Source: an uncultured Alphaproteobacteria bacterium (GTDB lineage Bacteria; Pseudomonadota; Alphaproteobacteria; CAAHEQ01; UBA3637). Taken from it: a stretch of DNA of 58,851 nt. Where the stretch lies: NCBI GenBank assembly GCA_949286245.1, contig CASECF010000060.1, forward strand, positions 1 through 58,851. The letters are read 5' to 3'. Position 1 is the first letter of the stretch. Each line of letters begins with the position of its first letter. This document shows, in pieces, positions 1 through 58,851 of this stretch. The position numbers and the translations under genes were made by a program. Below the pieces are notes generated by a model. The model worked only from the letters and a program-made list of their open reading frames with translations, was not told the origin of the DNA and ran no database searches.

Positions 1-129
1 GGATATTATGTCGATACAGCCGGAAAAAATGATAAAAAGATAGCGGAATACATCAAAAATCAGTTAAAAGAAGATGCTGAAAATAGTCAACTTACTTTAG
101 ATTTAGACCCGTTTACGGGTAGCAAGTAA
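1..129 (+). CDS. tnpA: IS200/IS605-family (Y1/HUH) transposase TnpA, last 42 codons only; the rest lies left of the window
   Basis: Frame 1 from nt 1 reads GYYVDTAGKNDKKIAEYIKNQLKEDAENSQLTLDLDPFTGSK, then TAA at 127-129. This is colinear with the conserved C-terminus of IS200/IS1541 TnpA (..RGYYVDTVGKNTAKIQDYIKHQLEEDK...SPFTGRK). It is absent from the ORF track because the window edge cuts it. Confidence 0.85.
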   Translation, partial: GYYVDTAGKNDKKIAEYIKNQLKEDAENSQLTLDLDPFTGSK

Positions 130-205
130 TTGTCGCCCGGTCAGATTGTTGTACGCCCTTAAGGCGTTCGCTGGTATTTTGAGCCTTACAGGCGTTAATG
201 CAGAA

Positions 206-236
206 CCGCCGGCTAGGCCGGTGGGTTTCTTTTTTA
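206..236 (+). terminator. Terminal GC-rich hairpin plus T-run of the IS right end (terminator-like)
   Basis: An 8-bp GC-rich stem (206-213 pairing with 217-224, one G-U) is followed by gtttcttttttatt. Confidence 0.5.
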
Positions 237-395
237 TTCTAAAATAAAAAAGTAGGAAAGTTTTAAAATAAACATTTTAAGAGGATTCTTAAAAAATCAG
301 AAACATTATCCCCAGAAAACCCATCATCTTTCCACAAGAAGAAGATAAAAACAATTGAGATCATTAATAAGAGAAGAAACGTCTATACAAAAAAA

Positions 396-1385
396 TCAAG
401 TGACTTCCGTAACGGCACGAATATTACCATCTCGATTAATTTGAACAACCCGTAATTTCTCTTTCATTTCTTTATATGTTTTTTCACGGTCCGTCGTGGG
501 ATAAGAATGTAAAATTCGACCAATAAACGCTTTGTAGGCGGCATCCGGATTTTCCGCATGAATAGTTGCAAAACAGTTATCATGACCCGAACCCATCAGC
601 TCCCAAATAGCCCCAGCATTGGACGTTGAAATTTCACCTCCGATAATAGCATCCGGTGTAAACCGAACAGCAAGGTCAATCACACGCTTATAATCAAATG
701 CATTCGTTAGTTCCGTACGAGGGAGAACAATATGGACACGATTCTTATGAGGAACGATCAACTCTCTCGTATCCTCAATCGTTAAAATTCTTTTATGTGA
801 ATCCAGCAGTTTAATCAAGTTATTTAAAAATGTTGTTTTTCCCGTTGCGGTAGCACCACTGACCAAAACGTGATCTCCCCGTTTAATCGATAAAAGCAAT
901 CGGTCAAAAGGATCATCCGGATCTTCCACCTGTTTTAATTTGTTGATCGGTCTCAATCGCTCTCCCTGATCAAATCCGAAATCTTTAAAGGAAATTGGTA
1001 AATCTTCCTTATAGACACGAATAGCCATAGCGATTCCACCTGTCAAATCATTATTATCATACATAACATTTCGACCAGCAATTCCCGAAAAACGGTGTCC
1101 TCCGGGGAGTGTTGCATAAACAACGGGAGTTCCTTGTTCCGGATCAAATGCATAATCATAGGTGTTAGCAATAATATAGAGGATATTATTGAGATATTCT
1201 CTGGTTAACTTAGGTTCTTCATAATAATGCCACGGATATGTATGGCGACCTCTCAAACGAAGCCAAATACCTCCCGGAGAATTAACAGCGACTTCTTCCA
1301 CATTGTCCTGATTATACCAGTATGATAAGGGGCGCAACGCCGACTCTAAAACTCGGTAAGTATCGGTTATAGACAACTCCCCCAT
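396..1385 (-). CDS. virB11: Type IV secretion traffic ATPase VirB11
   Basis: 329 aa. Walker A is VSGATATGKTTFLN, and the Asp/His boxes are ILTIEDTRE and GHDNCFATIHA. It lies 13 nt downstream of virB10 with an SD (gagaaagggtg). Confidence 0.9.
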   Translation of the reverse strand: MGELSITDTYRVLESALRPLSYWYNQDNVEEVAVNSPGGIWLRLRGRHTYPWHYYEEPKLTREYLNNILYIIANTYDYAFDPEQGTPVVYATLPGGHRFSGIAGRNVMYDNNDLTGGIAMAIRVYKEDLPISFKDFGFDQGERLRPINKLKQVEDPDDPFDRLLLSIKRGDHVLVSGATATGKTTFLNNLIKLLDSHKRILTIEDTRELIVPHKNRVHIVLPRTELTNAFDYKRVIDLAVRFTPDAIIGGEISTSNAGAIWELMGSGHDNCFATIHAENPDAAYKAFIGRILHSYPTTDREKTYKEMKEKLRVVQINRDGNIRAVTEVT

Positions 1386-1398
1386 ATTTCACCCTTTC

Positions 1399-4300
1399 TC
1401 AAAATAATCTGTTGGAAGAAGATCCTGCTTTAGGTAATACCGGTTTAGAAACACGATTCGTTAAATCCTCTTGTTTCTTCTGTCCATCATAAATAGAAGC
1501 AGCTTCTAAGTGTTCTTGTGCAGGATCAGAAGAATTAGAGGTTATTTGCTCTCCTTCCGGCATATCCGAGGTAGCGAACTCTTCTTCAGGATAGTAATAC
1601 GAATCATCCGGTTCATAATACTCTTCCTCGTACCCCATATCCGATCCTGAATCCAATGTTGTCGTACCGGCTGAATCATAGGATTGCAAATTTGGACTTC
1701 TTTTATCGACCCAAGATCCCGTAGTTGGCTTTTGAGCCGCAGAAGAATCCTTCCCATAGGTTTCCTCATAATCCGCCACATCGTCATCTTCCGATCTAAG
1801 CCACAAATCCTCATTAGAGAACACAGTCACTCTTGTGCCCGATGGAACGTACACAATAGGAGGAATATCCGTTGACTCATCAATTAATTGCTGGAAGATT
1901 TGATCCATCGCATTGATGAAGTTCTCGCGAGCATCACTGGCAGCCTCAGATTTAGAACTTGTTGTTTGCGTGCCATTTTCCGTTGTCGTCACATCATCGT
2001 TTACAGCCATCATGTAAGATATTGCAGATGTGACGGTTGAGGTTAAGACCGGTTTTCCATACTTTTTCATCAACTGTTCATCCAAGTACGCAGCCACGCC
2101 ACCTCGTCCTTGAGCATCTCCGGAAACGCCTTGGAAAATGAAGGCTCCGCCATCCGGTCGAACCAATCTCTCCCAAGTAATATCAAGTTTTGCAACATGA
2201 TTTTCACCTTGACCGGACTCAGCCTTTCCGATAATACGGCTTCCGGCCGGTATTAGGATGTTTCGACCTGATTCAGAATAAATATGTCGTTCAACAATCG
2301 CAGTCACAGGAACATCAACATATCGAGAATCGATAGAGCGAACAATAACAGCCGGAATAGCTTTATCCTTCATAATCATGCGTGACATATCCACCGGCCA
2401 CGAAGACACAATCCGAGGTAATCCCCAATTTGGATCTTGTTTTTTCTTAGATTTTGCCAACAACTTTCCATCCGGTTTAATAACTTTAGAAATCCCCTGA
2501 CGCATACTGGCTCGTTTTTGTGCCAATAACTGTTGCATTTGAGCCACTTGTTCCGGTGTCACTTCTGTTTTCTTGTCCAAATCCGGACGTGTTCGACCTT
2601 GCGAATCGGCACCCGTCAATAATCTGTTATCCATAGAATACGGACGGCCATCTTCTCCCATATATCCGATAACTGTTCCGGTTTCATCAATAATAGATCC
2701 GTTATTAATCGTAAAAGCCTTTTTTCCGATAAAGATTCGTCGTCCGGCGCTTCCCGAACCATCGGCACCCCCTAAACCTGTAGTTGTCTTGATTCCGCAC
2801 CGATCCAATCTCGGATTTGTTCCGCCGACACTTCCCATTTCAGAACCATCCGGAGCTAATAACTTGCCATCACCCAAAACCGTTCCGAAAACTTCTCCGT
2901 TCAAGTCAATGATAGATCCGTCGGCCATAATCGAAGCTATTTTTTCTCCATAGTTGTTCAAAACGTCACATCCGGAAATAATTCCTAAAACACGACCTTC
3001 CTTATCTCTTAAAACCGTAACCCCATCCAAAGATTTTCCGGACATATCAACGATTTGACCATCCTTCAAACGACCGATTACCTCTCCTGTCACCGGATCC
3101 ACAATATCTCCGTTCGGTAAAACACGAAAGACTGCATTTCCCTGAGGATCCGTAAAAGTACCGTCCAGTCCGAATGTTCCGGAAACCGTTCCGTCAGGAT
3201 GGAAGAAAATTTCCTGATCTTTCGGAATCATGCGTCCGATTACATTTCCTTCTGAATCAACAATCGTTCCCTTTCCATCACCCAAAACCTGACCGATTTT
3301 GGTATTGTTCTTATCAACAACATCACCGTTAAACTTGACACGGCCGATCGGTTTCCCGTCTTCACCAATCGCTAAACCTCGTTCAATCACATGGCCAACA
3401 ACCGCTCCCGTATTATCTACAACGGATCCGTCATTACGAGCACACCCCATATTAACGCCTCGTGTATCAACAACGGTTGAATCCGGTAGCGTACGGCCTA
3501 AAAATTCACCGGTCGGAGATAAAACGGCACCCTTACGCGTCACACGACCAATTCGTTCATTTCGCGTGTTAACAACCCATTTATCCGGTAAAACACGTCC
3601 GACGACCTCTCCTCGTCCGTTAATAACCTGACCGTTATGAGTCGTCTGTCCCACGATTTGACAGTTATTTGTCACAAGCGGATCCGGAACAATTGCTCCT
3701 AAAATTTCCAACTGATGAGATCCTTTAACCGCTCCGTTTACGGCAATTGTCCCTTTTGTTTCTTGAGTGGCAGACTGAATGGTACCATCTCCGGCCAAAA
3801 TACCCAAAACCGTTCCGTCATGAGAAACAGCCGTTCCAAAAGATACAACCGCTCCGGCCAACGGTAATTCTCCGCCTAAAATCGTTCCGTCATCCAAAAT
3901 ACGATAAACCTTCTTATCACTGGCATTAAGAATATCACCGGAAAGAGTTGTTCGTCCCAACACTTCATTATCATATCCAACGGGCAGACCTTGTTTTGTC
4001 AAATTACCGGCATAAGGCATCGTTGTAAAGAGCTCTCGATCACTGACACTCACAGCCACACCGTCTGTCATAATACGAGCAACAACGGCATTATCGCGTG
4101 AAATCAAAGCACCATCTGCCGTCACGACACCAATTTCAAGGGCATCATCATTCACGGCAACACCCATAGGTAAGGCACCTCCAGCCCATAAATTATCTAA
4201 TGTCAACGCAGACCCGAAAGGCATTTGTGTCGCCAATTTCTGATTATCTTTGTTTACAATATTACTCGTTCCCATGCTACGACCGATTAAAGCACCGTTT

Positions 4301-7300
4301 CTACCGATGAAAACACTCGGAGATAAAACAGATCCCGCCAATACGTTTTGGGTATTATAAATCACACCCGTTCCGGTCGACATCCCCTCTAATTTCTCAT
4401 TAAAGACGATTTCACCCGTTTTCATCACCCCGCCTAAAGAGACAAGTGTATTTGTCACCGGGAACCCGATCGGAGCCAATCCGCCCACAACTTCTTTTGT
4501 TAAATTAACAACCAACCCATTGGTCATTACAGACCCTAACGGCTTATTATCATTTGCAATAATGGCCTCTCCGTTTAAATTGCCGATTCCAATTAATTTT
4601 CCGGTTGTGTTATCATTAACAAACGGCAGTTCATCCGATAAACGACCAACCATACGTCCGTTTCGAGCGACGAAAAGAGGTGTGACGGCAGATCCTTGAA
4701 TTTGTCCGTTTAAGTCAACGATCGAACCATCACCGTTCACAAAACCAATACTCTTTTCCATATCGGCAAAAGCAACGGAATCCAACGGGATGTAAGAACC
4801 GACAATTGATCCATTCTGATTAAGAACATGACGATCTAAAGAAATACGACCGACAAAACCCTTATCATTCTCAACGGATCCATCAACACGAACCCATCCG
4901 ATAAACTGTCCGTTCTGATCAACGGCAACACCCGGTTTTAAAAGCTGTCCCATAATTTCTTGATTGGCATTATATACAAACTGAGAAGCCTTCAAAATAC
5001 CTTTATTGGAAGCATCCGGCCCAACAATGCGATTATCAGGAGAAATCGGTCCTAAAAATTGACCGGCAGAATCAACCGCAAATCCACGATTGACCAATGA
5101 TCCCAAAACAACCCCACTTTTATCCAACGCGATACCGCCGGCAACAATATGACCAATTGTGCGACCATCTCTTCCAACTAAATCACCGTCAAAAGAAGAC
5201 CATCCGATTAATTGATTTTGGGTATTTAAATAAGCTCCGACACGGACCAATTTACCGACAACATCACCCTCACTTCCAAGAACAAGTCCAAACGGCGAAA
5301 GCGCCCCTATTTGTCGCCCGTTTTTATCATTGACAGTCCCTTGGTAAGTCGGATATCCGATAACCCCCTCACCACTCATGGCAAGAGAAACATCCGGAAA
5401 AACACCCCCCAAAACTTTTCCATCATTGGAAACAGCTAATCCGTTAGCCAAAACACGACCAATCTTTGTTTTTGCCGGAGATAAGACCTCTCCAGTATCG
5501 GAAATAACACCGACTTCTTTTCCTAAAGAAGAGAAAACCCGACCAGTCGGAATACGCATTCCGATAGGCAAGCCTTCTTGATTCACAACAGATCCATCTG
5601 CACGAATTAACCCGACAACTTCTCCGGCAGACCCCTTGAGAGAACCATCAATTTGCATTGTTCCCAAGACATTGTTATTGAAATCCATAAATACCGTTTT
5701 ATCTGGAATCAACGCCCCGATGATAGCCGTTCTATCCGGATTTAAAGCCGTATAGTCCGGTAAAATAACAGCGATTTTTTCTCCGGTTTCATTAAAAGCG
5801 GCTCCGCTTGCTTTTGAATACCGACCCAGAATTCGTCCGTCAAATGAGAAAACGACTCCATCCGGAACAACAACCCCGAGAATTTTACCGGTTTCACCGA
5901 CAATCCAGCCATTGGGTTGAAGAGTTCCGACTAAAACTCCTTTTTCATCATAAATCTTATCACCGACAATACTCCATCCTTTGGGATTTCCATCCTCACC
6001 CAAAATAACACCTTTACTTTCTTCAGTTCCGACAAGCGTCCCAAGTAGTTTTCCATCTAAGGTCGTCACAGTTCCGTCCGGATTAACACATCCGATCACC
6101 TTTCCCTCTCGATCAATGACTTTTCCGTCCAAACGAACTCGACCAATGACTTTACCGTCTTTATCAACAACCAAACCTTTCGGAGCAATAGAACCAATTA
6201 CTTCCCGTTGTTCGTTCACAACTGTTCTGTCCGGAGTCACACATCCAACAACCGTTCCATTCAAATCAACAACACTTCCGTTAACAGTGATCAATCCCAA
6301 CAAACGACATCCTTCTGCTATTGCCGTTCCTCGTGGAATAACAACACCAACAACTTTATTGTTAAGGTTCATAACATATTTATCAGCCAAAACACGACCA
6401 ACAACCTCGGTCAAATCATTCATAACCGATCCATCCGGATAAACAGAACCGATAACTTGACACCCATAGCCAATCACACGTCCTTTTTCCATAACGGCAC
6501 CAACTTGTCTCTTCCCTGCAGAAACAGAACCATCCGGATTAAGGCAACCAATCATGGCTCCTTTTGCATCAACAGCTTTTCCTTCAGAATTTATAAAACC
6601 TAAAACAGTCCCTTTTTCATCAATAACAAGCCCCTGAGAGATAACAGATCCAATTTCCGTTTGCTCCGCATTCACAACCGATCCATCCAACAAAACGGTT
6701 CCGACAATTTGCTCATAAGAATCTTTTACCTGACCATTCAACAAAACAGTTCCAATTGACTGGCATCCGGATCCAACAGCAACACCTCTCGGGATCAAAC
6801 CACCAATCAACTCGCCGCTTGAATCAATCGCCAATCCTGTTGGTGTAATGGATCCAATTGTTTGTCCCGCTCCATTAACAATCGTTCCATCAGGAATAAT
6901 TCCCCCGATTACTTGTCCCGTAAAATTAGACACAAGTCCCCACGGCCTCAAAAAGCCCAGATGCTTTCCTTCCAAATCAACGACAGAATTGTCAACACGT
7001 GGTTTCCCGATAACAACATTTCCGGCATTCACAACCGTTCCGTCCGTTAATAACTTTCCGATAATTTTTCCCTGATCATCCATAACAGAAACAACGGGGA
7101 CCGCAGCACCCAAAACCTTTAAAGAAGAATCGACAATTGTGTCATCGCCCAACAATCGTCCCAACTTATCCCCATTAGCACTGATAATATCTTGCGTCTC
7201 AGAAATACTTCCCAAAACAGTGTTATCCATACCAAGCGGAATTCGTTTAGGCGTTGCAATTGCGACAATATTTCCGTTTTGATCCACAAAAAGACCATTT

Positions 7301-8007
7301 TCCGTTTCCGTTAACTTCGTCCCATCAGGGAGCGTAATCGTTCCATCCGTAATCTCATGAAGTTTTCCATCTAAGCCCATGGCATATCTCGGCTTCTTTT
7401 CTGCCTGAGCCCGAACATCTTCACAGATAACACAATCTTTCGAATCGGTCGACTGGGCTCGAATATTGACGGCAGTTCGTTCTTCTCTGAAAACGGAAGG
7501 AGAATCTTCTTTCCATCTGATATTCATGATATTTTGTATCTGTCTCAGTGAAACCGGATTCCACAATACTTTAATATTACAAGACGCATCCTTTGCAATC
7601 ACTGCATTCGGGGTACATGTTGTTTCTAACGTAAAGCCATCTTGTTGAACTTCCGCCAAATCCATCCCCAAGAAAAGAATAGGTGCGTTTTCGGCTGTTA
7701 ACGTCACAATTGCCTCTGCCTTTGAGCCGATTACAACATTATTCATATCAACGGTTGTTGGATCAATTTTTAAATTAGCACTACCACGTGGGAAAAGAGA
7801 GGCATCACCGGTTTGACCTAATTGACTGGCACTCAACTCATTATTATATTCAATTGTCGGGCGTTCCTGACGAGATTTTCTTCCCTCCGAGATAAACGCA
7901 AGAGCAATTAAAAAAACAAGCAACAGTCCCAGACCGATCAATAAAAGTCTGCGATTGCTTTTCTTGATATAAATGTCCGATGAACTTAATCCTCTATTTT
8001 CTTTCAT
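1399..8007 (-). CDS. virB10: Giant VirB10/TrbI-family T4SS core protein (2,202 aa)
   Basis: It has an N-terminal TM helix (LLLIGLGLLLVFLIALAFI, aa 21-39). The C-terminal TrbI/VirB10 domain spans aa ~1864-2071 (PRIVSSWPVDMSRMIMKDKAIPAVI...ILIPAGSRIIGK...RLVRPDGG...IVYVPSGTRVTVF). Between them lie ~1,600 aa of 17-residue repeats. Its position between virB9 and virB11 fits. Confidence 0.9.
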   Translation of the reverse strand: MKENRGLSSSDIYIKKSNRRLLLIGLGLLLVFLIALAFISEGRKSRQERPTIEYNNELSASQLGQTGDASLFPRGSANLKIDPTTVDMNNVVIGSKAEAIVTLTAENAPILFLGMDLAEVQQDGFTLETTCTPNAVIAKDASCNIKVLWNPVSLRQIQNIMNIRWKEDSPSVFREERTAVNIRAQSTDSKDCVICEDVRAQAEKKPRYAMGLDGKLHEITDGTITLPDGTKLTETENGLFVDQNGNIVAIATPKRIPLGMDNTVLGSISETQDIISANGDKLGRLLGDDTIVDSSLKVLGAAVPVVSVMDDQGKIIGKLLTDGTVVNAGNVVIGKPRVDNSVVDLEGKHLGFLRPWGLVSNFTGQVIGGIIPDGTIVNGAGQTIGSITPTGLAIDSSGELIGGLIPRGVAVGSGCQSIGTVLLNGQVKDSYEQIVGTVLLDGSVVNAEQTEIGSVISQGLVIDEKGTVLGFINSEGKAVDAKGAMIGCLNPDGSVSAGKRQVGAVMEKGRVIGYGCQVIGSVYPDGSVMNDLTEVVGRVLADKYVMNLNNKVVGVVIPRGTAIAEGCRLLGLITVNGSVVDLNGTVVGCVTPDRTVVNEQREVIGSIAPKGLVVDKDGKVIGRVRLDGKVIDREGKVIGCVNPDGTVTTLDGKLLGTLVGTEESKGVILGEDGNPKGWSIVGDKIYDEKGVLVGTLQPNGWIVGETGKILGVVVPDGVVFSFDGRILGRYSKASGAAFNETGEKIAVILPDYTALNPDRTAIIGALIPDKTVFMDFNNNVLGTMQIDGSLKGSAGEVVGLIRADGSVVNQEGLPIGMRIPTGRVFSSLGKEVGVISDTGEVLSPAKTKIGRVLANGLAVSNDGKVLGGVFPDVSLAMSGEGVIGYPTYQGTVNDKNGRQIGALSPFGLVLGSEGDVVGKLVRVGAYLNTQNQLIGWSSFDGDLVGRDGRTIGHIVAGGIALDKSGVVLGSLVNRGFAVDSAGQFLGPISPDNRIVGPDASNKGILKASQFVYNANQEIMGQLLKPGVAVDQNGQFIGWVRVDGSVENDKGFVGRISLDRHVLNQNGSIVGSYIPLDSVAFADMEKSIGFVNGDGSIVDLNGQIQGSAVTPLFVARNGRMVGRLSDELPFVNDNTTGKLIGIGNLNGEAIIANDNKPLGSVMTNGLVVNLTKEVVGGLAPIGFPVTNTLVSLGGVMKTGEIVFNEKLEGMSTGTGVIYNTQNVLAGSVLSPSVFIGRNGALIGRSMGTSNIVNKDNQKLATQMPFGSALTLDNLWAGGALPMGVAVNDDALEIGVVTADGALISRDNAVVARIMTDGVAVSVSDRELFTTMPYAGNLTKQGLPVGYDNEVLGRTTLSGDILNASDKKVYRILDDGTILGGELPLAGAVVSFGTAVSHDGTVLGILAGDGTIQSATQETKGTIAVNGAVKGSHQLEILGAIVPDPLVTNNCQIVGQTTHNGQVINGRGEVVGRVLPDKWVVNTRNERIGRVTRKGAVLSPTGEFLGRTLPDSTVVDTRGVNMGCARNDGSVVDNTGAVVGHVIERGLAIGEDGKPIGRVKFNGDVVDKNNTKIGQVLGDGKGTIVDSEGNVIGRMIPKDQEIFFHPDGTVSGTFGLDGTFTDPQGNAVFRVLPNGDIVDPVTGEVIGRLKDGQIVDMSGKSLDGVTVLRDKEGRVLGIISGCDVLNNYGEKIASIMADGSIIDLNGEVFGTVLGDGKLLAPDGSEMGSVGGTNPRLDRCGIKTTTGLGGADGSGSAGRRIFIGKKAFTINNGSIIDETGTVIGYMGEDGRPYSMDNRLLTGADSQGRTRPDLDKKTEVTPEQVAQMQQLLAQKRASMRQGISKVIKPDGKLLAKSKKKQDPNWGLPRIVSSWPVDMSRMIMKDKAIPAVIVRSIDSRYVDVPVTAIVERHIYSESGRNILIPAGSRIIGKAESGQGENHVAKLDITWERLVRPDGGAFIFQGVSGDAQGRGGVAAYLDEQLMKKYGKPVLTSTVTSAISYMMAVNDDVTTTENGTQTTSSKSEAASDARENFINAMDQIFQQLIDESTDIPPIVYVPSGTRVTVFSNEDLWLRSEDDDVADYEETYGKDSSAAQKPTTGSWVDKRSPNLQSYDSAGTTTLDSGSDMGYEEEYYEPDDSYYYPEEEFATSDMPEGEQITSNSSDPAQEHLEAASIYDGQKKQEDLTNRVSKPVLPKAGSSSNRLF
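2611..7380 (-). repeat. About 90 tandem, diverged 51-nt (17-aa) coding repeats inside virB10
   Basis: The period is visible by eye: GSIAPKGLVVDKDGKVI / GRVRLDGKVIDREGKVI / GCVNPDGTVTTLDGKLL / GLIRADGSVVNQEGLPI / GMRIPTGRVFSSLGKEV and so on. The consensus is G-x-[ILV]-x-P-D-G-x-[VA]-[VI]-[ND]-x-x-G-x-[VI]-[ILV]. Confidence 0.85.
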
Positions 8008-8035
8008 GGTCGTCCTATTTTTTTATTTTATTTTC

Positions 8036-9844
8036 TTATTGAACCCGTACAACTGAACATGTAAAACCACGGCGTCCCAACTTTTGACACAAAGTATCAG
8101 CCGTTTTTACATTTTTCATCGGGCCTATCCGCAACCGGAATAATTCACGCACATCCCCGTCAGCCGTCGCATCAACGGAATAATATGGTTCATATCCCTT
8201 TAACAAATCTTGGTTTTTAGAATAGATGTTATCCCAAATTGTCTCGAGTTCTGCCATACTGGCATGCGTTCCCAATTCAACGGAAATTGTCTCTTTATCA
8301 CTGATAAACGTTTTAACATCAGAAGAAACCGAACTCGAAGAAGATTTTGAAGTCGTAATTTGGTTCATCACACCGACAATCCCGGAAGAAGCCGACGGAG
8401 AATTCTTAACCTCTGTCGGAATTCCCTGCATGGGAGCCATCTCCTGTGTATAAACAAATGACGGATACGAATTAACAAACTCAGCATTAATTCCGGCAGC
8501 TCCACCCGACATCATGTCCGGCATAATCATCTGTCCGTCCATTGTCATGGGGAATTGAGCTTTAAACGTTCCATCCGCATTCATTCCCTCGGTGTAGGCA
8601 CTCGTAGACTGAGAAGATAAAAGAGAAGATTGAGACGTAGCAGAGGATCCCGCCACCATTGAAGAAGCAGACCCACCCATTACATCAGAAGCTCCATTCA
8701 TCCCATTTGAATCCGCATTATTTTGAGTCGACGGTTTTCCACTCCATGAAGCCGATTGCCCCTGAGACCCACTATAATCAATATACTCTAATCCGGAAGC
8801 CGGATCACGTCTGAGCTTCAGACAAATAATTTTTTTACCATTTCTCAAGACCAAATCCCCGATAGCTTCCACAACAATTAAACGACTATTAGGGCCTCTT
8901 GTTCTAAAGCCGACAGGAACCTCCGTATCCTGAACAATCAAGTTAACAATCGGACGCTGTGTCATCGTCAATGCTTTCGGCCCCATATCGATATATGTAA
9001 AGATATTATCACGCCATACATTCTCCGGAGCCATATCAACATCTGCCGGATTTGGCAAGTACATATCGATATCGAATCGGAAACTCTCCGGATCTACAGG
9101 TATGGATTTTAGCCAATCTTTCGGTCCTGTTGAAGCCGTATTTAAGCCGATTTGAGGATTCTGGGAGCCACGACCAGCCCATCCCGGGGCAGCCGATCCA
9201 CTTACTGATGTATTGGAAGAGGCCGTGATCGTGGCACCATTAAAATTTCCAAGTTTTCCTCCGTTTTCAACCGGTGTATATTTTGGACCGACCAAAACAT
9301 CGACAACCGATTGCGTAATTTTATCCGTATTATATGTTTCGCTTCTCAGATAAAATACATATCGATTCCCAGACCGACCAAAAACAATCATATTGCTGTC
9401 CACACCGATATAAGAAGGATCCGCATAAACAAGGAGAGAATTCGGAGCAGCAATTTCACCACCGAAAGATTCGGGAGAACCAATATGAACCTTTTCAATC
9501 AACTCCCAGGTTGGGAAGTTAATAAGTGTCATCATCCCCTCTCGTAAACGAATGGGCAAAACAACATCAGGAGACCATAAATATTTCGAATACCCCGGTT
9601 TGGTCTGTCCTTCTCCTAAATGCGACAAAGGATCATTCCAAGCTTTTTGTTGCATTCCCAAAGAATGAATGTAATTCAAATTCACCTGATCAAACTCTCC
9701 GGTTGTTTGAGCTATGGCATCACTGAGCTGACCCGCCTCCACATCGGCCGGCAACATTTGTTGAGCTTGTGCCGCAACACTTAATAAAATAACTAAGCTT
9801 GTCGCTCCCAACCAATTTAATTTACGAAATTTTCCTTTTAACAT
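8036..9844 (-). CDS. virB9: VirB9/TrbG/CagX-family T4SS outer-membrane core protein with a long C-terminal extension ending in a SPOR domain
   Basis: 602 aa. The signal peptide ends ..SVAAQAQ. The VirB9 N-domain reads LPIRLREGMMTLINFP...IVFGRSGNRYVFYL. The C-domain reads FRFDIDMY..VWRDNIFTYIDMG..RLIVVEAIGDLVLRNGKKIICLK. A Ser-rich linker follows, then ISVELGTHASMAELE...FRLRIGPMKNVKTADTLCQKLGRRGFTCSVVRV, which is SPOR-like. Confidence 0.85.
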   Translation of the reverse strand: MLKGKFRKLNWLGATSLVILLSVAAQAQQMLPADVEAGQLSDAIAQTTGEFDQVNLNYIHSLGMQQKAWNDPLSHLGEGQTKPGYSKYLWSPDVVLPIRLREGMMTLINFPTWELIEKVHIGSPESFGGEIAAPNSLLVYADPSYIGVDSNMIVFGRSGNRYVFYLRSETYNTDKITQSVVDVLVGPKYTPVENGGKLGNFNGATITASSNTSVSGSAAPGWAGRGSQNPQIGLNTASTGPKDWLKSIPVDPESFRFDIDMYLPNPADVDMAPENVWRDNIFTYIDMGPKALTMTQRPIVNLIVQDTEVPVGFRTRGPNSRLIVVEAIGDLVLRNGKKIICLKLRRDPASGLEYIDYSGSQGQSASWSGKPSTQNNADSNGMNGASDVMGGSASSMVAGSSATSQSSLLSSQSTSAYTEGMNADGTFKAQFPMTMDGQMIMPDMMSGGAAGINAEFVNSYPSFVYTQEMAPMQGIPTEVKNSPSASSGIVGVMNQITTSKSSSSSVSSDVKTFISDKETISVELGTHASMAELETIWDNIYSKNQDLLKGYEPYYSVDATADGDVRELFRLRIGPMKNVKTADTLCQKLGRRGFTCSVVRVQ

Positions 9845-9956
9845 TCATTCTTTCTCCTTGTTAATATAAAAATTCTTTTTTTAGAATAAATCAAAACACA
9901 CTATAAAGTCTACAAAAAAATGACATCTTTCCGACTTTTTTCAACCTTTTTTCATT

Positions 9957-10664
9957 CTAAGACGGCAAGGCCTGAATTCCAAACTTCAAGACAGTAAATC
10001 CAAGTGGATTTTTCAAGCGCTGATCCCATGTTAGTCCTGGTCTTGTCGGGCGGAAGGCCACCTGCATAACAACCAACCATTTTGACTTTGTTGGCTGACT
10101 ATCCCCCTGTTTCATATCCGTCAATTCTATTTCGGCACGCCACACATTAACGCCCTCTCCTTCAGAACGATACGGAGAAACAACCAAAATTTTAACATTT
10201 CGTGTTAATCCCTCTTTACGCGCCTGTTCCAAAAGGAGATTCGCTGTACGAGCAAACTCCTGAAAGACAGAAGACTCACTCATCCAGTTTACGCTTCCGT
10301 CAATCCCCCACCGACGTTCCAATTCCGGGATATTGGTCCCAACTGTTAATCGAGACAACAAATACTGTCTGATAAAAGACTCTGTCAACAGATTCATATC
10401 CAACTCAGCATAATTGGGTCTTTGAATACTAATGATTTGTTGATCTTTATCCATTGTACTCAAATAAAAGGGTTGGACCCGAACAATCGGGAGAAGAGAA
10501 AATAACGCACTTAACAGGATAAGAGTTGCCAAAAATGAAACGACACAAACCAGTGCAAACGTTCGAGCCATCCAAAGATATCGCCGTTCTTTAACAGCTT
10601 CTTCGGAGATATCGCTCTCCATACCGTTCATTTCCTCTTCTGAATGAGTCGCATCAACAGTCAT
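9957..10664 (-). CDS. virB8: T4SS inner-membrane protein VirB8 (copy proximal to virB9)
   Basis: 235 aa. It is bitopic, with a TM helix (FALVCVVSFLATLILLSALFSLL) followed by an NTF2-like periplasmic domain ending ..RLKNPLGFTVLKFG. Confidence 0.85.
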   Translation of the reverse strand: MTVDATHSEEEMNGMESDISEEAVKERRYLWMARTFALVCVVSFLATLILLSALFSLLPIVRVQPFYLSTMDKDQQIISIQRPNYAELDMNLLTESFIRQYLLSRLTVGTNIPELERRWGIDGSVNWMSESSVFQEFARTANLLLEQARKEGLTRNVKILVVSPYRSEGEGVNVWRAEIELTDMKQGDSQPTKSKWLVVMQVAFRPTRPGLTWDQRLKNPLGFTVLKFGIQALPS

Positions 10665-10685
10665 TCTTTTAAATTCCCATATTGA

Positions 10686-10862
10686 TTAAGAAATCCAAGA
10701 AGCTGTTTTAGGAGCTCTTTTTAATTCCAAACAGGCGCACGGAGATTTCTTCAGCTCAGAATAATCCGGACCAATACCAACCGTTTCTTTTTCATAAATG
10801 GAACCACAGGCCACCAGGGCCAAAACAGCCAAGACACTCAATAAGAACAAATGTTTTTTCAT
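10686..10862 (-). CDS. Small lipoprotein, VirB7-like by size, lipobox and position; not in the ORF track (58 aa)
   Basis: ATG at 10860-10862 is preceded by aaaggaaacctt (SD). Translation: MKKHLFLLSVLAVLALVACGSIYEKETVGIGPDYSELKKSPCACLELKRAPKTASWIS, stop at 10686-10688. The lipobox is L-V-A-C. It sits between the two virB8 genes. Confidence 0.6.
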   Translation of the reverse strand: MKKHLFLLSVLAVLALVACGSIYEKETVGIGPDYSELKKSPCACLELKRAPKTASWIS

Positions 10863-10883
10863 AAGGTTTCCTTTCTTAAGATG

Positions 10884-10898
10884 TTAACCTAATGTTAA
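10884..10898 (-). promoter_or_regulatory. Perfect CtrA-box consensus TTAA-N7-TTAA in the virB8/virB7 intergenic gap
   Basis: The sequence is ttaa cctaatg ttaa. A third TTAA lies at 10876-10879. The site is 22-36 nt upstream of the virB7-like ATG. Confidence 0.35.
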
Positions 10899-10942
10899 CA
10901 TATAGCACATTATTTTTATTTATCCAATAAAAAAATGAACTC

Positions 10943-11584
10943 TTATTGTTTTTTCTTTGACTCGTTATATTTTACGACGGTTAACCCGTATGGATTCGCA
11001 AAATTAGTTCTAAAAACACGTCTAGAGGGATCATGTACGACTTCAATGATAGACACTTTACTTTCCCGTGAAATCGTACTTCCGAGGAGACGGACTACAT
11101 CAAACTCGACCGTAAACGTATTTCCCAATCGACTGATTCGTTGAATATCAACACTTTCCGTATAAGAGAGATTCCGAAGTTGAGTCACCTCCTCGCCGAA
11201 ACCAGCTAAAAATTGTCGATAAACATCCGCATTCGAAAGCAACCACACAGGTCCACCGACACCTATACGGCGATTAAATTCCGTTTGATCAGCAAATAAC
11301 GATAATCTCATTTCCAAATAATATCGGATCAGCATTTCATCCAACAATTTTTTATCACCGATATCGGAAGATAAAGGCTCTGCCTGAATCAATTGATTAG
11401 AGCTCATCGGAGAAGTCAATATTTGAGAAATAACCTTTAAGCGAGGAGCCATTTGAAGTAATGTCAAAATAATCAATAAATTAAATGCAATAATAATTGC
11501 CGCAACAATCATCCAAAACTTTGCCAAAAACTCGGCATTTCCTCTTTTTCCCAAAACACGTCGAGATAATTCTTCTTTGCTCAT
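10943..11584 (-). CDS. virB8: T4SS protein VirB8, second paralogue
   Basis: It has a TM helix (FWMIVAAIIIAFNLLIILTLL) and a VirB8-type C-terminus (..NFANPYGLTVVKYN). The likely start is MSKEELS at 11584, which forms an ATGA overlap with the stop of the upstream gene. The track ORF extends to 11611. Confidence 0.8.
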   Translation of the reverse strand: MSKEELSRRVLGKRGNAEFLAKFWMIVAAIIIAFNLLIILTLLQMAPRLKVISQILTSPMSSNQLIQAEPLSSDIGDKKLLDEMLIRYYLEMRLSLFADQTEFNRRIGVGGPVWLLSNADVYRQFLAGFGEEVTQLRNLSYTESVDIQRISRLGNTFTVEFDVVRLLGSTISRESKVSIIEVVHDPSRRVFRTNFANPYGLTVVKYNESKKKQ

Positions 11585-13212
11585 TGAATATATGTTCCTC
11601 CATTTAAGCACATATCATCCAATTTTTTTCTTTGGGTTTTATTGATTCTTTTATTAAATAACTCTATCTCCTTTTTTAAGGCTTCCGTTGCGGCTGCCTC
11701 TTTCATCAATTGATCAATTTGACCCGCATTTTGGCGAGATAAAGTGACATGTCCGTCCGAATCCGTTTTAAGAGCCTCAATCAACTGACGAGCCTGATAT
11801 ACACGCGAAGATTGTATCGCATCAGCCGTTTTTACATAAAGCGAACGGTCTTTTGTTAATTGATCCAAAACATCTTCCTGACCTTGCGGTGAAATAGATA
11901 AAACACTTTCTGCGGATAATGTTTTTTGCTCATCCTCCGAAGAAGAACTTGGAAGCTTACTCATCTCTTCCTCTGCCTGTTTTAAATATATCTCTTTCTG
12001 CTCACGAATAGCTTTTTTAACCTGATTATACTGTGTTTCATCCAGCAAATTCGGTGTTTCCATAGCCAACCCATGTGAAGCGAGTCTGGAATCCAACACA
12101 CTCATCAAATTATTTTCTTCTGCCTGAGTGATTTCGACCAACTTTTGAGCCGTACTTCTTTCTTTTTTTATTCCCTGATAAACATTCAATCGATTATCTT
12201 GAAGAGAGGCATCCTGATTACGAACACTCTCCTTAAGGCGCAATGATTTTCCGATAAAATCTTGAGCCATTTCTCCTGTCGGATTAAAATCTTCAAAATT
12301 ACTCTTCATAAACTTCTGCCACGGTTCCGGCCATTCCGGAAAGACTTGTCTTGTTTCTTCCGGATCACCGATATATTTCACAATTTCATCGGCTGGCGGA
12401 AGAGGTTTGGGGGGTACCGGTGGCATTTTAAAGGATGCCGGCATTCCCATCAATTTTTTGGGGGCTTGGGCACTCATTTTTTTCAGGTAATCGGCATGCG
12501 CTTTAATCAATTCATCATACTGTGTATAGTCGTACTTCTGATCACCAATCTGGGGGAGTACATCCGAAGAAACGCCAAAATAAGTATTTATTTGGGCATA
12601 AAAATCATTATACTCTTTATCATAAAGATACTTTTGATCTTTCCAAAGCGGAAAAACCGACGATTTTCCGGCTCCCCCCTTTGGAGTTCCCCATTTTTCG
12701 GGATTGGCATACACATCCGTTAAAATATTTTTTCCCAGTGTCCATGTGGCATTTTGTTCAATAATTGTTTGATCATCCGGTGTCACGTTCGGCAACTGAT
12801 CTGGATCATACCGTTGTGCCGAATTCAAGAAAACAGCCAGTTGTTTTTCCTGAGCATCGTAAGTCTTTGTCATTTTTTCCCAAACATCCTCTGGATTTTG
12901 GAAATACTTTCCGAGTCGTCGAATATTGCAAGTTGTCATATCATCGAATCGTTTATTCTGATAATCTAATTGTTCTTTTGCATCCGCTTGCGTCTGTTGA
13001 AATTGACGAAAAGAAGGAAGAGACACCATTAAATTATGTAAATCCAAGGCTTTCAATAACGGAATTTGATAATTACTTTGCGTCTCCGCTTGAGTTTGAG
13101 TTGCCGGAATTCGTTCTACTTTAACAAACGGAGATTCAGCCAAGGCAACCGATGACAACAAAAGCGATGAAACCGTAAGCATAAAAAAAGATCTGTATTC
13201 CATGAACATCAT
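11581..13212 (-). CDS. Secreted protein of unknown function, T4SS-linked (543 aa)
   Basis: The signal peptide is ..LLLSSVALA|ESP. It has a central PPVPPKPLPP motif and a coiled-coil-like, Glu/Gln/Lys-rich C-terminal half. It is translationally coupled to virB8. Confidence 0.6.
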   Translation of the reverse strand: MMFMEYRSFFMLTVSSLLLSSVALAESPFVKVERIPATQTQAETQSNYQIPLLKALDLHNLMVSLPSFRQFQQTQADAKEQLDYQNKRFDDMTTCNIRRLGKYFQNPEDVWEKMTKTYDAQEKQLAVFLNSAQRYDPDQLPNVTPDDQTIIEQNATWTLGKNILTDVYANPEKWGTPKGGAGKSSVFPLWKDQKYLYDKEYNDFYAQINTYFGVSSDVLPQIGDQKYDYTQYDELIKAHADYLKKMSAQAPKKLMGMPASFKMPPVPPKPLPPADEIVKYIGDPEETRQVFPEWPEPWQKFMKSNFEDFNPTGEMAQDFIGKSLRLKESVRNQDASLQDNRLNVYQGIKKERSTAQKLVEITQAEENNLMSVLDSRLASHGLAMETPNLLDETQYNQVKKAIREQKEIYLKQAEEEMSKLPSSSSEDEQKTLSAESVLSISPQGQEDVLDQLTKDRSLYVKTADAIQSSRVYQARQLIEALKTDSDGHVTLSRQNAGQIDQLMKEAAATEALKKEIELFNKRINKTQRKKLDDMCLNGGTYIQ

Positions 13213-13214
13213 CC

Positions 13215-14288
13215 TTATTCAAATGTTTCTGTCAATGTTTTAATGTTTCTGATTGAAGGAATCGAAGCCAGTTGTTGATCCGCTTGCAACTCTAAACTAA
13301 ACGCCCAAATTTGTTGCAACAACATTGTCAACTGATATTCGACCAAACGTACTGCTATATTTTCCTTAATGGCCGTCACTTTATCTGTTCCTTGCAATTG
13401 TGTAGAATCCAAGATAACTCCCTCATACTTGTTAGGCGTACTGACAGACAGAGTATCTTCCAGTTCTTCCACCATTTTAGCTAATTTCTCAAGTTGATCT
13501 TTTAGAACCAAGACACGTGCCATATTTTTAATAACAGCTTGTTGCTCTTCATACATTCGCATTTGACGGGCATATGTTTCATTTTTCAGACCACCCTTTC
13601 CTTCTCTCTCAATTAAATTTTGAGCATTCTCCGACATATTTTTATCGACGGTATCTGCGGTGCTATTAATACCTTGATCAGAAACAGATCCAACAATATT
13701 CCCTGCTGTTTGAGAAGCCTGAACACCCGCTTGTGATGTTGTTCCCGTTGTTGTTCCAGTGGTTGTTGATATCCCGCCGGTCGTTCCGACATTTCCGGAT
13801 GTTGAGGAGGATCCACTTGTTGATCCGGAATTAGCAGATGTTGAAGAACCCGTTCCACCGCTCGATGTAGCTTGTTGTTGATCCTCTCTCCAATATTTAT
13901 TTACAAAAGCCTCTCCCTGACTTTCAATGACGTCACGCATATTCTCCGTTCCCTGATCAACATAATTGGAAATAGAGGAGGTTACGACCGATCCATCCGG
14001 TAAAAAAGGAATATCCGGCAATTTTGATTTAACATCCTGAACACTCGGCAACATGTTAATCATATCCTTTTGGGTCCCCTCAAGAACAGATTGGATGTCC
14101 GTCAATTTTTCCGTAGCCTGCAATTGATATTGTTTAACATAATCTTGAGCCTGCTTGGAAATATCCGAAATCGGTGTTCCACTTCCAGCCTCTAAAATAC
14201 ATTTGAGTGTGGTACAAACAGCCTCACCTCTCAGAGGGAACAAGAGAAGTAAGAATGCCGGTAATATAAAATACGTTTTTTTTATCAT
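13215..14288 (-). CDS. Secreted protein, member of a T4SS-linked paralogue set (357 aa)
   Basis: A signal peptide (..FPLRGEA) is followed by a helical N-segment, an S/G/T-rich core (aa ~140-196, TSSGGTGSSTSANSGSTSGSSSTSGNVGTTGGISTTTGTTTGTT) and a helical C-terminal module. Confidence 0.6.
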   Translation of the reverse strand: MIKKTYFILPAFLLLLFPLRGEAVCTTLKCILEAGSGTPISDISKQAQDYVKQYQLQATEKLTDIQSVLEGTQKDMINMLPSVQDVKSKLPDIPFLPDGSVVTSSISNYVDQGTENMRDVIESQGEAFVNKYWREDQQQATSSGGTGSSTSANSGSTSGSSSTSGNVGTTGGISTTTGTTTGTTSQAGVQASQTAGNIVGSVSDQGINSTADTVDKNMSENAQNLIEREGKGGLKNETYARQMRMYEEQQAVIKNMARVLVLKDQLEKLAKMVEELEDTLSVSTPNKYEGVILDSTQLQGTDKVTAIKENIAVRLVEYQLTMLLQQIWAFSLELQADQQLASIPSIRNIKTLTETFE

Positions 14289-14300
14289 AAAACCCCTCCT

Positions 14301-15596
14301 TTACTTCGGTTCTTCCGGTTTTGCCATCAATTCAAGAGGCTGTGCCAAAAGCATTTGTGTCGTTAAAACTTCCGCATTGGCAATTCCGATTCCGATCAAT
14401 GCAACCGTTTGCTTAATTCGAGCCAAAGAAGCCTTTGTATTAATTTGGATATCCTCAATCTGGTTACAGCCGTTTGTCGGCGCTCCCGTAATTGATTCGC
14501 TATCTGTCTTTAATTTCGACCGAATCCCCGTACTTAAGGATAAAACTTTTGTTGCCACTTCATTTAAATATTGAGATCGCTTCCAAGACATTGCATTTAA
14601 TTTATCAGAAGTTGGATTTTTTTCTGTTAAAAAGAACTCTTTTTGAGCAAAACTTCTCGCTGTTTGAAAATCTTTTTGAGGCGGAGCAAATTTTGATTCA
14701 TCCGCTTTTTTCAATATTTCTTCCTCGACATAATCATATGCATTACTCTCGACTGCCGTATAATTTTTTGTCTGGCCATCCGATGAGATGGGAGTGCTTC
14801 CTTGGATTGTGCCGCACCCACCGTCTCCGGCCAGAGCCTCATTCTGTTTTAACACCTCTTCATCTGTCTGAAGTTGAGCTTCCTTATTGCTTTCTGTTTG
14901 AACTTGCTGTGCCTCAGTCTTTACCGTACCTTCACTATCTGTTGTCGGAATACCCGTTGAGACAGCAGAAAACTCCATCGGTCCCATTTCTTCCAAAACC
15001 GCTGAAAAGTCTTTATAAACATCAGAAATCGGAACCGCTTCTTCTATACTATCCATAACGCCGGAAGGATCCAAACCATCCAACGAACCGGAAATAGTAT
15101 CCGTCACACCCCCTACAACACCCCCAATCGTATTTGAAACGGAGCCCGTCACACTGCCAACAGCACCACTAACACCCCCTACAACACCCCCGATCGTATT
15201 TGAAACGGAGCCCGTCACACTGCCAACAGCGCCACTAACGCCCCCTACAACACCCCCGATCGTATTTGAAACGGAGCCCGTCACACTATCAACAGCACCA
15301 CTAACGCCCCCTACAACACCCCCGATCGTATTTGAAACGGAACCCGTCACACTATCAACAGCTCCACTAACAACTTTATCCGCAACACCGGAAACATTTC
15401 CAACGACTCCGCTAACACTGTCCACAGTACTTCCCACCTGTTGAACGGTATCTTGAACTGTTCCTAATGTATCCGATCCCGGTAAAAATAAATCAAACGG
15501 TTTATCCTCTATAGGAGTGATAGCAGCAAGGGATCCTCCTGATAAAACTGAAAAGGATACAACCGATACCGCCAAAAAAAGAAGATGTTTTTTCAT
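14301..15596 (-). CDS. Secreted tandem-repeat protein, member of the T4SS-linked set (431 aa)
   Basis: A signal peptide (..SGGSLA|A) is followed by four copies of a 22-aa repeat, VSGAV[DG]SVTGSVSNTIGGVVGG. An acidic region and a helical C-terminal module follow. Confidence 0.6.
   Translation of the reverse strand: MKKHLLFLAVSVVSFSVLSGGSLAAITPIEDKPFDLFLPGSDTLGTVQDTVQQVGSTVDSVSGVVGNVSGVADKVVSGAVDSVTGSVSNTIGGVVGGVSGAVDSVTGSVSNTIGGVVGGVSGAVGSVTGSVSNTIGGVVGGVSGAVGSVTGSVSNTIGGVVGGVTDTISGSLDGLDPSGVMDSIEEAVPISDVYKDFSAVLEEMGPMEFSAVSTGIPTTDSEGTVKTEAQQVQTESNKEAQLQTDEEVLKQNEALAGDGGCGTIQGSTPISSDGQTKNYTAVESNAYDYVEEEILKKADESKFAPPQKDFQTARSFAQKEFFLTEKNPTSDKLNAMSWKRSQYLNEVATKVLSLSTGIRSKLKTDSESITGAPTNGCNQIEDIQINTKASLARIKQTVALIGIGIANAEVLTTQMLLAQPLELMAKPEEPK
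15109..15372 (-). repeat. 4 x 66-bp near-identical tandem repeat (in frame, coding)
   Basis: Units start at 15109, 15175, 15241 and 15307. They differ at only a few positions (for example ctgcc versus ctatc). Confidence 0.9.
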
Positions 15597-15613
15597 ATTC
15601 TATCCCTTCCTTT

Positions 15614-16351
15614 CTAAAATAATCCCTTCTGATCTGTTGAAGCAGATGTTTTCTCACTATCTACACGAGCTCCCTGAAGCGCCTTCAGTGCATCAATTCG
15701 AGCTCTTTCCGAAGCTAACACATTCAATTCCGTCATCTTTCCGGCCATTTGTATGGTTAAAACACCTAATCCTTTATACAAATCAATAATTGATTCTCTT
15801 TTTTCCAAATCTTCTTTTAATTTCTTAAAATCCTCGGTTGTTTTTTCAGAGTTTTGTTGCGAAATCGTAGCAACAGCTTTTGCATGCAATAAGTTCAGCA
15901 CATAATATTTTTGCTGATACGCCAACTCTCCTGGTTTATCTTGATCCTTGTTAGACTGTCCCTCAACTCTCTCTGTTGTGGCTATCATCGTCTTGGGATC
16001 AAAATAAATCAATTCTCTCAATTTTTCTTCTACTTTAACAACATCGGGATCCTTTTCCTCCAGCAAGCTTTTTAATTCTTTTGGAACAATCGGCAAAATT
16101 TCTTCGTTCACAAGGATACTTGCTTGCTCTTCTACCGTTTCACTTTTTTGAACCCCAGGCATCCCGATATTTTGTAATTTCTGTCGCGCATCTTCCACCG
16201 CTTGGAGATCTGACAATGTCGTATTAACCGTTGCCGAGATTTGTTCAATCGATTGCGCAACCCCTGGAATATCGAATGTCGAATTAGCCCACCCCAACAT
16301 GGGTAAAATGAGAAGCCCCCCAACAATTAATATATTTTGTCCTAACTTCAT
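15614..16351 (-). CDS. Secreted helical protein, possibly VirB5/TrbJ-like (245 aa)
   Basis: The signal peptide is ..PMLGWA|N. The size and all-helical, Gln/Glu/Lys-rich composition resemble VirB5/TrbJ. The N-terminal FDIPGVAQSIEQISATVNTTLSDLQ recalls the VirB5/TrbJ N-motif. The assignment is tentative. Confidence 0.45.
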   Translation of the reverse strand: MKLGQNILIVGGLLILPMLGWANSTFDIPGVAQSIEQISATVNTTLSDLQAVEDARQKLQNIGMPGVQKSETVEEQASILVNEEILPIVPKELKSLLEEKDPDVVKVEEKLRELIYFDPKTMIATTERVEGQSNKDQDKPGELAYQQKYYVLNLLHAKAVATISQQNSEKTTEDFKKLKEDLEKRESIIDLYKGLGVLTIQMAGKMTELNVLASERARIDALKALQGARVDSEKTSASTDQKGLF

Positions 16352-16360
16352 TTTAACCTC

Positions 16361-17299
16361 CTAAAATTGAGATCCTGCTTTTTGATTGGCCAAAACACCT
16401 TCCAGATTCAAAGATCCCGATTTTGTAATTAATAATTTATTCCAGAAATCCAAGCCGGAAATCGTGATAAACGAGTTCCATTGAATGGCCGCTCTTTCAT
16501 CTTGAGCCGTTTCTAATTGTTTTTCAGCCTCTTTTACCCAATCTAAATATTTTGGCGCCGTAGCTTGATGAACCAACGAGACAGCCGTTGAATTTGTTGC
16601 GGTTGACTTAATGGCATTTTCCAAATTTTGAACAATCGTACTAAATTCGCCAATCGAAGAGGTCTTCCCCGCTTTAAATTGCAGATTTTGTTGTATTAAC
16701 TTTTTATTTTGTTCCGCATTTTTATACTTATCCAAATTACCATAATTTGTTGATCCGGTCATCCCCATCAACGAAGAACCATCCACGACACCGGAACCTG
16801 TTACTACCGTCCCACCATCTACCGCTTGTGTTCCCGTCTGAGTAGCGGAAGAAACAGAATTTCCAACAACCGTTTCAGTACCTGCAACCGACGCTCCGGA
16901 AGAAACTGATCCGGTCGGAGAAGTAGCCGATGAAACCGTTGAAGGGTTCGATGACGAAGCCCCTCCGCCGGAGTTTCTATTGGAAGAAGCACTCGATCCA
17001 TCCGGTTTTTTCCCGTTAATGGCGTTCCAAAGAGAATCACTCATTTGACGTCCTTTTGAAATAGCAGAGCTCTGAAGCCCCTTTAACTGTGATGAGACAA
17101 TATTTCCCAAAGATAAATTCTCCCATTGAGACAATAAATTTTGATCCAATCCTACTTGTTTTTGGAGCTCTGTTTTAACATTATCCAAGACTTTCTCAAC
17201 ACTCAACTGCGGACCGGTAATAAAGGCCGTTCCCTGTGCGAGAACCGAAGACGTAAAGAGGCAAGAAAACCCGATTATTAAAAATTTTTTTAACATCAT
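16361..17299 (-). CDS. Secreted protein, member of the T4SS-linked set (312 aa)
   Basis: A signal peptide (..SSVLA|Q) is followed by an S/G/T-rich core (aa ~100-176) and a helical C-terminal module. Confidence 0.6.
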   Translation of the reverse strand: MMLKKFLIIGFSCLFTSSVLAQGTAFITGPQLSVEKVLDNVKTELQKQVGLDQNLLSQWENLSLGNIVSSQLKGLQSSAISKGRQMSDSLWNAINGKKPDGSSASSNRNSGGGASSSNPSTVSSATSPTGSVSSGASVAGTETVVGNSVSSATQTGTQAVDGGTVVTGSGVVDGSSLMGMTGSTNYGNLDKYKNAEQNKKLIQQNLQFKAGKTSSIGEFSTIVQNLENAIKSTATNSTAVSLVHQATAPKYLDWVKEAEKQLETAQDERAAIQWNSFITISGLDFWNKLLITKSGSLNLEGVLANQKAGSQF

Positions 17300-18246
17300 T
17301 TTAATTCCTCCCCAAAAGCTTTAGCTGACGTTGCATCTTGCAACACAATAGCGGAATTCAAACCAGCAGATGTTGCCTCAGATGCCAACAACAAATTCAT
17401 ATTTGCATTCATTCCCAGTGTCATTCCCGTCCACACCTGAATATCCTCCCGAATATTGATCGGTTTTTTAATTAATTCGACTGCCTCTTCTTTTGTTTTG
17501 TTATATTCGGTTGAAACAGCCATAATATTCAATGAATCAGACATAGCAGAACTACCGGCATCATAAATCACCTGAACCAAATTATCATACACTTTCTTCA
17601 ATGATTCTTGAGAGGCGGCATTTCCTCCTTTTTCATTACTGATAACAAAATTTTTATTCAGAAGATTTTTAGCTGCGGCCGGATTTCCCAATTGATCTTC
17701 CGATAAGCCATAAGGAGTTAAATCAACAAGGGGTTTTTGAGGCGTTCCTACCTCTGCAACATTTCCAAATAAATAACCGGTCGGAGACACATTGGAGGCT
17801 GTTTCACTGGTGACAAATCCCTCTCCCGGAACGGAAGAACCAGCCCCTGTTGTTGGGCTCTCAACGGACGTGTCCCCTGTACTTGTTCCGCCAGAAGAAC
17901 CCCCTGATGAGGAACTGCCGGAAGAACTACTCGACGATCCGCCTCCCGATGAAGAACCACTCGACGAAGAACTACCCGACGATCCGCCTCCCGATGAAGC
18001 GACTTTTTTACCACCGGAAGTATCACCGGAAGGCCCCATAATGAGATTTTGAAGTGTTTCTTCGGAAAGAGTGGCAAGATTATTGATAACATCTGCTATT
18101 AACGTAGACAAAACGGCAATAATCATCGGCTGAATATTATCAATGTATTTAACCGGTTGCCCCGCATAACCCTCTTTAGCTGAGGTTAGCAAAAGGCTTG
18201 TCCCTAAAAGAAATATCCCGATTCCTGACAAAAATTGTTTCCTCAT
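17296..18246 (-). CDS. Secreted protein, member of the T4SS-linked set (316 aa)
   Basis: After the signal peptide there is a nearly pure Ser/Gly tract at aa 84-120 (SSGGGSSGSSSSSGSSSGGGSSSSSSGSSSSGGSSGG) and a helical C-terminal module. It has a 4-nt overlap with the next gene. Confidence 0.6.
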   Translation of the reverse strand: MRKQFLSGIGIFLLGTSLLLTSAKEGYAGQPVKYIDNIQPMIIAVLSTLIADVINNLATLSEETLQNLIMGPSGDTSGGKKVASSGGGSSGSSSSSGSSSGGGSSSSSSGSSSSGGSSGGTSTGDTSVESPTTGAGSSVPGEGFVTSETASNVSPTGYLFGNVAEVGTPQKPLVDLTPYGLSEDQLGNPAAAKNLLNKNFVISNEKGGNAASQESLKKVYDNLVQVIYDAGSSAMSDSLNIMAVSTEYNKTKEEAVELIKKPINIREDIQVWTGMTLGMNANMNLLLASEATSAGLNSAIVLQDATSAKAFGEELK

Positions 18247-18282
18247 CTCCGCCTCCGTTTAGCATCCATATATACTTATATT

Positions 18283-19146
18283 TTAACATAAATTACCGAT
18301 CATACAAGTTTTTTTTTCACATATGGAAATAAGGTTTTGAAAAATCATACTGACCGTCATGGGGCCAACCCCTCCCGGAACCGGAGTAATTGCGCTGACG
18401 ATTCCCATGAGATCTTCCGCACAAGCATCTCCGACTATTTTACCATCCGGTGTTCGTGATATACCGACATCGATCACAATAGCTCCCGGCTTCACAAATT
18501 CTCTTTTAATCAATTGAGGATGTCCGGTCGCCGAAACAATAATATCTGCACTTTTACAATGCTCCGATAAATCTTTTGTTTGAGAATGTGCTTGTATCAA
18601 TGTACATCCTGCATCTAACAACAATTGTCCCAACGGCTTTCCGACCAAACGCGACCGCCCGACAACAATTGCATTGAGACCGGAAAAATCAGAAACAACC
18701 GTTTTTAGCAGTGTCATACAAGCTAGAGGGGTACACGGAATAATATGGGGCTGTCCCACAAATAAATATCCCAAGTTTACACTTGAAAGTCCATCAACAT
18801 CCTTACGGGGATCAATTGTATCTATAATTTTATAGGAATCGAATGGAAACGGCAAAGGTAATTGAACCAAAATTCCATCGATGAGCGGATTTTCATTTAA
18901 TTCTTTGATAAAAGAACAAAGAGAATCTTCTGTCATAACGGGAGACAAATGATAGAATTTAACACTGACACCGAGCCTTTCCGCATACTTTCTTTTGTGT
19001 TTGATGTAAATCAAACTGGCCGGATTATCTCCAACCAAAATAACGGCCAGACAGGGGGGACGAGAAAATTTTTTTATTTTTTCTTTCATCTGATAACAAA
19101 GCTCTTCAGCCTGTTTTTTCCCATCAATTAAGACCGTTGACACCAT
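18283..19146 (-). CDS. folD: Bifunctional methylenetetrahydrofolate dehydrogenase/cyclohydrolase FolD
   Basis: VLIDGKKQAEE..., ILVGDNPAS.IY...K, GILVQLPLP and VVGRS.LVGKPL are the typical FolD layout. The ATG at 19146 has an SD (aaaggaa). The track ORF starts at a GTG at 19161. Confidence 0.85.
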   Translation of the reverse strand: MVSTVLIDGKKQAEELCYQMKEKIKKFSRPPCLAVILVGDNPASLIYIKHKRKYAERLGVSVKFYHLSPVMTEDSLCSFIKELNENPLIDGILVQLPLPFPFDSYKIIDTIDPRKDVDGLSSVNLGYLFVGQPHIIPCTPLACMTLLKTVVSDFSGLNAIVVGRSRLVGKPLGQLLLDAGCTLIQAHSQTKDLSEHCKSADIIVSATGHPQLIKREFVKPGAIVIDVGISRTPDGKIVGDACAEDLMGIVSAITPVPGGVGPMTVSMIFQNLISICEKKTCMIGNLC

Positions 19147-19157
19147 AATAATTCCTT

Positions 19158-20330
19158 TCACTTATACTCAACAACGACAAAACGTTTGGCATTTTCCAAA
19201 ATTTTATCGGACATATGTTCCAACCTTTCCAATTCTATTTGAGTTCGGATTTCATCATCAGACGGAAGAAGATTCTTTTGAGACACGGAACACTTCATGA
19301 AGAAAACATTTGCCCCATTCATTTGGAGGGGGCCTATCACTGTATTGATAGCAGCCGGAGACAATAATTCTTTTAATTCAGGTGGCAATTGATCAGGAGA
19401 GATCATTCCTTTTTGAATGGATTCCGGAATAGCTTCCTTGTGAGCAAAATCCATAAAATCCCGACAAGAATGAAGATCACCGACGATTGTCGGCATAAGA
19501 GTGACCGTTTTATCAAGCGTTAACGCTTGTTGAGCCAGCTCCCAAATCTGAATTGTATCACTTGTCAAGGCCTTCTTTTTATCCAACATAGCCAAAATTA
19601 AAAAGCCATTTTTTGTTTCGATTGGGCGCGATAATTGACCGGGGATCATCTGCTCCAAAATAGGTTGAACAACCGCTTCGTAATGATTCTTTTTAACCCA
19701 ACCGATCTGTCCGCCACGAGAAGCGGAAGGGGCTTTTGAATACTGGCGAGCAGCTTGATCAAACGCAATTTTTCCGGAACGAATTTCTTTTTCACACCGT
19801 AAAGCTTCTGCCTCGTTGGGAAGTAATATTTCTGCCAATAAATATCCTTCTTCTCTCAAACTCTTCCGTATTTGGTTTTTTCTTGCTTTGATTTCGGCAG
19901 GTTGTACGGGTTGAATATTTTGTTTTTGGCGTTGCATCAGTTGTAGCCACATGAGATCCGAACGAACTTGATCTTTCAAAAAATCAAGTGGCACATTATT
20001 TTGTTTAAGAACACGAGCTAATTGTCCCTTTTTCATTCCATTTTGTTGTTCCAGATGAGCAATCGCATTTTGAATATCTTCATCTCGAACGATAATTCCA
20101 TTTTTTTGAGCATATTGAACTTTAATTTTTTCATTGATAAGAGTGTTCAAGATTTGCTTTTTCATTTGATTATTGAATATATAGTTTTCGCTTTTTTGTA
20201 AATTCATCAATCGAGTCCGCACATCAACATCGAATGATGAGATCGGTTCATCGTTAACTGTTGCGATAATTTCACCGGCGCAAGAAACACTGCTCCACAT
20301 AAAAAGAAGCAAACAAATAACATATTTCAT
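19158..20330 (-). CDS. surA: Periplasmic chaperone/peptidyl-prolyl isomerase, SurA-like
   Basis: It has a signal peptide, a SurA N-domain and one parvulin domain (..SRGGQIGWVKKNH...GQLSRPIETKNGFLILAML). It follows lptD, as is usual in alphaproteobacteria. Confidence 0.75.
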   Translation of the reverse strand: MKYVICLLLFMWSSVSCAGEIIATVNDEPISSFDVDVRTRLMNLQKSENYIFNNQMKKQILNTLINEKIKVQYAQKNGIIVRDEDIQNAIAHLEQQNGMKKGQLARVLKQNNVPLDFLKDQVRSDLMWLQLMQRQKQNIQPVQPAEIKARKNQIRKSLREEGYLLAEILLPNEAEALRCEKEIRSGKIAFDQAARQYSKAPSASRGGQIGWVKKNHYEAVVQPILEQMIPGQLSRPIETKNGFLILAMLDKKKALTSDTIQIWELAQQALTLDKTVTLMPTIVGDLHSCRDFMDFAHKEAIPESIQKGMISPDQLPPELKELLSPAAINTVIGPLQMNGANVFFMKCSVSQKNLLPSDDEIRTQIELERLEHMSDKILENAKRFVVVEYK

Positions 20331-23300
20331 TACATACCCCCCAAAGATTTCAAAATAAATTTAACGGTCATCGATGTTCCACCGCTATAGTCACGATCAC
20401 TGGTAAAAGACCGTTCTAAATCAAATGCGATTGCAACACACTCATTATCATATTGTGTAATGAGACCCGCCTCAACAGGGCCTCCGTCTTTAGCCAAATC
20501 ATAGCGATAATAACCGGAAACAGACCAATTTTTTGAAAACTTAGAAGATCCGAAAAAGAGTAATTCCTCTCGAGATGAATAGTAGTTATCTGCGATTTGA
20601 ACCGGTTTTAAATAAACATAATCAATCCCTAAGCGCAAAGGATCCGATCCGCCTGATAATGTGATTTCATTTTTTTTAGGTTGCATATTTCGCTCATCTA
20701 AACGGAAGCGATAAGCTAAAGAGATGGCGTGATAATTTACTTGAACTCGCCCGACGTAATCAGATGCATTCGAATCGGCATTACCCATAAGAGCATTCAT
20801 CTCATCATCATCCGTCAATCGGTAAGATTGACCAAACATAGTCGAGATAGACCGATCATTGGTATCATATAAAGACCACTGCAATCCATAATTAACCCTT
20901 GTTCCTGTTTCAACACGATCATATCCCGCAAACCGATTTCTGGAAAAAAGATTGGTATCATCAAAATCAAAATCAATGCTATCAACATCCGGAATTTTAT
21001 CATTATTTCCACTATTGGGAGCCGAAACCAACATAACAATCGGTTCTAAAACCTGACTGGTATTTTCGGTAGACATAGCCATCGGATAGCTCATTTTAAC
21101 GGATCCAATCGGATAGATACGTCCCGTCGTATATGTATCATCTGTTTTCTGTTCTCCGAACGCATATTCTCCCGTATCGATCTGATATCCATCCGCACGA
21201 ACCGTTCCGATAATATCAAAGGCCGCCCCCCATGTGCTGACATAAGGTAAATGAAGTCCTTGAGTCACGGACAATCGGTTAGATTTAAAGCGTTGTCTGT
21301 TTTGATAAATAGCCGAATCAACCTCTGTAAAAGCATACAATCCATTATCCGTAAGCGGATCTGTGTTTACTCTATAAAACATCATCGGAATAATAATCGG
21401 GATTGAATCACTGGAAACACGATCTTGCAAACTTTGAAACGATAACCCCTGAACGGCAAAATAATTTTGTGTTCCAAATCGTTCTGCTGCAATATATGAT
21501 CTTAAAAAAGAGCGGGAATCATCAATACCCGGAATACTGTATCGTCTAAAATAGGTGTCACTGGATGTTCTGAAATACTGTCCCTGAATACGCCATAAAT
21601 CCGAAACATCATACCGAAAATCAGCTTTGATATGACCTTGCTTTTTATCATCATCATTATCCCGCGTTCCGCTGGCCTGAACATTCAAAAATCCCTCTTT
21701 ATACAGGCCCTTGTAATCAGCAATTATAAGGGGGTCATGCGTCGGAGAAAACGTCGGCGTTAAAAGTAAATTTTGATTATCTGACAAATCTACAAAAAAA
21801 GGAGTTGTAATTCCGCCCTTCATTTCCTCTCCGTGTGACAAACTGGGAGACAAAAATCCTGTTTTTCTCTTCACCGTAAAATCAGGTGTTTGCAAATACG
21901 GAAAATAAAAAATCGGAATATCTTTAACTTCTAAAAAAGAATTTTTATATGTCATTGTTTTATCAACGGCATCATGTTTAACATCGTTTGATCTTAAAGA
22001 CCAAAGAGGGGCTGTCCCCTCACAAAAATCACAAGGGGTATATGTCACATCTTTTAAGTAAAGAACCGTTCCGGCATGCGTACGTTTCAAACGAGATGCC
22101 GTTATATGTGTCCCATCGACTAATTTCATAATCATGGCTCCGGACACAGCCTCTTTCATATCGCCCGATAAAGTTAATTCTTGTGTTTCTGTTGTTGTTC
22201 CGTCCGGTATTGTTAAGACAACATTTCCTTGAGCCATCATTTGATTTTTTTGACGGTTATAAATCAATTTATCTGCTTTTAAAATTGTTTTTTCCTGTAT
22301 GGCAACAACATCTCCAGAAGCGATAACCGTATCATTTTTTTTATCATAAAAAACCGTATCGGATTCAAAATCGACAGGCTTGTCCTTATCCACGGCATGT
22401 TCGAAATCTGCCTTCACTTGAGCAATCGCCGTTGAAGCAATTAAAGAAGTAATTAAGACAATCAAAATCATTTCAATTCGTACTCCCTTGATTTTGACTG
22501 AATAGCCTCGTATCATAATCAAATACAAAACAATGATCGGTAAAAACACATTAACCGCCATCAAAGGTAAAAAGACCAAATTTTTACCGGAAATATTTTC
22601 AAACGCCAACGCCAGAGACTGAATGATCAAGGCCAATACGACAACCAAATTAATTCTGCCCATTTGACCACGACGATTGTAGTGAGCCGAGAGAACACCG
22701 AACATAGCTAAAAAGGCAAACGTAAAATTATAAAGCGGCTGTAAAATACGTTTTAAAGCTTCAACCTTCATTTTTCGATAAACAACTTCGTTTTCGGCAT
22801 CTTTCGGTTGTGATAAAATAAGCGTTTTCAAATCATATTCCCCGACATCACTGGATCTTGTTTCTCCCTCATTCTTTTTATCATTAAACCACATTGTGTA
22901 CTGATCAAATTTTAAAACAGAAAATTGTTTTGTCTTAGGGTTTAATTCTTGGCGTACACCTTCTTGGAAAATAACCCGAACACCTTTTTCTTCCTGAAGA
23001 ACAACCCCACCTTTTGCGATGAGAACAGATGTCTTTTCGGGATCTTTTGTTTCATAAGCCATCACGCCTTTGACGGAACCGTCCGGCAATCGTTCTTTAA
23101 CATAAAGGGTCAATCCGTTTTTAAAAGAATTGAACTGCCCTTCTTGCAAAAGTAAATGGGACAAATCATTTTTAACCTGCCATTTCATTTCACGAAGAGA
23201 AGTAGTCGCCTCGGGGACAAGAACCAACGTCAACACATATCCCAGAATCGTCAAAGCAAAAGCAAACATCAACGCTGGTTTCATAATTTGTTTCGGAGAC

Positions 23301-23581
23301 ATACCGATTGCCTGCATAACCATGAGTTCTTTATCAGATTGCATCCGAGAAAAAACAAACAAAACAACAGCAAACAAAGCTAACGGCGACAACACTTGCA
23401 TAAAATTCGGTAAAACCAGAAATGTCATCTTTAAAAAGATTCGTACGGGAACTCCGTTGGTGACGATCATATCAATCATTTTTAAGGATTGTGTCAACCA
23501 CACCAAAACGGTCATACTCGCCAAAACCAAGACGAAGCCGACAAAAATTTGTTTCAAGATATATTTGTTTAAAAGTTTCAT
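20330..23581 (-). CDS. lptD: Single 1,083-aa ORF: an LptF/LptG-family LPS-export permease (aa 1-~365) fused in frame to LptD/OstA (aa ~371-1083)
   Basis: The N-terminal part is a YjgP/YjgQ permease (MKLLNKYILKQIF..., 6 TM, periplasmic beta-jellyroll insert). From M371 it reads MILIVLITSLIASTAIA|QVK, which is signal-peptide-like. The LptD OstA N-domain follows (DTVFYDKKNDTVIASGDVVAIQ...), then the beta-barrel (..FYFPYLQTPDFTVKRKTGFLSPS..). Confidence 0.85.
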   Translation of the reverse strand: MKLLNKYILKQIFVGFVLVLASMTVLVWLTQSLKMIDMIVTNGVPVRIFLKMTFLVLPNFMQVLSPLALFAVVLFVFSRMQSDKELMVMQAIGMSPKQIMKPALMFAFALTILGYVLTLVLVPEATTSLREMKWQVKNDLSHLLLQEGQFNSFKNGLTLYVKERLPDGSVKGVMAYETKDPEKTSVLIAKGGVVLQEEKGVRVIFQEGVRQELNPKTKQFSVLKFDQYTMWFNDKKNEGETRSSDVGEYDLKTLILSQPKDAENEVVYRKMKVEALKRILQPLYNFTFAFLAMFGVLSAHYNRRGQMGRINLVVVLALIIQSLALAFENISGKNLVFLPLMAVNVFLPIIVLYLIMIRGYSVKIKGVRIEMILIVLITSLIASTAIAQVKADFEHAVDKDKPVDFESDTVFYDKKNDTVIASGDVVAIQEKTILKADKLIYNRQKNQMMAQGNVVLTIPDGTTTETQELTLSGDMKEAVSGAMIMKLVDGTHITASRLKRTHAGTVLYLKDVTYTPCDFCEGTAPLWSLRSNDVKHDAVDKTMTYKNSFLEVKDIPIFYFPYLQTPDFTVKRKTGFLSPSLSHGEEMKGGITTPFFVDLSDNQNLLLTPTFSPTHDPLIIADYKGLYKEGFLNVQASGTRDNDDDKKQGHIKADFRYDVSDLWRIQGQYFRTSSDTYFRRYSIPGIDDSRSFLRSYIAAERFGTQNYFAVQGLSFQSLQDRVSSDSIPIIIPMMFYRVNTDPLTDNGLYAFTEVDSAIYQNRQRFKSNRLSVTQGLHLPYVSTWGAAFDIIGTVRADGYQIDTGEYAFGEQKTDDTYTTGRIYPIGSVKMSYPMAMSTENTSQVLEPIVMLVSAPNSGNNDKIPDVDSIDFDFDDTNLFSRNRFAGYDRVETGTRVNYGLQWSLYDTNDRSISTMFGQSYRLTDDDEMNALMGNADSNASDYVGRVQVNYHAISLAYRFRLDERNMQPKKNEITLSGGSDPLRLGIDYVYLKPVQIADNYYSSREELLFFGSSKFSKNWSVSGYYRYDLAKDGGPVEAGLITQYDNECVAIAFDLERSFTSDRDYSGGTSMTVKFILKSLGGM

Positions 23582-23584
23582 TCT

Positions 23585-24490
23585 TTACCCTTTTCCGCCA
23601 CTATACGATAAAGGATGAGATTTTTCAACCGTCTTTTTCAATCTTTCTTCCAAAATATGAGTATAGATTTCGGTTGTTGCGATATCGGCATGTCCCAACA
23701 TTTTTTGAACAGAGCGCAAATCAGCGTCATGTGCGATCAAATGACTGGCGAAAGAATGTCTAAAAACGTGGGGGGAAACACGGGCAGGATCAACTCCTGC
23801 CTCCAACGCAATCTCTTTAAGGGCTTTAAAAAAGCCATCTCGGGTCAAATGGCCTTCTTTAGCGGCAGATGGGAATAGCCACTTTGATGTTCGGCCTTTT
23901 TTCAAAAAAAATTCTCGTTGAATAAGCCACTGTTCCAATGCCTTAGATGCCGGTTCATTTAAAGGGATTATTCGCTCTTTATTTCCCTTTCCGCGCACCA
24001 TAACCATTTTGTTATCAGCGGTTATTGACAAGAGCGGTAAAGAGACCAACTCACTTACACGCATTCCGGTAGCATATAAAACCTCCAACAATGTTTTCAT
24101 TCGAAGGTTTTTTTGCTCCGCCACGGTAATTAATTGTGATATTTCCGATTCAGATAAGTATTTCGGCAATGCCTTGCCCACTTTAGGAGATTGCAAATAA
24201 TCTGCCGGATTTTTTTGAATTTGGTCCTCCGAATATAAAAACCGATAAAATTCATGAATGGCCGATAATCTGCGACTTTGCGTCTTAGCAGACAACCCGT
24301 TTTCAGAAAGGGTTTGCACAAATGCTCTTAAGTCACTTCTTTTAGCCTTAACAGGCTGAACCCCTCTCATTTTTAAAAAAGAAAACAAATCTGACAAATC
24401 ATTTTTATAGGCTTCTATGGTGCGATAACTGGACCCTCGTTCGGCCGTCATCATTTCCAAAAACGAGTTAATCAAGGTATCTTCTTTCAT
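23585..24490 (-). CDS. xerD: Site-specific tyrosine recombinase XerD (XerC/D family)
   Basis: It has an N-terminal SAM-like domain (FLEMMTAERGSSYRTIEAYKNDL). The catalytic motifs are ATGMRVSEL, HVFRHSFASHL and LGHADIATTEIYTH. The likely start is MKEDTL at 24490, forming an ATGA overlap with the upstream stop. Confidence 0.8.
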   Translation of the reverse strand: MKEDTLINSFLEMMTAERGSSYRTIEAYKNDLSDLFSFLKMRGVQPVKAKRSDLRAFVQTLSENGLSAKTQSRRLSAIHEFYRFLYSEDQIQKNPADYLQSPKVGKALPKYLSESEISQLITVAEQKNLRMKTLLEVLYATGMRVSELVSLPLLSITADNKMVMVRGKGNKERIIPLNEPASKALEQWLIQREFFLKKGRTSKWLFPSAAKEGHLTRDGFFKALKEIALEAGVDPARVSPHVFRHSFASHLIAHDADLRSVQKMLGHADIATTEIYTHILEERLKKTVEKSHPLSYSGGKG

Positions 24491-26178
24491 GGATAAATCA
24501 ACCGCTCCGTTTCTATATAAAAAGCATTCCACTCCGGTCCGCTTTGTTTGAGAAGCCCGATCAATTCCTTTTCAAATCCGCTCGATTTTTCCAACAACAG
24601 AAGAGCCAAAAGCAACGCCTCTCCTCGTTTTCCCAAAGCATATAAATAAGCCGGTTCACGCACAAAAACATCGGGTAATTTTGTCGTTTTATACGAGATA
24701 ATCACATCCAAAAAATCAACCGTTGAGATACGAAAATCAGAGGGTAATATTTCCCAAAAACGTTGGCATTTTTGATCATTCAAATCAGTGACACATAAAT
24801 TCAGAAGTTTTTGAAATGACGGAAATTGATTTTGGGAAATATGAGCCATCAACGGCATTAAGAGCAATTGATTTTTACGATTTTCCGCACCATCATTATG
24901 TTCAAGGACGGCATACCATTTTTCAGCCAACGAGAAATCGGATTCCAACGCATAGATCTGAACGGCGTCAAAAGCAAGCGCGGTTGCTTTTTGATTGGGC
25001 GCTATATCATCCAACAATGTTTTTATAACGGGAGTTAACGCAAGGAACAAATCGGACTTTCGAACCGAACGAATAAATTCGGCAACCATCGATATTCTTT
25101 TATCCGGTGATGTTTTTTGAATTTTTTGATACAGGTCAGCCCGCTTAAGGGGCTCTTCCGTCAAAGGGGTTTTCAACAACGGGATTTGATATAATTTAAT
25201 CATTTCTTCTTGTGATAATCCGGCTTGTTCTCCGTATTTCAAGCGAAGGGGAAGAGGCGTTGTGGGCAAAGCGCTCAAAACTCTCAAAACACCTCTGTTT
25301 TGAGAGGATAAGTGTGGATATTTTTCTGACACAAAAGACAACAAAAAGACGTCTTCCGGATCAATTTTTTCCGAGGGGATCGAAACATTTTCTTCATGAA
25401 AAACTTGCCTGCCGAGAGCCAAAAACAACAGATCATCATCAGACGGTTGCTCTGCGTATACATCAAACGTTAAACCGGCCTTTTCCTTGTCGTCTTGTAT
25501 TAAAAAGCAATTCATGCGAATTTTTTCGGAAAAAGCCCCCAACTCTCTTTGTTGAGATAAATCACAGGCTTTTTTTGTGTCCCCCTTCAACAAAAGAGCT
25601 CGAACGGCCAGTTGAAAAACAGAATCATTCATTTGAGAAACGGGGATTTTTTCGGTCAATGCAACGGCCTCTTCAAACAACCCTAACTCCAAAAGAGCAT
25701 TCAATCTCGTTTGCAAAAAAGAATCCTGTTGAAAGACCTGATTTCCAAAGTTTGTTCCTCCCATATCCAGAATCAACATATGACGTACTGTCCTTAAAAG
25801 TGCGGGTGAAAAGCTTTTTGAACCTATCTTTTGTATCAAGTTTTGGATGACTTTTGGATCCGACTGATCAAACAAACGAGGATCCCTCGTTGCTTCTATT
25901 CCCACCATATTGAAAGAGAGTTTTGGGAGTGTTTCAATTACCACCTCAGTTGCCGAAACATTTTCAGCCAAAAGAAGGGTAAGGCACAAACAAATCCTTT
26001 TCAAAAAATCAGGAATTGGTTTTAATTGGAACGGATTTTTCAATTTGTTGAACATGGGGATTAAAATCCATAAAACCGACAACGGCAAGGAAGATGACAA
26101 CCAAAACAAACAAAAATTTAATAAAGTAATGTTTTTTTTCTTCTCTGTTACGCATTTTTTTGATCCTTCACTGGACAA
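24487..26178 (-). CDS. Hypothetical exported or membrane protein (563 aa as in the track)
   Basis: The ORF is long and uninterrupted, with a hydrophobic N-terminus and a helical-repeat-like body. The start is uncertain: TTG at 26178, or ATG at 26055, which gives MFNKLKNPF..CLCLTLLLAENVSA (signal-like). Confidence 0.5.
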   Translation of the reverse strand: MSSEGSKKCVTEKKKNITLLNFCLFWLSSSLPLSVLWILIPMFNKLKNPFQLKPIPDFLKRICLCLTLLLAENVSATEVVIETLPKLSFNMVGIEATRDPRLFDQSDPKVIQNLIQKIGSKSFSPALLRTVRHMLILDMGGTNFGNQVFQQDSFLQTRLNALLELGLFEEAVALTEKIPVSQMNDSVFQLAVRALLLKGDTKKACDLSQQRELGAFSEKIRMNCFLIQDDKEKAGLTFDVYAEQPSDDDLLFLALGRQVFHEENVSIPSEKIDPEDVFLLSFVSEKYPHLSSQNRGVLRVLSALPTTPLPLRLKYGEQAGLSQEEMIKLYQIPLLKTPLTEEPLKRADLYQKIQKTSPDKRISMVAEFIRSVRKSDLFLALTPVIKTLLDDIAPNQKATALAFDAVQIYALESDFSLAEKWYAVLEHNDGAENRKNQLLLMPLMAHISQNQFPSFQKLLNLCVTDLNDQKCQRFWEILPSDFRISTVDFLDVIISYKTTKLPDVFVREPAYLYALGKRGEALLLALLLLEKSSGFEKELIGLLKQSGPEWNAFYIETERLIYP

Positions 26179-26244
26179 AAGTCTTAAAAATTGGTATGAT
26201 GCGAGGAGTGTACAATTTTATTGGTTATTTGTCAAGAACAGAAC

Positions 26245-26877
26245 ATGAAACAACGGTTATTGGAACCAAAGATTATTTTGCTTGTCGGCATGATGGGAGT
26301 CGGGAAGACCAGTTTGGGTCGGATTTTATCGAAGCGTCTGAACTTACCTTTCATTGATAGTGACAAGGAAATTGAACGGATTACGGGTTTTACTATTTCG
26401 GATTTATTCGCTCGGTACGGGGAGGAAGAGTTTCGAACAGGAGAAGAAAAAATCATGGCCCGTCTTTTATCCGGAAAGCCTTGCGTCTTATCCTCCGGTG
26501 GCGGGGCATTTTTATCGGAAAAAACGAGAGAAGTAGCCTCAAGATCAGCCATATCCATCTGGCTCAAAGCAGAAACGGAGATTATATCAAAAAGGACGCA
26601 GGGACGCACGCACAGACCATTTGTTCCGGCTGCAGACAACCAACGAGCCATCGAACGTCTTGTTCGAGAACGATATCCGGTTTATGCAGAAGCGGACATT
26701 ACGGTTGAATCATTTAACGAGCCGCCCTTTAAAACAGCTAATCGTGTTTTAAAGGAGTTGGAAAGAAGGCAGGTAATTAAACCAATACCAACAAAGCCAA
26801 GTGCTTCATCGAATCGGGCAACAAACAAACGATGTAAATTTTATAAATCATCTTCCCCTAAAAAGAGGGCAAATTAA
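26245..26877 (+). CDS. aroK: Shikimate kinase AroK with a basic C-terminal tail
   Basis: It has Walker A LVGMMGVGKTSLG and the FIDSD motif. The core is about 170 aa and is followed by a Lys/Ser/Pro-rich tail of about 40 aa. ATG at 26245 is preferred over the TTG at 26221. Confidence 0.85.
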   Translation: MKQRLLEPKIILLVGMMGVGKTSLGRILSKRLNLPFIDSDKEIERITGFTISDLFARYGEEEFRTGEEKIMARLLSGKPCVLSSGGGAFLSEKTREVASRSAISIWLKAETEIISKRTQGRTHRPFVPAADNQRAIERLVRERYPVYAEADITVESFNEPPFKTANRVLKELERRQVIKPIPTKPSASSNRATNKRCKFYKSSSPKKRAN

Positions 26878-26884
26878 GTTTTAA

Positions 26885-28147
26885 ATGACAGAATATATCA
26901 TTCTTCTTTGTCTGTTGGGATTATCGTTTTTCTTTTCCGGAACGGAAACAGCTGTCACAGCCGTTTCAAAACCGCTTTTACATGAACAGGCCAAACAAGG
27001 GAATACACGAGCACATCAGCTCAATCTCCTCAAAAATGATTCAGCACGATTGTTGGGCTCTCTTTTATTGGGAAATAATGTGGTTAATATTGCTATAACG
27101 GCATTATCGACAAGTATGTTGATAGAAATTTTTGGAGATCATTACGGTGTTTTAATTTCCACTTTTGTTGTGAGTACCGTCGTTTTAGTTTTTTCGGAAA
27201 TATTACCAAAGACATATGCCATCAACAACGCATTTCCGTTTGCCATATCAGCGGCACCATTTCTATCTATTTTTGTTGTGGTTATGACGCCGATTGTTAA
27301 TTTATTAAACTTACTATCCCGTCAAATCATGAAACTTTTACCCAAAACAGATCAAGGGAAAACCTCTGCCGATGAAATAAAAGCGGAAATTCGAGGGGCA
27401 TTGGATTTACAAACGGATGATTCGGACATATCTCAGGAAAGCGGCATGCTTAAAAGTGTTTTGGATTTAGGAGATGTGACGGTTGAAGATATTATGCTTC
27501 ACCGAAGTCAAATCATTTCTCTGAACGCCGATTTACCTCTTTCGGATATATTTGATTTTGTCTCCCGAAGTCCGTTTAGTCGTATTCCTTTATGGCGAGG
27601 GAAGAGGGATAATATTATTGGTATTTTGCATTCCAAAGCTCTTTTAAAAGTCATGAACACTTACTACAAGGGATATAAAAACATTCATATTCAAGATTAT
27701 ACTTCCAGACCATGGTTTGTTCTCAATACGCGATCTCTTTTGGATCAATTGCATGCTTTTAAAAAGAGACGAGAACATTTTGCATTGGTTGTAGATGAAT
27801 ATGGTGTATTGGAAGGTCTTGTGACATTGGAAGACGTTTTAGAAGAAATTGTCGGTGATATTTCGGATGAAAACGACTTGCCGGAAGAATCAACTTTACA
27901 GATTCATAAAACCGACTCCGGTGCTTTTCGCTTAGAAGGATCTGCGACCATTCGAGATATCAATCGTCATTTCAAATGGGAATTACCGGATGAGAATGCT
28001 GCCACCTTGGCCGGATACATCATGTATGAAACAGAACGCATTCCGTCAGTCGGTCAATCTTTTGTCATTAACGGTTTTACATTTACAATTATTGAGAAAG
28101 ACAAAAATCGACTGACATTAATTGATATTATTCCACCGGCTCGTTAA
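26885..28147 (+). CDS. HlyC/CorC (CNNM/TlyC-like) family transporter
   Basis: It has a DUF21 membrane domain (4 TM), a CBS pair (VEDIMLHRSQI..., ...ALVVDEYGVLEGLVTLEDVLEEIVG) and a CorC_HlyC C-domain. Confidence 0.8.
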   Translation: MTEYIILLCLLGLSFFFSGTETAVTAVSKPLLHEQAKQGNTRAHQLNLLKNDSARLLGSLLLGNNVVNIAITALSTSMLIEIFGDHYGVLISTFVVSTVVLVFSEILPKTYAINNAFPFAISAAPFLSIFVVVMTPIVNLLNLLSRQIMKLLPKTDQGKTSADEIKAEIRGALDLQTDDSDISQESGMLKSVLDLGDVTVEDIMLHRSQIISLNADLPLSDIFDFVSRSPFSRIPLWRGKRDNIIGILHSKALLKVMNTYYKGYKNIHIQDYTSRPWFVLNTRSLLDQLHAFKKRREHFALVVDEYGVLEGLVTLEDVLEEIVGDISDENDLPEESTLQIHKTDSGAFRLEGSATIRDINRHFKWELPDENAATLAGYIMYETERIPSVGQSFVINGFTFTIIEKDKNRLTLIDIIPPAR

Positions 28148-28340
28148 GATAAAAACTTATATTGAGACCGAATGAAAATATAATCTCAAAAATATTTTTC
28201 ATCCTTTGCTGTGGGAACCCTCATTTTATCATATACTCGTAAAATACACATATATGGCCGGCATTATTCAAAAACACTCTTGATTTTCTAAAAAGATCCC
28301 TGTACGATGGTCTATGCTATTTAGAAAGAAAGGATAGACA

Positions 28341-28808
28341 ATGAAAAAACTTATTTTCACTTCGGTTGCTGTTTTAGCTGTTATCGGGATGTCTCACATG
28401 GCTTCCGCTCATGATAGTACGGGTTGCGGATTGGGCAGTATGGCATGGCGCGGTCAATCCGGTGCCATTCCGCAGGTATTGGCTGTTACAACAAACGGTA
28501 TCTTTGGAAACCAAACATTTGGTATTTCATCCGGAACATCAGGATGTGATCCGAACGGTCGTATTACGGGAGGCACTCAAAAAATGTTCTTTGCGTTTTT
28601 AGAGAACAATATGGATCAATATGCTTTTGACGCTTCTCGCGGAAGCGGTGAGACGTTGACAACCATTGCCGGCATTTTAAATGTTCCGGAAGAACAGGTT
28701 GCCGCCGTATCACAAGAGCACTTCAATGAGCTGTTTCCGAACGAGAATGTTCAAGTGATCGCCGTTGCGACAAAATTATTAGACTTATTAGAAATTCAAG
28801 CGGCCTAA
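28341..28808 (+). CDS. DUF3015-family secreted protein
   Basis: It has a signal peptide plus GCGLGSMAW...TTNGIFGNQTFGISSGTSGCD, which matches my recollection of the DUF3015 signature. Confidence 0.6.
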   Translation: MKKLIFTSVAVLAVIGMSHMASAHDSTGCGLGSMAWRGQSGAIPQVLAVTTNGIFGNQTFGISSGTSGCDPNGRITGGTQKMFFAFLENNMDQYAFDASRGSGETLTTIAGILNVPEEQVAAVSQEHFNELFPNENVQVIAVATKLLDLLEIQAA

Positions 28809-28818
28809 GGTTTGGGTC

Positions 28819-30717
28819 ATGAGATTAAAAAGGGTTATACATATTTTCTGTATGACCCTTTTTTTATTCTTTTTTACGGGGATTACAATCGGACACGCCG
28901 TTTTACTTGAAAATAAATCTCCGAATATATCAAATCAAGACACCGGTTCAACACATTTTTCAAGAGAGAAAAAAGCTGGTTCAGATCCGCTTTGGCTGGC
29001 ATTGGTCCATTACCGACCGACAATAACGGGAGGATTCCGCAGTACGATAGATGGAGATAATTTCTTTTTATCCGAATCGGGGAGAACAGATCCGCAACAG
29101 GAACTGAAAGCGACCATTCAACTGTTTGAAGGATCGAATCGTGACAAGCAATGTTTATTTCCCGCTCGATATACCTATTTAAAACAGCGAGATCTTATTC
29201 AAAAAGATTTTCCCTCCTGTCCTGAATATGAGCAATTTCAAAAAGATCTAAATCCGGCAGGCGTCACGCTCCTGTATACGGACGCCTACATGAACAACCC
29301 ATCTTCTTTGTTCGGACATACGCTTTTTAGAATTGATATTCCGGAAGGACGAACCCAATTGGTTGCTCACGGAATGAATTACGGGGCCTTTATCAATCCG
29401 GACGATAATGGTATTTTGTTTGCTGTTTTGGGGCTCACCGGCGGATACTGGGGCGGATTTACGGTCAAACCCTATTATGCCGTCATCAACATGTACAACA
29501 ACATAGAAAATCGAGATATTTGGGAATTTAAACTCAATTTAACCCAAACAGAACAAGAATGGATGGTGGCCCACCTCTGGGAACTTGGTCATACCCGTGC
29601 TCGTTATTATTTTTTCACTCGAAACTGTTCCTATTTGCTGATGGAAGTTTTAGATGCCGTCAGACCCTCATTAAAATTAGCAGATCAATTTCCGGTACAA
29701 GCCATTCCGTTAGACACGCTTAAGGCTGTTTCAAATCAAGATCATTTCATTTTAGATACGACTTATCGGCCGTCTCGTCAAAAAAGGATTCAAGAAGCCT
29801 ATTATGTAATGACTTCGGCACAACGACAACTGTTAAAAAAGCGCTTGGAAAAACCGGAGCCGATTCAAAGCGATTTATCCACGGAAGAAAAAGCCCTTGT
29901 TTTGGAAACAGCTTACGAATACATTCAATACCAATGGATCAATCAAGACATTTCCTTAAAGGAATATCGTCCTCAAACATTTTCTCTTTTAAAGGAGCGA
30001 AGAGATTTAGGATATGTGTCAACATCGCCTAAAATGATCGGTTCTTCACCGTTAACGGCTCATGATTCATCAGCGATATCCGTTGAGACCGGCGCTCATA
30101 ACGGTGAAACTTTTGAAGAAATCTCCATAAGACCGGCCTATCATTCCTTAACGGATCCGGTTGAGGGATTGCTTTCGGGAGCGGAGATTAACTTTTTAAA
30201 CACAACGGTTCGCTATAAAAATCGAACACGTCGTTTTGTTTTTCAAGATTTGGATTTGGTTAAAATTACATCGCTCTCTCCATGGAATGCTCTTTTTCAT
30301 CCTCCGTCATTTCAAATTAAAACCGGCATTCATCGAATTTGGAACCCCAAAACACAAAAAGACGGTTTGGTTTATGAAATCACAGGCGGGAGCGGACTCA
30401 CTTTTCGTCTGACACCCACGCAATCGATTTACGCCTTTCTCAACACGGGGATTAACGGGGGTGGAATTATGCCTCATAATTTCGGAGGCATGATCGGACC
30501 AGCGTTTGGATGGCTTTATACCGGCCATAAAATATCAGCTCAAATAGAAACGGCGCGAGATTTTTCGGATAATGAACTGATGAATCAAACGAGTGTCTCG
30601 GGGAAATTATCCATACATCTTAAACACAACTTTGATCTGATCACGAGTTATCAGTTTCAGGATCAAAAATACCACAGCCAAAACACATTTAAAATAGGGA
30701 TTAAAAAGTTTTTCTAG
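28819..30717 (+). CDS. DUF4105 (Lnb N-terminal periplasmic domain) protein with a beta-barrel-like C-terminus
   Basis: It has a signal peptide and LWLALVHYRP...FPARYTYL...LFGHTLFRID, which is DUF4105-like. The C-terminal third is beta-rich and ends ..KIGIKKFF (OMP-like terminal Phe). Confidence 0.6.
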   Translation: MRLKRVIHIFCMTLFLFFFTGITIGHAVLLENKSPNISNQDTGSTHFSREKKAGSDPLWLALVHYRPTITGGFRSTIDGDNFFLSESGRTDPQQELKATIQLFEGSNRDKQCLFPARYTYLKQRDLIQKDFPSCPEYEQFQKDLNPAGVTLLYTDAYMNNPSSLFGHTLFRIDIPEGRTQLVAHGMNYGAFINPDDNGILFAVLGLTGGYWGGFTVKPYYAVINMYNNIENRDIWEFKLNLTQTEQEWMVAHLWELGHTRARYYFFTRNCSYLLMEVLDAVRPSLKLADQFPVQAIPLDTLKAVSNQDHFILDTTYRPSRQKRIQEAYYVMTSAQRQLLKKRLEKPEPIQSDLSTEEKALVLETAYEYIQYQWINQDISLKEYRPQTFSLLKERRDLGYVSTSPKMIGSSPLTAHDSSAISVETGAHNGETFEEISIRPAYHSLTDPVEGLLSGAEINFLNTTVRYKNRTRRFVFQDLDLVKITSLSPWNALFHPPSFQIKTGIHRIWNPKTQKDGLVYEITGGSGLTFRLTPTQSIYAFLNTGINGGGIMPHNFGGMIGPAFGWLYTGHKISAQIETARDFSDNELMNQTSVSGKLSIHLKHNFDLITSYQFQDQKYHSQNTFKIGIKKFF

Positions 30718-30814
30718 CTCATCTTCAAAACAATCCACAACAGACTATTGAAAAGTACAAATCAAGCAATCATCTCAAAATCAATCTCTCAAAAGGAACG
30801 AATCTTTTCAAGGA

Positions 30815-32764
30815 TTATTTTAAAACGCAATAATTTCCATCCAACTTTCGTTGATCGGTGCACTCATAACACGCATCCGTCATATTCGTGACCGGAACCC
30901 TCGTTTCCGTATCACACGGATAGCACTTGTTATCCGATCCTCGAAGCGGTAAATCTCCCGAACATTTCGGAACACACATGAGATTATATAAATTCCTTGT
31001 ATTGGGACACCGTTCACACCCCTCATGAGAAACACTATTCACATCAATATTTTTCTCTTCATCACACGAATAACACTTTCCATCATTTCCCGTAAATGTT
31101 CCTTCTTCACAGGGGATGGAACACCGTTGATTATGATATCCATTGGCAATTCGATTAGGACAAATATTACTACAATAATTAAGAGCATTATAAATTGTAA
31201 TCGGATCAGAATGATCACAAGAATAACACTTCCCATCACTTCCTCTGATTTCTCCGGTAGGACAATTCAAAATACAATAGTTTCCAGATAAAATTCGATT
31301 AGGGCAGAGCTCACACCCATCATGAGAAACACCATCCATATTAATCGGTTTTGTTTCATCACACGCATAACATTTACCGTCTGCCCCAGTAAATGTTCCC
31401 TCTCCGCACGGAAGTGAACACCGCCTATCGTGCCATCCATTTACTACTCGATTAGGACAAATATTGCTACAATAATTAACAGCATTATAAATTGTAATCG
31501 AGGCCTTATAATCACAGGGATAACAAATCCCATCATCTCCTTTTATTTCCCCTTTGGGACAATCTAACACACAATAATTTCCGACCTGTGTTCGATTATT
31601 ACATCGATCACAACCATCATGGGTGACTTGAGTGACATCGATGTTTTTTTCTTCATTACAAGAATAACATTTCCCGTCACCTCCCGTAAATGTTCCCTCT
31701 CTGCATGGAATAGAACAATATCTATTTAACCATCCATTTGCTACTCGATTAGGGCATATAGATTCACAATAATTGGCTGTATGCGAAATTATGATCGGTT
31801 CAGTATAATCGCAGGAATAACATTCCCCATTGTCTTGCCTAAGTGGAGTTCCTTCAGAACATGGAATCACACATTGAATATTAAAAGAGGTTCTTGCCCA
31901 CAATTCTCTATTCTCACACACCCTGCAATTTTCTTCCACGCCTGTCACATCAACACCTGCTTCATTGTCACACGCATAACATTTCCCATCTTTTCCAATC
32001 AGGGGTTTATGCCACGGGCAACACTGATCGTTCTCATTACAGCACATGCCATTGACGGCTTTGGCACAACAATAAGGGCCTGATCGTCTCTCTTGGGGGC
32101 AACAGACCTGTTCCCCCGTCTCCGTATCTTGAGCACACCGCTCATACCCCTCGCAGGAGGACACACAAATGTTCTCTTGACACCGTTGGCAAGCATTACA
32201 ATCCGAATCTTCCTCACAATACCAGTTGGGCAGTGCCGTCTCATCCATGTCCTCATCAAACAAAAACACCATGGTGGCCGTTTCTCTGTTATCCATCTCG
32301 CTCGGTTCACAGATCAGATCGTTCCCCCCATACACAATCTCGTTGGCTTTCATCAAAACAGGGAGTTTCCACCCCATCTTTAAAATCTTGCGACACACCC
32401 CCACAGGCACATGCGTCACTTCTAGCTCAAACAGTTTCGGATCATCCGGTTCTCGAAACGCCGTCACGGGATAGCCTTGTCTTGTTATCACCGGGAATTC
32501 ATCCATTGTGAGTGTTCCTCTGTTTTGTCTCACCTGTTCGCCTACACTCACCGCCCGAAGCGTCAGTTCATTGATTGTCTCATTGGCTTTATAGCTATCC
32601 ATCGCATATCGATATCCTGCGATTGCTCCGATTGAGAGAACACCCATAATTGCCAAAACCCCCAACATCTCCACCATGGAACGCCCCGATTCGGATGAAG
32701 CAGTCTTTTTCAGGTTTTTAATTTTAGCCCTGATTTTACTCTTTAAAATCAACTCTTTGAACAT
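30815..32764 (-). CDS. Prepilin-type N-terminus protein with a large cysteine-rich (CxxC, furin/VSP-like) repeat region
   Basis: The class III signal reads ...SESG|RSMVEMLGVLAIMGVLSIGAIAGY, with Glu at +5 and a hydrophobic helix. A pilin-like globular part of about 150 aa follows. Residues 191-657 (track numbering) contain roughly 80 Cys in GKCYSCD...C..C...YC...C units. The ATG at 32764 has a strong SD (ggaggg, 5-nt spacer). The track ORF starts at a TTG at 32788. Confidence 0.7.
   Translation of the reverse strand: MFKELILKSKIRAKIKNLKKTASSESGRSMVEMLGVLAIMGVLSIGAIAGYRYAMDSYKANETINELTLRAVSVGEQVRQNRGTLTMDEFPVITRQGYPVTAFREPDDPKLFELEVTHVPVGVCRKILKMGWKLPVLMKANEIVYGGNDLICEPSEMDNRETATMVFLFDEDMDETALPNWYCEEDSDCNACQRCQENICVSSCEGYERCAQDTETGEQVCCPQERRSGPYCCAKAVNGMCCNENDQCCPWHKPLIGKDGKCYACDNEAGVDVTGVEENCRVCENRELWARTSFNIQCVIPCSEGTPLRQDNGECYSCDYTEPIIISHTANYCESICPNRVANGWLNRYCSIPCREGTFTGGDGKCYSCNEEKNIDVTQVTHDGCDRCNNRTQVGNYCVLDCPKGEIKGDDGICYPCDYKASITIYNAVNYCSNICPNRVVNGWHDRRCSLPCGEGTFTGADGKCYACDETKPINMDGVSHDGCELCPNRILSGNYCILNCPTGEIRGSDGKCYSCDHSDPITIYNALNYCSNICPNRIANGYHNQRCSIPCEEGTFTGNDGKCYSCDEEKNIDVNSVSHEGCERCPNTRNLYNLMCVPKCSGDLPLRGSDNKCYPCDTETRVPVTNMTDACYECTDQRKLDGNYCVLK
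30818..31825 (-). repeat. About 3.3 tandem copies of a ~297-bp (~99-aa) coding repeat, each made of two ~49-aa Cys-rich half-units
   Basis: Units begin at aa 322 (CYSCDYTEPIIISHTANYCESICPNRVANGW...), aa 422 (CYPCDYKASITIYNAVNYCSNICPNRVVNGW...) and aa 521 (CYSCDHSDPITIYNALNYCSNICPNRIANGY...). Confidence 0.85.
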
Positions 32765-32786
32765 TCCGTCCCTCCAAAAGTGTTTC

Positions 32787-32896
32787 AAAAAAACGATCCT
32801 TTTTTTGAAACGCTTCTTAGCTCAAAAAAAGCTTGATTTTCTGCCATCCTTTCGGGTATAAAAAAAAGGATCCTTTTTTTGCGACAAAAAAGATCC
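32787..32896. promoter_or_regulatory. Cluster of A-run/GATCC/T-run palindromes upstream of the pilin-like gene
   Basis: A7-CGATCC-T7 lies at 32787-32806. A perfect 20-bp palindrome, A7-GGATCC-T7, lies at 32861-32880. A half-copy, A6-GATCC, lies at 32886-32896. Confidence 0.35.
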
Positions 32897-33089
32897 ATAT
32901 AAATGTTTGATTTTAAAAGTACTTATTTTAAAAATCGGCCTTGTTCACTCTATTTTTAAAATATTTTATTTTAAAATATTCTTATCTTGATTTTTGATGA
33001 AAATAAACGCAAAAGCTATTTACTCTGCCTCTCAATATGAAAATCGGGAAAGATATATCTTGTCTTGAAAAGAGTCGTTTTTAAGGACT

Positions 33090-34055
33090 TTATTTTTTCT
33101 TAAAAAGACTTTTTATTTTTTCAGCGATTTCAATGGCGGGATTAAAATAACCTTCTGCTTCTCCTTTAATACCACTTCCCAACGGAACCGCATATCCCCC
33201 TTTGTAAAGAGATTGATGAAATCTTTTATGCTTTTCGCTCATCATCTCATCTGGGGCAAAAACATACACAGGAACGCCGGTTGCACAACACTCGGAACAC
33301 ATTGAAATAGAATCCCCCGTCACAACAATCATATCAGCCCATGCCAACAATCCGAAATAAGGATTTTCTCCCGAATCTCCAAATTGATAAAAGAAGGTTT
33401 TATCATGTGGCAAGCGCTGTAATAAAATTTTCACAACTTCATGGGGCGTTCGTCTGGAAGTTGTCACAAGGACAGACCGTGGTTTTAAAGCCAAAACCTG
33501 TTTCACTAGCTCTTCCGCCATTTGAACCGTAAATGGTTTATCTTTTGTCGCACCACCGACAATCAGAGACAGTCGCAAAGAGGGATACTTTTCAAAAACA
33601 GTTCGCCATTTTTCTTTTTCTTGTTTTAAGCGATCAACCGTCACACGGTGCGGAGAACCAACAACTCGCATAACATTTAAAGCACGATTATCATAAAATG
33701 AATCATGCTCCGGCAAAACAACGATATCTGCCTTTTTAAAACCGCTCATTCCGGGATTCATTATTTGAACAACTTTTGTTTTCCCCTGAGACTTTTTTTT
33801 GATATATAAGGCCACGGGAAAAGAACGACGACCGGCACTTAAAACAACATCCGGCCACGGTTCATGTAATTGCATTTGGCTTTTTAAATCAATTCCGATT
33901 AAAGACGATCCCCTCAAAAAATTTGGTAATCGAATCCATTTATTATATCTGATTTCTTTTTCCTCGGTTGGCCAATTCAACGCCTCAGCAATCCCCCTTA
34001 ATTGATTGAGGTTTCCCATACGATCATCTGCCAATATCCATACTTTTTTTGACAT
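33090..34055 (-). CDS. ELM1/DUF1022-family protein (mitochondrial-fission-ELM1-like, glycosyltransferase-like fold)
   Basis: VWILADDRMGNLNQLRGIAEAL...VVLSAGRRS...IVGGATKD...VTTSRRTP matches my recollection of this family, which is widespread in alphaproteobacteria. Confidence 0.55.
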   Translation of the reverse strand: MSKKVWILADDRMGNLNQLRGIAEALNWPTEEKEIRYNKWIRLPNFLRGSSLIGIDLKSQMQLHEPWPDVVLSAGRRSFPVALYIKKKSQGKTKVVQIMNPGMSGFKKADIVVLPEHDSFYDNRALNVMRVVGSPHRVTVDRLKQEKEKWRTVFEKYPSLRLSLIVGGATKDKPFTVQMAEELVKQVLALKPRSVLVTTSRRTPHEVVKILLQRLPHDKTFFYQFGDSGENPYFGLLAWADMIVVTGDSISMCSECCATGVPVYVFAPDEMMSEKHKRFHQSLYKGGYAVPLGSGIKGEAEGYFNPAIEIAEKIKSLFKKK

Positions 34056-34063
34056 TTTTTTCT

Positions 34064-34807
34064 CTACTCTATTTCAAAAAGGTCTTCTTGAACCGACATA
34101 AGTAAATTATCATGATTCTTCTTTGGAATCACAACAATATTTTCTTTGGCAATCCCGAAAGACTCCGCCGTTTCTAAAGAGGCTTCCGAATCTTTTTCAC
34201 CAATAAAATGTATTTGGGGTAATTTTAAAAAAGTCTCCTTAAAATCACCCAAATTTAAAGATCCCGTTAAAGGGGATATTCCCTTCTTTTTCACCCATTC
34301 TTCTTGGTCTAAAATACCACCGACCGTCACAATTTTTTGAATGTGATCAGGATGTTTAATTGCAATTAAACCAGCCACCTGAGCTCCCCCCCCAACCCCG
34401 ATTAAAATGACACGATCTGCCTGTGTTTTTTTCATGAGTGAGATAATTGCTCGATCTAAACTCCCAATATTTTCGGAACTATATCGCCCCTCTGTCCAAC
34501 AATCTGTCGTACAACTATCGGTTTGTAAATATTGACAAGGACGAGCCAAATAAACCACATTGGGAAAAGGATCCGCTGCCGCCACCTCTCGAACACGCGT
34601 CGAAACGGGATTGGGATTGTCCGGCGTTCCGTCTTCTTCAATATAAACCTTCAACGTTTCCCCCGGCTTTTTAATTTTATACCACGATGACACAATATGA
34701 GGCGGTGCAACAATTGTTTGAAATCGCATATCCGTCAACGGATTTTTGGAGGCACACCCCGTTAATAAAAAAGCAATACCGATACAATAAACAACGTTTT
34801 TAAACAT
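34064..34807 (-). CDS. Lipoprotein with an alpha/beta-hydrolase-like fold
   Basis: The lipobox is FLLTGC|AS. A strand-elbow segment reads RVILIGVGGGAQVAGLIA, with Gly where the nucleophile Ser is expected. Confidence 0.5.
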   Translation of the reverse strand: MFKNVVYCIGIAFLLTGCASKNPLTDMRFQTIVAPPHIVSSWYKIKKPGETLKVYIEEDGTPDNPNPVSTRVREVAAADPFPNVVYLARPCQYLQTDSCTTDCWTEGRYSSENIGSLDRAIISLMKKTQADRVILIGVGGGAQVAGLIAIKHPDHIQKIVTVGGILDQEEWVKKKGISPLTGSLNLGDFKETFLKLPQIHFIGEKDSEASLETAESFGIAKENIVVIPKKNHDNLLMSVQEDLFEIE

Positions 34808-34835
34808 AAACCCATCATATCAAAATCCATCTCTC

Positions 34836-34864
34836 TTGACAAGTCTTCTTTCCCAACTTATTTA
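34836..34864 (+). promoter_or_regulatory. Sigma70-like promoter (TTGACA-17 nt-TATTTA) facing a micro-ORF
   Basis: ttgaca lies at 34836-34841, followed by a 17-nt spacer and tattta at 34859-34864. Confidence 0.3.
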
Positions 34865-34902
34865 AACTATGTTGACTAAATACGGAAAGGAGGGGAGCCA
34901 AT

Positions 34903-34938
34903 ATGCCGGGATGCGGATGTGGAACGAAGAAGAAATAG
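34903..34938 (+). CDS. Candidate 11-codon micro-ORF, MPGCGCGTKKK
   Basis: The SD aaggagggg (34887-34895) lies 7 nt before the ATG. The TAG is at 34936-34938. A bidirectional terminator follows 11 nt downstream. Confidence 0.3.
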   Translation: MPGCGCGTKKK

Positions 34939-34948
34939 TTCTCAAATA

Positions 34949-34980
34949 CAAAAAAACGCCAATTTTCATTGGCGTTTTTT
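34949..34980. terminator. Bidirectional rho-independent terminator
   Basis: A 9-bp stem (aacgccaat 34955-34963 pairing with attggcgtt 34968-34976) has a tttc loop, an A-run on the left and T6 on the right. It abuts the merR-family stop at 34981. Confidence 0.75.
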
Positions 34981-35328
34981 CTAATCGGAAACATAATCAG
35001 ACAAATATGTCTTAATGTCATTCAATTCCTGAATCAACTTATCTGTGGCTTTATTTGAAACAGAAGCTATTCCTTCTTCTTGAAGCGAATCGGGGTCTTC
35101 CATTTTTAATCGTTTTTGAACCCCTTTAATCGTATATCCTTCTTTATAGAGATAATCTCGAATTCTGGCCAATAAAACAACATCTTCAGCTTGATAATAT
35201 CGGCGTCCCATTCTTTTTAACGGTTTGATCTGATGAAACTGAGTCTCCCAAAAACGTAGAACGGAAGCAGGGATCTGTAAAAGATCCGCTACTTCCGTAA
35301 TTGTTCGATAGGCATTTTCTGCCTTCAT
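34981..35328 (-). CDS. MerR-family transcriptional regulator
   Basis: The N-terminal wHTH reads [25 protein letters not shown]...KRMGRRYY. It sits in the conserved position downstream of ihfA. Confidence 0.8.
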
Positions 35329-35343
35329 AAACTCCTTCTCCTT

Positions 35344-35643
35344 TTACTTTGAAGCATTTTTTAATGCGCTTTTCAATGTATTGGAAGCCTTAAACGAAAC
35401 GACTGTTCTCGGCGTAATCGTATGCTTATCGCCCGTCTTGGGATTGCGACCCACCCGCTCTTTTTTCGCATGCGGGATAAAACTGGCAAACTTTGAAATC
35501 TTTACTGTTTCCCCTTGTTGCATTGCATAAATAATATTCTGCAAAATCTGTTCAATCAATTTAAAAGATTCGGCGTGGGAAAACCCTAATTCATGATAAA
35601 TTGCTTCGGCAATATCCGCTCTTGTAATTGTTTTTTGTGTCAT
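35344..35643 (-). CDS. ihfA: Integration host factor subunit alpha
   Basis: 99 aa, HU/IHF fold, with ITRADIAEAIY... and the beta-arm ERVGRNPKTGDKHTITPRTVVSFKAS. Confidence 0.85.
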   Translation of the reverse strand: MTQKTITRADIAEAIYHELGFSHAESFKLIEQILQNIIYAMQQGETVKISKFASFIPHAKKERVGRNPKTGDKHTITPRTVVSFKASNTLKSALKNASK

Positions 35644-35711
35644 TTTGTTCGTCCTTTATCTTTTAATTTTTTGTTAGAATGTCATAAAAATACAAAATAT
35701 GCAAGTAGTTT

Positions 35712-36683
35712 TTAGAATCTGATTAAACCACCGGCCCATGTAAAACCACCACCCATAGCCTCGATCAAAACCAGATCACCCCTTTTTATCTTTTGAGAAG
35801 AAACCCCTTCATAGAGTGCCAATGGAATAGAGGCCGCTGATGTATTTCCCTGCTCCGGTAACGTCAGGATCACACGATCCATCGAGAAACCCAGTTTTTT
35901 GGCTGTTCCTTCAATAATCCGACTATTCGCTTGGTGCGGAACCAAAAAATCAATTTCATCGGGAGAAACACCGGTCTCTCGCATAACCTCTCCTGCCACC
36001 TCAGATAAATTGAGCACGGCATGCCGAAAAACCTCTCGCCCCTCCATCCGAATATATCCGACTTTTTGTGTCGACGAAACTCCACCCGTCGATTGCAACA
36101 AAGAGCGATAATCACCGTTTGAATGCAAGACAATATTCAAAATCCCCGTATCTGTTTTCTCTCCCGATCCCTGCTCTGCTCCTAGGACAACCGCTCCGGC
36201 TCCATCACCAAATAAAACACAAGTGTTTCGATCTGTCCAATCCACGATTCGAGATAATGTTTCAGCACCGATCACAAGAGCTCGCCGAACGGTTCCCGTT
36301 CTGATAAATTGATCCGCAACGGACAAAGCATACACAAATCCGGAACAGACGGCTTGAATATCAAAAGCAAAACCCGTCTTCATACCCAACAAGGACTGAA
36401 CACGCGTTGCTGTTGCCGGAAGTGTATCATCCGGAGTTGTCGTTGCCACAATCAAAAGATCTAAAGAACTGCCATCAAGACCTGCATTCTCCAATGCCTC
36501 TTTTGCTGCTCGAAAAGCTAAATCAGAAGTTCGTTCTTCATCAGCAGCGATTCGACGTTCTCGAATACCGGTACGCTCCCGAATCCACTCGTCACTCGTC
36601 TCAACCATTTGCTCCAAATCGGCGTTTGTCATCTTTTTTTCTGGCAAATACCCGCCCAATCCGAGAATTTTTGATCTGATCAT
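35712..36683 (-). CDS. fabH: 3-oxoacyl-ACP synthase III FabH
   Basis: The active-site Cys context is QAVCSGFVYAL, with HQANSRII and GNTSAASIPLAL also present. Confidence 0.9.
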   Translation of the reverse strand: MIRSKILGLGGYLPEKKMTNADLEQMVETSDEWIRERTGIRERRIAADEERTSDLAFRAAKEALENAGLDGSSLDLLIVATTTPDDTLPATATRVQSLLGMKTGFAFDIQAVCSGFVYALSVADQFIRTGTVRRALVIGAETLSRIVDWTDRNTCVLFGDGAGAVVLGAEQGSGEKTDTGILNIVLHSNGDYRSLLQSTGGVSSTQKVGYIRMEGREVFRHAVLNLSEVAGEVMRETGVSPDEIDFLVPHQANSRIIEGTAKKLGFSMDRVILTLPEQGNTSAASIPLALYEGVSSQKIKRGDLVLIEAMGGGFTWAGGLIRF

Positions 36684-36698
36684 GAGACCCCGTTTCTT

Positions 36699-37751
36699 TT
36701 ATTGTTTATGTAATTCTTCCGATAAAATATCCGTCACATCCATAACGGTGCGTAATTCTTCCTTGATTTTATCGCACAAATGGTTTCTGGTCATATGGAT
36801 AGCGGATTCAACCGCATAAGAGAACGAAAACGCATCTGCTCCGCCATGGCTTTTAACAGAAATTCCGTTCAGGCCCAAAAACATAGCCCCGTTATAAATA
36901 CGTGGATCCATCTTTTTCTTGAGCTGTTTCAATGCAGGAGTCGCCAACAAAAAGCCGATTTTAGAGATAATTGAGCCTCGCACAGCCTCTTTCAGTGAAG
37001 AGGTAATAAATTTGGCGGTTCCCTCAATTGTTTTCAAAGCAACATTTCCCGAAAAACCGTCTGTCACAAAAACATGGGCAGCGCCGAGTCCGATATCGTT
37101 TCCTTCAACAAAGCCCTTAAAGTTAATTTTATCACCAAATCCCTTTAAAACCGTTGATGCTTCTCGAATCTCATCTCGACCCTTCGTTTCTTCCGAACCA
37201 ATATTCAAAAGCCCGATAGACGGTCTTTCCACTTTAAACAAGACACGATAAAGAACATGGCCCATAACAGCAAATTCGACTAAGTTCTGTGAATTACACT
37301 CAGCATTAGCCCCCAGATCCAAAGCAACAACCGGCCCCTGAAGAGAGGGCAAAACAGCAGCTATGGCGGGTCGATCAATTCCAGACAAGGTTCCCAAACA
37401 AATTTTGCTCATAGCCATTAGGGCGCCGGTATTACCGGCAGAAACAACCGCATGAGCATACCCGTTCCGAACTGACATAATAGCCTTCCACATACTGCTC
37501 TCTCGACCGGAACGAACAGCGACAGAGGGCTTATCATCTCCCTTCACCACCTGAGTCGTCGGATGAATTTTAAACCGATCCGTAGCCAGTTGATATTTGG
37601 TTGTCAACTCCTCTAGCTGCTTTTCATCTCCGAACAGCAAAAAAAAGACATCCGGATTCCTCAAGGCTGCCCGACTAACTCCGTCAACGATCGCTTCCGG
37701 AGCATTATCTCCGCCCATGGCATCAATCGATATGGTTAAGGTATCGCTCAA
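36699..37751 (-). CDS. plsX: Phosphate acyltransferase PlsX
   Basis: ISIDAMGGDNAPE..., VSAGNTGALMA and the rpmF-plsX-fabH synteny support the call. Confidence 0.9.
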   Translation of the reverse strand: MSDTLTISIDAMGGDNAPEAIVDGVSRAALRNPDVFFLLFGDEKQLEELTTKYQLATDRFKIHPTTQVVKGDDKPSVAVRSGRESSMWKAIMSVRNGYAHAVVSAGNTGALMAMSKICLGTLSGIDRPAIAAVLPSLQGPVVALDLGANAECNSQNLVEFAVMGHVLYRVLFKVERPSIGLLNIGSEETKGRDEIREASTVLKGFGDKINFKGFVEGNDIGLGAAHVFVTDGFSGNVALKTIEGTAKFITSSLKEAVRGSIISKIGFLLATPALKQLKKKMDPRIYNGAMFLGLNGISVKSHGGADAFSFSYAVESAIHMTRNHLCDKIKEELRTVMDVTDILSEELHKQ

Positions 37752-37763
37752 AGGATTTCCCTT

Positions 37764-37952
37764 CTATTCTGCGTTTTTTTCTTTCACGATAATTTCTTTT
37801 TTGTTATATGTCCCACATGCCTCACAGACATGGTGCGGGCGAACCAATTCACCGCATTTCGGACATTCGATACACGCATTCGAACCTAAGGCCAAATGAG
37901 ATCGTCGCATATTCTTTTTTGATTTTGATGTTTTCTTCTTTGGTACTGCCAT
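37764..37952 (-). CDS. rpmF: 50S ribosomal protein L32
   Basis: MAVPKKKTSKSKKNMRRSH plus a CxxC...CxxC zinc ribbon (CIECPKCG...HHVCEACG). Confidence 0.9.
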   Translation of the reverse strand: MAVPKKKTSKSKKNMRRSHLALGSNACIECPKCGELVRPHHVCEACGTYNKKEIIVKEKNAE

Positions 37953-38127
37953 TTTAAACTCTCATAATTTATTTTTGTTCCACCACAGATATCTACTCGA
38001 TATCTCTCCTTAAAATAGGCCTTTACTTATACACAATTTTTATTTATTTTGCAAGCTCTTTTTTAATTTCCCTCTGAAAATCTATCTCATCCTTTTTCCA
38101 TCAATTAAAAAACAAGGTTCCTCATGT

Positions 38128-40863
38128 TTACGGCATTGGAGAAATAATTCTTTGTTTCTCGACAATGCTCGCCGGAATATCGGCAGGCTCAACCGGTTTG
38201 AAAAAGAGATTCAAGTCTTCTGTGAGAGTTTGACGAAAATTTTTCTTTTCATTACTTGGCATCAAACGTCCCTCGGTCGAAATCAAAATCTCAGTTTGTG
38301 AAGAATTTCCAACAGAATTAATAGTACCTGTTCCCGAACGAATGAGATATGACCCATTCCCTTCAAAAAAATCCTTTTTATTACCCTTCTTCTGACCAGT
38401 ATACTTAACATTTACATTACTTAACTTCAGTTCTCCATTTTGGATAGAAATCTTATCTTTTCGCAATTCAAGAGGTATTTGTAAACTCGCCTTTCCGGAA
38501 AAAGATAAATTCGGAATATTTAAGTAGGGATTTACAAGAGACAAATTAAAATCACTGTTTCTTAAATAAAGCGTCATTAAACTCAATTTATATGGAATTA
38601 AAGCCGAATCGATTGTCAACGGGACACCGGCAATCTCCGCAGAAAAGGAATTGAGACGCATCAACTGGGTATCGAACTTAACAGAGGCATCTAAATTTTG
38701 TAGTTGCAAGGGTCCTTTCACTGTTTTTACAAAAATTTGTTGATTTCCCAAGGTGACAAACGGGAACAATGTTTGTGCGGCCAAAACAGAGTTGAGTTGA
38801 CGCACCCTAACATTTGCCATATCAAAATCGACATTTTCAAACGAAATGTAAATTGGCCCCTGAATCTGCCGTCCTCCTTTCCAACTAATATTTCCCAATG
38901 CCGAAATCCGACCGGAAGCATTAGAAATTTCCTCGGGGAATAATGAGGAAAAGACAAAGGGGCGCTGTGAAATTCTTCTCACTTCAAACGGTTCAATCAA
39001 AACATTACCCGAAAATTCTTTTTTGGGAAAATTGGAAGCCCCTGAAAACGAAGCCCTGAACACATCGTTATAGGCAGAAACAAACACTTTCGTATCAAAC
39101 CCATTTTTGTTAATACTCAATTTAAATGGTTGTTTAATAAGCTCACTTTCTTTTAAGAAGATAGAGGGTGATTCAAATGCAAAACTCATATTTGAATCAA
39201 AAATATCTTGTACCGACAAATGAGCTTTTTTAATAATTTGATAAGGTGTTTCATAATCAAACTGTTTAATATCTAAACGAGCCCGTCTTGTTTGGTTGCC
39301 GAGATTATAATGACCAACTAAAGAGGCATCTTTGATATCCAAATTAATTGTATTGTTCGGTGACGTTCGATATCCTTTAAAATCCATCTGTTTTATCGCT
39401 AAATTAAAATTGATTCGATCCCCTTTCCAAGAAACCGTTTGAGCATTTTTATCCGATGGCAATAACACAAGAGAATAATCATTCGTTGATTGAATAACAT
39501 CTGATCCAACATTCATTTTGGAATTACGAATATAGATGGTGGAAGGCTCTTTTAAACGGTATTGACAGCTTAATTTTTCACAGGACATATTTCCCTTTAA
39601 AGTTCCTGACAAGTTTGTTAAAGACAGATTCTCCGTATGAAATGATTGAACCGTCAACCGAACAGGTGTGGTCGTTTCATAATTCGTAAAAGAATTGATC
39701 TTCAGGCCGTCAAAAGAAAGGCGAATGGTGGAATTCAATTCTTTTGTCCGATCATATGGATCCGAATTCACAAAAGAAAAAACAGTATCTCCCGTATACA
39801 AATCACTTTTTCCACGTCTCAAATTAATTCCGATACTTTTTGAGTTTTTACCAAGAGACAGAGAAGCCTTCCCTTCAATACTCACAAGGCGCAACCCCTC
39901 TGTTTTTAATGTAAATTTTCCGGTTAAATTTTCAGGAGATCGTCTCGGTAATGTTAAGGTCCCGCTCGGTATATCTACCGTCCAAATTTTTTGTTTTTGT
40001 TGTTCCGAAACAGAAACGGTTCCCATAATATTTATATCTTCTTGTTTGATAAAAAACGGAATACTGATATTGGCCCCGTTTTCATAAACGCCCGTCAAAG
40101 AAAAATTAATAGGAATTTTATAGGATTGCCCACTCACTTCCAAAACCGCATTTGAAACGACCAAAGAATCAACCTTAACCCCTCTTTGTCCAATTCGGTT
40201 TTGATTGAGATTCATTAAAACGGCCGGCAAATGGCCTAAATCAACATCTGTCTTTCCTTCCTTAACGGTCAATTTGACACCATCCAAAACAACCACTTTA
40301 ACTCGCCGTTGCAAAAAATCCGAAAAAGTTGAATGGATAACAACATTTTTAATTCGATAGGATCCTTTTGAATCCGTTAAATTCTTCAATTCTATTTTTG
40401 AAAAATCATACTTATCAACCGTCAAATTTTTAACTTCAATTTTGTTGTCTCTAAAATAAGCTTCCACATAATATGGAAATTGAGAATAGCTATATAACAA
40501 GACACATAAGGCGGTTATACCACCCAAATAAAGAACTCCCATAAAAACGGCATATACAGCGTTTAATACCAAGAATACTTTTTCGTATTTTCTTCGTACG
40601 GCATCTAAATAAAACGTTAAACGCATCAGTTTAACGAAAATCATGATAAATAAGGAATGTTTTTGTTTTTTCTGCTTTTCTTCCTTGTCTTCTTCAGCAA
40701 CAATCTGACTAAGCAAATCCGGCTCCGATCGACCGGAAGAGTCTGATTGAGGCTGACTTTGTTGTGCATTTGTCTGCTTTCCTGAGTGAGGTTGTTCTAA
40801 AAGTTCCTCCTGCCATTTGGCTTCTTCCAAAAGTTCTTTTTGTTTTTGATCAAACTGTTCCAT
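38128..40863 (-). CDS. Large membrane-anchored envelope protein, AsmA/YdbH-like (tentative)
   Basis: 911 aa. It has an acidic/Gln-rich N-terminal ~70 aa, hydrophobic helices at aa ~70-125 and a long beta-rich periplasmic body. The size and topology resemble YdbH/AsmA-family proteins. I recognise no diagnostic motif. Confidence 0.35.
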   Translation of the reverse strand: MEQFDQKQKELLEEAKWQEELLEQPHSGKQTNAQQSQPQSDSSGRSEPDLLSQIVAEEDKEEKQKKQKHSLFIMIFVKLMRLTFYLDAVRRKYEKVFLVLNAVYAVFMGVLYLGGITALCVLLYSYSQFPYYVEAYFRDNKIEVKNLTVDKYDFSKIELKNLTDSKGSYRIKNVVIHSTFSDFLQRRVKVVVLDGVKLTVKEGKTDVDLGHLPAVLMNLNQNRIGQRGVKVDSLVVSNAVLEVSGQSYKIPINFSLTGVYENGANISIPFFIKQEDINIMGTVSVSEQQKQKIWTVDIPSGTLTLPRRSPENLTGKFTLKTEGLRLVSIEGKASLSLGKNSKSIGINLRRGKSDLYTGDTVFSFVNSDPYDRTKELNSTIRLSFDGLKINSFTNYETTTPVRLTVQSFHTENLSLTNLSGTLKGNMSCEKLSCQYRLKEPSTIYIRNSKMNVGSDVIQSTNDYSLVLLPSDKNAQTVSWKGDRINFNLAIKQMDFKGYRTSPNNTINLDIKDASLVGHYNLGNQTRRARLDIKQFDYETPYQIIKKAHLSVQDIFDSNMSFAFESPSIFLKESELIKQPFKLSINKNGFDTKVFVSAYNDVFRASFSGASNFPKKEFSGNVLIEPFEVRRISQRPFVFSSLFPEEISNASGRISALGNISWKGGRQIQGPIYISFENVDFDMANVRVRQLNSVLAAQTLFPFVTLGNQQIFVKTVKGPLQLQNLDASVKFDTQLMRLNSFSAEIAGVPLTIDSALIPYKLSLMTLYLRNSDFNLSLVNPYLNIPNLSFSGKASLQIPLELRKDKISIQNGELKLSNVNVKYTGQKKGNKKDFFEGNGSYLIRSGTGTINSVGNSSQTEILISTEGRLMPSNEKKNFRQTLTEDLNLFFKPVEPADIPASIVEKQRIISPMP

Positions 40864-40908
40864 TGTTCCCTCACCTTCTATCCCATCACTTCATCTTATC
40901 ACATCTTT

Positions 40909-44656
<3,748 letters not shown>

Positions 44657-45412
44657 TTATTTTCCTTTATTTTGTTTTTGAACTAATTGAACAGCTTTTG
44701 AAGTCCATTGACTATCCGGAAACTGCTTTTGCAACAAAGACCGTATTTCCTCTGCTTGTGCCGACATTCCCAAAGCGGTATAACACATCACCAACCGATA
44801 ATAAGCCTCCGATGTTTGATTGGTGATCGGATAATTGACAACAACATTTTGGAATCGATTAATAGCGGGTATATACTCTTGTTTCTTTTGATAATAACGT
44901 CCGATTGCCAACTCTTTACCGGACAAGTGCATTTCTATTCCTTTCAATTTAGAATTAATGTCATTCACATAAATTGAGTTTGGGAAACGAGCCAATAATT
45001 CTTGAAACGTATTGAGTGCATTTTCCGTCATTTTTTGCTCTCTGCTCACATCTGACATTTGCTCATAATAACAAAGACCCTTTAAGTAATAAGCATATGC
45101 GGTATTTCGATTACCTGGATGGAGCTGAATAAATCGATCTAAAGCCAAAACAGCCTCATCATATTTATTTTGCAAATAAAAAGAATAAGCTGCCATAATT
45201 TGGGCACGTGCGGACCAAATAGAATATGGATGCTGAATTTCAACTTCATCGAAATATTTGGTGGCTTCATCATATTTCTTTTCTTCAAAAGCCGTATACC
45301 CTCTTTGATATAATAATTCCGGTTGCAATTCGGGCACCCCCTCATCTTGTGAAGCACAAGCCGTCACCAAACAAGTAAGCATCCCGATTAACGCTATTTT
45401 TTGAAATTTCAT
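44657..45412 (-). CDS. bamD: Outer-membrane protein assembly factor BamD
   Basis: It has the lipobox LVTAC|AS and TPR-like repeats (YQRGYTAFEEKKYDEATKYFDEV..., AYYLKGLCYY). Its size is about 250 aa. Confidence 0.8.
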   Translation of the reverse strand: MKFQKIALIGMLTCLVTACASQDEGVPELQPELLYQRGYTAFEEKKYDEATKYFDEVEIQHPYSIWSARAQIMAAYSFYLQNKYDEAVLALDRFIQLHPGNRNTAYAYYLKGLCYYEQMSDVSREQKMTENALNTFQELLARFPNSIYVNDINSKLKGIEMHLSGKELAIGRYYQKKQEYIPAINRFQNVVVNYPITNQTSEAYYRLVMCYTALGMSAQAEEIRSLLQKQFPDSQWTSKAVQLVQKQNKGK

Positions 45413-45517
45413 TTTGATCCTCTTTTTTTTATTTTTATGCTAGCAACAAACAAATGAAATTTCAACCATAAATTCATTTATATTTTTAAAATAAAAGGAG
45501 GCCGGATAAAAATAAGA

Positions 45518-45546
45518 TTGACAACCCCAAAGAGGACTTTTATTCT
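45518..45546 (+). promoter_or_regulatory. Sigma70-like promoter for pckG
   Basis: TTGACA lies at 45518-45523, followed by a 17-nt spacer and TATTCT at 45541-45546. The SD aaggaggag and the ATG at 45569 follow. Confidence 0.35.
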
Positions 45547-45568
45547 TAGAAAAGACAAGGAGGAGACC

Positions 45569-47395
45569 ATGAAAAAACAAATAAAACAAAATATACCGAC
45601 AAAAAATCAAAAAGTTATTCAATGGGTTGAGGAAATATCCCACCTCACGCAACCGGATCAAATTGTTTGGTGTGACGGAACGGATCAAGAATATGAAAAT
45701 ATTTGTAATTTACTTGTTCAAAACGGGACATTTATTCGTTTAAATCCCCAAAAACGACCGAATAGCTTTTTAGCAAGATCCAATCCAAAAGATGTGGCAC
45801 GGGTCGAGTCTCGCACCTTTATCTGCTGTCAAAAAGAAAAAGATGCCGGTCCAACGAACAACTGGGCAGAACCGAAAGCGATGAAAAAGAAACTAACCGG
45901 TTTGTTAAAAGGATGTATGAAAGGGCGGACGCTATATGTTATTCCTTTTTCAATGGGCCCACTTGGATCGAAAATAGCCCGTATCGGCATTGAAATAACA
46001 GATTCTCCCTATGTGGTTGCCAATATGCGCATTATGACACGCATGGGAAAGGCTGTTTGGAAAGTTTTGGGAAATGGTGATTTTGTTAAATGTTTACATT
46101 CTGTCGGAGCTCCTCTTAAATCAGGAGAACCGGATGTTTCTTGGCCTTGTAATCCGGAAAATACCTATATTACGCACTTTCCGGAAACACGAGAAATTAT
46201 TTCATTCGGTAGTGGATACGGCGGTAATGCTCTTTTAGGGAAAAAATGTTTAGCCCTTCGTATCGCAAGCACAATGGCCAAAGAAGAAGGATGGCTTGCG
46301 GAACATATGCTGATTGTTGGATTGGAAAATAAAAAATTAAATCTCAAAACATATGTGACCGCTGCCTTTCCCAGTGCCTGCGGAAAAACAAATATGGCCA
46401 TGCTCATTCCCCCAAAGGCCTTAAAAGACTGGAAAGTTTCAACAATCGGTGATGATATTGCATGGATTAAACCCGGAAAAGACGGGCGTCTATATGCGAT
46501 CAATCCGGAAGCCGGATTTTTTGGAGTCGCCCCCGGAACCTCTGAGAAAACAAACTATAATGCTTTGGCTGCCTGTCGAGCCAATACGATTTTTACAAAT
46601 GTCGCATTAACGGATGACGGAGATGTCTGGTGGGAAGGTCTGACGGAGGATACGCCTTCACATTTAATTGATTGGCAAGGAAATGATTGGACGCCAAAAT
46701 CCGAAACACCGGCAGCACATCCCAACTCTCGCTTCACGGCTCCAGCCAGTCAATGTCCCATTATTGACAAAGAATGGGAAAATCCAGCAGGTGTTCCTGT
46801 TGAAGCCTTTGTTTTCGGAGGGCGATTAGCAACAAATACACCTCTTGTATATCAAGCTTTCAACTGGGCACACGGTGTTTATCTGGCCAGCACCATGGGA
46901 TCGGAAAAAACAGCTGCCGCAGAAGGTACTACCGGAGAAATTCGAAGAGACCCAATGGCGATGCTTCCGTTTTGTGGATATAATATGGGAGATTACTGGT
47001 CACACTGGCTTCAATTGGGAGCCCATGTCACACACAAGCCCCTTATTTTCCGTGTTAATTGGTTTCGAAAAGATGAGAAGGGACATTTTATGTGGCCCGG
47101 CTTCGGTGAGAATTTAAGGGTATTAGAATGGATTGTTAAACGAGTTAACGGACAAGCGAGATCCTCCGAATCTCCTTTAGGCTGGATGCCCTCTTATTCT
47201 GACCTCAATTGGAACGGATTAAAAATGACGGAGAAACAATTTCAAAAATTAATGTCTATTGATGCTCATATGGCTCTAAAAGATGTTCAGGCACAATCAC
47301 TCTTTTTTGAACCATTCCGAAAAGAGAAGACATTACCTCCGGAATTTGAGGCCGAACTCGTTTTATTAGAACAACGATTAAAACAATCTCTGTAA
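45569..47395 (+). CDS. pckG: Phosphoenolpyruvate carboxykinase (GTP)
   Basis: It has the kinase-1a loop FPSACGKTN and GDDIAWI. The length and layout fit GTP-PEPCK. The ATG at 45569 follows a strong SD. The track start (TTG at 45518) is actually the -35 box. Confidence 0.9.
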
Positions 47396-47745
47396 AATAC
47401 CTTAAAAAGGAATTTTATCTGAGTACCTGTTTTAGGTTATCGGTTATTTTAAGGGTTCTTATAATAAAGGGGGCGACTCAATAAAGAGAATCAAACCCTT
47501 TTTATTTGTGATTTTCCCAATCGGTTTTATGCAATAATTAGATTATTGTAATTTTTATTCTTTTCCTCATTGGAAAATGATATTTTCATTCCATTTCATC
47601 TCTGTTTTACAAACATGATCTCATCATATTCTTTCACACAGATCAATCTAAAAAAATACATTCATCGGGGAAACGATAAAGTCATACAAGACCTCATTCG
47701 AGTTCTCATCATTCAACTTATAATCAATTTCTTTCAAGAATAAGT

Positions 47746-48867
47746 TTAGGCAATATTTTTTTTAGTTCTTTGCTTTTTCTTCTGAGAAGAAATCGTTTTC
47801 TTTCCACTTTGAGAAGAATGCTTTTTGAACGATTTTTGAGAAAGTGACTTCGTTTTAAGAGCTTTCTTAGATACGGTTTGACTACTTCCGCTCTCTTTAT
47901 GTTCTTCCTCAATACCTTTTTGAATTAAAGCACTCTCAATTTTTTCTTCTTTTTCTTGAGGGTGAATATAATCCTGAGGAGCTATCAACGGATCAACCCA
48001 CGCATAAAGCTCTCCAAATGCGGCAATCATAAATAAAAACAGATACGGAAGAACAAATAAACAAAAAGCAACAAAAGCTCCACCGTAAATCCATAACAGA
48101 CGATCAGGAGTAATCATCATCAACGAAACCCCAAAAAATAACAAGCCTAATAACGCCCCAATCAACAAGACACCCAAAATAATGAAGAAAAAGCCGGACA
48201 ACAGTCTAACAGCCCCTTTGCGGATCACTTGAAGGTTTTGGCGAATACGGAAAAAAGCAAGCATGTCATTTTTTGTAATATACACATAGCTACTTGATAG
48301 CAAATAAAGAATAGAAAAAACAACAAGAGATAAAACAAAAACAACCTGACAGATGACACAAATTTCAAAGCTGAAACGAGTCAAAACACCCAACCCCTCA
48401 TAAATCCACACCACGGGGAAAAAGGAAATAATCAAAAGAACAACGATTCCCCAGAACATCAACACAGAAAATAAAACAAATGAGCAATATGTTTGAACAA
48501 AATCTTTCCAATCAGATTTTGAAAACAGTCCGGGGAAAATCTCTCTTGCTTTTAAAGAAGAAGCACCCTCTCTTCTTTTGTTTAAAAAACGACGAAGAGA
48601 CATAATGCTGTAAACACTTGTCATAAAACCCGCCAACCACTGTAAAACATAAGCAACAACGACCCAAAGCTTATTTTGTGAGTAATACAGGTTCGTCATC
48701 AGACCCCATTCATCCGATATCCCCCCACTCGAAAAACTTTGCATCAAAATATCAAAAAACATTTTCAAATACGGGATATTCAGAGCCAAAACAATTGCGA
48801 ACAACATAAGAACACTCAGAAATCTTCGACTAAGAGGCATCGTTAATACGGATAAAACGGTATGCAT
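47746..48867 (-). CDS. Polytopic membrane protein with a Lys/Ser-rich C-terminal tail, function unknown
   Basis: It has about 8 hydrophobic helices. The start MHTVLS at 48867 is preceded by aaggag (6-nt spacer). The tail reads ...KALKTKSLSQKSFKKHSSQSGKKTISSQKKKQRTKKNIA. Confidence 0.55.
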   Translation of the reverse strand: MHTVLSVLTMPLSRRFLSVLMLFAIVLALNIPYLKMFFDILMQSFSSGGISDEWGLMTNLYYSQNKLWVVVAYVLQWLAGFMTSVYSIMSLRRFLNKRREGASSLKAREIFPGLFSKSDWKDFVQTYCSFVLFSVLMFWGIVVLLIISFFPVVWIYEGLGVLTRFSFEICVICQVVFVLSLVVFSILYLLSSSYVYITKNDMLAFFRIRQNLQVIRKGAVRLLSGFFFIILGVLLIGALLGLLFFGVSLMMITPDRLLWIYGGAFVAFCLFVLPYLFLFMIAAFGELYAWVDPLIAPQDYIHPQEKEEKIESALIQKGIEEEHKESGSSQTVSKKALKTKSLSQKSFKKHSSQSGKKTISSQKKKQRTKKNIA

Positions 48868-48955
48868 TTTACACTCCTTTTTTTTATAAAGACATTTCAG
48901 TTTTAACAACTATCCCTTGTCCTGTCAATGATTATTTTAAAATTTTCTTTTAAAA

Positions 48956-49417
48956 TCAGTCTTTATGATAGGGATGATTATCAAGAATCGTTCGGGCACG
49001 ATAAATTTGTTCTGCCAAAACGACACGCATCAACATATGAGGGAGCGTCATCCGGCCGAAAGACAGTTTTAAATCTGCTTCTTTTTTAAGAGAATCCGCA
49101 TGCCCGAACGCCCCGCCGATCAAAAAAGAAACCGCCGGAACACCTTGATCCTCCCATTTTTTCAAAAAGGAAGCCAATTCTCGAGAAGAAAGTGTTTCGC
49201 CCGTCTCATCCAGCACAATCTTTTTAGTATCATTTGGAAGTAAATGACGCAACAGATCCGATTCGGCTTCCTTCAATTGAGGAACCGACAATTGTTTTTT
49301 TTCTTCCGCTTCCCGTAAAATGATCGACCATTTTGTTTTTTGAAGATAAGATTGAATCAATTCATATTCCGGCGCATTTTTTTTTAGTTTTCCAATAGCG
49401 GCAATTACGATTTGCAT
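48956..49417 (-). CDS. rlmH: 23S rRNA (pseudouridine1915-N3)-methyltransferase RlmH
   Basis: 153 aa, SPOUT fold, with ..FLIGGAFGH...LSFGRMTLPH.L.RV.L.EQIYRA. Confidence 0.85.
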   Translation of the reverse strand: MQIVIAAIGKLKKNAPEYELIQSYLQKTKWSIILREAEEKKQLSVPQLKEAESDLLRHLLPNDTKKIVLDETGETLSSRELASFLKKWEDQGVPAVSFLIGGAFGHADSLKKEADLKLSFGRMTLPHMLMRVVLAEQIYRARTILDNHPYHKD

Positions 49418-49851
49418 TCACAAATTCCTATCTGACCAGATTGAGTTCTTTTTTTGTATTTTAAAGGCAGAAGCGATGATATCGGCACAATCTCCCATCC
49501 GGAATCGGCTTCAAGGGGGACAATAACTTGGGCATCCGGTCCGTAATCGGCGATATATTCTCGACATTTTCCGCAAGGAGAAATAATATAGGCCTCCGGA
49601 TCTCGAACAGCGACAATCATATCAATTTGCATATTTTTTTCACTTGCCAAAGCAATTCCGATTGTCGCAATTTCAGCACACGTAGCAACGGATGGTTGTG
49701 TTGTTCCGATATGCAACCCTTTATAGATGTGACCCGATTTTGTTAAAAGAGCAGCGGCAACAATGATGTGATGTCCCTGTAATTCGTATCTTTCTTTTAA
49801 AAAATCTTGAGCAACCTTAATCAATCGACGAGCTTTTTGTTGTTCAGTCAT
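49405..49851 (-). CDS. Cytidine/deoxycytidylate deaminase-fold protein (cytidine deaminase-like)
   Basis: The zinc ligand motifs are CAE (..VATCAEIATIG) and PCGKCRE. The start MTEQQK at 49851 follows aaggag. Confidence 0.7.
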   Translation of the reverse strand: MTEQQKARRLIKVAQDFLKERYELQGHHIIVAAALLTKSGHIYKGLHIGTTQPSVATCAEIATIGIALASEKNMQIDMIVAVRDPEAYIISPCGKCREYIADYGPDAQVIVPLEADSGWEIVPISSLLPLKYKKRTQSGQIGICECKS

Positions 49852-50515
49852 CCAGTTCTCCTTCTTCAACAACGATCTGTTTAACCATGTCATCTAAAGA
49901 TTTTCGTTCGTCTTCTTTATAATTGATTGGACTTTGTTTAATTTCTTCTTTTAAATTTTTTTGTATCTTTTTACCGATTTTTTGGACCTGATGATCTTTT
50001 AATTTTCCTTGTTCATATGGTTTTAAATCTTTTTTCACCCCCTCGGGGATAACTTTTTCGACAGCGTGAGCCATTTGTTGAATATACGGAATAGAAACAT
50101 TTTCAGCTTCTAATTTTTTTAATTGATGATCAGATAAAATCATAGAAGCGCCGATATAAACAAGAGCGATCAACAATCCGGCTCTTAAAACACCAAATAC
50201 AAAACCTAAAATACGATCTAATCCACTCAAAGAGCTGTTTCGCAACTTACCGGTTATATGCGCATTTAAGATCGTCATAACAACCAAAACGATCAAGGCA
50301 ACGATACAAGACCCAACAATACCGGCTATTTTTTCATTCTCAATAAAATAGCCCATCAACGGCTGTACGGGAGCATAACTGTACAAAGCAGCGAAACCGG
50401 CCAAAATCCAAGAAGAGATTCCTAAAAGTTCTCGCACAAGACCTCGATATAAAGCAAATAAAACAGACAAAACAACCGTAATCAGAACTAATATATCAAT
50501 TAAACCAATAACCAT
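49844..50515 (-). CDS. cvpA: CvpA-family membrane protein (colicin V production protein homologue)
   Basis: The N-terminus IDILVLITVVLSVLFALYRGLVRELL and 4 TM helices are typical of CvpA. It lies adjacent to radA. Confidence 0.75.
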   Translation of the reverse strand: MVIGLIDILVLITVVLSVLFALYRGLVRELLGISSWILAGFAALYSYAPVQPLMGYFIENEKIAGIVGSCIVALIVLVVMTILNAHITGKLRNSSLSGLDRILGFVFGVLRAGLLIALVYIGASMILSDHQLKKLEAENVSIPYIQQMAHAVEKVIPEGVKKDLKPYEQGKLKDHQVQKIGKKIQKNLKEEIKQSPINYKEDERKSLDDMVKQIVVEEGELDD

Positions 50516-50526
50516 ACTTTCTCCTT

Positions 50527-51906
50527 TTAATGAAACGAGTCAACCAACGTTTTTAAATGGCCGACTTCTGTCACACGCATACCGACAGAATGATTTTTCT
50601 TTTTATGTCTGGGAGGAACAAGCGCACGTTCAAATCCTAACTTTTCCGCCTCTTTCAAACGCAAATCCGGTTGGGAAACGGCTCTCACTTCACCGGACAA
50701 ACCAACTTCACCAAAGACAATCATATCTGCCGGAACCGGTTTTTGTAATAATCCCGATAATAGTGCCATAGCAACGGCCATATCACAAGCGGGCTCTGTA
50801 ATTCGAAGTCCTCCCGCCACATTTAAATAAACATCTTTATTTGATAAAACGACCCCGCATCTGGCTTCCAAAACCGCCAACAACATATTCAATCGATTAA
50901 CATCCCACCCAACAACGGCACGCCGACAATTGGGGCCGCTTTGAGGAGCGACCAATGCTTGAATCTCGACCAAAATCGGACGGGATCCTTCAATTCCCGC
51001 ATAAACACAACTGCCGGACACATTTCCCCGTCGTTCCGCCAAAAAAAGAGCTGATGGGTTAGGGACTTCGGCAAGGCCATTCTCTCCCATTTCAAAAACA
51101 CCGATTTCATCCGTCGCCCCAAATCTATTTTTTACCGATCGTAAAATACGAAAATGATGCCCACGATCCCCCTCAAAATACAAAACCGTATCCACCATAT
51201 GCTCCAAAACACGAGGGCCGGCCAAAGTTCCCTCTTTTGTGACGTGACCGACTAAAAATAAAACAAAATGTCGCCGTTTTGCCAACCGAATCAATTCATG
51301 ACCGGCGGCTCGAACCTGACCGACAGTTCCGGGAGCCGAATCAAGCGTATCTGAAAACATTGTTTGAATTGAATCGATGACGACCACGTCGGGGCTCTCG
51401 TCAACATCCAGTGATGCGACAATGTCTCGAACATTAATCACACTTGCCAACTCGACCGGAGATTCACTCAAACCCAAGCGCATAGCTCTCAAACGAACCT
51501 GATCAACCGATTCTTCACCGGAGATATAAACACATTTTGTCGGTGTTCCTTTTTTATTAACGCCCTGAGATAATTTAGAAACCGCCTGAAGCAAGAGTGT
51601 TGATTTTCCAATTCCGGGATCCCCCCCTACCAAAATAACCGACCCCGGAACCAATCCACCGCCACAAACACGATCCAATTCCGAGATATTGGATTTCAAC
51701 CGAAAAATAATTTCGGGAGCTCCCCTTAAATCAGAAAAATCTATTTTTCGTCCGCCTTCTCCTCCGGTTGCCGTCTTAATATCTCGTTCGGGAAGGGCTT
51801 CCTCAAAAATTGTATTCCAAGATCCGCAAGAATCACATTTTCCGGCCCATCTCAAATGAACGGCACCACAATTTTGGCAAACAAATCTGGATGTTTTTTT
51901 TATCAT
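50527..51906 (-). CDS. radA: DNA repair protein RadA/Sms
   Basis: It has a Zn finger (CQNCGAVHLRWAGKCDSCGSWNT), Walker A GDPGIGKST, the RadA-specific KNRFG motif and a Lon-like C-domain. Confidence 0.95.
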   Translation of the reverse strand: MIKKTSRFVCQNCGAVHLRWAGKCDSCGSWNTIFEEALPERDIKTATGGEGGRKIDFSDLRGAPEIIFRLKSNISELDRVCGGGLVPGSVILVGGDPGIGKSTLLLQAVSKLSQGVNKKGTPTKCVYISGEESVDQVRLRAMRLGLSESPVELASVINVRDIVASLDVDESPDVVVIDSIQTMFSDTLDSAPGTVGQVRAAGHELIRLAKRRHFVLFLVGHVTKEGTLAGPRVLEHMVDTVLYFEGDRGHHFRILRSVKNRFGATDEIGVFEMGENGLAEVPNPSALFLAERRGNVSGSCVYAGIEGSRPILVEIQALVAPQSGPNCRRAVVGWDVNRLNMLLAVLEARCGVVLSNKDVYLNVAGGLRITEPACDMAVAMALLSGLLQKPVPADMIVFGEVGLSGEVRAVSQPDLRLKEAEKLGFERALVPPRHKKKNHSVGMRVTEVGHLKTLVDSFH

Positions 51907-52709
51907 TATTGATTTGCCTTTATTTCTGTTTTAATAGGTCCTTGTGCCGATCCGGCAACAAACTGTCTCACATATGGATTTTTTGTTTTATCTAATTCTT
52001 TAACGGTACCGATCCAAATAATTTTCCCCTCATATAACATAGCGATTCGATCAGCAATTTTTCGAGCCGAATTCATATCATGGGTAATTGTTAATGCGGT
52101 TGCTCCTAAATTTTTGACCGTCGAAACAATCAACTCATTAATAACATCAGACATGATAGGATCTAATCCGGTTGTCGGTTCATCAAAAAAGATCACGCTC
52201 GGATCTGTCGCAATAGCTCTGGCTAACCCGACTCGTTTTTTCATACCGCCCGACAAATCTGCCGGATATACCGAAGCAACATCGCGACCTAATCCGACCT
52301 GAGCCAATTTTGAAACAGCGATTTTTCGAGCTTCGTCTTTTTTTATTTTTTTATTTTGAAGCAATGAAAAAGCAACATTTTCCCAAACACTTAAACTATC
52401 GAACAAGGCTCCGCTTTGAAAAAGCATTCCAATTTGACCGATTGCTTCCGCCCGATCAGACGAAGACAATTGATCTAATCGACGACCATCTATTTCAATA
52501 TATCCCGAATCAGGTGATAACAATCCCAAAATACACTTTAATGTCACCGACTTACCTGTTCCGGATCCTCCGATAATAACTAAAGATTCTCCCGGATAAA
52601 TTTCTAGGTTCAAACCATTTAAAACTTTTTTTCGACCGAATGCCTTATGAAGATTAACCAATTTTATTTTTGGAGTTTGTTCTTTTTGTTTAAAACGGAA
52701 AAGAGCCAT
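51906..52709 (-). CDS. mlaF: ABC transporter ATP-binding protein, MlaF-like
   Basis: It has Walker A GGSGTGKSV, the signature LSGGMKKRVGLARA and Walker B VIFFDEPT. It lies directly downstream of the MlaE-like permease. Confidence 0.8.
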   Translation of the reverse strand: MALFRFKQKEQTPKIKLVNLHKAFGRKKVLNGLNLEIYPGESLVIIGGSGTGKSVTLKCILGLLSPDSGYIEIDGRRLDQLSSSDRAEAIGQIGMLFQSGALFDSLSVWENVAFSLLQNKKIKKDEARKIAVSKLAQVGLGRDVASVYPADLSGGMKKRVGLARAIATDPSVIFFDEPTTGLDPIMSDVINELIVSTVKNLGATALTITHDMNSARKIADRIAMLYEGKIIWIGTVKELDKTKNPYVRQFVAGSAQGPIKTEIKANQ

Positions 52710-52718
52710 GTTTCACCC

Positions 52719-53519
52719 TTATATGGTAAAGAAAATTTCTGTTAAAATATAATTGAAAATCAGAATTAAAATACTGGCGGAAACAACCGCATTAGTTGTC
52801 GCTTGTCCGACACCTTGAGCTCCCCCTTGGGAGTGGAATCCGTTATAACATCCCATCAACGTAATAATGAAGCCAAAAACAGATGCCTTGACCAGTCCGG
52901 AAATGATATCCATTGGTTTTAAATATTCCCAGGTATTCATTAAATAAGTGGTCGCATTAAAATCCAATTTTGACACACCGATCATATAACCACCGCAAAT
53001 TCCGATAATATCCCCGATCAAAACCAAAACAGGCAACATGACTATTCCGGCTATAATTCGCGGAGCAATTAAATATTTATATGGATTTGTAGAGAGGGTT
53101 GATAACGCATCAATTTGTTCCGTCACCCGCATTGTGCCGATTTCCGCCGCCATCGCCGCCCCAATCCGTCCGGCCACCATAAGTCCTGCCATAACCGGAG
53201 CCAATTCTCGTGTTACGGAAATTAAAACAACCATAGCAACAGCCCCTTCTGCCGAGATACTGGAAAAACCGGAATAGGTTTGAAGAGCAATTACCATCCC
53301 CGAGAAGAGTGTTGTCAACGCCACAACAGGCAAGGAATAAAAACCAATTTCAACCAATTGTCGCAAAAAAGCCTTCCCATAAAAGGGAGGGGTCACACAG
53401 TGATATACAGTCTCAATCGTAAACAAACCCAACTCACCGGTTGCTTTAAAGAAATTTAAAACAACACGACCCAATTTATTAACAAATCGCCACTCTAATT
53501 TTTGTTTCAAGAAATGCAT
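52719..53519 (-). CDS. mlaE: MlaE-family ABC transporter permease
   Basis: It has the typical MlaE layout (..FYGKAFLRQLVEIGFYSLPVV...ELAPVMAGLMVAGRIGAAMAAEIGTMRVTEQIDAL). The likely start is M44 of the track ORF (MHFLKQK). Confidence 0.8.
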   Translation of the reverse strand: MHFLKQKLEWRFVNKLGRVVLNFFKATGELGLFTIETVYHCVTPPFYGKAFLRQLVEIGFYSLPVVALTTLFSGMVIALQTYSGFSSISAEGAVAMVVLISVTRELAPVMAGLMVAGRIGAAMAAEIGTMRVTEQIDALSTLSTNPYKYLIAPRIIAGIVMLPVLVLIGDIIGICGGYMIGVSKLDFNATTYLMNTWEYLKPMDIISGLVKASVFGFIITLMGCYNGFHSQGGAQGVGQATTNAVVSASILILIFNYILTEIFFTI

Positions 53520-53733
53520 CCTTTCATTTTGGGAATATTTTAAAATGAAATAAATCAAAATGCAATAGAAAAGGGATATCTCTCCTTTTCTTTTTATGTT
53601 CATTTCTGAGGAGCAAAAACACAACCACCGGAGAAAGAAATCCGACAATCACATATAAGTCTTTCTTGATTTTAAAATCTATTGGAGAAACTCCTCTTTT
53701 TCAAAGAGACTTACCTTCTCTCTGTTTCTCGAT

Positions 53734-55365
53734 TTAAGTGATAACGGTTGGATATTCCCTTCCCGTTAACCCCTTCAAATCTGAGATTTCTTTTGATATG
53801 GTGGCGAGAGGTTCTATTACCTCTTGGACATCTCTTGAGAAGTCTTTAGAATCTCCCATAAATCGATTATAGTAGACACGCAAAGTAGCACCACTACTAC
53901 CCGTTCCAGACAACCGCATAACAATACGAGACCCATCTTCAAATAACAAGCAAACCCCTTGTTTATCTGCAACATCTCCCGTTATGGGATCCGTATAAGA
54001 GAAATCAAACGCCTCTTTTATTTTAAAACCGTTATACTCTTTTTGAGGTAAAGTCGGCAAAGAAGATCGCAATTGTTCCATTAAAAGTTTTGCCTTTGCG
54101 GAATCAAGATCCTCATAGCTATGCGTTGATGTATAAATACGCCCGTAAGCATGCCATAATTCTTCATTAACCCGTTGAACGGAAAGACCGGTTTTTGCCA
54201 AAATCGTCAACCAGAACAAAACCGCCCAAATACCGTCTTTTTCATACAAATGAGAGGATCCGGCCCCAAAACTTTCTTCTCCGCATAAGGCTATTTTTCG
54301 GGCCCCTAATAAAGATCCGAAAAACTTCCATCCCGTTGGCGTTTCAAATACGGGGAATCCCTTTTGCCGTGCAACCATATCAACAGCGGCAGAGGTCGGC
54401 ATCGAACGAGCTACACCGCTCATAGAAGAGGCATAAAAAGGAATTTGATCCATATAAGAAGCCAAAATGGCCAAGCTATCAGATGGGTTTACAAAAAATG
54501 AAGGACCTAAAATCATATAACGATCACCATCGCCGTCAGATGCGGCAGCAAAATCCGTCGCTTGATCACTTTTCATAAAATCGACCAAAGACTTATTATA
54601 TGTTAAATTAGGTTCCGGATGAACACCTCCAAAATCAGGCAATGGAGTTGCACGGATGACAGATCCCTCAGTGGCTCCCAATAACGTTTCAAAAATATAT
54701 TTGGCATAAGGACCCGTCACCGCGTTCATCGAATCAAATGTCATTGTAAATCCCTGACGGAACAAGGATCGAATCAAATTAAAATCAAAAATTTCTTGCA
54801 TATACAAGGCATAATCCGAAACGGAATCTATCACCTCAATAACCGTTGATCCGACCGTCTGTTCTCCGAGCCGAGATAAATCAATTTCCGGAAGATCAAT
54901 CGTCCAATAGCGATCAATGTTTTTCGTGCGAGCGGAAATGGCATCTGCCAATGTTTGAGGAGCGGGGGCTCCCGTTTCAATATCATATTTAATTCCAAAA
55001 TCTCCGTCAGCACCTCCGGGATTATGGCTGGCTGACAAAATAATACCCCCGAACGCCTGCTTTTTAACGATTAAATGAGATGCGGCAGGGGTTGATAAAA
55101 TTCCGTTTTGTCCAATAATGAGGCGACCAAATTGATTTGCAACCGCAATTTTAATAATCATTTGAATCGCTTGAGAATTATAGTATCGACCATCCCCTCC
55201 GATAACAAGTGTTTTTCCCTCAAATCCATCCAAGGAATCAAAAATAGATTGAACAAAATTCTCAATATAATGCGTCTGACGAACGACCGAAACTTTCTTA
55301 CGCAAACCGGACGTTCCCAATATTTGATCTTGAAAAGGTGCTGTTTTAATTGCTTTAATATCCAT
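53734..55365 (-). CDS. pgm: Phosphoglucomutase (alpha-D-glucose phosphate-specific)
   Basis: It has the phosphoserine loop SASHNPGG, the metal loop ASDGDGDR and the sugar loop CGEESFG. It is 543 aa. Confidence 0.9.
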   Translation of the reverse strand: MDIKAIKTAPFQDQILGTSGLRKKVSVVRQTHYIENFVQSIFDSLDGFEGKTLVIGGDGRYYNSQAIQMIIKIAVANQFGRLIIGQNGILSTPAASHLIVKKQAFGGIILSASHNPGGADGDFGIKYDIETGAPAPQTLADAISARTKNIDRYWTIDLPEIDLSRLGEQTVGSTVIEVIDSVSDYALYMQEIFDFNLIRSLFRQGFTMTFDSMNAVTGPYAKYIFETLLGATEGSVIRATPLPDFGGVHPEPNLTYNKSLVDFMKSDQATDFAAASDGDGDRYMILGPSFFVNPSDSLAILASYMDQIPFYASSMSGVARSMPTSAAVDMVARQKGFPVFETPTGWKFFGSLLGARKIALCGEESFGAGSSHLYEKDGIWAVLFWLTILAKTGLSVQRVNEELWHAYGRIYTSTHSYEDLDSAKAKLLMEQLRSSLPTLPQKEYNGFKIKEAFDFSYTDPITGDVADKQGVCLLFEDGSRIVMRLSGTGSSGATLRVYYNRFMGDSKDFSRDVQEVIEPLATISKEISDLKGLTGREYPTVIT

Positions 55366-55614
55366 AAAACCCCCTATGCCATTTTAGAATCACTTCCATG
55401 ATAAACTGTCCCTCATTATATACCACTTGTTCTCTCCGTTGGCAAGTTTTAAAAACGATATTCTATTTTGTTTCGAATCATTTATTCCGCAAGAAAAAAC
55501 TCTCACGATTATTTTATATGTCAAATAAACGCAGGTGAAAGAGACAAAAACATCTGTCCCTGCAAAAACTTTCTTCCTGTTTTTTAACAAATGAGAATAT
55601 AAAACAATATCTTT

Positions 55615-56376
55615 TTATAAACTTTCCAAGAGAGTTAAAACTTCTTGTTTCGCAGTACCGGCCGACACGGAGGATGGCAAATTCAATCCATTTTCCTTTA
55701 AATCCATCATCGTGAGTCCTTTTGGAAATAACTCTCGGTAGATAACCCGATCCGAAATACCCCCGACCAAATTGAAGTGAATTCGTCTCGAAAGAGCATT
55801 CAGCAGAACTGACATCATTTGAGAATTTTTACTTTTCGTATAAAGAAGACGGTTTCTCACAACGACCCAATTCATCGGCGGTTTGCGCTCCAACATTCTT
55901 TGTTGTCTGGTTGACCAAACCGTTTGTGCAAAATGTGACGGGCCTTTTATTTTAACTAAATTTGTATCCACAGTCGCCAAAACATCCAAATCAACCAAGC
56001 TATCATTTAAAGGCGTCACCAACGTATCTGCCATAATCATTGCCTGTTGGGCCAAATCACTTTTAGATCCAGGCGTATCAATAACAACATAATCAGAATC
56101 CACAGAAGCCTTTTCAACCTGCCCCTTGATTGTATAAATGGAGGCAATATCATCTGACCAACACGTATGCTTCGGAGAGGGGAGCGGAAGCCCCATATGC
56201 TTTGAAAAGCTCTCTCGATTATTCAAATAGTGTGATAATGTTCCCTGATGCGGGTCTAAATCAAACGATGCAACCTTTTTCCCTTGACGTAAAAGAGCCA
56301 CAATCACATGCATTGCTAATGTAGATTTCCCTGTTCCGCCCTTTTCATTGGCAAAAACAATAATTTTTGAACCCAT
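55615..56376 (-). CDS. mipZ: ParA-like division-plane positioning ATPase MipZ
   Basis: The deviant Walker A is NEKGGTGKST. The N-terminus IIVFANEKGGTGKSTLAMHVIVALLRQGKKVASFDLDPHQGT aligns with Caulobacter MipZ. Confidence 0.75.
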   Translation of the reverse strand: MGSKIIVFANEKGGTGKSTLAMHVIVALLRQGKKVASFDLDPHQGTLSHYLNNRESFSKHMGLPLPSPKHTCWSDDIASIYTIKGQVEKASVDSDYVVIDTPGSKSDLAQQAMIMADTLVTPLNDSLVDLDVLATVDTNLVKIKGPSHFAQTVWSTRQQRMLERKPPMNWVVVRNRLLYTKSKNSQMMSVLLNALSRRIHFNLVGGISDRVIYRELFPKGLTMMDLKENGLNLPSSVSAGTAKQEVLTLLESL

Positions 56377-56880
56377 ATCATATCCTTATATTTTTTCATT
56401 TAAAAAGTGGATGGTATTATATCAAAAAAATCATTATCTGTCAATCATTTTAATAAGATTACCTCCTAACGATCAAACACTCAAAAGATAAAACCAACAA
56501 ATCGGATAAAAGAGCTGATCCACAACCACACCATCCCCTCTCTAAAGAAATGTGATTTCCAATATAAAACCATTAAGATAGGAACAATGCTATCTCTAAA
56601 AAACAAACAAATGAAATCTCAATCATTTTAACGTTGAACAAAACGATATTTATTTTTCTATTTTCCTTTTCTATTTCTCAACAAAAAACATCGTTTTTTT
56701 TATTTTTTTCCTATTTTGAAACAAACTTGAAATATTTTTTGAATGTAAAACATTTATAACATATTGATTTAAAATATTTTTTTAAAAATTTATTTTACTT
56801 GCATATTTTTTTATGTTGGTCTAAAGTAAAAGAAGGCAAGAAGAAAGTCTTCTTACCACAAACAAAATAGGAGAAATAAT

Positions 56881-57705
56881 ATGTTTAAAAAAACACTTTT
56901 GTTATTGGGCGTTATGAGTTTTGCTTCATCCGCAATGGCTATGGAGTTAACAAATCCCTTTTATGTTCCGGCAAAAGGTCAAGTTGCCTCAACGACCTCT
57001 TACAATTATGGGAAGGAAAGCCTCAACATCCGAGATACAGGTATTGCCAAAGGATATTTCCAAACTTTAAAAGAAGACTTGAGTTTCGGACTTACAGATA
57101 ACTGGTCATTGGATGGCTCTATTTCAAACACCTGGACAAAAGAAACATTCCGAAGTCAAACAGATAGAGATGATATGAATGTTGATTGGAAAATCGGAAC
57201 AACTTACAATGTGTTATCTGACTCCAAAGCCAAATTACAAGTAAGTGCAGCATATGGTCAATCCGACTTATCTTCTTTTGGTCCAGATCGTTCTTACAAA
57301 GCAAATGGTGCCGGAACTCCATTTGGAAATGATGGGACCTATAAATATGTCCAAGGTCAAGTCAAGGGTGGATATGATTTGGGTATGTTAATGCCTTATG
57401 CCGCCGCTAATATCGAAGCTCCGGTATTCCAAAGTTCTGATGGAAATAATCAGTTAAAATATGGTGCGGAAGTCGGTGCTTACAAGCTCATTTGCAATAA
57501 ATTATCTTTGGACGGTAATTTACGGTATGATTATGATAAAGAATATAAACTTAATTTATACACGGTCAATGCGGAAGTTGGCTACTATTTAACTCCAAAA
57601 TGGGTTGGTAGTGTCTATGGTTCATACGTTCTAGACGGAAACGCAAAAGAACGGACAGATGTCCATGGAAACATTATTGGATTAAGATTAAGAACAGTAT
57701 TCTAA
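56881..57705 (+). CDS. Outer-membrane beta-barrel protein (porin-like)
   Basis: It has a signal peptide (..ASSAMA|M), an alternating amphipathic beta pattern and a C-terminal ..GLRLRTVF. Confidence 0.65.
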   Translation: MFKKTLLLLGVMSFASSAMAMELTNPFYVPAKGQVASTTSYNYGKESLNIRDTGIAKGYFQTLKEDLSFGLTDNWSLDGSISNTWTKETFRSQTDRDDMNVDWKIGTTYNVLSDSKAKLQVSAAYGQSDLSSFGPDRSYKANGAGTPFGNDGTYKYVQGQVKGGYDLGMLMPYAAANIEAPVFQSSDGNNQLKYGAEVGAYKLICNKLSLDGNLRYDYDKEYKLNLYTVNAEVGYYLTPKWVGSVYGSYVLDGNAKERTDVHGNIIGLRLRTVF

Positions 57706-57724
57706 ATAAATCCCAATCAAAGAG

Positions 57725-57756
57725 AACATCTCCCCCAAAAGGGGAGATGTTTTTTT
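57725..57756 (+). terminator. Rho-independent terminator of the OMP gene
   Basis: An 11-bp stem (aacatctcccc pairing with ggggagatgtt) has a caaaa loop and is followed by T7. Confidence 0.8.
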
Positions 57757-57869
57757 ATCTTCAACAGTATTAGAAAAACCGCCTTCTCAAAAATATTCTT
57801 GTTTTTATCCAAGAAGAGAGCATAAGTATCTTTCACAAAATAAGAAATATAAAAACAACTAAAAAATAA

Positions 57870-58577
57870 TTAAAGCGATTTATTTTTTGAAACAGGGAAC
57901 TCTTGTGTATCCTTTAAGATATACCCACGCCCCCACACTGTTTGAATATACTGTTCTCCACCGGATAATTTCTCCAACTTACGCCTAATTTTACACAAGA
58001 AAACATCAATAATTTTCATTTCAGGCTCATCCATACCACCGTACAAATGATTTAAAAATTGTTCTTTGTTAATGGTTGTTCCCTTTCTAAGAGCCAATAG
58101 TTCCAAGAGAGCATACTCCTTTCCTGTTAAATGAACAACTTTTCCATTCAAAGAGACAACCTTTGTATTTAAGTTAATTTCCAATCCTCCGGTTTTTACA
58201 ATCGGATCAGCATGGCCCTTAGATCTTCTGACAATAGCCTGAACCCGTGCGATCAATTCACTTCTGTCAAATGGCTTTGTTAAATAGTCATCAGCTCCGT
58301 ATCCCAGCCCTTTTACTTTTTTATCCGGTGTTGACAAGCCTGACAATATCAAAACAGGTGTTGTGTTATGTGCATTTCTTAGGTGTTTCAAGACTTCATA
58401 GCCATCCATATCCGGCAACATAAGATCCAAAATAATGATATCATAATCATATAATTTGGCGATTTCCAATCCATCCTCACCCAAATAGCAAGGATCGACA
58501 ACCATTCCCTCTTTTTTGAGCATCAGGGCTATATTTTGGCTGTTTGCCTTATCATCTTCGATTAATAATACGCGCAT
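57870..58577 (-). CDS. ctrA: Cell-cycle master response regulator CtrA
   Basis: It is near-colinear with Caulobacter CtrA: MRVLLIEDD..., [63 protein letters not shown] and TVWGRGY.L.D. Confidence 0.92.
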
Positions 58578-58603
58578 GATTTCCTCTTCTTATTCCTTAT
58601 CTC

Positions 58604-58618
58604 TTAACAATAAGTTAA
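58604..58618 (-). promoter_or_regulatory. Perfect CtrA box (TTAA-N7-TTAA) 27-41 nt upstream of the ctrA ATG
   Basis: The sequence is ttaa caataag ttaa. ctrA autoregulation through such boxes is established in Caulobacter. Confidence 0.45.
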
Positions 58619-58707
58619 TTTTGAAAAGATTGCAAGGTTTTTTTTAAGAGGTCTCCAATCAACCGCTATTGCAGACGAGTTATCGGGATCAAAAATTCCA
58701 TCCAAAG

Positions 58708-58851
58708 AGAAAAAAAGATACCCCCGCGTAAAACGCGGGGTTCTTCATATGCGGCTATAAGCCTTTACCACTGGCTTCCCCTGAACGGGGTACCCATAAT
58801 TCTGCCAAACGCAATTTGTTACTATCTACCCGTAAACGGGTCATTTAAGTC
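58708..58851 (-). mobile_element. Right-hand part of a second, diverged IS200-like copy, inverted relative to the copy at 1-236
   Basis: The minus-strand reading from 58851 gives DLNDPFTGR, then TAG at 58822-58824 (compare LDLDPFTGSK in copy 1). Three hairpins follow, ending in ccccgcg-taaaa-cgcgggg (58722-58740) plus a T-run (A-run 58710-58716 on the plus strand). Confidence 0.7.
58822..58851 (-). CDS. tnpA: IS200-family tnpA, last 9 codons plus stop (cut by the window edge)
   Basis: ctacccgtaaacgggtc at 58828-58844 is the exact reverse complement of gacccgtttacgggtag at 106-122. Confidence 0.7.
   Translation of the reverse strand, partial: DLNDPFTGR

Follow-up and report, generated by a model that had tools for sequence, protein, structure and literature searches.

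The 58,851-nucleotide stretch of uncultured alphaproteobacterial DNA analysed here (GCA_949286245.1 CASECF010000060.1:1-58851; hereafter the window) carries a virB10-like gene with a product of 2,202 aa, which raises the question of whether this is still a working VirB10 and what the long array of 17-residue repeats inside it does. An earlier note on this DNA had placed the array at positions 2611-7380, corresponding to aa 210-1799 of the open reading frame, and had described a 6.6-kb frame without a stop. The frame proved to be open as described, and the protein was divided into the following segments.

1399..8007, minus strand: giant virB10 gene, complete, a single open reading frame of 2,202 aa without an internal stop
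7891..8007, minus strand: cytoplasmic N-terminal tail (aa 1-20) and single transmembrane helix (aa 21-39), a hydrophobic stretch read from the sequence
7786..7890, minus strand: short, probably disordered juxtamembrane linker (aa 40-74; AF2 pLDDT below 50, model residues 1-35)
7447..7776, minus strand: ASH/PapD-like Ig-type beta-sandwich domain (aa ~78-187; AF2 and Foldseek)
7423..7434, minus strand: CxxC motif (aa 192-195) within 'DSKDCVICE', ahead of the array (alignment)
2623..7362, minus strand: array of 86-90 beta-hairpin units of 17 aa, beta-flower type (aa 216-~1795; parse, Pfam and AF2)
2494..2556, minus strand: conserved helix (aa 1818-1838) that separates the array from the barrel domain (AF2 DSSP helix H718-738, model 2)
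1798..2376, minus strand: TrbI/VirB10 C-terminal barrel domain (aa 1878-2070; Pfam PF03743 and Foldseek)
1402..1794, minus strand: acidic C-terminal tail (aa 2072-2202), predicted to be disordered (AF2 pLDDT below 50), with a conserved ...LF end

The transmembrane helix (LLLIGLGLLLVFLIALAFI) is intact, as had been claimed, and is conserved in the orthologue consensus, which also keeps the N-terminus; matches from the representative library align from residue 1. At the other end of the protein, Pfam TrbI (PF03743) matched with an E value of 3e-34 and 118.9 bits against a cut-off of 35, and Foldseek matched the domain with probability 1.0 and TMt 0.5-0.59 to ComB10 (2bhv), TrwE (7o3j), Xanthomonas VirB10 (6gyb), CagY (6odi) and TraF (3jqo). 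AF2 placed a two-helix antenna (aa 1969-2001 and 2018-2046) inside this domain. The C-terminal TrbI/VirB10 match that had been expected was thus found by sequence and by fold, and the domain is intact, with its Pfam boundary at aa 1878-2070 instead of ~1864-2071. The helix preceding it has the conserved consensus PEQxxxMxxLLxxRR, and the tail following it has a length of anywhere between 40 and 163 aa in the orthologues, with LF as the consensus end. Between the membrane anchor and the array, the ASH/PapD-like domain was modelled with pLDDT 81-92 and matched the CEP192 ASH domain (6fvi, TMt 0.63) and the HYDIN PapD-like domain (2e6j, TMt 0.70), both with Foldseek probability 1.0; NCBIfam choice-of-anchor D matched weakly at aa 78-152. 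Cys131 and Cys143 of this domain are conserved in 120 of 121 aligned rows, and both Cys of the CxxC motif are present in all 121 aligned sequences. Neither the domain nor the invariant motif had been mentioned in the earlier note.

The neighbouring genes are those of a type IV secretion system (T4SS).

396..1385, minus strand: virB11 ATPase gene, immediately downstream of virB10 (TIGR02788 VirB11, E 1.6e-40; Pfam T2SSE also matched)
8036..9844, minus strand: virB9/CagX homologue, 602 aa (PF03524 CagX, E 1.8e-12)
9957..11611, minus strand: virB8, virB7-like lipoprotein gene and virB8 (PF04335 VirB8 matches twice)
10686..10862, minus strand: virB7-like lipoprotein, 58 aa (LVAC lipobox and KKSPC motif)

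The giant virB10 is adjoined by virB11 in 84 of 85 loci, and the order virB8-B7-B8-B9-B10-B11 is kept in about 71-77 of the 85. The virB9 homologue contains a linker rich in Ser and ends in a SPOR domain (PF05036, aa 550-600). The lipoprotein motif and the gene order are as in Rickettsia VirB7 and ComB7 and the Rickettsiales rvh 'islet C' (PMC2653234). No VirB4, VirD4, VirB6 or VirB2 gene was found within the window. We identify the protein as a VirB10 because of the PF03743 match, the Foldseek matches to five solved domains, the transmembrane helix, the antenna and the virB9 and virB11 flanks; as judged from sequence, it is a true VirB10 and probably a functional one, belonging to a chromosomal P-type T4SS that resembles the rvh (Rickettsiales vir homologue) system.

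Parsing with a profile and dynamic programming resolved 86 units from aa 216 to 1724, beyond which two or three degenerate units extend the array to about aa 1795, in line with the approximately 90 units previously said to stand in place of the periplasmic linker. The unit consensus, G-x-[VIL]-x-P-D-G-x-[VIA]-[VLI]-[DN]-x-x-G-x-V-[ILV], is essentially the motif given before, and the 17-aa period holds: spacing is exactly 17 in 69 of 85 cases, in runs of up to 16 consecutive spacings, BLOSUM autocorrelation is positive at lags 17, 34 and 51 only, and lag-17 identity is 0.193 vs 0.079 in shuffles (z = 17.7). The words 'strict' and 'uninterrupted' were, however, slightly overstated, as the phase shifts by a small amount at 16 places and the array is irregular near aa 656-700, 1105-1140 and 1590-1675. 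Nor is the repeat an unclassified motif: the Pfam 5-fold beta-flower family PF21785 matched the array with an E value of 2.4e-79 (262.9 bits against 38, in 10 stretches), and PF21784 and DUF3659 (PF12396) also passed. Pfam gave no Pentapeptide-family match in the query protein, and our searches found no PDB sequence resembling the array and no literature on a hairpin-array VirB10. The reported divergence of the units in DNA was borne out, with a mean identity of 39% between units and no DNA-level array in the gene by Tandem Repeats Finder (minimum score 30).

An identical 2,202-aa protein was recovered from three independent Logan contigs, and at least 120 orthologue clusters (2,063-2,609 aa) align with 35-59% identity over 100% of the query. 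Relatives are encoded by 218 GTDB species genomes, the best 80 of which cover nearly all of aa 1101-2202, and an intact open reading frame of 2,085-2,667 aa is present in at least 67 loci or GTDB species genomes. All carriers are gut Alphaproteobacteria MAGs, and the host lineage is probably the GTDB order RF32. The expansion is shared by the relatives: each of the 120 orthologues examined has the repeat region and the VirB10 domain fused in one protein, with no separate gene for the repeats. Array length in orthologues ranges from 1,550 to 2,001 aa (median 1,593), with about 60% within 1,550-1,608 aa, and is conserved across more than 100 species; indels of at least 8 aa concentrate at a few hot spots, and insertions comprise 2, 3 or 4 units rather than five-unit blocks. 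Orthologous units are 47% identical vs 21% for different units, marking the units, by sequence comparison, as ancient and position-specific. Because of this position-specific conservation and the lack of a DNA repeat, the array is considered old and selected and not a recent amplification or assembly collapse, in agreement with the earlier note.

In a distant lineage (L085), the gene contains a recent 162-bp DNA tandem repeat and is split by a frameshift within that repeat. Assemblers can be misled by repeats, and both points could speak for a collapse or expansion of the array during assembly, or for a decaying gene. However, the gene in the window offers no DNA-level repeat to collapse, the same protein comes from independent contigs, at least 67 species have an intact frame of similar length, and the array shows position-specific conservation and co-varying Cys pairs; for practical purposes, the available evidence rules out an artefact or a pseudogene. 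The L085 repeat could also speak for a CagY-like module exposed to the host or the environment, which would act as an adhesin, or else as a rheostat or a device for antigenic variation driven by recombination. The CagY repeats are direct repeats at the DNA level that recombine in frame, change in number during infection and tune T4SS function (PMC5954226, PMC2194252), and the record titles of the relatives point to host-associated bacteria. We consider such a device quite improbable here, as the window gene has no DNA repeat and its units are only 39% identical in DNA, the units are conserved by position across species, array length is conserved, and an inner-membrane helix and an outer-membrane barrel domain bracket the array, which points to the periplasm.

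Conserved Cys residues within the array suggest how the units pack.

6088..6765, minus strand: three Cys pairs, 415/488, 516/589 and 567/640, each 73 aa apart (121-row alignment)
3442..3663, minus strand: fourth Cys pair, 1449/1522, 73 aa apart, with the same geometry (121-row alignment)

In each pair, the first Cys occupies position 14 of its unit (k) and the second occupies position 2 of the fifth unit after it (k+5). Both members of Cys567/640 and of Cys1449/1522 are present in 121 of 121 rows, while Cys415/488 occurs as both in 110 rows, neither in 11 and one alone in none, and Cys516/589 as both in 107, neither in 13 and one alone in 1; Cys415 and Cys516 vary independently of each other. 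The chance of obtaining four pairs with the same spacing from 10 randomly placed Cys is about 2e-5. Such joint gain and loss argues for periplasmic disulfides in which hairpin k touches hairpin k+5, and hence for five hairpins per turn. A further cluster of covariation, between units 67 and 78 and thus at an offset of 11 units, has no explanation in a simple five-per-turn rod and may be phylogenetic noise or a further contact.

AF2, run on the monomer with 34 sequences only, returned a mean pLDDT of 86.9 and a pTM of 0.79 for aa 40-1150, with pLDDT of ~85-95 throughout the array and above 90 in the array part of aa 1101-2202, predicting with high confidence that the array is one rigid body. 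In the modelled unit, a 5-residue strand (positions 16, 17, 1, 2 and 3) is followed by the xPDG turn, a 3-residue strand (positions 8-10) and the [DN]xxGx loop, and the hairpin tip [DN]xxG agrees with the description of beta-flower families (PMC10584680).

The matched Pfam families are described as 4- or 5-fold closed barrels, each ~100 aa long (PMC10584680), so the array might instead be a chain of ~17-18 closed five-petal barrels placed end to end. It would then serve not as a rigid strut but as a tether able to flex or extend, or as a multivalent platform for binding peptidoglycan, or lipid as for Tubby-like relatives in the beta-flower clan. The SPOR domain of the neighbouring VirB9, which binds peptidoglycan, makes contact with the cell wall plausible, and coaxially stacked closed flowers would also be expected to give contacts between units k and k+5. 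Such a chain nevertheless appears unlikely: flexible beads would not be expected to reach a pTM of 0.79 over 1,111 residues, up to 16 exact spacings follow one another without a linker at every fifth unit, lag-5 periodicity is absent from every unit feature and from unit-to-unit similarity, orthologue insertions do not come in fives, and k/k+5 disulfides would lock successive layers together. Still more doubtful is a strip of hairpins spiralling into a hollow cocoon or cage around cargo or a stalk, as in Rhs/YD shells. Foldseek did detect local 3Di similarity to Rhs cores (8qja, 8h8b and 8cp6; E 1e-8 to 1e-7, probability 0.63-0.95) and, more weakly, to teneurin and TcB/TcC (E 5e-6 to 1e-3, probability 0.08-0.28), and some orthologues have precomputed PF05593 RHS-repeat matches. 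But TM-scores of at most 0.1 and an rmsd of 30-38 Å over ~1,000 columns indicate different global shapes, the query has no PF05593 match, the array strands of 3 and 5 residues are far shorter than YD strands, and the k to k+5 disulfide contacts point to a tight 10-strand turn with no lumen.

We favour, with a probability of roughly 0.55, a model in which the array is a rigid, length-calibrated periplasmic strut or collar with five hairpins per turn. The ASH/PapD-like Ig domain and, after it, about 88 hairpins of 17 aa take the place of the Pro-rich, flexible periplasmic linker typical of VirB10 proteins. With five to a turn, the hairpins would form a solid rod stapled by disulfides, which could be a beta-flower helicoid with open ends or else ~17-18 five-petal layers stacked coaxially. 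Secondary structure, Cys spacing and generic beta-sheet geometry give a rough estimate of ~2-3 nm for the thickness of the rod and 20-30 nm for its length. The rod would be wholly periplasmic and about one periplasm long, since it lies between the inner-membrane anchor and the outer-membrane domain and has conserved putative disulfide pairs; given this topology and the k/k+5 contacts, the earlier proposal that an array longer than the periplasm implies a cage, a sheath or an extracellular extension is not supported. VirB10 is a 13- to 14-fold oligomer in known core complexes. The rods may therefore surround the central stalk as a rigid palisade or collar that reaches from the anchor in the inner membrane to the core complex in the outer membrane and holds the two membrane complexes at a fixed distance and in register, while the giant VirB10 would still couple the energy of the inner-membrane ATPases to the outer-membrane gate, as VirB10 does. 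The same lineage has LptF/G fused to LptD in one polypeptide, which might imply a narrow periplasm, and a rod of 20-30 nm would then have to tilt or coil. If correct, the model would describe a new way of building the periplasmic part of a T4SS across a whole gut-bacterial lineage.

To our knowledge, RvhB10 of the rvh T4SS has the size of an ordinary VirB10 and lacks a hairpin array. The rvh likeness lies in the chromosomal islet, where a duplicated virB8 flanks a small virB7 lipoprotein with [KI]KSP-Cys, followed by virB9, virB10 and virB11 (PMC2653234); Rickettsia islet C ends in virD4, which is absent at the window locus. The Rhs/YD shells of T6SS Rhs effectors, TcB/TcC and teneurins resemble the array as long runs of short hairpins forming one continuous, spiralling antiparallel sheet, but the YD units, which are longer, form a broad and hollow cocoon, whereas the array is apparently wound tightly, with five hairpins in each turn. 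We know of no solved beta-flower structure. Families of the PF21785 type have the hairpin tip [DNEQ]xxG in common with the array, and the k/k+5 Cys contacts support a five-fold arrangement. Each beta-flower described so far is one closed barrel of ~100 aa and 4-6 petals, often enclosing a C-terminal helix or carrying a lipoprotein signal (PMC10584680), unlike the ~88 petals that run unbroken inside a T4SS core subunit.

In DotG/IcmE, a VirB10 homologue of the type IVB Dot/Icm system, a repeat-rich middle region likewise accounts for the increased size, and the dome domain (9ngw, 7muq) matches the C-terminal domain of the giant VirB10 structurally. The 10-aa units of DotG, called pentapeptide-like, vary in number within species and are modelled by AlphaFold with low confidence, unlike the 17-aa units here, with their near-constant number and pLDDT of ~90. 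DotG is not the only comparable case, as had been thought, because CagY is the classic repeat-inflated VirB10 (PMC5954226). This VirB10 homologue of the H. pylori Cag T4SS (~1,900 aa) is also several times the normal VirB10 size, has a very large repeat region between its N-terminal membrane anchor and C-terminal VirB10 domain, and superposes on the C-terminal domain described here (6odi, probability 1.0, TMt 0.58). In contrast to CagY, the giant VirB10 has no DNA repeat, position-specific units and a conserved length, its 17-aa hairpin motif and predicted fold are unrelated to the CagY modules, and its operon is rvh-like and not cag-like. The repeat regions of DotG and CagY have been proposed to form a 13-fold collar from the periplasmic ring to the inner membrane (bioRxiv 10.1101/2023.03.22.533729), a role that the palisade of rods would share, and on the best reading of these likenesses CagY and DotG would be functional analogues of the giant VirB10.

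The open reading frame at 1399..8007 (minus strand), encoded between virB9 and virB11 in a type IV secretion system (T4SS) operon, runs without a stop for 2,202 aa. The TrbI/VirB10 domain that the earlier note had read near its C terminus was confirmed by PF03743 (TrbI; E 3.1e-34, 118.9 bits against a gathering cut-off of 35; aa 1878-2070, profile positions 2-188 of 188) and by Foldseek, which matched the domain with probability 1.0 and TMt of 0.5-0.59 to ComB10 (2bhv), TrwE (7o3j), Xanthomonas VirB10 (6gyb), CagY (6odi) and TraF (3jqo). The NCBIfam equivalogs scored below their strict cut-offs (T4SS_VirB10, 106 versus 220 bits; ComB10, 105 versus 300). The TM helix, called intact in the same note, is a single hydrophobic stretch at aa 21-39 that follows a basic KKSNRR; read from the sequence, it is kept in orthologues. 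AlphaFold2 (AF2), run as a monomer on a shallow alignment of 34 diverse orthologues, returned a mean pLDDT of 86.9 and a pTM of 0.79 for aa 40-1150, and 76.7 and 0.60 for aa 1101-2202, in which the array part exceeded 90 and the C-terminal barrel domain reached only moderate pLDDT because the model is a monomer.

Anatomy of the giant VirB10 (ORF 1399..8007, minus strand)
aa 1-39: cytoplasmic tail and TM helix, from the sequence
aa 40-74: disordered segment of ~35 aa, AF2 pLDDT <50
aa ~78-187: ASH/PapD-like Ig sandwich; Foldseek probability 1.0, TMt 0.63 to CEP192 (6fvi) and 0.70 to HYDIN (2e6j)
aa 192-195 (7423..7434, minus): CxxC, invariant in 121/121 sequences, within the conserved KAQSTDSKDCVICE between the ASH-like domain and the array
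aa 216-~1795: hairpin array, from the unit parse and AF2
aa 1818-1838: conserved helix, AF2
aa 1878-2070: VirB10 barrel, with two long antenna helices at aa 1969-2001 and 2018-2046 (AF2)
aa 2072-2202 (1402..1794, minus): predicted acidic disordered tail, rich in Tyr, Glu and Asp, with a conserved LF end

The cysteines of the CxxC are candidates for a redox-active, metal-binding or structural role. Among orthologues the C-terminal tail varies from 40 to 163 aa and always ends in LF, or PELF in a more distant clade.

The giant VirB10 is neither an artefact nor a one-off. The identical protein is present on three independent contigs of a Logan assembly, and a full-length search returned at least 120 clusters of 2,063-2,609 aa, 35-59% identical over 100% of the query, all of which combine beta-flower repeats with TrbI. 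Relatives carry the same expansion, and in 67 loci an intact single ORF of 2,085-2,667 aa extends between the N-terminal domain and virB11. The earlier note had argued against assembly collapse from the divergence of the units; these observations speak against it as well, and the chance that the gene is an artefact is very small. A scan of GTDB species representatives detected a relative in 218 genomes, the best 80 of which cover nearly all of aa 1101-2202. With aa 1-215 as the query against 1.8 billion representative proteins, ~50 clusters were found at E <=1e-10, mostly aligned from residue 1; the longest matches have ~1,930-2,400 aa, and most shorter ones, a few of 1,000-1,500 aa aside, look like fragments.

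A query with the C-terminal 413 aa returned only relatives of 240-720 aa, as if the giant form were unique, a reading rejected by the full-length search and by L085, an orthologous locus in a distant relative. The short relatives begin within the repeats and lack a TM helix, being either C-terminal fragments or parts of giant genes that were called wrongly. At L085 the short piece is the tail of a ~2,540-aa gene that a frameshift has interrupted within a recent 162-bp tandem repeat of the DNA (L085 9329..9865). Two further orthologous loci, L080 (a RUG Rhodospirillales MAG) and L084 (a roe-deer reticulum MAG), have ~10.5 kb (~3,500 codons) from the VirB10 N-terminus to virB11, with the frame followed ending after ~1,396 aa; they have either a frameshifted VirB10 of still greater length or an extra gene inserted there.

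Carriers are almost all titled 'MAG: Alphaproteobacteria bacterium' in their records and come from ruminant rumen and hindgut, human gut (including Hadza and Nepali cohorts) and rabbit. They include 'Acetobacter sp. CAG:977', an 'Azospirillum sp.' MAG and a RUG 'Rhodospirillales' MAG; the CAG genomes among them probably belong to GTDB order RF32. Public databases name the giant proteins 'TrbI/VirB10 family protein', 'DUF3659 domain-containing protein' or 'hypothetical'. Literature searches on RF32 and T4SS, DUF3659 and Rickettsiales VirB10 repeats gave no description of the family, which, with their incomplete coverage, is absence of evidence only.

The earlier note had described ~90 tandem 17-residue repeats at 2611-7380, equivalent to aa 210-1799. 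Over aa 210-1800 the BLOSUM autocorrelation is positive only at lags 17, 34 and 51, and lag-17 identity is 0.193 versus 0.079 ± 0.006 in shuffles (z = 17.7). HMMER with a 17-aa unit profile under-called the units (48 matches) and was replaced by a PSSM and dynamic-programming parse, which resolved 86 units at aa 216-1724 followed by two or three degenerate ones, with the consensus G-x-[VIL]-x-P-D-G-x-[VIA]-[VLI]-[DN]-x-x-G-x-V-[ILV]. The motif, count and coordinates therefore stand, while 'strict' and 'uninterrupted' were mild overstatements, spacings being exactly 17 aa in 69 of 85 cases. Each unit consists of a 5-residue strand (positions 16, 17, 1, 2 and 3), an xPDG turn, a 3-residue strand (positions 8-10) and a [DN]xxGx loop. 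The proline-rich flexible linker is absent, the ASH-like domain and the hairpin array filling the interval between TM helix and barrel, and the sole proline enrichment of this region is at unit position 5, with one proline per unit in 32% of units. The Pro-rich periplasmic linker is the VirB10 feature that has been replaced.

By its profile matches the 17-aa unit is an already classified repeat and not a new one. PF21785 (5-fold beta-flower) matched with E 2.4e-79 and 262.9 bits versus 38 in ten stretches, PF21784 (4-fold beta-flower) with 71.2 versus 25, and PF12396 (DUF3659) with 30.5 versus 24.8. Models in AlphaFold DB were the basis for defining the beta-flower fold, whose hairpin tips have a semi-conserved [DNEQ]xxG motif (PMC10584680). 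In the array, 59% of units have D or N at position 11 and 56% have G at position 14, and DSSP assigns both positions to a loop between strands. No solved structure resembling the array was found by sequence search of the PDB, and Foldseek against the PDB and BFVD gave no global analogue. Its only structural echo was a local similarity to Rhs/YD shells, with matches to Rhs cores, on which an Rhs-like shell might be proposed; however, this similarity has TM <=0.1 and rmsd of 30-38 Å, and the query has no PF05593 match, leaving such a shell a very slight prospect.

The units are conserved by position: a unit and its counterpart in other species share 47% identity on average (range 20-77%), versus 21% between different units of one protein. 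Array length is 1,550-2,001 aa (median 1,593), with ~60% of sequences within 1,550-1,608 aa, and indels of >=8 aa, mostly whole units (roughly 2, 3 or 4), cluster near aa 221-238, 646-663, 884 and 1632-1751. The earlier note's observation that the units are well diverged at the DNA level held, since Tandem Repeats Finder (TRF) detected no array and unit-to-unit DNA identity averages 39%. A variable or exposed module of the CagY kind would also be a repeat-enlarged VirB10, but the lack of a TRF array, the low DNA identity and the conserved array length speak against it and make it improbable. A weak 3-unit (51-aa) super-period in the array (2836..7362; mean BLOSUM 12.0-12.9 at offsets 3, 6 and 9 versus 6.7-10.8 elsewhere) hints at growth by duplication of three-unit blocks.

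The packing of the hairpins is marked by cysteines. The array has ten cysteines, of which eight fall into four pairs with a spacing of exactly 73 aa. Within every pair, position 14 of unit k holds the first cysteine and position 2 of unit k+5 holds the other. Ten cysteines placed at random would give four pairs with a common spacing with a probability of ~2e-5. Across 121 sequences the two members of a pair are kept or lost together, with a single exception, and cysteines of different pairs vary independently.

Occurrence of the cysteine pairs in 121 sequences
Cys 415/488: both in 110, neither in 11, one alone in 0
Cys 516/589: both in 107, neither in 13, one alone in 1
Cys 567/640: both in 121, neither in 0, one alone in 0
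Cys 1449/1522: both in 121, neither in 0, one alone in 0

This pattern is strong evidence, drawn from the alignment, for disulfides joining hairpin k to hairpin k+5, which would imply five hairpins per turn, consistent with the match to the 5-fold beta-flower, and would place the array in an oxidising compartment, the periplasm. A single beta-flower is a closed shallow barrel of ~100 aa (8, 10 or 12 strands), and the array could accordingly be pictured as flexible closed-flower beads or a binding platform. The array, however, has ~88 consecutive petals and no 5-unit super-period in its sequence or linkers, that is, no break every five units, which, together with the pTM of 0.79, speaks for a continuous, open-ended helicoid, or for a fused coaxial stack, and against separate beads; we regard the bead or platform reading as unlikely.

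Covariation was computed as mutual information (MI) with APC correction at an Neff of ~84. Pooled by unit offset it was mostly noise, and it recovered intra-hairpin and adjacent-unit signals as well as Cys 415/488. High-MI pairs were also seen at offsets 10-11 in units 67-81 (aa ~1368-1626; ~3130..3905), linking D1373, T1375 and L1377 with R1556, and 1435 with 1611. A single cluster (units 67 and 78) gives rise to the apparent offset-11 signal; this cluster is not accounted for by a simple five-per-turn rod and may reflect lineage-specific co-substitution or a further contact. In an array stapled by the k to k+5 disulfides, strand A of each layer would be met at its lower end by the top loop of the layer before, suggesting a rise of ~1.3-1.6 nm per turn, and ~17-18 turns would give a rod of roughly 20-30 nm. 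This is about the width of a Gram-negative periplasm.

The operon has the gene order virB8, 58-aa lipoprotein, virB8, virB9, virB10, virB11, an arrangement shared by about 71-77 of 85 loci. The two virB8 genes are separated by the 58-aa ORF (window 10686..10862, minus), which carries an LVAC lipobox as well as the motif KKSPC and is kept in 71 loci at a median identity of 64%. KKSPC fits precisely the [KI]KSP-Cys signature described for Rickettsia VirB7 and ComB7, and islet C of the Rickettsiales vir homologue (rvh) T4SS likewise has a duplicated virB8 flanking the virB7 lipoprotein, then virB9-virB10-virB11 (PMC2653234). Because of the KKSPC motif and the islet C gene order, the system is, as far as sequence goes, an rvh-like P-type T4SS. 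Islet C has virD4 after virB11, whereas virD4 does not adjoin virB11 in the window or in L002 and L003, two of the orthologous loci. In rvh systems virB3, virB4 and several virB6 genes lie elsewhere in the genome; VirB4, VirD4, VirB6 and VirB2 were not found within the window. The window is chromosomal, and the operon is flanked by housekeeping genes, among them folD, surA, a xerC/D-type recombinase, aroK, ligA, recN, bamD and pckG. Scans of the window with Rfam and for tRNAs gave no hit of use in placing the organism.

Other genes of the region have features of their own. The VirB9/CagX homologue (8036..9844, minus; 602 aa) has a ~200-aa Ser-rich low-complexity linker and a C-terminal peptidoglycan-binding SPOR domain (aa 550-600), suggesting that the outer-membrane core complex may be tethered to the cell wall. 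Upstream of the operon, six consecutive genes (11581..18246, minus) encode proteins of 543, 357, 431, 245, 312 and 316 aa with apparent signal peptides and Ser/Gly/Thr-rich or coiled-coil regions, none with a Pfam family. The 543-aa protein adjoins virB8 in 57 loci and the 431-aa protein, which has its own tandem repeat of ~20 aa (SGAVDSVTGSVSNTIGGVVGGV), in 27. All six are candidates for T4SS components that have escaped recognition, for example of the VirB9b, pilus or surface type. Farther upstream, a single ORF encodes a 1,083-aa fusion of LptF/LptG to LptD.

Domains of the LptF/LptG-LptD fusion (20330..23581, minus)
aa 6-355: LptF/LptG inner-membrane permease domain
aa 406-479: LptD_N
aa 653-1019: LptD outer-membrane barrel

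The fusion is kept in >120 clusters of the same lineage (1,007-1,096 aa, nearly all 1,062-1,096; 46-62% identity), which NCBI names either LptF or LptD. A single-polypeptide trans-envelope LPS bridge would be unusual.

VirB10 is anchored in the inner membrane, has its C-terminal domain at the outer membrane and forms a 13- to 14-fold oligomer in solved core complexes. In the giant-VirB10 lineage the flexible linker would be replaced by a rigid rod of fixed length, and in the simplest model the rods would form a palisade or collar around the stalk, fixing the distance and register of the inner-membrane complex relative to the outer-membrane core. We consider this model somewhat better than an even bet (probability about 0.55). 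A more far-reaching version, which is less likely than not, is that the array is an unseen fibrous type, an open-ended five-per-turn 'beta-flower helicoid' with inter-turn disulfide staples, serving as a rigid, length-calibrated spacer of which 13 or 14 copies would make a palisade that hard-wires the inner-outer membrane distance. Given the covalent LptF/G-LptD fusion in this lineage, hard-wired envelope spacing may be general in these gut Alphaproteobacteria, several of their trans-envelope machines each being one rigid polypeptide. The fusion may also point to an atypical spacing of the envelope, with consequences for the rigid-rod model.

What is new here appears, from the models, to be the periplasmic module of this VirB10, a structurally defined part that presents the beta-flower repeat in a new, open-ended form. 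The repeat, so far known only from AlphaFold models, is thereby placed in a concrete cellular setting for the first time. The family also marks out an unusual secretion machine that is conserved in a widespread, uncultured group of gut bacteria of humans and livestock. How the VirB10 family bridges two membranes, and what the middle repeats of CagY and DotG build, are open questions in T4SS structure; those repeat-rich regions are unresolved in cryo-EM and poorly predicted. The equivalent region of the giant VirB10 is long, conserved per residue and confidently predicted, with disulfide markers of packing built in, and is therefore a tractable model for the periplasmic 'collar'. The family further offers a natural experiment on whether envelope spacing follows array length.

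For these repeat regions of DotG and CagY a 13-fold 'collar' has been proposed (10.1101/2023.03.22.533729), a role that the giant VirB10 rods would share. CagY of Helicobacter pylori shares with the giant VirB10 the concept of a repeat-inflated VirB10, but its repeats are present in the DNA itself, where they recombine and change in number (PMC5954226, PMC2194252), whereas the giant VirB10 has no direct DNA repeats by TRF and a constant array length. DotG/IcmE has 10-aa, pentapeptide-like repeats that vary in number even within species and are poorly predicted; the period here is 17, not 5 or 10, and the Pfam scan gave no Pentapeptide family. The giant VirB10 thus differs from both in repeat type, position-specific conservation, constant length and predicted rigidity.

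Follow-up and report, generated by a model that had tools for sequence, protein, structure and literature searches.

Six-gene block upstream of the vir genes

All encoded on the minus strand, six ORFs of 316, 312, 245, 431, 357, and 543 aa separate folD from virB8 in the window, the 58.8-kb stretch of alphaproteobacterial DNA analyzed here (58,851 nucleotides) (Table 1). Their coordinates and lengths are exactly those given in the initial annotation, and the reported spacing of -4 to +17 nt is borne out, with gaps of -4, 9, 17, 12, and 2 nt inside the block. An ATGA overlap joins p316 to p312 at position 17296; the second one reported, at positions 11581 to 11584, is present provided that virB8a uses an internal ATG as its start, and this ATG has a GGAGGA sequence 14 nt upstream. 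Every block gene is preceded by a Shine-Dalgarno sequence, clearly of the GGAG type in five of the six. The spacing suggests that the block is cotranscribed with the vir genes. Promoter-like and terminator-like sites between positions 9500 and 19500 are not more common than in shuffled sequences, providing no argument for or against internal transcription signals in the block.

All six proteins have one N-terminal hydrophobic, signal-like segment, in line with the signal peptides proposed earlier and as judged here by hydrophobicity. The only further segment is a second, moderately hydrophobic stretch in p316 (residues 40 to 61; KD 1.8), which includes D and NN; this stretch probably forms an amphipathic helix. 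The 22-aa repeats described for p431 correspond to a tandem repeat in the DNA (Table 1).

Table 1. Genes and features of the block and its neighbors
Feature	Coordinates	Strand	Description
folD	18283..19161	(-)	Upstream housekeeping neighbor, 36 nt from p316
p316 (position A)	17296..18246	(-)	Signal-like N terminus; Ser/Gly tract ~70-150; module 180-308 (DNA 17323-17709)
p312 (position B)	16361..17299	(-)	Signal-like N terminus; Ser/Gly/Thr tract; module 186-311 (DNA 16367-16744); ATGA overlap with p316
p245 (position C)	15614..16351	(-)	Minimal family member; module 95-231 (DNA 15659-16069)
p431 (position D)	14301..15596	(-)	N-terminal 22-aa x 4 repeats; acidic/Thr-rich linker; C-terminal module 301-422 (DNA 14331-14696)
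66-nt x 4 tandem repeat	15106..15372	(.)	Encodes 22-aa repeats of p431; 95% matches
p357 (position E)	13215..14288	(-)	Signal-like N terminus, then conserved Cys motif, Ser/Gly/Thr tract, conserved helical C-terminal ~110 aa
p543 (position F)	11581..13212	(-)	Orphan family; invariant C95 and C535; Pro-rich center with FPxWPEPW; stop overlaps virB8a start
virB8a	10943..11611	(-)	Pfam VirB8, E 3e-6; vir gene still joined to block in distant genomes
58-aa lipoprotein ORF	10686..10862	(-)	Lipobox LVAC; between virB8 copies; VirB7-like by position
virB8b	9957..10664	(-)	Pfam VirB8, E 4e-15
virB9/CagX	8036..9844	(-)	Pfam CagX; C-terminal SPOR domain
Giant virB10, 2202 aa	1399..8007	(-)	C-terminal TrbI domain in relatives
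329-aa ORF, putative virB11	396..1385	(-)	Named from position after virB10; translation read by eye for P-loop

The genes downstream of the block follow the order virB8a-virB7-virB8b-virB9-virB10-virB11 with a duplicated virB8, and an ORF of 58 to 69 aa occupies the site of the small lipoprotein gene in relatives. The initial annotation called this system rvh-type, which holds for gene order; neither VirB8 copy finds a relative among PDB sequences by phmmer, being too diverged to reach the RvhB8 structures. As in rvh systems, there are two virB8 genes, virB2, virB3, virB4, and virB6 are not among the genes of the cluster, and it contains no recognizable virB5; virB4 and virB6 were not seen in the examined part of the window (the ORFs at 26221 to 30717 and 47746 to 58577 lay outside the family search). 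Unlike in rvh systems, VirB10 is giant, VirB9 carries a SPOR domain, and there is a six-gene block for which no rvh counterpart has been reported. Systems of the rvh type make pili without VirB5 by a mechanism stated to be unresolved, and recent work has demonstrated pili in Wolbachia (bioRxiv 10.1101/2025.08.29.673095).

Helical domain of the block proteins

The initial annotation proposed that five of the six proteins share one plan with a common helical C-terminal module. Profile comparisons identify four of them, p316, p312, p245, and p431, as ancient paralogs of one new helical domain, with a core of ~125 aa that extends to ~200 aa in p245 and p431. In hhalign comparisons of the modules, A matched B at 87%, B1 at 93%, and D at 90%, compared to ≤2% for reversed controls; between mature proteins, C matched D at 91% and B2 at 96% over ~190 to 207 columns, and residues ~215 to 422 of p431 align with the entire mature p245. 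An iterative HMM profile search of 1,204 ORFs plus reversed decoys converged at 74 to 76 members with no decoy and no housekeeping ORF among them, picking exactly four consecutive genes per locus, and p245 scored an E value of 4e-7 before its inclusion. The paralogs in the window are only ~10 to 15% identical to one another, and BLASTP matches just one pair, p316 and p312 (26%, low complexity). Hence, a diversified family with a common helical module is supported for several members. For p357, similarity to the A-D module is 18 to 22%, suggestive only of kinship, and its membership remains unproven; no relationship could be demonstrated among the N-terminal helices. p543 stands apart from the A-D family as an orphan family unrelated to it and is the best-conserved block member (24 to 93% identity among orthologs).

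The AlphaFold2 model of p245 is all helical (pLDDT 74, pTM 0.56), with helices at residues 28 to 62, 91 to 97, 104 to 115, 120 to 126, 143 to 184, and 188 to 225. On this model, the A-D domain would open with a long N-terminal helix, continue through three short ones, and close with a long helical hairpin at the C terminus. p245 amounts to little more than this domain, and the other paralogs have additional spacers, variable in length and either rich in Ser/Gly/Thr or made of repeats; the layout of p357 is similar, and p543 is larger and different. Foldseek searches of the p245 model against the PDB returned only generic helical hairpins (best E = 0.5).

As the initial annotation had surmised, the proteins belong to no described family. 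The six window proteins have no match in Pfam and NCBIfam at E ≤ 1, and searches of block and family proteins against Pfam, NCBIfam, and PDB sequences were likewise negative, with no match to any known T4SS component. One candidate, the flagellar cap protein FliD (PF07195, FliD_C), was rejected, as the position A protein of locus L013 scored 24.2 bits, below the gathering cutoff of 25.4, and neither its L022 ortholog nor any other protein matched. The A-D family is rare: 1.84 billion proteins yielded only 45 representatives. All are from metagenomic or MAG sequences, and the ones with an organism name are labeled Alphaproteobacteria bacterium and come from animal guts.

Conservation of the block and comparison with VirB5

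Gene order in the block is conserved across about 20 MAGs of gut Alphaproteobacteria; A-B-C-D-E-F-virB8 recurs at about 17 loci from different MAG species, and the four A-D family members stand in fixed order in 13 loci. Together with the gene spacing, this supports the earlier view of the block as a real, conserved, and tightly packed unit tied to the vir genes. In loci L021, L023, and L029, the block and one virB8 are followed by pheST, OMP/hydrogenase, or resolvase genes on the other strand; virB9 to virB11 are gone from beside the block, whereas virB8 is kept. L021 also has pta/ackA upstream of the block in place of folD. Since virB8 stays whatever the neighbors are, it is the constant partner of the block, a role filled neither by folD nor by the remaining vir genes.

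Between the window and a 93%-related MAG, indels fall only in the low-complexity tracts, including 69 additional residues in the p431 repeat region of the relative, in agreement with the variable cores described earlier. The ordered parts are 84 to 95% identical, similar to surA and folD (89 to 90%). Tandem multiplication of a small, helical, secreted protein in a T4SS locus recalls the amplified trwJ, trwL, and trwH genes of Bartonella Trw, a parallel drawn in the initial annotation. However, the Trw copies arose recently, are similar to one another, and vary in number, whereas the A-D paralogs are ancient and fixed in number and order across the main clade. Their low identity, fixed arrangement, and housekeeping rate of evolution indicate that they are not recent amplifications.

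The resemblance of p245 to VirB5/TrbJ raises the question of homology. VirB5, TraC, TrwJ, and TrbJ (PF07996; 1R8I, 7O3V) are Sec-exported, soluble, nearly all-helical proteins of ~220 to 250 aa whose N-terminal helix and C-terminal helices are long and whose genes lie within T4SS clusters, and p245 resembles them in these respects, its export being predicted from its one hydrophobic segment, at the N terminus. Its mature N terminus, SFDIP..., also resembles the polar PVxDP/G start of VirB5 right after the signal peptide. TraC reportedly has a similar order of a long helix, short helices, and a long helical hairpin, and the secondary-structure order of the p245 model is compatible with the TraC/TrwJ fold (three-helix bundle with a small appendage). 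Nevertheless, TraC (1r8i) and TrwJ (7o3v), both in the PDB library, are absent from the 50 best Foldseek matches; CagL appears among the weak ones (E ~4, TM 0.25 to 0.31). In hhalign, a 50-sequence C family matched 11 annotated VirB5 genes at 94% with signal peptides included but at 8.3% with mature sequences (E 0.004, 50 columns; reversed control, 0.2%), meaning that the apparent match is mostly signal peptide, although a weak collinear signal persists after trimming (8 to 11% versus 0.2 to 0.3% reversed). No match to PF07996 or TIGR VirB5 was found at E ≤ 0.1 among ~130 members (the six window proteins were searched at E ≤ 1, 74 block proteins at E ≤ 0.01, and 43 family representatives at E ≤ 0.1). 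Moreover, virB5 is typically one gene between virB4 and virB6, whereas the block lies upstream of virB8 and encodes four deeply diverged paralogs, three of them with long low-complexity spacers. Homology to VirB5/TrbJ, of which p245 reminded the initial annotation, is thus not supported, and it is unlikely that the A-D paralogs are true, extremely diverged VirB5/TrbJ homologs serving as a pentameric stalk or pilus-tip subunit in four specialized copies.

Possible roles in a type IV secretion system

We consider with moderate confidence that the block forms an accessory module, specific to this clade, of a chromosomal T4SS whose gene order is rvh-like, and that it encodes Sec-exported structural subunits of the periplasm or surface. 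All six products are predicted to be exported by Sec without a membrane anchor, which would place their action in the periplasmic space or at the cell surface. VirB8a may help their assembly onto the T4SS; Agrobacterium VirB8 reportedly contacts VirB5 and VirB2 during pilus assembly. The tight packing into virB8a and the joint travel of the block with a virB8 paralog make structural subunits assembled with VirB8a most likely. Such subunits could form a periplasmic stalk or a surface/tip layer, as VirB5 or CagL/CagI/CagH do elsewhere, with flexible spacers projecting the helical domains outward. A more far-reaching version, which we regard as rather doubtful, is that the A-D paralogs, perhaps with p357 and p543, build with VirB8a a hetero-oligomeric periplasm-to-surface structure independent of VirB5, replacing VirB5 and possibly other pilus parts, so that a T4SS with a 2,200-aa VirB10 would have a previously unseen stalk/tip architecture.

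A parallel is the Helicobacter pylori Cag system, which likewise combines a very large, repeat-rich VirB10 (CagY) and a CagX-type VirB9 with a number of largely helical proteins that have signal peptides, are lineage specific, and lack homologs elsewhere (CagL, CagI, and CagH; also CagM and Cag3); of these, CagL is regarded as a VirB5 analog. Unlike Cag, the window belongs to another bacterial class with another gene order, and homology is not detectable, the CagL structural match being nonsignificant.

The block proteins might instead be cargo, either substrates that Sec exports and the T4SS then releases from the periplasm, or merely coregulated secreted or surface adhesins. In Bordetella pertussis, the pertussis toxin subunits are encoded upstream of ptl; in both loci, genes for Sec-exported proteins directly precede the T4SS genes in the same orientation, and ptl also lacks VirB5. 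Ser/Gly/Thr tracts and length-variable repeats are, moreover, typical of surface-exposed proteins. However, Pfam and NCBIfam searches found no toxin or enzyme domains, including those of AB5 toxin subunits, in these helical, low-complexity products, and the gene to which they are most tightly linked, virB8, encodes an assembly factor. Ordered domains evolving at housekeeping rates, with paralog number and order fixed over deep divergence, fit stoichiometric structural parts better than host-facing effectors, making cargo unlikely. It is very unlikely that these are envelope proteins unrelated to secretion, for example, tied to lptD-surA outer membrane biogenesis with virB8 adjacent by accident: no functional domain ties them to the T4SS, xerD-lptFG/lptD-surA-folD lies upstream in most loci, and the lptD-surA-folD synteny is conserved almost as widely as that with the vir genes, but virB8 is retained downstream even with pta/ackA upstream or with virB9 to virB11 gone, the p543 stop overlaps the virB8a start, and the family is confined to genomes of the T4SS-bearing clade.

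The block proteins are probably lineage-specific parts of the T4SS machine. One alphaproteobacterial lineage with an rvh-like vir order carries six predicted exported proteins welded to a virB8 paralog. If they are machine parts, Cag and Dot/Icm would be joined by another T4SS enlarged with lineage-specific envelope subunits, as a third example; new protein families would number at least two, those of the A-D domain and of p543; and the surface-exposed part of a secretion system would gain specific candidates in bacteria that are uncultured but abundant in the guts of ruminants and humans. Otherwise, they still represent an uncharacterized, conserved set of predicted secreted proteins.

As a separate observation, two neighboring block proteins in locus L006, from one relative, have the C-terminal tail in common, much as CagH, CagI, and CagL share a C-terminal motif.

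Organization of the block and its surroundings

ORF translation reproduced the six block genes of the initial annotation with exact coordinates, all on the minus strand between folD and virB8a, the first of two virB8 copies, encoding proteins of 316, 312, 245, 431, 357, and 543 aa (p316 to p543, or positions A to F in transcription order). Downstream from folD, the genes are spaced by 36, -4, 9, 17, 12, and 2 nt, the stop codon of p543 and an internal ATG of virB8a form an ATGA overlap, and five of the six block genes, as well as this internal ATG, have a clear GGAG-type ribosome-binding site upstream. The public gene call for p543 begins 3 codons later than the window ORF. Promoter-like and terminator-like matches in the block region are not more common than in shuffled sequence, and it is because of the tight gene spacing alone that cotranscription of the block is plausible.

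The lipoprotein ORF between the virB8 copies is VirB7-like by position, and an ORF of 58 to 69 aa occupies the same spot in relatives. No VirB1-type transglycosylase was found in the window's vir cluster, and no virB2, virB3, virB4, or virB6 near the block in the part of the window covered by the searches, outside the ~16 ORFs at 26221-30717 and 47746-58577. Some 1800 aa of VirB10 are Gly/Val/Asp-rich repeats, and the VirB10 proteins of relatives show faint Bflower/DUF3659 matches ahead of the TrbI domain. The remainder of the window searched with Pfam consists of housekeeping genes, and therefore the locus is chromosomal. Scanning the window for Rfam families and tRNAs gave no match.

Features of the window, with the best-conserved core (~125 aa) of the helical domain given in residues
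Feature	Coordinates	Strand	Remark
1083-aa ORF	20330-23581	-	apparent LptF/LptG-LptD fusion
folD	18283-19161		upstream neighbor of block
p431 22-aa repeat	15106-15372		66-nt x 4 tandem repeat
p357	13215-14288	-	position E
virB8a			directly downstream of block; Pfam
58-aa lipoprotein ORF (MKKHLFLLSVLAVLALVAC...)	10686-10862	-	lipobox LVAC; between virB8 copies
virB8b			after 58-aa lipoprotein ORF; Pfam
CagX/VirB9 homolog	8036-9844	-	C-terminal SPOR domain (peptidoglycan-binding) behind Ser-rich linkers
VirB10	1399-8007	-	2202 aa
329-aa ORF			downstream of VirB10; putative VirB11, assigned from position alone
Core of p316	residues 180-308
Core of p312	residues 186-311
Core of p245	residues 95-231
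Core of p431	residues 301-422

A helical domain shared by four consecutive proteins

All-against-all BLASTP of the six window proteins returned only a low-complexity match between p316 and p312, so orthologs from relatives were needed to reveal the family. With these included, hhalign of the C-terminal helical modules gave probabilities of 87% for A with B, 93% for A with the position-B orthologs of a second subclade (B1), 90% for A with D, and 97% for C with the position-C orthologs of another subclade (C2), compared to <=2% for controls with reversed sequence. An iterative HMM seeded with A, B, and D was run against the 1204 ORFs (>=60 aa) of all loci together with their reversed copies; it converged on 74 to 76 members with 0 decoys and 0 housekeeping ORFs, and in 13 loci it selected precisely A to D, four genes in a row. 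Window p245 had already reached E = 4e-7 one round before it was included. Over ~190 to 207 columns, hhalign matches mature p245-type proteins to the C-terminal halves of p431-type ones (91%) and equally well to position-B proteins of another subclade (96%), and the domain therefore corresponds to approximately the entire mature p245. No homology could be demonstrated among the N-terminal helices of the paralogs, and a homolog search with the module profile found 9 proteins only.

The initial annotation had attributed one plan to five proteins, of which hhalign and the iterative HMM relate four (A to D) and leave out p357. The latter was never recruited from the 1204 ORFs; it may be a fifth family member, judging from a collinear alignment with the module at 18 to 22% probability (reversed controls, 0.1 to 0.2%). 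p543 showed no similarity. In one relative (L006), the proteins at positions D (7087-8730) and E (8743-9771) carry a near-identical C-terminal tail of 25 to 43 aa (...TGGPFDANNPAEPK; BLASTP E about 1e-10 to 1e-12), which lies outside the helical domain and is reminiscent of the common C-terminal motif of CagH, CagI, and CagL.

All six proteins have one N-terminal hydrophobic segment apiece, p316 having an additional weaker one with charged and polar residues (residues 40 to 61). Compared with a 93%-related MAG, the window has A to F at 84 to 95% identity and, similarly, surA and folD at 89 to 90%. All indels between the two, including 69 extra residues in the low-complexity/repeat part of p431, fall within Ser/Gly/Thr tracts or repeats, bearing out the core-length variation that the initial annotation proposed to look for in relatives. 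A Cys-x2-4-Cys(-x-Cys) motif is conserved immediately behind the signal peptide in p357 and its orthologs, and p543-type proteins have two invariant cysteines, C95 and C535; both features suggest disulfides, as would fit proteins located in the periplasm or outside the cell. In one subclade (L002:7119-8405 and L016:7017-8216), the p245-type protein reaches 399 to 428 aa through a Cys-rich C-terminal extension absent elsewhere.

Described families and the VirB5 question

Pfam and NCBIfam searches gave nothing credible for the six window proteins, 74 block proteins, 43 representatives, and 13 p543 homologs, and neither sequence nor profile searches of the PDB with families C and F found a match, in agreement with the earlier statement that no described family is recognizable. 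When 1.84 billion cluster representatives were searched exhaustively with HMMER, only 45 proteins matched the C-family profile at E <= 0.001; on sequence grounds, this family is small and undescribed. phmmer searches of the PDB with both VirB8 copies were empty. A match of a position-A protein of another subclade (L013:6008-6784) to FliD_C, the flagellar filament cap, was rejected at 24.2 bits versus a cutoff of 25.4, and since it is missing from the orthologs, the score probably reflects helical or compositional similarity.

One alternative is that the four paralogs are true VirB5 homologs diverged past recognition, and the initial annotation had likened p245 to VirB5/TrbJ. Against 11 annotated VirB5/TraC/TrwJ genes from plasmids, the full-length p245 family reached 94% probability in hhalign, but this match was rejected as a signal-peptide artifact, dropping to 8.3% (E 0.004, 50 columns; reversed control, 0.2%) once signal peptides were trimmed on both sides; the resemblance claimed for the mature N terminus amounts to a 17-column alignment at 2.9%. 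AF2 modeling of p245 was unusable with 12 sequences (pLDDT 43) and reached pLDDT 74.3 and pTM 0.56 with 49, with helices at residues 28-62, 91-97, 104-115, 120-126, 143-184, and 188-225 and a C-terminal hairpin at pLDDT ~90. In the model a long helix is followed by a small helical insert and then by two long helices, an order that would fit an elongated bundle like that of VirB5, as a resemblance only. The Foldseek comparison suggested earlier gave no PDB match below E = 0.5, the matches being generic helical ones: CagL ranks 32nd and 44th (E about 4, TM 0.25 to 0.31), and TraC (1r8i) and TrwJ (7o3v), both in the PDB library, are absent from the best 50. Nothing beyond generic helical matches was found in BFVD. 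The VirB5/TrbJ link is thus upheld neither by hhalign and the Pfam and NCBIfam searches nor by Foldseek.

Linkage to virB8 and proposed role

Homologs of p543 number ~25 among 5.8 billion proteins, all derived from metagenomes or MAGs. Among GTDB species genomes, scanning detected 22 loci, 20 labeled Alphaproteobacteria bacterium and 2 (L006 and L021) uncultured Lactobacillales, the latter labels being taken to be mis-binning; sample names of the 22 loci indicate ruminant and human guts, and an additional metagenome scan yielded only 5 further loci. The order in well-covered loci is xerD, lptFG-lptD, surA, folD, 5 to 7 unknown genes, the p543 homolog, virB8, a small ORF, virB8, virB9, and a giant virB10, and BLAST clustering places the unknown genes in positional ortholog groups matching A to F. 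Downstream of the block and one virB8, loci L021, L023, and L029 continue with pheS/pheT, with an OMP plus a hydrogenase, or with an opposite-strand resolvase, and L021 has pta/ackA upstream of the block instead of folD. What stays with the block throughout is a virB8 gene, not folD and not virB9 to virB11, and this is our best argument that the block is functionally part of the secretion system. Distant relatives (L021, L023, L028, and L029) have the block and a single virB8 separate from virB9 to virB11, implying that the T4SS genes are split up there and that virB8a travels with the secreted proteins. A literature search for RF32 combined with type IV secretion found nothing.

The best-supported reading, in which function is inferred, is that the block encodes a set of accessory subunits, Sec-exported and specific to this lineage, of a T4SS like rvh (Rickettsiales vir homolog); the set would be inherited as one unit together with a dedicated VirB8 paralog. 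In Agrobacterium, VirB8 is an assembly factor delivering VirB5 and VirB2 to the pilus, and a VirB8 copy dedicated to block proteins would suit such a role. Cryo-ET of Wolbachia indicates that rvh systems without VirB5 still make pili, by a route that the paper leaves unresolved (10.1101/2025.08.29.673095). Lineage-specific T4SS accessory proteins are known as such; at least two undescribed protein families are new here.

Secreted proteins linked to a T4SS could also be periplasmic cargo of the pertussis toxin type or coregulated adhesins. That the four ancient paralogs are fixed in number and order, that the ordered domains have housekeeping-like substitution rates, and that the flexible spacers vary in length all favor structural (stoichiometric) parts over cargo or over antigenically driven adhesin amplification of the Trw kind. 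The Bartonella Trw analogy of the initial annotation is not supported, and its wider interpretation is retained in part, as a real T4SS-linked family with four related members instead of five and no VirB5 link. Envelope proteins unrelated to secretion are a further, unlikely alternative, against which the retention of virB8 in L021, L023, and L029 speaks. Resemblances to the Cag system, by analogy only, are the giant VirB10, similar in size to CagY, a VirB9 of the CagX type, and the additional helical secreted proteins.

Upstream, the 1083-aa ORF is an apparent fusion of an LptF/LptG-type inner-membrane permease with LptD, inferred from its counterparts in relatives (1075 to 1090 aa), which match Pfam PF03739 and PF04453; a protein joining LPS-transport parts of the inner and outer membranes would be unusual.

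What the first reader, a model, noticed from the sequence alone, without database searches (positions are those of the whole stretch)
30815..32764. Type IV prepilin-like protein fused to a eukaryote-like cysteine-rich CxxC repeat ectodomain
The N-terminus has a prepilin-peptidase-type class III signal (basic leader, G|RSMVEMLGVLAIMGVLSIGAIAGY, Glu+5). A pilin-like head of about 150 aa follows.

The remaining ~470 aa are about 17 percent Cys, in regularly spaced units (GKCYSCD-x-C-x2-C-x..-YC-x3-C). These resemble furin-like/EGF-receptor repeats and the CxxC surface antigens of protists (Giardia VSPs, ciliate immobilisation antigens).

Pilins of this size are exceptional. A disulfide-dense module displayed on a pilus or pseudopilus by an intracellular bacterium suggests a host-interaction or host-mimicry adhesin, possibly acquired from or convergent with a protist host. 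No pilus-assembly genes are in the window.
Basis: partly seen in the sequence, partly recalled or inferred. Interest (0 to 1): 0.7.

Follow-up and report, generated by a model that had tools for sequence, protein, structure and literature searches.

The report
Cysteine-rich modular type IVb pilin
This gene from an uncultured gut alphaproteobacterium encodes a type IV pilin whose small pilin module is fused to a long cysteine-rich repeat rod that is bacterial in origin, with no detectable eukaryotic relatives, and belongs to a large gene family probably used to decorate pili with varied adhesive tips.

Summary
The ORF at 30815-32764 (minus strand, 649 aa) is real and conserved: 681 homologues were found. 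It has a pilin-type class III signal (G27|R28, Glu+5), a 50-residue alpha-1 helix and a small beta head. Profile and fold searches match type IVb pilins (TcpA, CofA, PilS). An acidic linker leads to about 470 aa with 62 Cys (13%, not 17%). This part is a CC-doublet cap plus eight six-Cys units of about 50 aa, including three 99-aa tandem super-repeats.

The repeat has no Pfam, PDB-sequence or Foldseek relative. All named homologues come from gut Alphaproteobacteria MAGs, and some carry ordinary Sec signals. The eukaryote-like/protist-origin reading is therefore not supported.

The window has no pilus genes. Related MAGs carry a tcp-like type IVb operon (TcpQ, secretin, PilO, ATPase, platform), in one case 3 kb from a family member. 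They also carry 150-aa PilS-type pilins with the same N-terminus. No prepilin peptidase was seen.

Paralogues reach at least 17 per MAG. Best reading: a new, expanded variant of the known "modular pilin" design, displayed on type IVb pili as an adhesin or variable surface module.

The parts
32684..32764 (-). Leader peptide of the class III signal (residues 1-27, basic, ending in Gly27)
   Evidence: Read directly from the sequence. A GGAGG RBS lies 6 nt upstream of the ATG. Gly-1 is invariant in the family.
32609..32683 (-). Hydrophobic alpha-1N segment of the mature pilin (residues 28-52, RSMVEMLGVLAIMGVLSIGAIAGYR; R+1, E+5)
   Evidence: R28 and E32 are invariant. The A3 profile aligns in register with mature TcpA and PilA, placing E+5 on Glu5. 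Pfam N_methyl is only sub-threshold at 11.9 bits.
32255..32683 (-). Whole pilin module (residues 28-170): alpha-1 helix 30-79 plus beta-sheet head 99-170 with the conserved Cys124/Cys152 pair
   Evidence: AF2 secondary structure. Foldseek matches TcpA 8uhf and CofA 9iuf at probability 1.0 (TMt 0.43) and S. Typhi PilS 3fhu at 0.96. Profile search gives TcpA at E=3.5e-5. C124 and C152 are invariant.
32219..32254 (-). Acidic, low-confidence linker (residues 171-182, DEDMDETALPNW)
   Evidence: pLDDT dips to 56-71 in this stretch, between two confident modules.
32018..32218 (-). Cys-rich 'cap' (residues 183-249): 15 Cys including four CC doublets (CC-x9-CC-x7-CC-x5-CCP)
   Evidence: Cys positions. 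The cysteines are conserved in the family. No Pfam hit, Granulin included, at E<=1.
30818..32017 (-). Repeat rod (residues 250-649): eight six-Cys units of about 50 aa with consensus C-x-L-x-C-P-x-D-K-P-L-x3-G-x-C-Y-x-C-D-x13-C-x3-C-P-N-R
   Evidence: pLDDT is about 90.
30977..31873 (-). Three tandem 99-100-aa super-repeats (residues 298-397, 398-496, 497-596)
   Evidence: HMM self-hits of 180-185 bits each. Pairwise identity is 55-64%. TRF reports period 297 bp at 31014-31760. The AF2 model of one super-repeat has pLDDT 92.7 and pTM 0.80.
32868..32896 (-). Terminator-like hairpin upstream of the gene, suggesting a separate transcription unit
   Evidence: The downstream neighbour (Lnb_N gene, 28819-30717, + strand) is convergent.

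Best explanation
The gene encodes a modular type IV pilin of the type IVb class.

Inferred from established pilin biology: the prepilin is inserted into the inner membrane through its class III signal. A prepilin peptidase would cut after Gly27, leaving Arg28 as the new N-terminus. The alpha-1 helix (with Glu+5) and small beta head would then be polymerised by a type IVb pilus machine.

Shown in relatives: that machine (TcpQ, secretin, PilO, ATPase, platform) is present in related MAGs. The same MAGs carry 150-aa PilS-type pilins with the same N-terminus, which are the likely bulk subunits.

Shown here: a flexible acidic linker joins the pilin module to a ~470-aa exported rod of stacked short hairpins held by 62 cysteines (a cap plus eight six-Cys units).

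Inferred: the rod is displayed at the pilus tip or along the pilus as the ligand-binding or surface-variable part. Many paralogues per genome carry different rods, so they would give pili different specificities. This parallels the large minor pilins TcpB and CofB, and the PilV variants of R64.
For: Class III signal:
- G-1, R+1 and E+5 are invariant in alignments of 43 and 33 family members.
- A charged Glu conserved inside a membrane segment is the pilin assembly signature (PMC10191384).

Pilin module:
- Profile against PDB sequences: TcpA 3.5e-5, type IVa pilins 1e-4 to 8e-4, CofA 4.5e-3, all aligned in register.
- AF2 model (mean pLDDT 83): helix 30-79 plus a beta head. Foldseek gives probability 1.0 to TcpA and CofA and 0.96 to PilS.
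- 3 of 33 modules hit Pfam PilS at 5e-9.

Short pilins:
- Short PilS-domain pilins with the same GRSMVEMLG N-terminus form 49 clusters.
- In L001 one lies directly upstream of the 57%-identical homologue P0009.

Machinery in the clade:
- L074 carries TcpQ (9e-18), Secretin (9e-10), PAP_PilO (5e-26) and the start of an ATPase, 3 kb from a 726-aa, 88-Cys family member.
- L085 and L087 carry a GspE/PilB-class ATPase (232 and 211 bits) plus a T2SSF platform, 7-8 kb from the PilS pilin.
- L074 is from the same MAG as L057, whose VirB11 is 76% identical to the window's.

The rod is an exported module:
- The same repeat occurs behind ordinary Sec signal peptides and behind a VIT domain.

General design:
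- Modular pilin architecture (pilin module, short linker, effector module) is established (PMC8179133).
Against: - No prepilin peptidase gene was found in the window or in about 1.4 Mb of related loci. That search was only a GxGD motif scan.
- The window's own genome could not be searched for machinery.
- Pfam N_methyl is below threshold (11.9 vs 21.2 bits) and NCBIfam gives nothing.
- Arg at +1 is not the usual Phe, Met or Leu.
- At least 17 paralogues in one MAG is far more than the usual handful of minor pilins.
- A few divergent members have lost Glu+5 (P0106, P0112, P0119).
- Disulfide bonding, surface display and adhesion are all inferred, not shown.
Confidence: 0.65

Rival explanations
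1. A bitopic inner-membrane or periplasmic protein. On this reading the pilin-like N-terminus is only an uncleaved signal anchor, a relic of a pilin ancestor. The Cys-rich domain would work in the periplasm and would not be polymerised into a filament.
For: - No prepilin peptidase was seen.
- The N_methyl HMM is sub-threshold.
- Arg at +1 is unusual.
- Some relatives lack Glu+5.
- Paralogues are very numerous and scattered among housekeeping genes, not in pilus operons.
Against: - G-1 and E+5 are invariant over sequences only about 30% identical overall. This is hard to explain for a plain anchor.
- The fold and the in-register profile match are to assembled pilins.
- A type IVb operon lies next to a family member in L074.
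- Short pilins share the identical N-terminus.
Confidence: 0.17
2. One reading: the ectodomain is eukaryote-like (furin/EGF-receptor repeats, Giardia VSP, ciliate antigens). It would be acquired from, or mimic, a protist or animal host.
For: - CxxC periodicity and high Cys content resemble VSPs on the surface (sequence; recalled resemblance only).
- Foldseek noise-level hits are all to eukaryotic disulfide modules: megalin E=2e-4 (prob 0.63) for the whole model, plus LDLR-A, IGF1R and 4-1BB at E>0.1.
- T4SS and ankyrin-repeat genes in the clade suggest dealings with eukaryotic cells.
Against: - No Pfam family (Furin-like, GCC2_GCC3, VSP, EGF, Granulin) hits even at E<=1.
- The repeat profile against PDB sequences gives only chance Fe-S and Zn-finger matches.
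- The pLDDT-93 repeat model has TM<=0.27 to everything in the PDB.
- Searching the Cys-rich part alone gives 105 hits, and the repeat profile gives 534 clusters among 1.84 billion representatives. Every named hit is from an Alphaproteobacteria MAG.
Confidence: 0.03
3. The CxxC array binds metals (Zn ribbons or Fe-S-like sites) instead of forming disulfides. The rod would be a metal-stabilised or redox-active appendage. This concerns only the rod and is compatible with its being a pilin.
For: - The CxxC-x12-16-CxxC spacing is typical of zinc ribbons (sequence).
- The only PDB sequence-profile hits are a formate dehydrogenase beta Fe-S subunit (E=0.004), a CopA metal-binding domain and a nuclear-receptor zinc finger.
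- The hosts live in the anoxic gut, where disulfide formation is less assured.
Against: - The hits are at chance level.
- The module is extracytoplasmic, since Sec-signal versions exist.
- The four CC doublets are features of disulfide-rich proteins.
- The cap and the repeat part each hold an odd number of Cys (15 and 47, total 62), which fits disulfide pairing across the two parts.
- The pilin head itself keeps an invariant Cys pair, as in disulfide-bonded pilins.
Confidence: 0.1

Closest known systems
Large minor pilins of type IVb pili: TcpB (V. cholerae) and CofB (ETEC)
   Same: - An N-terminal type IVb pilin module followed by a linker and extra C-terminal domains.
- Encoded in genomes with a tcp/cof-type operon. 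The TcpQ, secretin, ATPase, platform order is seen in L074 and L085.
- The pilin module's best structural matches are TcpA and CofA.
- CofB is described as a tip-located modular pilin in PMC8179133.
   Different: - The C-terminal module here is a Cys-rich hairpin rod with no similarity to the beta-repeat and beta-sandwich domains of CofB.
- There are dozens of paralogues instead of one gene.
- The genes are scattered outside the pilus operon.
- Arg at +1.
Modular minor pilins PilB (vWA module) and PilC (lectin module) of Streptococcus sanguinis; 'modular pilins' as defined by Raynaud et al. 2021
   Same: The design is a small pilin carrier module, a short linker, and a bulky effector module presumed to be displayed by the filament for adhesion (PMC8179133).
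   Different: - Those are type IVa pilins of a monoderm with InterPro-recognisable modules.
- This one is type IVb-like and from a diderm.
- Its signal escapes the N_methyl and TIGR02532 models.
- Its effector module belongs to no described family.
PilV adhesin of the R64/S. Typhi type IVb thin pilus (shufflon-variable C-termini) with PilS as major pilin
   Same: - PilS-type short pilins are present (PF08805) and a PAP_PilO accessory protein.
- A pilin-like protein has interchangeable C-terminal parts that would set binding specificity. (Function of PilV is from general knowledge.)
   Different: - Variation here comes from a multigene family and repeat-number change, not DNA inversion.
- No inverted cassettes were found.
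- No sequence similarity to plasmid pil genes: tblastn against 72,556 plasmids found nothing.
Eukaryotic Cys-rich repeat ectodomains (furin-like/EGFR-IGF1R, TNFR, LDLR-A, granulin, Giardia VSP)
   Same: Extracellular, elongated stacks of small hairpins stapled by many cysteines. The cap has CC-doublet spacing like granulin.
   Different: No detectable homology by Pfam, PDB sequence profile or Foldseek. The resemblance is at most convergent.

Membership tests
Type IV pilins (class III signal peptide proteins) | Hydrophilic leader ending in Gly or Ala, then 20-25 mainly hydrophobic residues, often with Glu at +5 (PMC10191384) | tested here: met
   The leader is 27 aa ending in G27. It is followed by RSMVEMLGVLAIMGVLSIGAIAGY with E at +5. 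G-1 and E+5 are invariant in the family. The alignment with TcpA and PilA is in register.
Type IV pilins (class III signal peptide proteins) | Recognition by the curated signature (Pfam N_methyl PF07963 / TIGR02532 = IPR012902) | tested here: not met
   PF07963 gives E=0.18 and 11.9 bits against a 21.2-bit cut-off. NCBIfam gives no hit. Arg at +1 is the likely reason.
Type IV pilins (class III signal peptide proteins) | Lollipop fold: a long (~50 aa) N-terminal helix packed on an antiparallel beta-sheet head | tested here: met
   AF2 shows helix 30-79 and strands 99-170. Foldseek gives TcpA and CofA at probability 1.0 (TMt 0.43) and PilS at 0.96.
Type IV pilins (class III signal peptide proteins) | Cleavage (and often N-methylation) by a dedicated prepilin peptidase | not testable with these tools
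   No peptidase was seen in the window or in about 1.4 Mb of related loci, using only a GxGD motif scan. Whole genomes could not be searched.
Type IV pilins (class III signal peptide proteins) | Assembly machinery (extension ATPase, platform, secretin) in the same organism | tested here: inconclusive
   Absent from the 58.8-kb window. Present in related MAGs: L074 has TcpQ, Secretin, PilO and an ATPase N-terminus next to a family member. L085 and L087 have a GspE/PilB-like ATPase plus T2SSF.
Type IVb pilin subclass | Long leader peptide, TcpA/CofA/PilS-like head, tcp/bfp/pil(R64)-type clustered machinery, found in Proteobacteria | tested here: met
   The leader is 27 aa. The best fold and profile hits are TcpA, CofA and PilS. 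Paralogues hit the PilS Pfam family. TcpQ and PAP_PilO genes occur in the clade. The ATPase scores below every equivalog cut-off, so the machine is divergent.
Modular pilins (Raynaud et al. 2021) | An N-terminal pilin module fused by a short linker to an extra module not specific to type IV pilus biology | tested here: met
   Pilin module 28-170, low-pLDDT acidic linker 171-182, Cys-rich module 183-649. The same repeat module also occurs behind Sec signals and a VIT domain.
Furin-like / GCC2_GCC3 / EGF / TNFR / VSP / granulin Cys-rich repeats | A significant match to the family profile or fold | tested here: not met
   Pfam finds none at E<=1 on the whole protein or on the cap. The repeat profile against PDB sequences gives only chance hits. 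Foldseek on the repeat model gives best E=0.18 and TM<=0.27.

The most novel reading that the evidence does not exclude
Uncultured gut Alphaproteobacteria carry an rvh-like T4SS and conserved ankyrin-repeat genes. They may have evolved a bacterial counterpart of protist variant surface proteins. This would be a lineage-specific repertoire of pilin-anchored rods: at least 17 genes in one MAG and more than 500 clusters at 50% identity. The rods are Cys-rich, of a fold with no solved relative. They would be loaded onto a divergent type IVb pilus whose subunits all begin with Arg after cleavage. Alternative rods would switch host- or partner-binding specificity, or evade immunity.
Probability: 0.25. 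Interest if true: 0.75.

Novelty: new variant of a known kind. Interest (0 to 1): 0.5.

Why it matters
Modular pilins explain how simple filaments gain many functions, but known examples carry recognisable domains and occur as one or two genes per system. Here an undescribed, confidently predicted disulfide-rich fold is grafted onto a divergent type IVb pilin. It is amplified into dozens of paralogues per genome in gut Alphaproteobacteria that have never been cultured.

If these proteins are displayed on pili, they would be the main surface-variable or adhesive repertoire of this clade. They would be a handle for finding what these bacteria attach to, whether epithelium, protists or other bacteria.

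The family also escapes the standard pilin signatures. Surveys based on IPR012902 therefore undercount such proteins.

Tried and rejected
- Eukaryotic affinity. Tested with Pfam at E<=1 on the whole protein and the cap, phmmer and profile searches of PDB sequences, Foldseek on the whole model and on a single super-repeat, a homologue search with the Cys-rich part alone, and a profile search of 1.84 billion representatives. None gave a eukaryotic link.
- Granulin idea for the CC-doublet cap. No Pfam support.
- Shufflon-like inversion cassettes next to family genes. Only complete genes or contig-truncated pieces were found.
- Plasmid or phage origin. tblastn found nothing in 72,556 plasmids. It found only two unannotated faecal 'Bacteriophage sp.' contigs matching the N-terminus.
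- Pilus ATPase search with the window's VirB11 as the phmmer query. It found only VirB11 orthologues. The machinery was found later through the short-pilin loci.
- Prepilin peptidase by GxGD motif. Nothing convincing.
- Literature on the clade (RF32/CAG-239, pili). Nothing relevant.
- Exact look-up of the window protein in the contig index. Not on record.
- Disulfide connectivity could not be read, because model coordinates are not exposed.
Full report
**1. The observation**

The window has a 649-codon ORF on the minus strand, 30815..32764. A GGAGG sequence lies 6 nt before the ATG. The closest homologues start at the same MFK.

The N-terminus is MFKELILKSKIRAKIKNLKKTASSESG|RSMVEMLGVLAIMGVLSIGAIAGY. 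This is a basic 27-residue leader ending in Gly. It is followed by a hydrophobic stretch with Glu at +5.

Residues 1-180 hold 2 Cys and residues 181-649 hold 62, which is 13.2%, not 17%. The cysteines have three layers of order:
- A 'cap' (residues 183-249) has 15 Cys, including four CC doublets.
- After the cap come 24 Cxx(x)C pairs about 17 aa apart. They group into six-Cys units of about 50 aa.
- Three tandem 99-100-aa super-repeats (298-397, 398-496, 497-596) are 55-64% identical to each other.

The DNA shows the matching 297-bp tandem repeat.

**2. Is it a real, conserved gene?**

A homologue search gave 681 proteins at E<=1e-3, many full-length, at 89% down to about 26% identity. None had a functional name or a Pfam domain over the repeat. 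Their Cys counts step by six (58, 64, 70, 76, 82, 88), which fits a six-Cys unit.

In a 43-sequence alignment, G27, E32 and almost all cysteines are invariant.

**3. The N-terminal module**

Standard signatures miss it. Pfam N_methyl scores 11.9 bits against a 21.2-bit cut-off, and NCBIfam finds nothing.

A profile of 33 diverse N-terminal modules has G-1, R+1 and E+5 invariant and a nearly invariant Cys pair. Against PDB sequences it hits:
- TcpA at 3.5e-5;
- type IVa pilins at 1e-4 to 8e-4;
- CofA at 4.5e-3.

All are aligned so that the family's Glu falls on Glu5 of the mature pilins. Three of the 33 modules hit Pfam PilS at 5e-9.

The AF2 model has mean pLDDT 83. It shows a 50-residue helix (30-79) and a beta head (99-170). 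Foldseek matches the assembled type IVb pilins TcpA and CofA at probability 1.0 and S. Typhi PilS at 0.96.

By the definition in PMC10191384, this is a class III signal peptide on a lollipop pilin fold of type IVb flavour. Arg at +1 is unusual.

**4. The Cys-rich module**

It is joined to the pilin module by an acidic, low-confidence linker (171-182) and is itself predicted with pLDDT about 90. A separate model of one super-repeat reaches pLDDT 92.7 and pTM 0.80.

No known relative was found:
- Pfam gives nothing at E<=1 for the whole protein or the cap.
- phmmer and a 39-sequence repeat profile against PDB sequences give only chance matches to Fe-S and Zn proteins.
- Foldseek gives megalin at E=2e-4 (probability 0.63) for the whole model. 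For the single repeat nothing is better than E=0.18 and TM 0.27.

Searching with the Cys-rich part alone returned 105 proteins. The repeat profile found 534 clusters among 1.84 billion representatives. Every named hit is from a gut Alphaproteobacteria MAG.

Many of the profile hits carry ordinary Sec signal peptides instead of the pilin module, and one follows a VIT domain. The repeat is therefore an exported, lineage-specific bacterial module used on several carriers. The furin/EGF/VSP resemblance and a protist origin are not supported.

**5. Who carries it, and in how many copies?**

Of the 80 loci kept, 79 are from uncultured Alphaproteobacteria MAGs from human (Hadza, Nepal), ruminant and rabbit guts. 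The exception, L051, is labelled Lactobacillales.

The window belongs to this clade. Its VirB11 is 80% and 76% identical to those in L022 and L057. Housekeeping stretches align at 64-75% nucleotide identity with several loci.

In 81 loci I counted 111 ORFs with the GRSM.EMLG start. Mature lengths run from 125 to 1,632 aa and Cys counts from 2 to 184. Tandem arrays of up to four occur, and one MAG (SIG53) has at least 17 copies.

The genes sit among housekeeping genes. The 89%-identical P0001 lies in a quite different neighbourhood. Nucleotide similarity to the window (88%) stops about 150 bp upstream of the gene.

**6. Machinery**

The window has none. It does carry a VirB-type T4SS.

Short PilS-domain pilins of 150-170 aa with the same N-terminus form 49 clusters. 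They occupy a conserved Ank-rnd-pcnB-pilin locus. In L001 the Cys-rich homologue P0009 follows directly.

In L085 and L087, a 935-aa GspE/PilB-class ATPase and a T2SSF platform lie 7-8 kb from that pilin.

L074 is from the same MAG as L057. It has an operon encoding, in order:
- a TcpQ-domain protein;
- a lipoprotein-type secretin;
- PAP_PilO;
- an unknown protein;
- the start of the same ATPase.

This operon lies 3 kb from a 726-aa, 88-Cys family member. The order TcpQ, secretin, accessory proteins, ATPase, platform mirrors tcp-type type IVb operons (general knowledge).

A prepilin peptidase was not found. Only a motif scan over about 1.4 Mb was possible.

**7. Mechanism**

Shown:
- the class III signal;
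- a pilin fold of type IVb type;
- a linker followed by an exported repeat module;
- a paralogue family;
- type IVb machinery and same-N-terminus short pilins in relatives.

Inferred:
- cleavage at G27|R28;
- incorporation into pili built mainly of the short pilins;
- display of the disulfide-stapled rod as an adhesin or variable module, with paralogues supplying alternative specificities.

I put this at 0.65. The rivals are:
- an uncleaved signal-anchored periplasmic protein (0.17);
- a metal-binding rather than disulfide-bonded rod (0.10, compatible with a pilin);
- a eukaryote-derived mimic (0.03).

**8. Comparison and novelty**

It works like the large minor pilins TcpB and CofB and like the modular pilins PilB and PilC of S. 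sanguinis. It meets the structural definition of a modular pilin (PMC8179133). It differs in four ways:
- the effector fold belongs to no described family;
- Arg at +1, and it escapes IPR012902-type signatures;
- the scale of paralogue expansion;
- scattered gene locations.

I rate it a new variant of a known kind, with interest 0.5. The eukaryotic-origin, 'exceptional size' and 'intracellular' parts were not supported.

Noticed in passing
window 396-11611 (minus strand): A VirB-type (rvh-like) type IV secretion cluster. It has VirB11 (396-1385) and a giant 2,202-aa VirB10/TrbI protein carrying about nine beta-flower repeats (1399-8007). It also has a VirB9/CagX protein with a C-terminal SPOR domain (8036-9844) and two VirB8 paralogues (9957-10664, 10943-11611).
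   Followed up: partly
window 11581-18246 (minus strand): Six consecutive ORFs (543, 357, 431, 245, 312 and 316 aa) between virB8 and folD have no Pfam hit at E<=1e-3. They may be divergent T4SS components, for example VirB6-like.
   Followed up: no
window 20330-23581 (minus strand): A single 1,083-aa ORF combines an LptF/LptG permease domain (residues 6-355) with LptD_N and LptD outer-membrane domains (406-1019). This is either an odd fusion of inner- and outer-membrane LPS-transport parts or a merged gene call.
   Followed up: no
L001, L082, L084-L089 (relatives): Ankyrin-repeat proteins of 400-480 aa are conserved next to the short-pilin locus (Ank-rnd-pcnB-PilS pilin) in many MAGs of the clade. 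Together with the T4SS, this hints at interaction with eukaryotic cells.
   Followed up: partly
L090 5852-7941 vs window 30815-32914: The 89%-identical homologue P0001 sits between secE-nusG-rplKAJL-rpoB and kdsB, with virB4 nearby, not beside ELM1 and Lnb_N as in the window. The 88% nucleotide identity ends about 150 bp upstream of the gene, suggesting relocation or transfer of the gene as a unit.
   Followed up: partly
P0170, P0175, P0176, P0184, P0187, P0190, P0174 (proteins): The same Cys-rich repeat occurs behind ordinary Sec signal peptides. In P0174 (1,616 aa) it follows a VIT domain. P0216 (2,262 aa, 225 Cys) has 21 matched stretches.
   Followed up: partly
P0106, P0112, P0119 (and P0087): A divergent sub-branch of the family has a degenerate N-terminus (for example ENGKSLWNIVRT...). 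Three of the four lack Glu+5, so they may be plain membrane anchors.
   Followed up: no
L085 11555-16417 and L087 11586-16517: Autotransporters of 1,620-1,643 aa lie beside the short-pilin locus in the two MAGs that show the ATPase and platform pair.
   Followed up: no
L070 16431-18356: A second T2SSE-domain ATPase (642-aa ORF, Pfam 2.8e-28) occurs in the JAZLAQ01 MAG, away from the type IVb operon. Its role is unknown.
   Followed up: no
GenBank MT836177.1 and MT839721.1; L051: Two unannotated human-faecal 'Bacteriophage sp.' records encode the GRSMVEMLG-type N-terminus. One family-bearing MAG is labelled Lactobacillales. Both are probably mis-assigned alphaproteobacterial contigs.
   Followed up: no
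window 30767-30794: A short 14-bp tandem repeat (1.9 copies) lies in the 97-bp convergent intergenic region between the Lnb_N gene and the pilin gene.
   Followed up: no
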